Part shown: positions 1 through 20,000 of the stretch, piece after piece
Position numbering within the stretch: the stretch's first letter is position 1
Layout: every line of letters starts with the position of its first letter
Virus record (IMG/VR): IMGVR_UViG_3300032282_004167
Source of the DNA: an uncultured virus (IMG/VR IMGVR_UViG_3300032282_004167)
Taxonomy: Duplodnaviria; Heunggongvirae; Uroviricota; Caudoviricetes
Length of the DNA stretch: 20,000 nucleotides
Strand: one strand, 5' to 3'
The notes under the pieces: model-generated
What the model was told of the DNA's origin: nothing
Database searches by the model: none
Seen by the model: the letters and a program-made list of their open reading frames with translations, nothing else
Made by a program: the position numbers and the translations under genes

Positions 1-108
1 TTCATGAAGTATGCTCGTCTTAATCCCGACGTTGCTGCTCTTGCATTTGGTGATTTCGACGCTGATATTGAAAATTTATTGAATGAGACTTCAAAAGAAA
101 ACCTATGA
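1..108 (+). CDS. 3' end of upstream gene (partial, acidic C-terminus)
   Basis: Frame 1 is open from base 1 (FMKYARLNPDVAALAFGDFDADIENLLNETSKENL*). Its TGA overlaps the ATG at 105 (ATGA coupling). Confidence 0.7.
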   Translation, partial: FMKYARLNPDVAALAFGDFDADIENLLNETSKENL

Positions 109-1823
109 AATATCTAATTGATTTATCCAACGATACCTTTTCTGGTCCCGTCTTCCAAGATATCTCTGTAGATTCTTCTCAAAGCCTTTATGACTTAATG
201 TCCTCTATGTCCAAAAACGCTTGGATTGAGACAGACCTCCTTCCCGTGTCTGGCGCTGGAATGCTTTCATACCGCGCTGCATTTGGTTCTGAGCAGATCA
301 TTTATCAAATTCCTCCCGGAGTATATACTGTTCGCTGGGGAGATACTGAAAATGATATGTATGCAGAGAATTACCAACTTGCTCATCCCTGGAAAGTTGT
401 CATTGCAGATTTTAAAGACGGCAATTTCTTAGGTGTTCGTCATTTCTATAGCCCTGATTCCATTGTTTATTGGGATCAACCTCTTTATGCTGTAAACCTT
501 CCTAACACCAATACTAGAGGATATAACGGAACTAGCATTGGTTGGGTATGTCTTTACCTTAAGGACGATACTCAAAAGTATTCACTTGCAGAAAAAGTTG
601 ATTATATAATTCACAGAGAGTCTGGACTTTCTGAGCCTTATAATAATAACAACATGAACAATACTGACGGTACTCGTTTCTATGAACGCAATGGCGCTCC
701 CGTCTTTATGTATAATCCTTCAGAATGGCAGTTAAAAACTCAAAAAGAAGGATATTCTTGGATTCTTGATTCCAATCTTTTGATTGATCTTCATGTTTCT
801 ACTGACGGCCATGCTGAGAGGTATGACCAAGAATCTCCTGTCTATACTTTACGTAGAGCTTCTTTCGAGCCATACTCTGCCTATTATAGCGACAATCTTT
901 ATGACAAGCCTTTTAATATTTTATCTAGACAGGGTTTCGATCCTGCTCATAGAAATACCTGGCTTTCTCCAATCATGTCAATAACTGGTAATACTCTTCT
1001 CGATTCTCCTAAAGAAAAACTTTCTCCATCCCAAGTCTTATCTAAGAATTATGATTTTATTTTCTCTGATAATATAACTAATTCTACTAAGTCTGGTTGG
1101 ATTTGTTATCTTTGTGATGAGAAGTATCCTTTCAGTGATGAAAACACAAGTGTTGTCACTTCTTATAGTTTTAATCCAGTCCTAAAGTCTCTTCATTCTT
1201 TTAATCATGAGACTTTTTGCTCATCTTGCGTAGACAACGATGTTATTTATATCGATAGCGAATATGACTATTTTACTTTTGGTTGTCTTGTTTGGTGCGA
1301 TACCGAAAATGAATGGGCTATTCCAGAGAAAACTATTTCATGTAGTAATTGTTATTCTATATATACGTCCTCGCATACTGTAAATAATGGTCCCGTTTTA
1401 GTCTATTCTGATTTGTATCCTGATTCTATCGAAACCAGTCCTATCGTCGGCTGTATTGGTTGTATTGATTCTGAATCGTTTGTTGTTTCAGATATTAATA
1501 ACAATTTGCTATTGTACAGTAAGGCAGTTTCATACAAGAAGGCTTCTATCACTATGGAATATAGTGATATTATTCTTGAAGACGGCACCAAAGCTCAACA
1601 GTTTAAGCCTGTTTTAGTTACCAACGAGTTTTACACCTCTGCTTACAAAGCCCAAGCTTCTGGAAATGTAATCTGTAAGTGTGAATTTATGGTGCCTGAA
1701 TCTTCACTTTCTAATACAGTCCCTTCTACTTGCACTACTTGTCTTGTAAAAGGTGAATATAAGTGTTATCTTGATTCGTTTAGTTCTGATTCTTTACCTA
1801 CTCAAAAAGCAAACGCAGTCTAA
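105..1823 (+). CDS. Prok-E2_D/PRTRC-B-like E2 domain fused to a C-terminal multi-CxxC zinc-binding region
   Basis: Motifs LAHPW..V, PLYAVNLPNT...GWVCL (putative active-site Cys149) match the Prok-E2_D pattern and the paralogs at 10124/11075. C-terminal CYLC, CSSC, CSNC, CIGC, CTTC. Sits next to JAB/E1/Ubl genes. Confidence 0.7.
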   Translation: MKYLIDLSNDTFSGPVFQDISVDSSQSLYDLMSSMSKNAWIETDLLPVSGAGMLSYRAAFGSEQIIYQIPPGVYTVRWGDTENDMYAENYQLAHPWKVVIADFKDGNFLGVRHFYSPDSIVYWDQPLYAVNLPNTNTRGYNGTSIGWVCLYLKDDTQKYSLAEKVDYIIHRESGLSEPYNNNNMNNTDGTRFYERNGAPVFMYNPSEWQLKTQKEGYSWILDSNLLIDLHVSTDGHAERYDQESPVYTLRRASFEPYSAYYSDNLYDKPFNILSRQGFDPAHRNTWLSPIMSITGNTLLDSPKEKLSPSQVLSKNYDFIFSDNITNSTKSGWICYLCDEKYPFSDENTSVVTSYSFNPVLKSLHSFNHETFCSSCVDNDVIYIDSEYDYFTFGCLVWCDTENEWAIPEKTISCSNCYSIYTSSHTVNNGPVLVYSDLYPDSIETSPIVGCIGCIDSESFVVSDINNNLLLYSKAVSYKKASITMEYSDIILEDGTKAQQFKPVLVTNEFYTSAYKAQASGNVICKCEFMVPESSLSNTVPSTCTTCLVKGEYKCYLDSFSSDSLPTQKANAV

Positions 1824-1865
1824 TTATTCTACGATAATATCTCAGCTCAAAGGAATTGTGCATTT

Positions 1866-3116
1866 ATGCAAGTTATAGAAGAAGTCCAGCCAGCAATCAC
1901 TGCTGATGAACTTTACATCAAAGATGTTAATGGTTTTCCTCTTTTCCACGCTTCTACCACCACTGCTCTTGACGTGATTGAAAATGAAGGTCATGACATT
2001 TATTATGTTCTTGCTTCAGAACAAATTGAAACTCAAGAAGGTACAGTAAAGAAGTCTGTTTACCGTCCCACAATTTTTAGAGTCACTAAGACTATTATTG
2101 GTCGCTCTATTATTAAAGCTTCTTCTCCAGAGCTTGATATTCCACTAGATATCAAACAGTCTGCTTGGTTTACTCTTCCCAAGATTCCTTGGACTATGCT
2201 TAAGAAGATGGACTCCTTCTTCCGTCAGGCCTATAAGCTTCATGGCACTGAGTCCGTTCTTGTTCTTACTTATGACCCCAATTATAAGAACTCTGAGAAT
2301 CCTTCTGATGGCTGGGGATGCATTGCTCCCAAGCAGACCAACACTGCTGCTAGCTGTGACTATGAGTTTGATAGCGTTATGCAAGTCAAGCCTGAGCATG
2401 TTTTTATCGTTGGTTCTGCTCATAGTCACCCCAACATGAGCGCCTATTTCAGTGGCACTGACCATCAGGATCAGGCAGACTGGGATGGTCTTCATATCAC
2501 TTTCGGCTGGAAAGGTGATGGTCCTTCTGAATATCATATTGGGTTGATGCTCGGCGGAGAAGAATGGCCTTTTAAGCCTGAACAAGTTTTTGAGCCCGCC
2601 CCTGAACCCACTATTGCTCTTGACGAAGTAGATGGCTGGGTGCAAAACGTCCAAAAAAAAGTCTATACTCAACCGGCTTCTGCGACGACTACTGGGGGAT
2701 GGGTTGGGGCTACTTATAACACTCCTGTTACTTCTTATAAGCCTGCTCTTGGCTCCAGTATTCCTTCAGAGCGCAAACGTGCCATTAAGCTTCCTGACAA
2801 TACTCCTGACCCTAGGAATCATGTCATTGTTGCAAGGGTTGATTTGCACGACAACATGAAGTGCTGTTTCTGTAGTACTCCTTTGGCACCAAAGATTCTT
2901 GAGTCTCGCCGTTGTGCCGCTTGCAGCTCTTACTTCTTGATTGATGATGAACCCCTTGACGAACTTCTTCCTGTTCGTCAAAAGCTTGGCAAGCCATATG
3001 ACATCAATATCGATATTGAACGCTCTCCTGTTCCTATTGTTGTCTGGAACGTTGATCCCACTGGTAAGAATCATTTCTTTAGTGGTGATCAACGAATTGC
3101 TGCTTCCCCAAAATAA
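1866..3116 (+). CDS. JAB/MPN+ (JAMM) metallo-isopeptidase with Pro/Thr linker and C-terminal Zn ribbon
   Basis: E (HGTESV) ... AHSHPNMSAYFSGTD matches the JAMM E-HxH-x7-S-x2-D motif; GLHITFG follows, as in PRTRC-A-like JABs. C-terminal CCFC...CAAC. Confidence 0.88.
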   Translation: MQVIEEVQPAITADELYIKDVNGFPLFHASTTTALDVIENEGHDIYYVLASEQIETQEGTVKKSVYRPTIFRVTKTIIGRSIIKASSPELDIPLDIKQSAWFTLPKIPWTMLKKMDSFFRQAYKLHGTESVLVLTYDPNYKNSENPSDGWGCIAPKQTNTAASCDYEFDSVMQVKPEHVFIVGSAHSHPNMSAYFSGTDHQDQADWDGLHITFGWKGDGPSEYHIGLMLGGEEWPFKPEQVFEPAPEPTIALDEVDGWVQNVQKKVYTQPASATTTGGWVGATYNTPVTSYKPALGSSIPSERKRAIKLPDNTPDPRNHVIVARVDLHDNMKCCFCSTPLAPKILESRRCAACSSYFLIDDEPLDELLPVRQKLGKPYDINIDIERSPVPIVVWNVDPTGKNHFFSGDQRIAASPK

Positions 3117-3187
3117 TTAAGGGCACTGACTATAGAGATCGTATCTCTCATAGAAAGAGCCCATTAGAAGAGCTTTCTTTGTGCCCT
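3107..3187 (+). promoter_or_regulatory. Putative -1 programmed ribosomal frameshift signal (slippery heptamer plus stimulatory RNA structure)
   Basis: C_CCA_AAA (3107-3113) is in the JAB frame directly before TAA. After a 6-nt spacer, AGGGCAC (3120-3126) pairs with GTGCCCT (3181-3187) and encloses AGAGAT-CGT-ATCTCT. The -1 frame is open through 3727. Confidence 0.65.
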
Positions 3188-3727
3188 AAATGTTCTGCAT
3201 GGGCGCCAGTAAATACTCACTGGGATTTCTGGACTTGTGACGAATGTTACGAGGCTATGGATGAATGGTGGCTTGTTGATTCATTGTTTTGGCATGATGA
3301 TACTCATACCTATATTGATACTTCTATTGATTATCTCTATACCCGTCATTATCCAGAAGCCATTACCGCAGATGATTGTATGATTTGTGATTCTAACTTC
3401 ATGATTCAGAATTGTTCTTGTGGTACCAATCCATATGATTGGACTGACTTTTTAAGAATCACTAGAGCTAAGAATATTAACAATTCTGACATTTATGCTT
3501 TAGATTTTGAGAAAAGCATGGATTGTTATCTTTGTGAGTATTTCAATACTTACCAATGTGTTCCAATAAGAAACTGGTTCAGGAATCTTGTAGAAACTCA
3601 TACTCTTCCTCAAGAAAAAATTTCTTTCTGCAAATACTTTACTCCTGATCCATCAGCAGATGATGTATTAATTGAAACGGTTTTGAATCAACTTGGAAAA
3701 GAAGAAATATTGTTAAAGGGAATATGA
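3179..3727 (+). CDS. Cys-rich multi-CxxC protein, probably expressed as the -1 frameshift extension of JAB (frame open from 3089)
   Basis: CPKC, CDEC, CMIC, CSC, CYLC. Only a TTG start with a weak SD. Stop overlaps the E1 start. Confidence 0.7.
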   Translation: MCPKCSAWAPVNTHWDFWTCDECYEAMDEWWLVDSLFWHDDTHTYIDTSIDYLYTRHYPEAITADDCMICDSNFMIQNCSCGTNPYDWTDFLRITRAKNINNSDIYALDFEKSMDCYLCEYFNTYQCVPIRNWFRNLVETHTLPQEKISFCKYFTPDPSADDVLIETVLNQLGKEEILLKGI

Positions 3728-4500
3728 TAACAATGAAACCTGTCAGGTGCGTAATCGTCGGCTGTGGCGGTATTGGTTCTTGGCTTGCAGCTGGTCTCGT
3801 AAGAGCAATGCAGTTCCAAGCTCCCATGTCTCAACTTGTCCTCGTTGATGGCGACAACTTTGAACCAAAGAACATGGAACGTCAAAGCTTTGTTACTTAC
3901 GGCAATAAAGCTAATGCTCTTCGTTCTGACCTTCAACCAATTGCCCCTCAAACCTTTGTCATTTCTCGTCCAGCTTGGATCGTTCCAGAAGGTATGGCAG
4001 TTGTTTCCGAGGATGATACTACTACGAAAATGACTGCTCATCAGTTGCTTCAAGAAAATGATTATGTTTTTGTTGCAGTAGACAATTTTGCTGCTCGTAA
4101 ACTATTGTTTGATGCAGCTGCTGATTATAACAATATTGACATTTTTACTGGCGGTAATGATGACAGACTTTTCGGTTCTGTTTATCATTATCAACGTCGT
4201 GATGGTCAAGATATTACCTTACCCCCTGCTCACTTTCATGATGAGTTTGTTAATCCACCTGATAAGAATCCAGGTGAACTTTCTTGTCAAGAGCGTGCAG
4301 CATTAGATGGCGGCACTCAATTGCTTGCTGTCAATATGGGTGTTGCAGCGTGGCTTTTATCGAAAGCTTGTTATGTCATCTTTGGCACCGATGAAGAAAG
4401 CAAAGCATCTGTAGAATTGTCAGAAATTTATTTCGACATGGAAGCAGGGCTTTCTCAGCCATATGATCGTCGTCCAGTTAATGTCCCAATCACCGTTTAA
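3724..4500 (+). CDS. ThiF/MoeB-family E1-like Ubl-activating enzyme
   Basis: VIVGCGGIGSW nucleotide-binding loop, DGDNFEPKNMERQ, AVDNFAARK, GGN, and ELSCQE...Q...N with putative catalytic Cys188. No CxxC Zn pairs, as in PRTRC-type ThiF. Confidence 0.92.
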   Translation: MITMKPVRCVIVGCGGIGSWLAAGLVRAMQFQAPMSQLVLVDGDNFEPKNMERQSFVTYGNKANALRSDLQPIAPQTFVISRPAWIVPEGMAVVSEDDTTTKMTAHQLLQENDYVFVAVDNFAARKLLFDAAADYNNIDIFTGGNDDRLFGSVYHYQRRDGQDITLPPAHFHDEFVNPPDKNPGELSCQERAALDGGTQLLAVNMGVAAWLLSKACYVIFGTDEESKASVELSEIYFDMEAGLSQPYDRRPVNVPITV

Positions 4501-4518
4501 CAAACGAGGTACAATACA

Positions 4519-4773
4519 ATGAATGAATCAGTAAGCCAGCCGTCCCCATCAGCAAGTTCTTCTTCGGGCAAGGTCACCATCAAGTATGGTGTTCACGTTC
4601 GTGAAGTCGAAGCTGGTACTACCATTGGCGATCTTCGCAAGAAGTATGGTCAAATCCTTCGCATCCCCGAAGATGCTCGCGGCTACAGCGGCACCAATCA
4701 GATGAGCGATGACCAAGTCCTCACCGACGGTACCACCGTTGAGTTTGTCCGCAAGACCGGCGAAAAGGGCTGA
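4519..4773 (+). CDS. Ubiquitin-like beta-grasp protein with free C-terminal Gly (GEKG)
   Basis: VTIKYG...GTTIGDLRKK...LRIP...DDQVLTDGTTVEFVRKTGEKG fits the beta-grasp pattern. GxKG end resembles Prok_Ub/PRTRC-C. GAGGT SD upstream; directly follows E1. Confidence 0.85.
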   Translation: MNESVSQPSPSASSSSGKVTIKYGVHVREVEAGTTIGDLRKKYGQILRIPEDARGYSGTNQMSDDQVLTDGTTVEFVRKTGEKG

Positions 4774-4788
4774 CCCTACTCTAATTCC

Positions 4789-4884
4789 CTCTGTGGCGCT
4801 ACTTAGATGTCTATATACTATACATACTACTGGTCGAGTATGTATAGTATAAGCTAACTTTTAAGTAGCGCCACAGAGTTTTTT
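4789..4884 (+). terminator. Long two-stem hairpin followed by T6 (intrinsic terminator or processing site)
   Basis: Perfect 17-bp IR 4789-4805/4862-4878 encloses a perfect 15-bp IR 4814-4828/4837-4851; TTTTTT at 4879-4884. Confidence 0.75.
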
Positions 4885-4900
4885 GTGGTAGCATATCGTT

Positions 4901-5419
4901 ATGACTTTATCTTATACTTTACAACAAATATCTGAAGTTTTAGAGCAAGTTCTTGATCCTGAGTTATCTACTCTTTTGACTCGTATTAATTCAAAAGATG
5001 ATTCTCCGTATGTTACTCTTCCTAACTCTAACGACATTGATCTTCCTCCCACTGATGTCGCTAGACTTATAGCTACTACTTCTAACGAGTATGGCAAAGC
5101 GTGTAGAATTGCTGGTATTGCTCGCGCTCAGTATAAAATTGCTGTTGGTCAATACAAGTTGAAGTATAGAATATCTTCTGGTTCTGGCAAAAATGCTGCT
5201 GAACGAGAATCAAAGGCCGCTGAAGCTTCGCGTTCAGAATTTGAACGCATGGTTCTTCTTGAAGCTGTCGTAGAACTTGCTGAATCTATTGAGTCATCTA
5301 CTCGCATCGCTTCCGAATCTTCTCGTAGAATGCTTCTTGGAGCTGACCAATACTCCAAAGCTTATTCTCGAACAGAATCTTTTGAAACTTCTACTGACCG
5401 TAGTTATTCTACTTTCTGA
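4901..5419 (+). CDS. Hypothetical helical/coiled-coil protein
   Basis: 172-aa ORF, Ala/Glu/Arg-rich helices (KNAAERESKAAEAS); genome-typical codon usage. Confidence 0.8.
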   Translation: MTLSYTLQQISEVLEQVLDPELSTLLTRINSKDDSPYVTLPNSNDIDLPPTDVARLIATTSNEYGKACRIAGIARAQYKIAVGQYKLKYRISSGSGKNAAERESKAAEASRSEFERMVLLEAVVELAESIESSTRIASESSRRMLLGADQYSKAYSRTESFETSTDRSYSTF

Positions 5420-5421
5420 TC

Positions 5422-5664
5422 ATGACCCCTTTTCTTGTCGTTTTATATGCCTCCAATCAGTGTGGACATGTGTTCTCTAGCCAGCATCTTGCCATAGGCG
5501 AGCACTATCCTCCTTCTGTTCTTTATTTATGTCCAGCATGTGAAAAAACTCATCTTTTTAATGAACGTAGATCTTTTCATATAACTACTTCGTCAATGGA
5601 TGTCAATTTTAAGAATTATTGTTTAGCTCAGAATATTTCTGATATAAACGTTGAGATTCTGTAA
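5422..5664 (+). CDS. Small Zn-ribbon-like protein
   Basis: CGH...CPAC; starts 2 nt after the previous stop. Confidence 0.65.
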   Translation: MTPFLVVLYASNQCGHVFSSQHLAIGEHYPPSVLYLCPACEKTHLFNERRSFHITTSSMDVNFKNYCLAQNISDINVEIL

Positions 5665-5700
5665 AAAAAGAATAAGTACTATACAATATCTGGAGTTCTA

Positions 5701-7302
5701 ATGTCACTGCTTTCTGCGATTCAGAATCGCACTCCTTTGGTTTGGGTCATGACTACTGAGCCTGAGCGATTGATCGCTAACATTCCTGCCATTTCTGACG
5801 ATAGAATCATTTATATCTTTGACCCTATTAAAGGTCTTCTTCAGTGGTCTTCCGATGACAATGAGTGGAAAATTGTACTAGTAAATATTCCCTCTCTTGA
5901 TCCAGATGAAGAAGATGATCAGGTTACTTTAAGTGATTATCCCTCTGCTCTTAGTTATGTTCTTTCCAGCGTTAATTCTATATTTATTGCCCGCAATGCT
6001 CATAAAGATATAGATAATTTCTTGTCTTTGTATTCTTCTATTTACGGCCAGTATCGTAACGCTTTTTGGACTAATAACCTTGATTCTCTTCCTGTCCAGA
6101 TTATTGCTCTTTCCGCAGGAGATTCTCCTCCCGCAGAAATTGCCAATATGTGCACTAAAGTTTCTTATGGAACTCCTTCAGACAATGAGTTTGCTTCTAT
6201 AGTCTCTCACATCAATGAACATCATGAACATGACATCTTAAAGGGTCAAGATCTCCAAAAGATTGTGAATGCTTCTCGCGGAATGACTGAATTTGAAGCC
6301 ATTGAAACTTATTTCCAGTCTATTCGTACTAATCAAGTCATTGACCAAGAGATGATCAGCAAGCTCAAGCTTGATCGTCTCAAGCGAGAGACTATTCTGG
6401 ACATCATTCGCCCTACCGTTGACCTTGCTAACGTTGGTGGTCTTGATAATGCTAAGCATCTGATCAGTCAAGCTGATTGGATCTGGCGCAATCCCAACGA
6501 TGCCAATGAGTTTGGTCTTACTGCGCTGCGTCGTGTCTTGTTCCTTGGCTTACCCGGCACTGGCAAGTCATATATCTGTGAGGCAGCAGCAAAAACTCTT
6601 GGCCTTGATCTTGCTCGTACAGGCATCGGTAAAATCATGAATAAGTTTGTCGGTCAGTCAGAGCAGAATATGCTTGCAACTTTCCAACACATTGCTGCAC
6701 TTGCTCCTATTGCAGTGTGGATCGATGAGCTTGGTCGTGACCTCAGTGGTGGTGGCTCCTCTGACACAGTCGATGGTGGCACTACAAGTCGTGTCCATGC
6801 TGCTTTTCTTACTGGTCTTCAGGAGCTTCCTGACAATGTGTTTTTATTTGCTGCAGCTAATGACATTGATTCTTTGGCTCCCGAAATGCTTCGTGCTGAT
6901 CGTTTTGATAAGATCATGTTCGTCGGTTTCCCAAGTTTTAAAGAACGACGTGAAATTTTCCGTCTTAATCTTTCTCCTCAGGTTCAATATGACCTTGACC
7001 ATTTAGCTGAAGCCACTCCCTGTTTCACCGGTGCAGAAATAAAGAGCCTTGTTAAAGAAGTTCGATTTAAAGTTTCTCCTTCAGAGAAGCGTCATATCAA
7101 TACTGATGATATAATTAAAGCCGTTCCTCTTCAGAAGAATCGTTTATGGCTCCGTCATCGTCATACTGTCACATCTATGTATTCTCGCGCTCTTGTAGAA
7201 CATGAATGGGCTTCTACGGATCAGTTCAATGATGCTGCATTAATTGTCAAGGGCAAAGAGCCTTCAAAGATTCAAGTCAAGACTTCTTTCAATTTAAAGT
7301 GA
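5701..7302 (+). CDS. AAA+ ATPase, Ycf46-like (degenerate N-terminal domain plus active classical AAA module)
   Basis: VGGLDNAK, Walker A GLPGTGKS, NKFVGQSE pore loop, Walker B VWIDE, SRH AANDIDSLAPEMLRADRFD, FTGAEI. GGAG SD upstream. Confidence 0.9.
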   Translation: MSLLSAIQNRTPLVWVMTTEPERLIANIPAISDDRIIYIFDPIKGLLQWSSDDNEWKIVLVNIPSLDPDEEDDQVTLSDYPSALSYVLSSVNSIFIARNAHKDIDNFLSLYSSIYGQYRNAFWTNNLDSLPVQIIALSAGDSPPAEIANMCTKVSYGTPSDNEFASIVSHINEHHEHDILKGQDLQKIVNASRGMTEFEAIETYFQSIRTNQVIDQEMISKLKLDRLKRETILDIIRPTVDLANVGGLDNAKHLISQADWIWRNPNDANEFGLTALRRVLFLGLPGTGKSYICEAAAKTLGLDLARTGIGKIMNKFVGQSEQNMLATFQHIAALAPIAVWIDELGRDLSGGGSSDTVDGGTTSRVHAAFLTGLQELPDNVFLFAAANDIDSLAPEMLRADRFDKIMFVGFPSFKERREIFRLNLSPQVQYDLDHLAEATPCFTGAEIKSLVKEVRFKVSPSEKRHINTDDIIKAVPLQKNRLWLRHRHTVTSMYSRALVEHEWASTDQFNDAALIVKGKEPSKIQVKTSFNLK

Positions 7303-7309
7303 GATAATT

Positions 7310-7882
7310 ATGTATACAGAACAAACTGAATCAGACATTGTCTCTGCTGACAATACAAACACTTCTCAATCTACTGAAGTAGAAACTCTTTACAAGAAGT
7401 GGCATAAAACTGGTTTTATCTCTATCTCTTACTGGAGTAAAGCTGATAGAATCGTTATTGAAATTGGTTCTCTTGAATCTTCTGGATCTCTCAAGTCTGC
7501 TACTAAGTGTTTCGTCCCTGCTCCTCAGTTTCTTGCTTATTTGCGCTCTGAGATAAACGACACTCTTGATGTCATTTATCCTGGCTTTAATGCTAATGGT
7601 CATTCTTTTTACGGTGGCGGAGATACTCCTACTGGAGTAGTTGCTCGTGTCTTTAAGATTACCCATTGGATGGGCAAGAATCAGGCTGTAGACACTACTT
7701 CTCGCGCTTTTAAGTGTGGTCATTTTAAGGGTAAACGAACTGATCAAGGTGCTGTTACTCCTGATTACTCTCAGGTCATATCTGCAAACAGTATTAAAAT
7801 GACACTTGCTGATATCGCTGAGATTTTTGAAATACTCTACAAGCAAATTCTTGTAGCTGCACTTGTTCCTGTGATACAATAG
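7310..7882 (+). CDS. Hypothetical protein (alpha/beta, possibly nucleic-acid binding)
   Basis: 190-aa ORF tightly packed after the AAA gene; no recognised motif. Confidence 0.75.
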   Translation: MYTEQTESDIVSADNTNTSQSTEVETLYKKWHKTGFISISYWSKADRIVIEIGSLESSGSLKSATKCFVPAPQFLAYLRSEINDTLDVIYPGFNANGHSFYGGGDTPTGVVARVFKITHWMGKNQAVDTTSRAFKCGHFKGKRTDQGAVTPDYSQVISANSIKMTLADIAEIFEILYKQILVAALVPVIQ

Positions 7883-7886
7883 TATT

Positions 7887-8294
7887 ATGACAGAAGAAAA
7901 TATACAAACTGCTTTAGTTACTGATTTTCAACTTGCTCAAACTGTTCAAGACCTTAAGGCTTGGACTGTTTCAGTGTTAGAAACTGTACATAACAATACT
8001 ATTGAGATCAACAATAAACAAGACAGTTTATTTGAACAGTTTGAGAGACAACTTGCTGCTCTCACCTCTGCCTATGTTGAAATGGCTTCGATGCTTGAGT
8101 CTATAGTCTCTTCTATCGTTAATAGATCTGATGAGGACAGAGATATATTTTTCGATAATCTACGTGAATCAAGAAAGACAATGATTGACGTTCTCAAACA
8201 CGCATCACAACAGGCTGACCGCAATGCAGATAGATTCGTCCCTTATAATCCAGACTCTTCTCAAGAACCTTCAGGTGATACAGTCTCCGAGTAA
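7887..8294 (+). CDS. Hypothetical coiled-coil protein
   Basis: 135-aa helical ORF in operon. Confidence 0.75.
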   Translation: MTEENIQTALVTDFQLAQTVQDLKAWTVSVLETVHNNTIEINNKQDSLFEQFERQLAALTSAYVEMASMLESIVSSIVNRSDEDRDIFFDNLRESRKTMIDVLKHASQQADRNADRFVPYNPDSSQEPSGDTVSE

Positions 8295-8493
8295 TGGAGA
8301 TTGTATCATCGTTGCTTCTTCTGAGGATCAAAGATTATTTGTATCTTCTCCCCATATATTGTATCTTGTCTATCCTATCGTAAAAAAGATGTATCCGACT
8401 TGTTCTTCTCTTCATATCGTATCTGGTCCATCTTATGATTTTCTTTTACAAGGAAAAGCAGAATTAATTTCTATCAAATCTAGGAAAACATGA
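8224..8493 (+). CDS. Hypothetical protein (start likely ATG 8224)
   Basis: Fills the gap to 8490 with ATGA coupling; overlaps the previous gene by 71 nt. Confidence 0.55.
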   Translation: MQIDSSLIIQTLLKNLQVIQSPSNGDCIIVASSEDQRLFVSSPHILYLVYPIVKKMYPTCSSLHIVSGPSYDFLLQGKAELISIKSRKT

Positions 8494-9302
8494 TGTCTCT
8501 TGATGTTATTAATACCTATCTCGCTTTGCTTGCCAGTGAAGAAGTTTTAGATCCTCAAAATGTATTAAATCATTCTTTGATAGAAACTTCTGAACTCTTA
8601 ACTTCGTTTGCTGAATGTAATATTTTTACTCGTGTTTCACACTATTATAATACTTTGTTTCAGTATAGTTTTGAGAATGTTACTTTTGCTATTTCTTCTT
8701 CTCTTAATCATTCTCAAGCACAATCTATTAATGCTTCTTTAACAGAACTCTGTACTTCTGAGAATATATCTCTTTCTGAATGCAAAATATTTCCTGGCAA
8801 TAATTCTCAGATTATGAATGTCATTTATGAACATTTAGCTAATGACTATATGTATGATCGTCCTAATGATACTTGTAACTCTGGTTTCAATACCATCGCT
8901 TTGAGTTACTCACAACTTGTTTTCAAGCATTTGTTTTACATGGGCCTTCTCTATCCTATTGGTCAAGATTACAAGTCTGCCACTGCTTATATTCTTTTTC
9001 CTTGGGATAAGATTTTTCCTGAAGGTTCTTCTGCTAAGTCAGCATGGTACAGTTCTCAAACTGATACCTTAAGTTTCTATCAAACTTTTATCCCTTCTCC
9101 TTTGTCTACTGTAACAAGAGATGAGATTTGTACTTCTCTATATGCTTTCATGCATTATCTTGTTATTTATAATCAAAACGCTGCAAAAAAAATCTTTAAT
9201 CATATTTCTTCTGCTTTTGATAAGATTACTCAATTTACTCAAAAAGCAAAAAATATTGCTCCTTCTGTAGTTGAAACTTACAGTCACTATACTTGGTCTT
9301 AG
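8490..9302 (+). CDS. Hypothetical protein
   Basis: 270-aa ORF, ATGA-coupled. Confidence 0.75.
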   Translation: MMSLDVINTYLALLASEEVLDPQNVLNHSLIETSELLTSFAECNIFTRVSHYYNTLFQYSFENVTFAISSSLNHSQAQSINASLTELCTSENISLSECKIFPGNNSQIMNVIYEHLANDYMYDRPNDTCNSGFNTIALSYSQLVFKHLFYMGLLYPIGQDYKSATAYILFPWDKIFPEGSSAKSAWYSSQTDTLSFYQTFIPSPLSTVTRDEICTSLYAFMHYLVIYNQNAAKKIFNHISSAFDKITQFTQKAKNIAPSVVETYSHYTWS

Positions 9303-9318
9303 AGAAAGATGCTATCAA

Positions 9319-10122
9319 ATGTCTGATTCAGAAACCTCTTTTGAGTACCCTGATTATGAGTCTGATTGTGATGTCGATCCCGATCCCGATGTCATTAATG
9401 ATTCTCTTCTTGCCTTGTTCGACAAATTAAATATTTCAGCTATGATTAACTCCCCAGTGTCTGAGGAAACAAATATGAAGACTAATATTAATTATGATGG
9501 TTCTCTTTCTCAGGTTGGAAGAGCTTATTACGATGAAGACCTTCATTGTTTAAACGTTTATCTTCCTGTTTACATCAAAGATTACAAGTTTAATGTTTCT
9601 TACGTCCTTGATTTAATTAACAGTGGATATAAAGAATTTGATGTCTTCAATATAGCTAATAGTTATCAAACTGATGAGACTAAAATTCCTTCTTGTCAGC
9701 ATTTTGTTCCTTCCACTCAACTCGTTGCACTCGGATCTAAACTTCCTTCTAAGTGGAAATATACAGAAGCCCCAATTGCTTGTTCCTGTGTTCACCCCAA
9801 AAACAATGCAACCACTTCAAAAATTAATTGTTCGTTTATGCCAATGCTTATCAACTGCTCCCTCTATCAACCTTTTGAGTGGACTGATATTAAGCATGCG
9901 AAGAATAATGACATCATTGTCGTGACCGTTCAGCAGTCTTTTTCTGTCCCACGTGCCCCTAAGTATAAGGTAATCTTTGGTTCAGATACAAAAGAATTTC
10001 TTTCTCTTCAAGAAACTGATACTTATTTCGATGAGTGTGTCGCACTTTCTGGTCAAGACCTTACTGTAGTTTCTGTTCTTCCTTCTGTAGAGAATCCTTA
10101 TATTGAAACAGTCCTAAAATAA
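9319..10122 (+). CDS. Hypothetical protein with acidic N-terminus and Cys/His cluster
   Basis: ATG 9319 avoids overlap with the upstream gene; CQH, CSCVH and two further Cys. Confidence 0.7.
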   Translation: MSDSETSFEYPDYESDCDVDPDPDVINDSLLALFDKLNISAMINSPVSEETNMKTNINYDGSLSQVGRAYYDEDLHCLNVYLPVYIKDYKFNVSYVLDLINSGYKEFDVFNIANSYQTDETKIPSCQHFVPSTQLVALGSKLPSKWKYTEAPIACSCVHPKNNATTSKINCSFMPMLINCSLYQPFEWTDIKHAKNNDIIVVTVQQSFSVPRAPKYKVIFGSDTKEFLSLQETDTYFDECVALSGQDLTVVSVLPSVENPYIETVLK

Positions 10123-10123
10123 A

Positions 10124-11053
10124 ATGACAAAAAGTACATTGATATTTTCTGATACAGAAGAAGCTTTTTATTCTGCTTCTGACAAGAATGTATCTCTTGA
10201 TTTTAATTCTGTCTCTAAACAGTTTTCTTCTTCCGCTCCTGATCTTGGTCTTCTTCCTCCGGTCGTAAGGTATATATCCCCTTGGCTCATTGATCATTCT
10301 AATAATGATAATGGTCGCCATTATGCTTTTGCTATCGTTGAGCAACCTCCTTCTATGAAGACTATTTCTTTTCATTCTACTAGTCATGATGATTGTGACC
10401 CTGATGATGAGTGTGAACATTGTTTCAATGAGGATTATCCTTTAGCAAAAACTATAAATATTCCTGTTCCATGGAATTATTGGGTTTTTCATTTTACTCC
10501 AAGTTCTGATAATCATCCAATATTTTCTGGTCATGTAAATCTTTTTTTTGCTCATTCTCAAGCTCATGATTTAGACAATCCTTTATATCCTCCTTTTGTT
10601 CCAAATATATCTCCTGTTAGCTGGTATAAGAACGATATCATAGACAGTATTCTTTCTTCTTGTACTGTTTGTATTGGTTCTGATTTTTGGGCTACTAAAA
10701 TCAATAATTTTTCTTTTGCTAATTATCTCAAATTTCCTCTTGGTATAGACGATATATCTTTTGATCAGCTTTTTAGAGATTACGTTTCTTTCTTTTGGTC
10801 AACTACTTTCAATTCTGACTATTCAGATCATTTGTATAATTTTCTTGAATTAATTGTTGATTCCAAAAATGATATCCCTAATGATGTTCATGGTTGGTTT
10901 CCCTTTCTTGCACAGATGTCTATCGATGAAGTTCTTACTCGTTTAAAGAAACATTCTACTTCTATGTACTCTTTGGGCGATGTAATTAATGCTTTTGATT
11001 CTTGCATTCCTCCTATTAATTTACGTGCTATTTTTGCTAAGCTATCGATTTGA
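10124..11053 (+). CDS. Prok-E2_D-like protein, paralog 2
   Basis: GLLPPVVRYIS, VEQPP, IPVPW, PLYPPFVPNI...CTVCIG, FWSTTFNSD. Acidic DDCDPDDECEHC insertion. Confidence 0.65.
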   Translation: MTKSTLIFSDTEEAFYSASDKNVSLDFNSVSKQFSSSAPDLGLLPPVVRYISPWLIDHSNNDNGRHYAFAIVEQPPSMKTISFHSTSHDDCDPDDECEHCFNEDYPLAKTINIPVPWNYWVFHFTPSSDNHPIFSGHVNLFFAHSQAHDLDNPLYPPFVPNISPVSWYKNDIIDSILSSCTVCIGSDFWATKINNFSFANYLKFPLGIDDISFDQLFRDYVSFFWSTTFNSDYSDHLYNFLELIVDSKNDIPNDVHGWFPFLAQMSIDEVLTRLKKHSTSMYSLGDVINAFDSCIPPINLRAIFAKLSI

Positions 11054-11074
11054 ATAGAGAATAAAGGATTTTAA

Positions 11075-11923
11075 ATGTTTCTTAAAATTGATTACGATAA
11101 CGAAGAAGAAGTCGCTGATTTTTCTTTATCAACTGATACTTCTCTTTACAAATCAAATTTTTCTTCGATTGCTTCTTGTGCTTCTGATGAATGGAGCAAT
11201 TATTATTCTTCCAGGAATAATTTGATTCCACTCAATTGTCTTCCTCCGGCCGTAAGATATATTTCTTCTGATCGTAGACTTATTGTCTGGGAGCGTCCTC
11301 CAGCTTATAAGTCAATTAACTATACTCAAGAGTATCAAGATGCTCTTTCTCCTGATCAGCAAAGCACCGTGTTTCATAGGCTTCCTGTTCCTTGGCAGGT
11401 GTATGTAATCCACCTTTCTCCTGAAGCCAGATTAGCTAACGTTTTTATGTTTTTTAGGAATAGTCAGATAAACAGCATGGTTGATGATCAGTTATGTTTT
11501 GCTACTCTTCCAAATTTTTATGAAACAGGAAGACTCTGTCAAGCTGCCTTTGATACCATTCAATCATATGACAGAGATGTTCTTTCTTCTATCAATGCCG
11601 CTTATGAAATGATTTGGAATTCTGGCTTTAATAAAGATACTTTATTGGCTTATAATTCTCTTTTTAATACTCCTGGTTTGAAAAAAAATAATCCTCTTGT
11701 TTCTTCCTTTAGCACTACTAGAACTCCTTATTATACCTTTGATAAGTGGACTAAGTATCGAATTGAGGACGTAGTTACCTGGACATGGCCTACTGCTTAC
11801 AACTCTCTTCATCATTTCATTGAGACTAGAGCGTATGCTCAGGCTATTGAACCTGATTCTCATAACTTCATGGTTAATATGTTATTTGCCGCTCAAGATG
11901 CTCCACAAAAAACAAAACAATAG
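11075..11923 (+). CDS. Prok-E2_D-like protein, paralog 3
   Basis: LPPAVRYIS, WERPP, LPVPWQVY, LCFATLPNFYETGRLC (Cys155), IWNSGFNKD: closest to the PRTRC-B PN.Y..G.IC...FW.S.F pattern. AAGGA SD. Confidence 0.75.
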   Translation: MFLKIDYDNEEEVADFSLSTDTSLYKSNFSSIASCASDEWSNYYSSRNNLIPLNCLPPAVRYISSDRRLIVWERPPAYKSINYTQEYQDALSPDQQSTVFHRLPVPWQVYVIHLSPEARLANVFMFFRNSQINSMVDDQLCFATLPNFYETGRLCQAAFDTIQSYDRDVLSSINAAYEMIWNSGFNKDTLLAYNSLFNTPGLKKNNPLVSSFSTTRTPYYTFDKWTKYRIEDVVTWTWPTAYNSLHHFIETRAYAQAIEPDSHNFMVNMLFAAQDAPQKTKQ

Positions 11924-11924
11924 G

Positions 11925-11970
11925 TTGAAAATTTGCTAGTTATCAGCTATCATATAATAGCTATATAACT
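11925..11970 (+). promoter_or_regulatory. Sigma70-like promoter overlapped by an imperfect palindrome (candidate operator)
   Basis: TTGAAA (11925-30), 17 bp, TATCAT (11948-53). Dyad AGTTAT-C-AGCTAT-n6-ATAGCT-AT-ATAACT at 11938-11970. Confidence 0.5.
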
Positions 11971-11996
11971 TTATAAACTCAGTAAGGAGTTTTACA

Positions 11997-12329
11997 ATGA
12001 CTGATTCAAAAGCACCAAACTTAACCGTACCTCCCAGATTTACTCGTTCTGAAGTAGCAAAAATCTTAAACTGTTCTTCTTTGACTATCTATAATAGAGA
12101 AAAATCTGGTAAGTATCCTCAACCATCTAGAACTAATTCTAATTATCGTTTATATTCTTTGAATGATCTTTTTACTCTTCAAAAGATCACTTATGGACAG
12201 ATTTATTTATCTTCCATATTTTCCTTGCTTTGGGACAAAGGCTATACTGATGTAAGTTCCTTGGAGAAGTACCTCAACGATGCATTAGATAAGCACCAAC
12301 AGGGTGTTAGCGAAGCTATCAATGAGTAG
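11997..12329 (+). CDS. MerR-family HTH DNA-binding protein
   Basis: FTRSEVAKILNCSSLTIYNREKSGKYPQPSRTNSNYRLYSLNDL matches the MerR HTH/wing; AAGGAG SD. Confidence 0.85.
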   Translation: MTDSKAPNLTVPPRFTRSEVAKILNCSSLTIYNREKSGKYPQPSRTNSNYRLYSLNDLFTLQKITYGQIYLSSIFSLLWDKGYTDVSSLEKYLNDALDKHQQGVSEAINE

Positions 12330-12570
12330 CACTGAACAACCCGAAGAACAATTTATTACTCCTGAAGAAGAACCTTTCTCCAGCGACGCTCAGAATGCTA
12401 TCTTTAATTTTTTGTTTGTTTTAGTCGCTCAGTATAGCGAGTCTATGCCCTCTATTGATGCCATCAATAAGGCTTGTGACTGGCTCATATCTTTGGGCGA
12501 GTCAATTAAAAAACAAGCTAATGAGTTTGATTCTGATCTTCAACAGAAGTATAATTTGTTTACCAACTAA
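12322..12570 (+). CDS. Hypothetical protein
   Basis: ATG 12322 overlaps the MerR gene end; 82 aa. Confidence 0.65.
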   Translation: MSSTEQPEEQFITPEEEPFSSDAQNAIFNFLFVLVAQYSESMPSIDAINKACDWLISLGESIKKQANEFDSDLQQKYNLFTN

Positions 12571-12582
12571 TAAGGAGCTATT

Positions 12583-13014
12583 ATGATAACGAATACAAAT
12601 ATGGTCATCATACAAGGTGGATTAACAAAAGATCCTGAAGTGTATGAAGACAAAGTTGTCCATCTTTCAGTTGCTGTAGATAATTCTGGCAACGAAAAAG
12701 GCGTTAAGAATGCCCCTGGGTATTTTGACGTAAAGATTTGGATGACTCCCTCTAAGATGACTCCAGAAGTAACTACTGAAGCTCTTAAGACTGCTATTAA
12801 CGAAAAGACACTCAAGAAGGGTGCAAAAATTTCTGTTATTGGTCGTCTGATTCATGAGCGCTGGAAGGACGATACCGGTAAGCGCTCCTCCAGAGCTGTT
12901 ATCATGGCTGAGTCTTTTAACATTCTTTACTCAGGATCAAGAGCTACTACCCCTAAGGATGAAGATTCTTCTACTGTCTCCAATGAAGCAGTTACTTATA
13001 TAGACGAATTCTAG
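12583..13014 (+). CDS. ssb: Single-stranded DNA-binding protein
   Basis: NMVIIQGGLTKDPE, LSVAVD, KKGAKISVIGRLIHERWKDDTGKRSS (OB-fold SSB pattern), acidic tail ending YIDEF; AAGGAG SD. Confidence 0.9.
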   Translation: MITNTNMVIIQGGLTKDPEVYEDKVVHLSVAVDNSGNEKGVKNAPGYFDVKIWMTPSKMTPEVTTEALKTAINEKTLKKGAKISVIGRLIHERWKDDTGKRSSRAVIMAESFNILYSGSRATTPKDEDSSTVSNEAVTYIDEF

Positions 13015-13024
13015 TCTTTACTCT

Positions 13025-13762
13025 ATGGATACAGATCAGCAATTCGATCCTGTTGATGTATCTCGTTTAATTGCTGAAGCTCTCAATGAAAGAACTGTGT
13101 TGCCCCTTTCTTTTATTGAGACTTCAGTATTTGAACACCTTTCTCACATGCTTACTCAGTATATGAATGCTGCTGATGTTTCTTATGTAATATCTGAATT
13201 ACGTTCTTACTTATTTCAAGGTTTTACAAAATTTTCTCCAAAGCAACTTCATGATATTATTAAGCATTGTAGAAAGTGTGACAACGTAGAACATCCTCCT
13301 ATCCTTCCTTCTTGGAACTGTAGTGATCCAGATCTAATGATCTTGGCTGAAAATCCAAGTTCTATAGGTCAGTATTCTCAGATTCTCGTTGACTCATTAA
13401 AAGACGCTGGATTTTCTTCTCAACGTTGCATACTAACTTATGTAACTCGTTGTAAAGCTTATAAGCCAGATAATTTGATTGTTTCTAATTGTCTTCCTTA
13501 TATTCATACCGAAATTGCTGCTCTTAATCCAAAGCTTATTCTTCCTCTTGGCTTGACTGCTTATACTGCTATAACTGGCGATAGTTCTGTTAAGCTTTCT
13601 GATATACGTGGAAGCATTCGATGGGTTGGTCCTTATGCTATTCTCCCTGAAGCAAGTCTTGCTTGGGGTGCTCATGCCAAAAATAAAGACACAACACAAA
13701 AATCCTATATGCATGCGTCTTTAACGAAAGCTCACCACTTTCTGTATGGAGGAAATAATTAA
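13025..13762 (+). CDS. Uracil-DNA glycosylase family 4-like protein with degenerate catalytic motifs
   Basis: CRKC...LMILAENPS...YVTRCK...CLPYIHTEIAALNPKLILPLGLTA: four Fe-S Cys and the family-4 layout, plus an ~70-aa N-terminal extension. Confidence 0.8.
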   Translation: MDTDQQFDPVDVSRLIAEALNERTVLPLSFIETSVFEHLSHMLTQYMNAADVSYVISELRSYLFQGFTKFSPKQLHDIIKHCRKCDNVEHPPILPSWNCSDPDLMILAENPSSIGQYSQILVDSLKDAGFSSQRCILTYVTRCKAYKPDNLIVSNCLPYIHTEIAALNPKLILPLGLTAYTAITGDSSVKLSDIRGSIRWVGPYAILPEASLAWGAHAKNKDTTQKSYMHASLTKAHHFLYGGNN

Positions 13763-14130
13763 TGAGTAACTCTGATCAAAATGTTTACTTAGGATATAAT
13801 GAACTTTATTTCAACGAGATAGTTGATAAGGATCTTAAGGGTTCAATTTCTTCTTCAGAGCGTTCTTATCTTGTTTCTAATCCAGCTATTTGGAAGTCTC
13901 AACTTGTATGCCTGAAAAGAAGAACTGAAATGCAGTTCACTTCCTCTAAAGCTAGATCATTTTCTTTGTATAGAGAATTTTCTCAAGGTGCCTTGCCCTA
14001 TCCTGAGTATGTTGATAAACTCAATAAAGAGAAAGAGTGGCGATGCAATGCTGCTCGATTTCTTCAGCAGATAGAAATTCGTATTCAAGAAACCAAGGCT
14101 CTTAATGTCAACCATAATTCAACGGATTAA
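13762..14130 (+). CDS. Hypothetical helical protein
   Basis: GGAGG SD; TAATG coupling. Confidence 0.75.
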   Translation: MSNSDQNVYLGYNELYFNEIVDKDLKGSISSSERSYLVSNPAIWKSQLVCLKRRTEMQFTSSKARSFSLYREFSQGALPYPEYVDKLNKEKEWRCNAARFLQQIEIRIQETKALNVNHNSTD

Positions 14131-14590
14131 AAATTCCACTCCGACGCATTTAGGTAACGAGGCGTTTTCAATGCTTCGTTCTGTTTATGCAGAAAATAAG
14201 TATGTAATTTTTACTTCTTCAGTTTATGGTTATGAGCAAATTGATAAGATAATTGAAATTTATTTAGATGTCTTTTCAGATTTAGAAATTTCTCCTGGTG
14301 AGTTTGTAAAAGCTTATCATCCTGCTTACTTTGCTACCTCTTTTCTTCCTGATACTCCTAATTATATTTTTTATCTTCTCTCTTATAGCAATGGTCATAT
14401 TGTTTATGTTGAGGACTCTAACGATCCTAATTCTTACGAATTGATGGTTCTTATAGAGCGTTCAATATTAGATGACTTAGGGATTGAATATACTGATATA
14501 AGAGTTGATTATATCAATGCCGCAATGTTGATAGCTCAAAACGAATATCTTAAACTTCAATCTCAAGACGATCCAGGTGAGTCTTCATGA
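14105..14590 (+). CDS. Hypothetical protein
   Basis: 161-aa ORF in operon. Confidence 0.7.
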   Translation: MSTIIQRIKNSTPTHLGNEAFSMLRSVYAENKYVIFTSSVYGYEQIDKIIEIYLDVFSDLEISPGEFVKAYHPAYFATSFLPDTPNYIFYLLSYSNGHIVYVEDSNDPNSYELMVLIERSILDDLGIEYTDIRVDYINAAMLIAQNEYLKLQSQDDPGESS

Positions 14591-14796
14591 AGGCTGTTTA
14601 TGTTCCTTTAATACCAAATGTTTCTTCTTTTGAAGAATCTCTTGATTCTGTAAGATCTAAGTATCCTTTTATTGTAGGCGAAGTTGTTTTTGCTTATGAT
14701 CAAAAAGATACAATAGCCTGGTTGCGTATTGATTCTGTCACTGATGTCTCGATACTATTTACTGTTATAAATTCATTTTTTGATGGCGAGCTATGA
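14587..14796 (+). CDS. Hypothetical protein
   Basis: ATGA-coupled at both ends. Confidence 0.65.
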   Translation: MKAVYVPLIPNVSSFEESLDSVRSKYPFIVGEVVFAYDQKDTIAWLRIDSVTDVSILFTVINSFFDGEL

Positions 14797-15161
14797 AAGA
14801 TAGGGACAATATGTCAGAAGAACAAACTCCAATGACAGATGATCAAGTTAAACGTTACGCTACTTTTGATATGATCACTAATTCAGCTATTTATGCGATG
14901 GCTAATGATGACAAGATTGAGTACGAAAAAATCGTTCTCGATATCCTTAATACTGTAATGCAGTCCCAAGAAATAACTGTTTCTTATATTTGCTATCTTA
15001 TAGCTATATATGGTCAGACCCTTAAGATGTTTACTTCTTCAATGAATACTGATGTTACTGACCTTCTTACCGATGCATCGTTGTTTGACGTTCTTGCCGC
15101 AGAAGATCCTAATCATTTTCATGAAACTGAACGAGATTTAAAAGATAATAATGGGTCGTAA
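14793..15161 (+). CDS. Hypothetical acidic protein
   Basis: 122 aa, ATGA-coupled. Confidence 0.7.
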   Translation: MKDRDNMSEEQTPMTDDQVKRYATFDMITNSAIYAMANDDKIEYEKIVLDILNTVMQSQEITVSYICYLIAIYGQTLKMFTSSMNTDVTDLLTDASLFDVLAAEDPNHFHETERDLKDNNGS

Positions 15162-15360
15162 GAATAAACAAAATCGTCATATTCGTCGTAAATCTTTTTC
15201 TCGTTATTATCTAGATTCCTCTCTTGATACTTCAATAAAATCTGTGGCTATTAGTCATAGTTATTCTACTACTGTTAAATCAGAAACAATCTCTAACATA
15301 GCTATATCAGTGTTCGGTTCTCTTTATTATTGCGTGGGTGATGAATGTCGTACTACATAA
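15151..15360 (+). CDS. Small basic hypothetical protein
   Basis: MGRKNKQNRHIRRK; fills the gap between neighbours. Confidence 0.5.
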   Translation: MGRKNKQNRHIRRKSFSRYYLDSSLDTSIKSVAISHSYSTTVKSETISNIAISVFGSLYYCVGDECRTT

Positions 15361-15830
15361 GGATTGATGAAAAAGAAGATCTTGATTGGTTGTCCAATCT
15401 AATTTCTAATACTTTAAACAGGGGCCCTAACGATCCTTTTCTTCAGGCTCATTACGAAAGAATTATTGCTTGGAGCAATGCATTATCTAATCTTGTTCCC
15501 TCTAAATCTGCTTTAAGTTCTACTGATATTCCAGACCAACTTTTATCTGAATCAGACGCCAATATCCTTAGGCAAAAATCTCTTCCTCAGCCAAAGCGTA
15601 GAGGTCGACCTCCCGGCAAGAAAACTGGACAGAAAAAGACTCAAGCTAAACGTAAGCCAAAAGAAGCTGAAGATCCTTATGCTTGTGCTGACCATGTCAA
15701 TTATTCTGGTTCTCGTGCTCCTAGAACTGATTGCATCAAATGCTGGTCTATTTATAAGTCTCTTAATCCCATGACTTATGCTCAAGCTAGGTCCAGATTT
15801 AATCTTAAGCAGAAGAAGAAAGTCGCTTAA
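15345..15830 (+). CDS. AT-hook plus C-x2-H...C-x2-C Zn-finger DNA-binding protein
   Basis: PKRRGRPPGKK AT-hook core, Lys-rich linker, CADH...CIKCW. Confidence 0.7.
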   Translation: MSYYIRIDEKEDLDWLSNLISNTLNRGPNDPFLQAHYERIIAWSNALSNLVPSKSALSSTDIPDQLLSESDANILRQKSLPQPKRRGRPPGKKTGQKKTQAKRKPKEAEDPYACADHVNYSGSRAPRTDCIKCWSIYKSLNPMTYAQARSRFNLKQKKKVA

Positions 15831-15832
15831 AA

Positions 15833-16498
15833 ATGGATTATTATGTTGATCGTTTTTTGGCATATTGTCCTCAAGTCGATATGACACAAGATCAAATAAA
15901 CGACATAAAAGCCCATCATCCTTCACCAGACTCCTATGATGAGACAATCTCCACTGTAAGTTTTATTTCTTTTCAAAAGAATTTGATTACTTCTATTGTT
16001 AAGTCTTTTGCTATCCACCAAAATGGTTCGGAAGTTAAGAGCCATGCACCAGTGATAGACATTGATGTGCCATGCGAATTGCTTCCTTCTTCTCAGCTTG
16101 GTCATTACCATTTCTATATTCATAAACCTATTACTTGGACTAGTTATGTAGCCATTCTAAAGGCTTTTTTTGATGCTGGAATTGTAGAAGAAGGCTATTA
16201 TAAAGCTTGTTTATCTAAGGGATATAGCGCAGTTAGACTTCCTGGTGTTATTAAGCCTGGACTCAAGGTTACTAATTCTTCTATACTTAAAACAAATGCT
16301 ATATTGAGACGTAAGTTATATCTTGCTGAATGTGCTTATGCTAATAAAAGCGCCAAATTGAATCTTTTAATATCTAAGTTATTGGAGTTTGTAGATGGAA
16401 ATCAAATCTCAAAGTTACTTGAATCAGTTGGCGACGATACTAAAATCGCACCCGAACCTCTCCTTGTCGGAAGCAGTTCAGGAGGTTTGCAAGTATGA
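15833..16498 (+). CDS. AEP (primase-polymerase) superfamily-like protein
   Basis: HAPVIDID (DxD), PSSQLGHYHFYI (S..G.H) and downstream VRLP resemble AEP motifs; coiled-coil tail. Confidence 0.55.
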   Translation: MDYYVDRFLAYCPQVDMTQDQINDIKAHHPSPDSYDETISTVSFISFQKNLITSIVKSFAIHQNGSEVKSHAPVIDIDVPCELLPSSQLGHYHFYIHKPITWTSYVAILKAFFDAGIVEEGYYKACLSKGYSAVRLPGVIKPGLKVTNSSILKTNAILRRKLYLAECAYANKSAKLNLLISKLLEFVDGNQISKLLESVGDDTKIAPEPLLVGSSSGGLQV

Positions 16499-16650
16499 TT
16501 GGCAGGAGTATGAAATTGTTGTCGCTTCTTTAGCAGATAGGCTTCAAATATGCCCATCTCCCAGCGCTCCTAAATCTCTTTTTATGGCTAATATTTGGGA
16601 AACCAATAATTCTAGAGTTAAGTTAGTAGAGGCTATAGAGGCCTCCTAGC

Positions 16651-16809
16651 ATGGCTCAGTGTTGCGAATGCAACTGTGTAATAATCGGTTCTACAAAGTA
16701 TCTGAAAAGAACAAACAAAGGTATTTTGTGTACCCAGTGCCAATTTCAAATGAGACTTGAACAACTTGTCTCTCAAGATCAAGAGGTTGATTTAAACGAT
16801 GTCGAATGA
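16651..16809 (+). CDS. Small Zn-finger protein (52 aa; absent from the ORF track)
   Basis: MAQCCECNCVIIGSTKYLKRTNKGILCTQCQFQMRLEQLVSQDQEVDLNDVE; GAGG upstream. Confidence 0.65.
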   Translation: MAQCCECNCVIIGSTKYLKRTNKGILCTQCQFQMRLEQLVSQDQEVDLNDVE

Positions 16810-17035
16810 CACGCATGTAGCTAATGATATTGGTGTAATGGGCGTTTTATTGGATAACTTTCATCATCATATTTTATTAGATGTTCTTAAGCAGAATCTT
16901 GCTAATTCTGACAGTAATGTTCACATTGAACTAAGTCGTTTAAAGAATATTATTGAAGATGTTGATAACACTCTTTCGGTAATGCTAGGATATATTCCAG
17001 ATCCTTTTAATTCAGATTTGTATAATTCTATTTAA
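16799..17035 (+). CDS. Hypothetical protein
   Basis: GAGGT SD; 78 aa. Confidence 0.65.
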   Translation: MSNDTHVANDIGVMGVLLDNFHHHILLDVLKQNLANSDSNVHIELSRLKNIIEDVDNTLSVMLGYIPDPFNSDLYNSI

Positions 17036-17043
17036 TACTTCTA

Positions 17044-17116
17044 GCCTCCGTAGCTCAATGGATAGAGTATCTGGTTTCTACCCAGCTTGTTGGGGGTTCG
17101 AGTCCCTCCGGGGGTG
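17044..17116 (+). tRNA. tRNA-Arg (anticodon TCT)
   Basis: Acceptor GCCTCCG/CGGGGGT, D arm GCTC-AATGGATA-GAGT, anticodon arm CTGG-TTTCTAC-CCAG, T arm GGGGG-TTCGAGT-CCCTC. CCA not encoded. Confidence 0.93.
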
Positions 17117-17187
17117 CTAGCATTAAGATCATACTGTGATATGATTATGCACCTACAATTTACATTTATTCTAATAAGGAAATTGAC

Positions 17188-17340
17188 ATGACAAACACAA
17201 TGATTCTTGACTCCACTCCAACTGCAGCTCACCCAGCTGCAACAATAATAGATGATTACTTAAAGATGCTTCGTGCTGACTTAGTCGCTAAAGAGGAAGT
17301 CATTAATCTACTTTTGGACATTCGTCAGACTGTTTCTTGA
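17188..17340 (+). CDS. Small hypothetical protein (50 aa; absent from the ORF track)
   Basis: AAGGA SD; MTNTMILDSTPTAAHPAATIIDDYLKMLRADLVAKEEVINLLLDIRQTVS; stop 1 nt before the next ATG. Confidence 0.65.
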   Translation: MTNTMILDSTPTAAHPAATIIDDYLKMLRADLVAKEEVINLLLDIRQTVS

Positions 17341-17341
17341 T

Positions 17342-17617
17342 ATGCCTTCTTACTCAAAAGTAGATGCTTCTTTCAGCATTTATATATCAAATCCCCCCAA
17401 TGCATCTCCTACTGTGAAAGATGTAAGAGACTGGTTGTCTCTTATCGATCAATTTAATATTTCTGATGATTATCCTCTTACTGACGCTTCTTTGTCTATT
17501 GATGTTTTTTCCCAGACAGTAGAACCAGTCTGTTGTGGCGAGTGCTCACCTAACTTAAATTCTATTGATGCTTTAATTGTTACTCATCAATGTACTCATC
17601 CCTATAGTGGTAGTTGA
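17342..17617 (+). CDS. Hypothetical protein with C-terminal Cys/His cluster
   Basis: CCGEC...HQC. Confidence 0.65.
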   Translation: MPSYSKVDASFSIYISNPPNASPTVKDVRDWLSLIDQFNISDDYPLTDASLSIDVFSQTVEPVCCGECSPNLNSIDALIVTHQCTHPYSGS

Positions 17618-17623
17618 CATTTA

Positions 17624-18229
17624 ATGCATTATCTTGCCATCGCACTAGTTCCTCCCCCCAAAAAAACCAATGATATTAATGCAATTACTCAATTTATTGA
17701 TTTAATAATGGAACCTTATTCCGTTTATTTTGAACATGATTGTATCAATACTGATAAAGATTTTGATGATAATGAGGAATGCGACACTTGTTCTGACGCA
17801 TTTTTTGATTGGTATGAAATTGGTGGTAGGTGGAGTGGTATCTTAACTGGTTATGATCCTCAGAAAGATCCTACCAATTTATCTCCATGCTCTTTTTGTG
17901 CTTCTTTGGGCTATCGCGCATCCAATCTTAATTATGATTCTTCTGTCAATGCTGTTTTAATTCCATGCTTTTGTGTTGAAACTCTTCGTCCTGGTCTTAT
18001 TCAGGCTTCTAGGCTTTTATACCACGGCGACATAGTTACCTTGGGTTACTGGAAAAAAATATCTAAAACTCAAGAAACTTATCCATGTTATTTAGTCACT
18101 TACGAAAATCACTTGTATAGGATTGATGACTTTATCTCTAATTCATCTAACATAAAGACTGAATTAGACGATATATTAACGAATTATTCCGACGATTTGC
18201 TTGTAGCAATCATAGACTGCCATATGTGA
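17624..18229 (+). CDS. Phage-type hypothetical protein with DWYEIGGRWSG motif
   Basis: FDWYEIGGRWSG and C-terminal IIDCHM, a pattern I recognise from phage hypotheticals; CSFC/CFC insert. Confidence 0.75.
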   Translation: MHYLAIALVPPPKKTNDINAITQFIDLIMEPYSVYFEHDCINTDKDFDDNEECDTCSDAFFDWYEIGGRWSGILTGYDPQKDPTNLSPCSFCASLGYRASNLNYDSSVNAVLIPCFCVETLRPGLIQASRLLYHGDIVTLGYWKKISKTQETYPCYLVTYENHLYRIDDFISNSSNIKTELDDILTNYSDDLLVAIIDCHM

Positions 18230-18238
18230 GGAAACGGC

Positions 18239-18481
18239 ATGAAAATAAAGAAATCAGATGCAGCATATTATTCTGCTTATTATCGTCAATTAAAAAATGC
18301 TGTCATCAAAGATGTTTATTTAGAAGAAGATGATTCTAATTACCTTGTTCATATAGTTGTTATCTTATCTGATGGTAAGACTATTGATCTTGAACTCTGC
18401 AATGATTCAGAGGGTAATTCTACCGGATTCTTATTCGGTCTTCCTTACCCTTCTGACGTTGATCCCAATGAGTTTGACTAA
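18239..18481 (+). CDS. Small acidic hypothetical protein
   Basis: GAGG SD; DSEGNSTGFL motif. Confidence 0.7.
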   Translation: MKIKKSDAAYYSAYYRQLKNAVIKDVYLEEDDSNYLVHIVVILSDGKTIDLELCNDSEGNSTGFLFGLPYPSDVDPNEFD

Positions 18482-18498
18482 TGTCTATCCATTAGTTT

Positions 18499-18585
18499 GG
18501 AGAGGTGCCTGAGCGGTCGAAAGGGCCGGTTTGCTAAACCGTTGACAAAGCAATTTGTCCGTGGGTTCGAATCCCACCCTCTCCG
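18499..18585 (+). tRNA. tRNA-Ser (anticodon GCT), long variable arm
   Basis: Acceptor GGAGAGG/CCTCTCC, anticodon CGGT-TTGCTAA-ACCG, variable arm GACAAA-GCAA-TTTGTC, T arm GTGGG-TTCGAAT-CCCAC, G discriminator. CCA not encoded. Confidence 0.93.
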
Positions 18586-18610
18586 CTTCAAAACTATTTT
18601 AGGAGATAAA

Positions 18611-19078
18611 ATGCCAAATGCTTCAATGATTAATTATGGTTATAAATGGGATTATTTAAAGGCCAAAGGCTGGCAGATTAAAGCTTCCAATGTTCCTAGA
18701 GGCACTGCAAATTGCGATTGTGCTAATAAAACTATTTGGATGAAGCCCTCTGCCTTTAACGCTCCTCGTCTTCGTATAAGAAAATATGTTGTTCCTCATG
18801 AAATTTGGCATGCGTTGCATTGCGAAATTCTTCAATATGAATGCAGCTCTTTGCAGACCGCAAGAAACCTAAACAAAGCTGCCGCCTTAGAAGTTGTAGC
18901 TGATGGCGGTGTTCTTAATGATACTCCGTCTAAAATCATGGGTGCTTGGGTGAGAGCATCTGTCATTTGGCATGGTAAAGTTGGATACAAGTATAAGTAT
19001 TCTGATCTTGTTTCTCCTGAGGCTTTACAAATTATCAGAATGATTAACTTAGCTGTTAAAAGCGATGCCACTCCCTAG
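18611..19078 (+). CDS. HExxH zincin-like metalloprotein (ImmA/IrrE-like layout)
   Basis: True start ATG 18611 after AGGAG. VVPHEIWHALH with downstream EVVAD as candidate third ligand. Confidence 0.7.
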   Translation: MPNASMINYGYKWDYLKAKGWQIKASNVPRGTANCDCANKTIWMKPSAFNAPRLRIRKYVVPHEIWHALHCEILQYECSSLQTARNLNKAAALEVVADGGVLNDTPSKIMGAWVRASVIWHGKVGYKYKYSDLVSPEALQIIRMINLAVKSDATP

Positions 19079-19649
19079 AAAGAAAAACTTTTTGATTGAC
19101 AATTTAGTTCAAGAATTACGTAATTGGTCAGCGCTCGTTAGAGAAGCAATTGAACGTGGTATTCATATTGAAATACAAGATCTAACTATTTGTGAGACTG
19201 CTGCCCACGAACTTGAACGTCTTCAAGATGCTGCTGACGCCCTTGCTGCTGCTGCTCGTTCTGGTATCGGTATCGATAATGCCATAGAAAGATGGGATGA
19301 TTATCGTGGATCATCTCCTCAGCCATTGTCTCAAGACGATATTGTTATTCTTTTGCGACAACGCGCTCTTTCCTGGCTCGATGCAAATGATGACTTAATC
19401 CTTGATACTAGAGCTGCTGAAGAGATAGACTGGCTACGCCAACAGAATACCATTCTCCGCAAAGCAGCAGGCGAAGAAGGCCGAGCAAATCGTATGACGC
19501 TATTGCATGAATCGGCACAAACAGAGATTAAACTGTTAAGTGAAAAAATTCAAGATCTTCAAATGTACGCTGAGCAAGATGCTTGTGAAATCGAACGTTT
19601 ACGGTCTGAATTAGCCCAAGTTCGATCACAACTTTTGGACTGGAGATAA
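19065..19649 (+). CDS. Phage coiled-coil protein with repeated LV..LR...A..E(I/L)ERL units
   Basis: AAHELERLQ, DDIVILLR, AAEEIDWLR, ACEIERLR. Confidence 0.75.
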   Translation: MPLPRKKNFLIDNLVQELRNWSALVREAIERGIHIEIQDLTICETAAHELERLQDAADALAAAARSGIGIDNAIERWDDYRGSSPQPLSQDDIVILLRQRALSWLDANDDLILDTRAAEEIDWLRQQNTILRKAAGEEGRANRMTLLHESAQTEIKLLSEKIQDLQMYAEQDACEIERLRSELAQVRSQLLDWR

Positions 19650-19651
19650 CA

Positions 19652-19996
19652 ATGACTGACGACATCGTGACCCGAATCCTTGACGTGGCGACTGAACATG
19701 CTTTGCGCCGCACGCACTACGAGGGCTGTGCTGGGTCGCATCTGGAATGTGCTGCGATCATGGCCGCCGACGAGATCAAACTGTTGCGAGACGACGTTGA
19801 CGAGTCCATCGCTGCCCTCTTACGGGCAGTCATGGCCTTGATGTGCAAGGTTGATGACATCGTGCGCTTGTTGGTTGACATCGAACAGTTGAGCGCACTG
19901 GGAGACGAAATAGCACGCTTGTATTCCGACCTCGGGCCGTGGGCAAACGAGTTCAAGAGCGCCGTTCGAGCATGGCAGGAGGCCCGCCGTGGCTGA
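19652..19996 (+). CDS. Phage 'DDIV...AADEI' family small protein, GC-rich
   Basis: GGAG SD; MTDDIVTRI...AADEIKLLR...DDIVRLL...DEIARL. Confidence 0.75.
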   Translation: MTDDIVTRILDVATEHALRRTHYEGCAGSHLECAAIMAADEIKLLRDDVDESIAALLRAVMALMCKVDDIVRLLVDIEQLSALGDEIARLYSDLGPWANEFKSAVRAWQEARRG

Positions 19997-20000
19997 CGAC

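Follow-up and report, generated by a model that had tools for sequence, protein, structure and literature searches.

How is a cysteine-rich open reading frame translated when it lies in the -1 frame behind a phage peptidase gene? This question is raised by a 20,000-nucleotide stretch of DNA from an uncultured virus of the Caudoviricetes (IMG/VR record IMGVR_UViG_3300032282_004167), the whole of which is called the window below. The features that bear on it are the following:

1866..3116, + strand: JAB/JAMM metallopeptidase gene, 0 frame, taken from the list of open reading frames; its 416-aa product is the short isoform.
3107..3113, + strand: slippery heptamer C_CCA_AAA in the X_XXY_YYZ phase, read from the sequence; proposed site of tandem -1 slippage.
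3114..3116, + strand: 0-frame stop codon TAA, abutting the heptamer, where unshifted ribosomes would terminate.
3113..3727, + strand: -1 frame extension of 204 codons followed by the stop TGA (3725-3727), comprising a linker, a zinc ribbon (CPKC...CDEC) and a Cys-cluster domain.
3120..3187, + strand: predicted stimulatory RNA structure (fold prediction) with a 7-bp outer stem and two inner hairpins.
3179..3181, + strand: TTG, the only canonical -1 frame start before the CxxC, judged not to be the main start.

The comparative evidence given below indicates that the JAB peptidase gene of this phage very probably undergoes programmed -1 ribosomal frameshifting (region 1866-3727).

By its sequence, the 0-frame product qualifies as a probable JAB/JAMM (MPN+) metallopeptidase. 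The ORF matched the Pfam family Prok-JAB (PF14464) with an E-value of 5.6e-07 (29.9 bits against a cut-off of 25) and contains the zinc-binding/catalytic motif E...HxH-x7-S-xx-D, here GSAHSHPNMSAYFSGTD, with E129, H186, H188, S196 and D199 unchanged across 45 relatives. The profile of the family matched the Rpn11-like protein 6fjv (E 1.2e-04). The protein has a C-terminal zinc ribbon of its own (CCFC...CAAC), and P0002 (75% identical) is among its closest relatives. No match in PHROGs was found for the JAB protein or its extension, single-protein scans of viral contigs with JAB and with P0123 gave no match, and no DNA similarity to 1866-4773 was detected in the deposited phage collection.

The JAB gene ends with TCC CCA AAA TAA. 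The heptamer that the initial annotation had placed at 3107-3113, against the JAB stop, is present there in the slippery phase, and it falls inside the segment in which the two frames overlap (3089-3116). Also as proposed, the -1 frame contains no stop from 3089 to 3727 and leads into the Cys-rich ORF, reading PK-IIKGTDYRDRISHRKSPLEELSL-CPKC, and the calculated product sizes are right: 416 aa for the unshifted protein and 416 + 204 = 620 aa for the predicted long isoform. The codon choices that create the heptamer have a joint probability of 0.012 in the JAB gene. The slipperiness of CCA-AAA on the ribosomes of the host is assumed from other bacteria.

The initial annotation had suggested checking whether homologous JAB genes keep a slippery heptamer before the stop or are fused in frame, and both arrangements were found. 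Of 18 distinct short-JAB loci, 17 have an X_XXY_YYZ heptamer in phase, 0-4 codons ahead of the stop of JAB and within its short overlap with the open -1 frame; at these 17 loci the Cys-rich ORF lies in the -1 frame without exception and is intact (192-309 codons). Four heptamer types occur: GGGAAAA at nine loci, AAAAAAA at four (L054, L061, L135 and L136), CCCAAAA at three and CCCTTTA at one. The gap between heptamer and stop is 0 codons in eight cases, one codon in another eight and four codons in the remaining one. As a control, stop-to-stop ORFs of at least 100 codons from the fetched loci were inspected, and an in-phase heptamer 0-1 codon before the stop was found in 21 of 975. With the encoded amino acids fixed, the joint probability of the synonymous codons needed is 0.001-0.027 at each locus, and over 14 loci treated as independent these probabilities multiply to 2e-28. 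The JAB proteins of the loci with a heptamer have a median pairwise identity of 36%, with only two pairs above 90%. Among short JAB proteins in the databases, 45 of 57 end with PK, GK or KK followed by 0-1 residue. Together these counts argue for conservation of the site with selection on synonymous positions.

At 114 long-form loci, JAB and the Cys-rich domain are fused in frame in one ORF of 551-639 codons. An HMM of the Cys domain, built from its stand-alone relatives, matched inside the fused ORF at 64 of the 114 loci and in none of the other ORFs. A tree built from 107 distinct JAB regions has a branch with 100% SH-aLRT support that parts 14 short-JAB rows from 93 fused rows. Fused relatives were also searched for a dnaX-like site: 40 in-phase A/T heptamers in 103 ORFs were spread over 120 residues and did not cluster at the domain boundary. 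L134 lacks a heptamer, and its Cys-rich ORF, in the +1 frame, has a GTG preceded at 7 nt by AAGGAG; therefore, the Cys-rich domain can work as a separate protein. Three linkages of JAB and the Cys-rich domain thus occur in one family, namely fused, frameshifted and separate.

The stem described in the initial annotation as starting six nucleotides past the heptamer and enclosing inner hairpins is present, with two hairpins in the predicted fold. Its outer part pairs AGGGCAC (3120-3126) with GTGCCCT (3181-3187), and the 3' arm coincides with the Cys-Pro codons of CPKC. At +6, it lies in the interval of approximately 5-9 nt after the heptamer in which a stimulatory structure is looked for. The minimum-energy fold of 3114-3190 contains this stem (-21.6 kcal/mol, z -2.77), and one of 200 shuffled sequences folded as well; a 101-nt piece of the window folds more weakly (z -1.49).

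Covariation of the stem was scored by a script in codon register. Locus L001 matches the window in spacer (6 nt) and span (68 nt), and two of the seven stem pairs differ on both sides between them in a compensatory manner, at synonymous sites of the Cys-Pro codons. Between L002 and the loci L022, L003 and L057, two of eight pairs are altered on both sides. The best helix 3-10 nt past the heptamer had a mean score of 18.1, compared with 13.6 at 1542 control positions (Mann-Whitney p 4.5e-05); at 4 of 14 loci the helices were no better than the controls, and the z-scores of 90-nt folds were approximately 0 for L054 and L112. RNAalifold gave no consensus structure from MAFFT alignments of the post-heptamer regions, because these sequences are too diverged for DNA alignment. 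No Rfam family exceeded its gathering score in 2900-3400 (U3 reached 23.4 bits against 34), and no promoter- or terminator-like site separates the JAB gene from the Cys-rich ORF. SD-like sequences, candidate stimulators of the shift, were spotted by eye upstream of the heptamers at L065, L112 and L135.

Alternatively, the locus could comprise two separate genes, the Cys-rich protein being initiated at TTG 3179 or by reinitiation after termination at the near-cognate codons ATA 3113 or ATT 3116, both overlapping the stop of JAB, and the heptamer being incidental. The initial annotation had pointed out a lone TTG start next to the stem, and TTG 3179-3181 is indeed the only ATG, GTG or TTG before the first CxxC; it is also where gene callers start the protein of the window (P0121, 182 aa). 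The TAATT at the junction resembles the common TAATG stop-start overlap, the layout of L134 is truly that of separate genes, and the Cys-rich ORF has 15 database relatives, of which nine have a called N-terminal Met placed 15-22 residues upstream of CPxC; some of these may be real junction starts (e.g. AAA-ATG-A). However, TTG 3179 lies within the 3' side of the stem, one codon before the first zinc-ribbon Cys, so that a start there would drop 22 conserved residues. The calculated anti-SD duplexes are weak for TTG 3179 (-2.1 kcal/mol) and absent for ATT 3116 (+0.4 kcal/mol) and ATA 3113 (+0.1 kcal/mol), against a median of -4.05 kcal/mol for the 26 other gene starts examined in the window, every one of them an ATG. 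With this weak match and the conserved residues upstream, initiation at TTG 3179, which had been named as a possible refutation, is not favoured. Among the 17 loci, a -1 frame ATG, GTG or TTG before the first conserved CxxC is present in 6 and absent in 11, and in L001, L004, L060, L062 and L112 a near-cognate junction start is absent as well. In the other six of the 15 database relatives, the called start falls within the zinc ribbon, as is expected where an upstream start is lacking. The -1 ORF is long and homologous to a real protein, and it appears to have no credible start of its own. Two separate genes would also leave the 17 of 17 in-phase heptamers, the constrained synonymous sites and the covarying stem unexplained, and we regard this explanation as improbable.

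Two further explanations place the change of frame in the RNA or in the DNA itself. If the polymerase stuttered on the A run, an mRNA with one base fewer or two more would have the two frames fused. A7-length runs can support such transcriptional slippage, and four of the 17 relatives have one at the site; nevertheless, the window and 12 other loci have just four A or three T, the conserved feature is the two-triplet X_XXY_YYZ phase and not the length of the run, and a downstream stem at 5-8 nt suits slippage of the ribosome rather than of the polymerase, which makes this explanation very unlikely. The existence of the fused form in the sister clade would fit a fused gene that was split by an assembly indel or by a recent frameshift mutation, leaving a pseudogene. 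The sequencing runs listed include one DNA run and no RNA run with the window DNA. The Logan assembly of that DNA run matches the window exactly over 2800-3500 and shows no indel, but its agreement is not independent, as the window may itself derive from this run. Against artefact or decay, the same layout is shared by 17 independently assembled and deeply diverged loci with four types of heptamer, their -1 ORFs are all intact, and the split is always exactly at the slippery heptamer. This conservation across independent assemblies excludes the indel against which the initial annotation had advised a check of the reads, and we give artefact or decay almost no credence. Programmed -1 frameshifting accordingly remains the reading followed below.

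What the shift would add to the JAB protein was analysed by comparison and modelling. Profile-profile comparison aligned the extension with the C-terminal tails of the in-frame fused relatives (hhalign probability 98.8%, E 8.6e-17). Seven Cys and one Tyr are invariant in the extension, and the 23 residues from the slip site to CPKC are kept as protein, with the pattern R..SP...L..CP.C in L001 and database relatives. The AF2 model of the extension has a pLDDT of 75.2, with residues 80-180 mostly at least 80. Foldseek found no match of this model in the PDB at E 0.001, an absence that does not prove a new fold. In a wide search with VIA-align the best match was the zinc-binding part of NudC (Z 3.0), covering residues 1-53 only; matches in the ESM Atlas were to unnamed viral clusters only (0.76), and a word-index search with the -1 product returned solely the window's own protein. 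The Cys-cluster domain may be a metal-binding docking module for the neighbouring E1/Ubl machinery.

This machinery is encoded in the flanks of the JAB gene, where an E1, a Ubl and an AAA ATPase are found. Two of the genes were characterized further:

3733..4500, + strand: ThiF-type E1-like adenylating enzyme, 255 aa from ATG 3733 (alternative ATG 3724); Pfam ThiF, E 9.1e-19.
4519..4773, + strand: ubiquitin-like protein, 84 aa, ending with GEKG; assigned from an AF2 model and Foldseek.

The product of 3733..4500 has the sequence characteristics of a probable E1-like adenylating enzyme of the ThiF/MoeB/Uba superfamily: it contains the GxGGxG motif, and residues G10, G12, G13, G15, D39, D41 and C185 are invariant among 26 proteins. 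A sequence search for its solved relatives gave none at E 0.001. The product of 4519..4773 is, by its predicted fold, a putative ubiquitin-like beta-grasp modifier. Its AF2 model (pLDDT 80.9) has the order beta-beta-alpha-beta-beta-beta, and the best Foldseek match was Caldiarchaeum ubiquitin (6fnn_C, E 3.6e-04, TM 0.62); sequence searches alone gave no match for this protein. The C-terminal G-x-K-G is invariant in 26 relatives, and in 4 of 16 relatives at short-JAB loci two additional residues follow at the Ubl end. Pfam revealed no E2 among ten neighbouring ORFs. PADLOC gave partial E1-domain matches of the E1 to E1-E2 models (best 3.9e-10, residues 5-80) and no match for JAB, Ubl or the Cys domain. 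The known anti-phage Ubl systems (CBASS type II, Bil and Bub) were considered as an identity for the operon and rejected, given the lack of an E2 and PADLOC matches that are restricted to part of the E1 domain.

Most likely, as far as sequence comparison can indicate, a large phage produces JAB, an enzyme that removes ubiquitin tags, in a shorter and a longer version by -1 slippage at a conserved site. At C_CCA_AAA, the P site would contain tRNA-Pro paired with CCA and the A site tRNA-Lys paired with AAA, while the stem at 3120-3187, and perhaps also the adjacent TAA, would hold the ribosome at the heptamer. A fraction of the ribosomes would then slip one base back, the pairing changing from CCA to CCC and from AAA to AAA, and translate 204 further codons in the -1 frame. 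Two products with a common N-terminus would result: the 416-aa JAB and a 620-aa JAB with the linker, a second zinc ribbon and the Cys-cluster domain. Both isoforms presumably matter. It seems somewhat more probable than otherwise that in a whole clade of large uncultured phages the conserved -1 frameshift sets the proportion of free JAB to JAB tethered to the Cys-cluster domain, inside a phage-encoded module of Ubl, E1, JAB and AAA ATPase. If so, the JAB family would be a natural experiment on why a fixed ratio of isoforms is kept, and a peptidase in two forms, one of them with a Cys-cluster domain, would offer a handle on the role of the phage Ubl module in infection. For annotation, the consequence is that gene callers treat such a locus as two genes, JAB and a 'hypothetical protein' truncated at its N-terminus.

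The -1 frameshift is a well-known recoding trick, and the JAB family is a setting for which we found no published description of it. The heptamer itself had been noted as an established -1 site, which holds for phages of the Lactobacillus casei group: passages of PMC6950654 describe CCCAAAA in the BH1 head gene and a similarity to A2, and passages of PMC5009743 describe -1 frameshifting in A2. In the major head protein gene of these phages, as far as those passages describe it, the heptamer is the same as in the window, and the -1 shift site likewise lies late in the 0-frame ORF; as predicted for JAB, the shift gives a C-terminally extended second product. The head protein is a structural capsid protein with an Ig-like extension, whereas the window encodes a JAB enzyme with a Cys-cluster extension, and there is no sequence relationship between them.

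The tail assembly chaperone G/GT of lambda and other long-tailed phages resembles the JAB locus in its conserved -1 frameshift at an X_XXY_YYZ heptamer near the 0-frame stop, in the production of a short and a long protein with a shared N-terminus, and in a site that outlasts the divergence of the proteins (in part PMC10885494). Unlike G/GT, the JAB site belongs to another gene family with another function, has a covarying stem in several lineages and has a sister clade in which the domains are fused in frame. The G/GT site is often said to need no strong downstream structure. A tail assembly chaperone identity was rejected for the JAB locus, which has no such PHROG or Pfam match and is flanked by the E1, Ubl and AAA ATPase genes. 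To our knowledge, conserved frameshift sites in DNA phages are rare beyond tail chaperones and a few capsid genes, and rarer still in enzyme genes. The comparative support for the JAB site is unusually strong, with approximately 15 independent lineages, four heptamer types, a covarying stem and a fused sister clade.

The gene neighbourhood is comparable to those of CBASS Cap2/Cap3, Bil, Bub and Caldiarchaeum Ub/Rpn11, in which, as in the window, a JAMM peptidase, a ThiF-type E1 with a conserved Cys and a Gly-ending ubiquitin-fold protein are encoded side by side. The complex of Caldiarchaeum ubiquitin with the Rpn11 homologue is the best solved match of both the Ubl model and the JAB profile. 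Unlike those systems, the operon of the window has no recognised E2, and it is carried by large phage contigs instead of a cellular defence island. The initial annotation knew of no recoding in a prokaryotic Ubl pathway; correspondingly, full-text literature searches found none described for JAB/Ubl operons, CBASS, Bil, Bub or Caldiarchaeum Ub/Rpn11. If the frameshift is real, this would be the first ubiquitin-like pathway, prokaryotic or viral, with a described recoding event.

The bacterial dnaX gene, in which -1 frameshifting produces tau and gamma, has, in common with the JAB locus, a slippery site with lysine codons and a downstream stem-loop. Like the JAB gene, dnaX encodes a non-structural enzyme, and, as predicted for JAB, this is made as two isoforms that differ in their C-terminal domains; the shifted product is the shorter one in dnaX, whereas it would be the longer one in JAB.

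The window carries a gene series on its + strand, in which the JAB gene ends with the codons TCC CCA AAA TAA. The features of this junction are:

1866-3116, + strand: JAB ORF (416 aa; Pfam Prok-JAB, E = 5.6e-07)
3107-3113, + strand: heptamer C_CCA_AAA in X_XXY_YYZ phase, abutting the JAB stop
3120-3126 / 3181-3187: stem AGGGCAC/GTGCCCT, starting 6 nt 3′ of the heptamer, with two hairpins inside

The JAMM motif of the encoded protein is complete (GSAHSHPNMSAYFSGTD), and residues E129, H186, H188, S196 and D199 show no variation across an alignment of 45 relatives. The −1 frame is open over 3089-3727, and TTG 3179 is its sole ATG, GTG or TTG upstream of the first CxxC. The initial annotation described the heptamer, stop, stem, open −1 frame and TTG correctly in every detail, and its main reading, a predicted programmed −1 ribosomal frameshift (PRF) at the end of JAB, is supported by the comparative evidence.

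Homologous JAB loci (L-numbers) were fetched as DNA (53 from viruses, 80 from metagenomes and 9 from genome bins), and the JAB and Cys-rich domains were located by HMM on their stop-to-stop ORFs. A short JAB, i.e. a 0-frame gene ending at its own stop, was found in 18 distinct loci including the window. Seventeen of them share one layout: the Cys-rich ORF occupies the −1 frame and extends across the JAB stop with an overlap of 16-142 nt, while 0 (8 loci), 1 (8 loci) or 4 (1 locus) codons separate an in-phase X_XXY_YYZ heptamer from that stop.

Heptamers at the ends of short JAB genes
CCCAAAA: window, L001, L138
GGGAAAA: L002, L003, L004, L005, L022, L057, L060, L062, L065
AAAAAAA: L054, L061, L135, L136
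CCCTTTA: L112

Both arrangements that the initial annotation had proposed to look for among homologues are therefore present: 17 of the 18 short-JAB loci keep a heptamer, and 114 loci carry one long ORF (551-639 codons) instead. The −1 frame lacks ATG, GTG or TTG upstream of the first CxxC in 11 of the 17 heptamer loci. The JABs of these loci are deeply diverged (median pairwise identity 36%), and only the pairs L003/L057 and L061/L135 are more than 90% identical. Among 57 short JAB database proteins, 45 have the C-terminus PK, GK or KK followed by 0-1 residue. In control ORFs (stop-to-stop, at least 100 codons, all fetched loci), an in-phase heptamer 0-1 codon before the stop occurs in 21 of 975. 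When synonymous choices were counted (third base of the preceding codon; GGA or CCA; AAA not AAG), their joint probability given the encoded residues was 0.001-0.027 per locus; the product for 14 loci taken as independent is 2e-28, which is overstated for two near-duplicate pairs. An IQ-TREE analysis covered 107 distinct JAB regions; its 14 short-JAB and 93 fused rows fall on opposite sides of a branch supported at 100% SH-aLRT, and one layout switch suffices to account for this unrooted tree.

The JAB protein search gave 212 matches, and the following figures come from the 120 listed. Among these, the closest relatives have 390-460 aa, similar to the window protein, while 63 have 530-630 aa and continue for 115-300 residues past the part aligned to the window JAB. 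An HMM of the tails of these long relatives matches the window's −1 ORF, and profile-profile comparison of −1 products with 39 tails gave 98.8% probability (E = 8.6e-17, 89 columns), with the common signature CC-x(8-10)-C-x-C ... Y ... C-x2-C-x7-C ... C. Therefore, the domain in the window's −1 frame corresponds to the in-frame JAB fusion of more distant relatives. In 64 of the 114 single-ORF loci the Cys-domain HMM matches within that ORF and in no other. The C-terminal domain of the extension was modelled confidently (pLDDT at least 80 over most of residues 80-180), and no solved fold matched this model. One phage contig of 267,766 bases contains the fused gene twice, with about 215 kb between the copies (L011, L014). 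A second in-phase heptamer, A_AAA_AAA, lies within the window JAB in an eight-A run (2653-2660; CAA AAA AAA GTC, encoding QKKV). At the equivalent place in fused relatives, 260-319 residues from the C-terminus, 108 in-phase A/T heptamers cluster (103 ORFs); this may be no more than conservation of a KK motif encoded by AT-rich codons, and a −1 shift at 2653-2660 would soon meet a stop.

Folding 3114-3190 gives the window's stem as the minimum-energy structure (−21.6 kcal/mol, z = −2.77), with a weaker signal when a 101-nt piece is used (z = −1.49). Loci were scored by the best uninterrupted helix with its 5′ arm starting 3-10 nt after the heptamer. The mean score of 14 loci was 18.1, and that of 1542 control positions taken from these loci was 13.6 (Mann-Whitney p = 4.5e-05); the helix was in the top 14% of controls in 10 of the 14 and no better than controls in 4. 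Fold z-scores of the 90 nt 3′ of the heptamers average −2.0. The window and L001, with about 45% JAB identity, share a 6-nt spacer, a 68-nt span and two enclosed hairpins, and the 3′ stem arm is formed in both by the Cys-Pro codons of CPxC. Two of the seven pairs are altered on both sides between them (A-T to G-C; G-C to A-T), the 3′-side changes being synonymous. In the GGGAAAA clade, two compensatory pairs of eight separate L002 from L022, L003 and L057. RNAalifold found no consensus structure in automatic alignments, the DNA sequences being too far apart for alignment.

The Cys-rich protein might instead be started on its own, for example at TTG 3179. The databases have 15 relatives of the Cys-rich ORF. 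For nine of them, known as protein only, the called start is a Met 15-22 residues ahead of CPxC, a point in favour of independent initiation; the other six are called from a start within the zinc ribbon, as happens when an upstream start is absent. However, the 23 residues from the slip site to CPKC (R..SP...L..CP.C) are conserved at the protein level, and a start at TTG 3179, one codon before a zinc ligand, would drop them. ATG is used at each of the 26 other gene starts examined in the window, whose median anti-SD duplex energy is −4.05 kcal/mol, whereas TTG 3179 reaches −2.1 kcal/mol, equalled or bettered by 38% of background positions, and ATT 3116 and ATA 3113 give +0.4 and +0.1 kcal/mol. 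The weak anti-SD pairing and the conserved upstream residues thus argue against initiation at TTG 3179, the alternative named in the initial annotation. Four loci have A7 sites at which transcriptional slippage could act, but it could not do so at CCCAAAA, GGGAAAA or CCCTTTA. The indel considered in the initial annotation finds no support: assembly error is ruled out by recurrence of the layout in independent assemblies, and the Logan assembly of the one run containing this DNA, possibly the window's source, agrees with the window.

The eighteenth short-JAB locus, L134, comes from a MAG contig that bears the label Candidatus Saccharibacteria. In its junction region (4700-4760) the Cys-rich ORF runs in the +1 frame and overlaps the JAB end, with AAGGAG 7 nt upstream of a GTG, and an in-phase heptamer is absent from the last ten JAB codons. 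This ORF is a normal separate gene; therefore, the two parts occur fused, frameshifted or separate within the family. The Cys-rich domain is evidently able to work unlinked to JAB, which makes it less likely that linkage is essential; the case for frameshifting at the 17 heptamer loci is unaffected.

The genes and tRNAs further along the window include:

directly after the JAB/Cys-rich ORF, + strand: ThiF-type E1 (Pfam E = 9.1e-19; GxGGxG and Cys185 invariant)
4519-4773, + strand: Ubl following the E1, 84 aa, ending GEKG, highly conserved
5701-7302: AAA+ ATPase, 930 nt downstream of the Ubl gene (Pfam AAA, E = 3.2e-22; phrog_8638, E = 5.4e-64; PADLOC IetA, E = 5.3e-23)
17044-17117: tRNA-Arg (tct)
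18499-18586: tRNA-Ser (gct)

Modelled with AF2 (pLDDT 80.9), the 84-aa protein shows the element order of a beta-grasp and matches ubiquitins and Ubls, best the Caldiarchaeum ubiquitin of an Rpn11-homologue complex (E = 3.6e-04, TM 0.62); the best solved match of the JAB profile by sequence is the Rpn11-like protein of that complex. Four of 16 Ubl relatives from short-JAB loci (the relatives compared include L061:6011-6277 and L004:6128-6382) have two residues beyond the terminal Gly (RS, SK, LA, EN) and resemble a precursor needing trimming, presumably by JAB. The control scan flagged the Ubl genes L011:5907-6209, L014:5841-6146 and L037:5854-6171, which end GAA AAG GGC stop (in-phase A_AAG_GGC), probably merely the codons of the conserved EKG.

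The ORF directly upstream of JAB, 105-1823, encodes 572 aa, and the C-terminal half of the product contains numerous CxxC pairs; Pfam, PHROG and PADLOC searches gave no match. In four fused-form loci the gene immediately upstream of JAB ends with an in-phase C_CCT_TTT TAA (L023:1582-3450, L035:1588-3450, L093:1487-3481, L128:1406-2488). Relative to that gene, JAB is in the −1 frame in L023 and L035, but a stop lies between heptamer and JAB start, so fusion is not expected there. Elsewhere in the window, the adjacent ORFs 10124-11053 (309 aa) and 11075-11923 (282 aa) share LPPxVRYIS... and PVPW.....H motifs and look like tandem paralogues. The TTG ORF 18497-19078 overlaps the tRNA-Ser, so its 5′ part is probably non-coding. 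The G+C content is 0.475 in 19001-20000 versus 0.33-0.45 in the rest.

The combination of Ubl, E1, Rpn11-like JAB and AAA+ ATPase recalls a tag-and-unfold module. No E2 was found by Pfam in ten neighbouring ORFs, and the window's E1 is matched only in part by the PADLOC models for known defence Ubl systems. The related viral contigs reach 268 kb. Judged from sequence, the end of the window JAB is very probably a classical tandem-slippage −1 PRF site. The initial annotation knew of no recoding in a prokaryotic Ubl pathway, and our full-text literature search likewise found no report of it in any JAB or Ubl operon. The frameshift logic is similar to that of lambda G/GT and, in reverse, to that of dnaX. 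The precedent invoked for CCCAAAA holds: Lactobacillus casei-group phages use this heptamer in their head gene (PMC6950654, PMC5009743). The proposed mechanism is already known; the novelty lies in the gene family and pathway.

Follow-up and report, generated by a model that had tools for sequence, protein, structure and literature searches.

A phage-encoded ubiquitin-like gene module with three E2-like paralogs beside one E1-like enzyme

Gene content of the locus

The window (the whole stretch of 20,000 nucleotides analysed here, IMG/VR record IMGVR_UViG_3300032282_004167) is part of an uncultivated jumbo phage, and every long open reading frame in it lies on the + strand. Beginning from its 5' end, the window contains the following features:

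105-1823, + strand: ORF105, E2-like protein of 572 aa, with a UBC-like domain in aa 1-260 at the N-terminus that includes N134 and C149
1866-3116, + strand: JAB/JAMM metallopeptidase of 416 aa (Pfam Prok-JAB, PF14464)
3179-3727, + strand: Cys-rich protein of 182 aa between the JAB and E1 genes
3724-4500, + strand: E1-like adenylating enzyme of the ThiF type, 258 aa (Pfam ThiF)
4519-4773, + strand: ubiquitin-like protein (Ubl) of 84 aa with the C-terminus ...GEKG
between the Ubl and AAA+ genes: two small ORFs, placed by gene order
5701-7302, + strand: AAA+ ATPase of 533 aa, a Cdc48/p97/VAT-like single ring (Pfam AAA and AAA_lid_3)
7310-7882 (190 aa) and 7887-8294 (135 aa), + strand: two conserved proteins, always behind the AAA+ gene, with orthologs in syntenic loci
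8490-9302 (270 aa) and 9271-10122 (283 aa), + strand: two ORFs upstream of A, from the ORF list
10124-11053, + strand: E2-like paralog A, the upstream tandem member, 309 aa, with N161 and C183
10253-10275, + strand: 23-nt stretch in A coding for LPPVVRYI, identical at 21 of 23 nt to 11240-11262 in B
11075-11923, + strand: E2-like paralog B, the downstream tandem member, 282 aa, with E73, P106-W107, N147, C155, W181, N186 and D188
downstream of B, + strand: MerR-like, SSB and UDG-family genes, from Pfam and PHROG annotation

Over most of positions 1-18000 both GC skew and AT skew are negative on the coding strand, so the sense strand is rich in pyrimidines, an unusual bias for coding DNA. At 8274-8310 a 16-pair stem forms a hairpin across the stop codon of ORF 7887-8294, with a T-rich tail behind it, and this could be a terminator dividing the Ubl/AAA block from the block that ends in A and B. 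A scan of 8000-12400 for promoters and terminators stayed at the level of shuffled sequence (17 promoters vs 17.5, 2 terminators vs 1.3).

The partner genes of a ubiquitin-like module

The product of 1866-3116 matches Prok-JAB at E 5.6e-7, scoring 29.9 bits against a cut-off of 25, and its translation shows HSHPNMSAYFSGTD, in the pattern H-S-H-x7-S-x2-D. Orthologs are found in the syntenic loci that extend to this position, and we regard the protein as a putative Ubl-processing and deconjugating enzyme. The 3179-3727 protein has no Pfam, PHROG or PADLOC match. The E1-like protein is matched by Pfam ThiF at E 9.1e-19 and, over its adenylation part, by the PADLOC E1-E2 models; it has the elements G-x-G-G-x-G and D-x-D...N..R-Q, and its C188, which sits in NPGE[LM]SCQER, is invariant in 16 orthologs. 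Searched against the PDB by sequence, it returned nothing at E <= 0.001.

The C-terminal G-x-K-G of the Ubl is invariant in 22/22 orthologs, 17 of which stop at the Gly. In the other five (loci L016, L017, L032, L036 and L040) the protein extends 1-2 aa past the Gly (NI, SL, SK, SF and L), which implies maturation by a peptidase in those five phages only. Taken together, these ends are what one would expect if the modifier can be matured by a peptidase. A profile of the Ubl family searched against the PDB has ubiquitin or ubiquitin variants in all of its best eight rows, with weak E-values (0.0027-0.038), and 3 of the 22 orthologs match Pfam ThiS (best 1.7e-6).

The AAA+ protein matches Pfam AAA (3.2e-22) together with AAA_lid_3, and phrog_8638 (5.4e-64); its closest solved relatives in the PDB are the D2 rings of Cdc48, p97 and VAT (Cdc48 D2, E 2.2e-46). 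Its gene is kept between the Ubl gene and the tandem E2-like genes in all syntenic loci, and a phage Ubl system tied to a Cdc48-like unfoldase would be notable by itself. The two proteins encoded behind it (7310-7882 and 7887-8294) have no family match above threshold.

A and B, a tandem pair

An earlier note on this DNA had proposed that ORFs 10124 and 11075 are paralogs with a shared series of short motifs, and the alignments bear this out. BLASTP pairs A with B at 43.9 bits (E 1e-9; 38 of 139 residues identical, 27%), LPP[VA]VRYIS, E[QR]PP, PVPW and PN follow one another in the same order within that alignment, and the W..FN.D motif reads WSTTFNSD in A and WNSGFNKD in B. The nucleotide match that it listed, 21/23 between 10253-10275 and 11240-11262, was reproduced, and none of 200 dinucleotide-preserving shuffles gave at least two matches at <=3 mismatches. 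Because this stretch codes for LPPxVRYI, it mirrors the best-conserved peptide of the two proteins and is not a separate DNA element.

The cysteines named in the note (C183 in A, C155 in B, C149 in ORF105) are placed correctly, and they are the ones conserved in their families. C155 is invariant in 18/18 close homologs of B and present in at least 90% of 72 A/B-family sequences, among which E73, P76, P106, W107, N147, W181, N186 and D188 are invariant columns. A word-indexed search found only three orthologs of A (P0002-P0004, 42-43% identity); all three keep the VCIG that holds C183. This site corresponds to [IV]C[MFWL]G in the upstream copies elsewhere among the phages, with which A also agrees in position and motifs. 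Relative to B, A carries an insert of ~14 aa between N161 and C183, in the active-site loop.

A phmmer search with B through 1.84 billion cluster representatives gave 418 matches at E <= 1e-3, 250 of them at E <= 1e-10, and all family matches that bear a source name are called hypothetical protein. ORFs 8490-9302 and 9271-10122 were considered as extra paralogs but found no support, their best E-values being 0.016 and 0.35 when a set of 7 sequences was searched with filters off. Neither has a family match; 9271-10122 has one homolog, at the same position in L035 (E 1.8e-8).

ORF105, a distant relative

ORF105 had been taken for a diverged copy of the same protein. Pairwise BLASTP does not recover this relationship (best E 0.065 and 0.095), and ORF105 is absent among the matches of the A/B profile HMM at E <= 10, whereas profile-profile comparison does recover it: hhalign, given 22 ORF105-type and 72 A/B-family sequences, aligns the two families over 227 columns at a probability of 97.6% and E 4.1e-12, pairing N134 with N147 and C149 with C155, and two unrelated profile pairs run as controls reached 2.2% and 0.06%. 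An HMM of the ORF105 N-domain finds B-type proteins of other phages at E 1.9e-10 to 5.9e-4 and A at E 0.0059. C149 is invariant in 22/22 ORF105 homologs.

The C-terminal half of ORF105 (aa ~320-572, window 1050-1823) is variable apart from at least five conserved CxxC pairs. Cysteines are also concentrated in the 3179-3727 ORF, which is found only in the window, L001 and L034, and in the tail of the JAB protein (window 2800-3000), which reads CCFC...CAAC. These three Cys-rich stretches gave no family match; they may be zinc ribbons, possibly acting as targeting or E3-like modules.

Predicted fold and active site

Predicted models of B (pLDDT 92) and of the ORF105 N-domain (pLDDT 91) are confident. 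Among 48,161 chains, a structure search placed only UBC-fold E2s in the top 24 rows for B and the top 19 for ORF105, at modest Z-scores (5.4-3.7) and with 6-16% identity to eukaryotic E2s within the structural alignments. Both models have the order helix, sheet, P-N, Cys, long helix, and both show the elements of the UBC alpha/beta fold, namely an N-terminal helix, an antiparallel sheet, a long crossover helix and C-terminal helices. The conserved Cys falls in the loop that leads from the last strand of the sheet into the crossover helix: C155 of B is flanked by strand 140-142 and helix 169-182, C149 of ORF105 by strand 107-116 and helix 161-172; C183 of A is assigned to this position through its homologous VCIG. 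The ESM Atlas model of A is poor (pLDDT 0.35) and its neighbours are uninformative; the UBC-like fold predicted for A rests on homology.

E2 enzymes have an HPN motif upstream of the catalytic Cys. In the phage proteins N147 (B), N161 (A) and N134 (ORF105) are invariant and each stands behind a Pro, with the His absent (LPN, VPN and LPN), and the Cys follows 8 (B), 15 (ORF105) or 22 (A) positions after the Asn. Each E2-like protein presents an Asn and, after it, an invariant Cys in the loop ahead of the crossover helix, which is the site of the HPN Asn and the catalytic Cys in E2 enzymes.

Other searches returned little. Foldseek found no PDB match at E <= 0.001 for the model of B or ORF105 and five BFVD matches at that threshold, all 'uncharacterized protein' or nameless; by sequence, ORF105 and B gave nothing in the PDB at E <= 1, and the SMI1 rows that appeared there for the A/B profile (E ~0.5) were taken as chance. 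A, B and ORF105 have no Pfam match at E <= 0.1, and PADLOC (2023) and PHROGs match none of them.

The only Pfam family touched by members of the A/B family is Prok-E2_D (PF14460), family D of the prokaryotic E2s in the E2/UBC superfamily, matched by 15/72 at E <= 0.01. Its gathering cut-off is 25 bits, which one of 28 tabulated A/B-family members exceeds (P0041, 26.3 bits) and below which five more fall, and 0/22 ORF105 homologs match it at E <= 0.05. A six-frame scan of five related phage records produced a sole PF14460 match in each, inside the tandem pair (11.6-14.9 bits), and the ESM Atlas neighbours of B carry no family name other than PF14460. With scores that, P0041 apart, lie under the Pfam cut-off, we treat the A/B family as a distant relative of Prok-E2_D and not a member, and the E2-like family as a whole would, from its sequence, be a distant branch of it. 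As to the claim that the three proteins are E2s, the UBC-like fold in the models of B and the ORF105 N-domain speaks for it, at modest Z-scores, as do the Prok-E2_D matches within the A/B family, though the window's own proteins have none; the three proteins are UBC-like, and their reading as E2s is supported but not proven.

Conservation of the module in related phages

A pattern scan of IMG/VR with the 18 close B homologs yielded 30 loci, ~19 of them distinct; a scan of viral contigs with A alone confirmed no locus. As far as their contigs extend, the 30 viral loci have the gene order ORF105-type, JAB, E1, Ubl, AAA+, two unknowns, upstream paralog, B-type, MerR, SSB, UDG. Of these loci, 27 of the 30 showed both tandem genes; the gaps are L024, whose upstream gene needs the HMMER filters off (51 bits), L025, which has the same coordinates, and L030, which ends at the contig end.

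Paralogs were also counted in complete genomes of relatives: G001-G004 each encode one ThiF E1, one Prok-JAB and three E2-likes (one ORF105-type and two A/B-type), along with a large terminase, these per-genome counts being taken from relatives and not from the window's own genome. The four genomes measure 202,697-231,459 bp, with CheckV completeness of 96-100% and terminal repeats in three. A further record, G005 (267,766 bp, 'linear', the record behind L019), has two non-identical copies of the module ~215.6 kb apart (~16-27 kb and ~231-243 kb), which may be an assembly artefact, two strains concatenated, and not a true duplication.

When the E1 alignment was used to scan species genomes, 10 MAG contigs were found. 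One of them, L031, carries the full set of three paralog types. In L035 the ORF105 type and an upstream copy are accompanied by a downstream copy that the contig end cuts short, and L034 has the ORF105 type and, at default filters, just one A/B-type gene. The more distant L036 and L040, with E1 proteins 33-37% identical, have a single E2-like gene (within 10 kb) right upstream of JAB-E1-Ubl; it keeps PN..C and W..FN.D, and the A/B profile (1.8e-12, 5e-11) outscores the ORF105 profile on it. Hosts read from the MAG titles (Cyclobacteriaceae, Ectothiorhodospiraceae, Limnohabitans, Saccharibacteria, Nomurabacteria, Deltaproteobacteria) were set aside, binning of phage contigs being unreliable. 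GenBank phage records searched by tblastn with A, B and E1 gave no match, hence no cultured relative or annotation is present there.

Age of the three lineages

A quick maximum-likelihood tree was built from 58 domain sequences, in which five ORF105-type rows cut by locus ends were exchanged for seven full-length database homologs trimmed to 290 residues. The ORF105 type is split off at 100% SH-aLRT; 18 of the 21 upstream copies cluster at 95%, and all 22 downstream copies fall on one side with a support of just 43. Long branches outside the main upstream clade lead to the window's A and to the upstream copies of L001 and L035. The ORF105 N-domain, A and B go back to ancient duplications within one UBC-like family. 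The three paralogs fall into separate groups, both by position and in the tree, so that the three lineages are older than the diversification of the phage clade; the tree does not fix the root and hence gives no order of the duplications.

A proposed pathway and its alternatives

The E2-likes share their module with one ThiF-type E1, one JAMM peptidase, one Gly-ended beta-grasp protein of 84 aa and a Cdc48-like AAA+ ATPase. We propose, with moderate confidence, that the E1 activates the Ubl and hands it to the conserved Cys of all three E2-likes, whose private extensions choose the targets. The E1 would adenylate the C-terminal Gly of the Ubl and take the Ubl onto Cys188, from which it would move to C149, C183 and C155 of the respective E2-likes. 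Each of these would select its own targets through its extensions (the putative Zn-ribbon array in ORF105, N- and C-terminal extensions in A and B), as the accessible text of PMC11601596 proposes for the E2s of Bil systems, which have no E3. The JAB would trim tailed Ubl precursors and undo conjugation, and the AAA+ may act on conjugates.

A larger picture, which we put forward tentatively and ourselves consider doubtful, is that of a self-contained, eukaryote-style pathway in a widespread clade of 200-230 kb uncultivated phages, comprising one Ubl, one E1, three specialised E2s with different host or phage targets (one of them fused to a zinc-ribbon array that serves as an in-built, E3-like targeting unit), a deubiquitinase of the JAMM type and a Cdc48-like unfoldase working on whatever has been tagged; this would amount to a viral 'ubiquitin-segregase' in bacteria, evolved independently of eukaryotes.

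Three other explanations were weighed. In the main one, A and B could form one unit in which an active E2 (B) is joined by a variant or accessory partner (A), as in Ubc13-Mms2/Uev1, with ORF105 as a second E2 and hence two E2 activities under one E1; we think this unlikely, though the arrangement of the pair is what it would lead one to expect. The two genes invariably lie side by side in one orientation, separated at 20 of 21 distinct junctions by a gap of <=21 nt or by an overlap (starts taken from the longest ORF), and the upstream copy evolves faster, with profile scores of 22-103 bits vs 175-278 bits downstream and with long branches; the insert in A's active-site loop would also suit an accessory role. 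UEVs, however, have no catalytic Cys, and a UEV-type unit would consist of one Cys-less partner bound to an active E2, whereas A keeps C183 and the Asn and Cys are kept in 20/21 upstream rows and in L024. The Cys is missing only from the upstream paralog of the window's nearest relative (L001:9222-9989, 255 aa), which lacks the Asp of W..FN.D as well and has an intact downstream partner; going by these residues it looks like a UEV-like dead copy, and to that extent it favours the paired reading.

The same Cys-less copy would fit the idea that one or more of the paralogs is a non-catalytic, E2-shaped adaptor or decoy that binds the Ubl, the E1 or a host Ubl defence of the Bil or CBASS Cap2 type, as would the strong divergence of the family from canonical E2s and the fact that phages are targets of host Ubl conjugation (accessible text of 10.1101/2023.09.04.556158). 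We nonetheless judge this improbable: the Asn, the Cys and W..FN.D are kept across hundreds of cluster representatives, which argues for retained chemistry rather than mere shape, and the cognate set of E1, Ubl and JAB is always close by. That the family is no E2 at all, being some other Cys-dependent enzyme or a structural protein with a UBC-resembling alpha/beta fold, unlinked to the Ubl genes 5-10 kb upstream, is very improbable given that two independent models have uniformly E2s in their top rows, that Pfam Prok-E2_D is matched, and that the gene upstream of JAB-E1-Ubl in L036 and L040 is matched better by the A/B than by the ORF105 profile, which ties the A/B type to the E2 position of the operon.

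Transfer of the Ubl from a single E1 to three E2-likes, the reading that we prefer, is directly testable in vitro because the components are small and the residues to mutate are clear (E1 C188; E2 C149, C183 and C155; Ubl G84).

Comparison with known systems

To our knowledge, accounts of bacterial Ubl conjugation to date (CBASS Cap2, Bil, Bub) present it as a host defence whose operons each have a single E2. Neighbourhoods of Ub-like, JAB, E1-like and E2-like genes are known in bacteria (Iyer et al. 2006, accessible text of PMC1779556), as are operons with Ubl, E1, E2 and JAB (PMC1779556 and the accessible text of PMC11601596). The phage module has the same complement of E2, JAB, E1 and Ubl as Bil-type operons, co-oriented in 105-4773 and in the same order wherever viral and MAG loci extend that far; with these operons and those of Iyer et al. 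2006 it shares a Gly-ended Ubl, the absence of a recognisable E3 (no RING, HECT or RBR E3 was detected in the phage system) and an E2 without the classical His. Unlike Bil operons, it lies on a lytic-type jumbo phage and not in a bacterial defence island, and it has three E2-like paralogs, a Cdc48-like AAA+ and two conserved unknowns. As the system is phage-encoded, a role in anti-phage defence is unlikely. The Bub (6E/DUF6527) operons are described in the accessible text of PMC11601596 as having Tyr and Ser oxyesters and a DUF6527 protease; in the phage system, by contrast, both the E1 and the E2-likes retain a Cys, and the peptidase is a JAB.

PADLOC matches in the phage module are confined to the E1 part of the CBASS E1-E2 models and to IetA-like AAA models, and PADLOC (2023) matches neither the JAB nor the Ubl. 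The A/B family has its conserved Cys in the same region as Prok-E2_D; compared with the latter, the phage proteins have an added N-terminal beta unit and C-terminal helices, and there are three paralogs in one phage.

In the main text of openly available full-text papers we found no paper on a phage E1/E2/JAB/Ubl module or on several E2s under one phage E1; in the accessible text of one jumbo-phage survey (PMC7824862) 'ubiquitin' occurs twice and 'JAB', 'E1-like', 'Ubl' and 'UBC' are absent. Within that body of literature, the phage-encoded setting, the conserved arrangement of three paralogs under one E1 and the linkage to a Cdc48-like ATPase are undescribed.

The interest of the locus lies in a whole Ubl machinery on the phage side, which complete jumbo-phage genomes share, which is tied to a Cdc48-like ATPase, and whose E2 triplication is older than the clade that carries it. 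There are eukaryotic parallels as well. As in E2-UEV pairs (Ubc13-Mms2), one phage lineage has a Cys-less copy beside an intact one, and as in the one-E1/many-E2 hierarchy, a single activating enzyme stands with several UBC-fold paralogs. The growth of ubiquitin signalling in eukaryotes probably rested on E2s diversifying under a single E1, and if the three E2-likes are active, the phage module would be a compact natural case of the same process and would suggest that phages tag host or viral proteins during infection or counter-defence.
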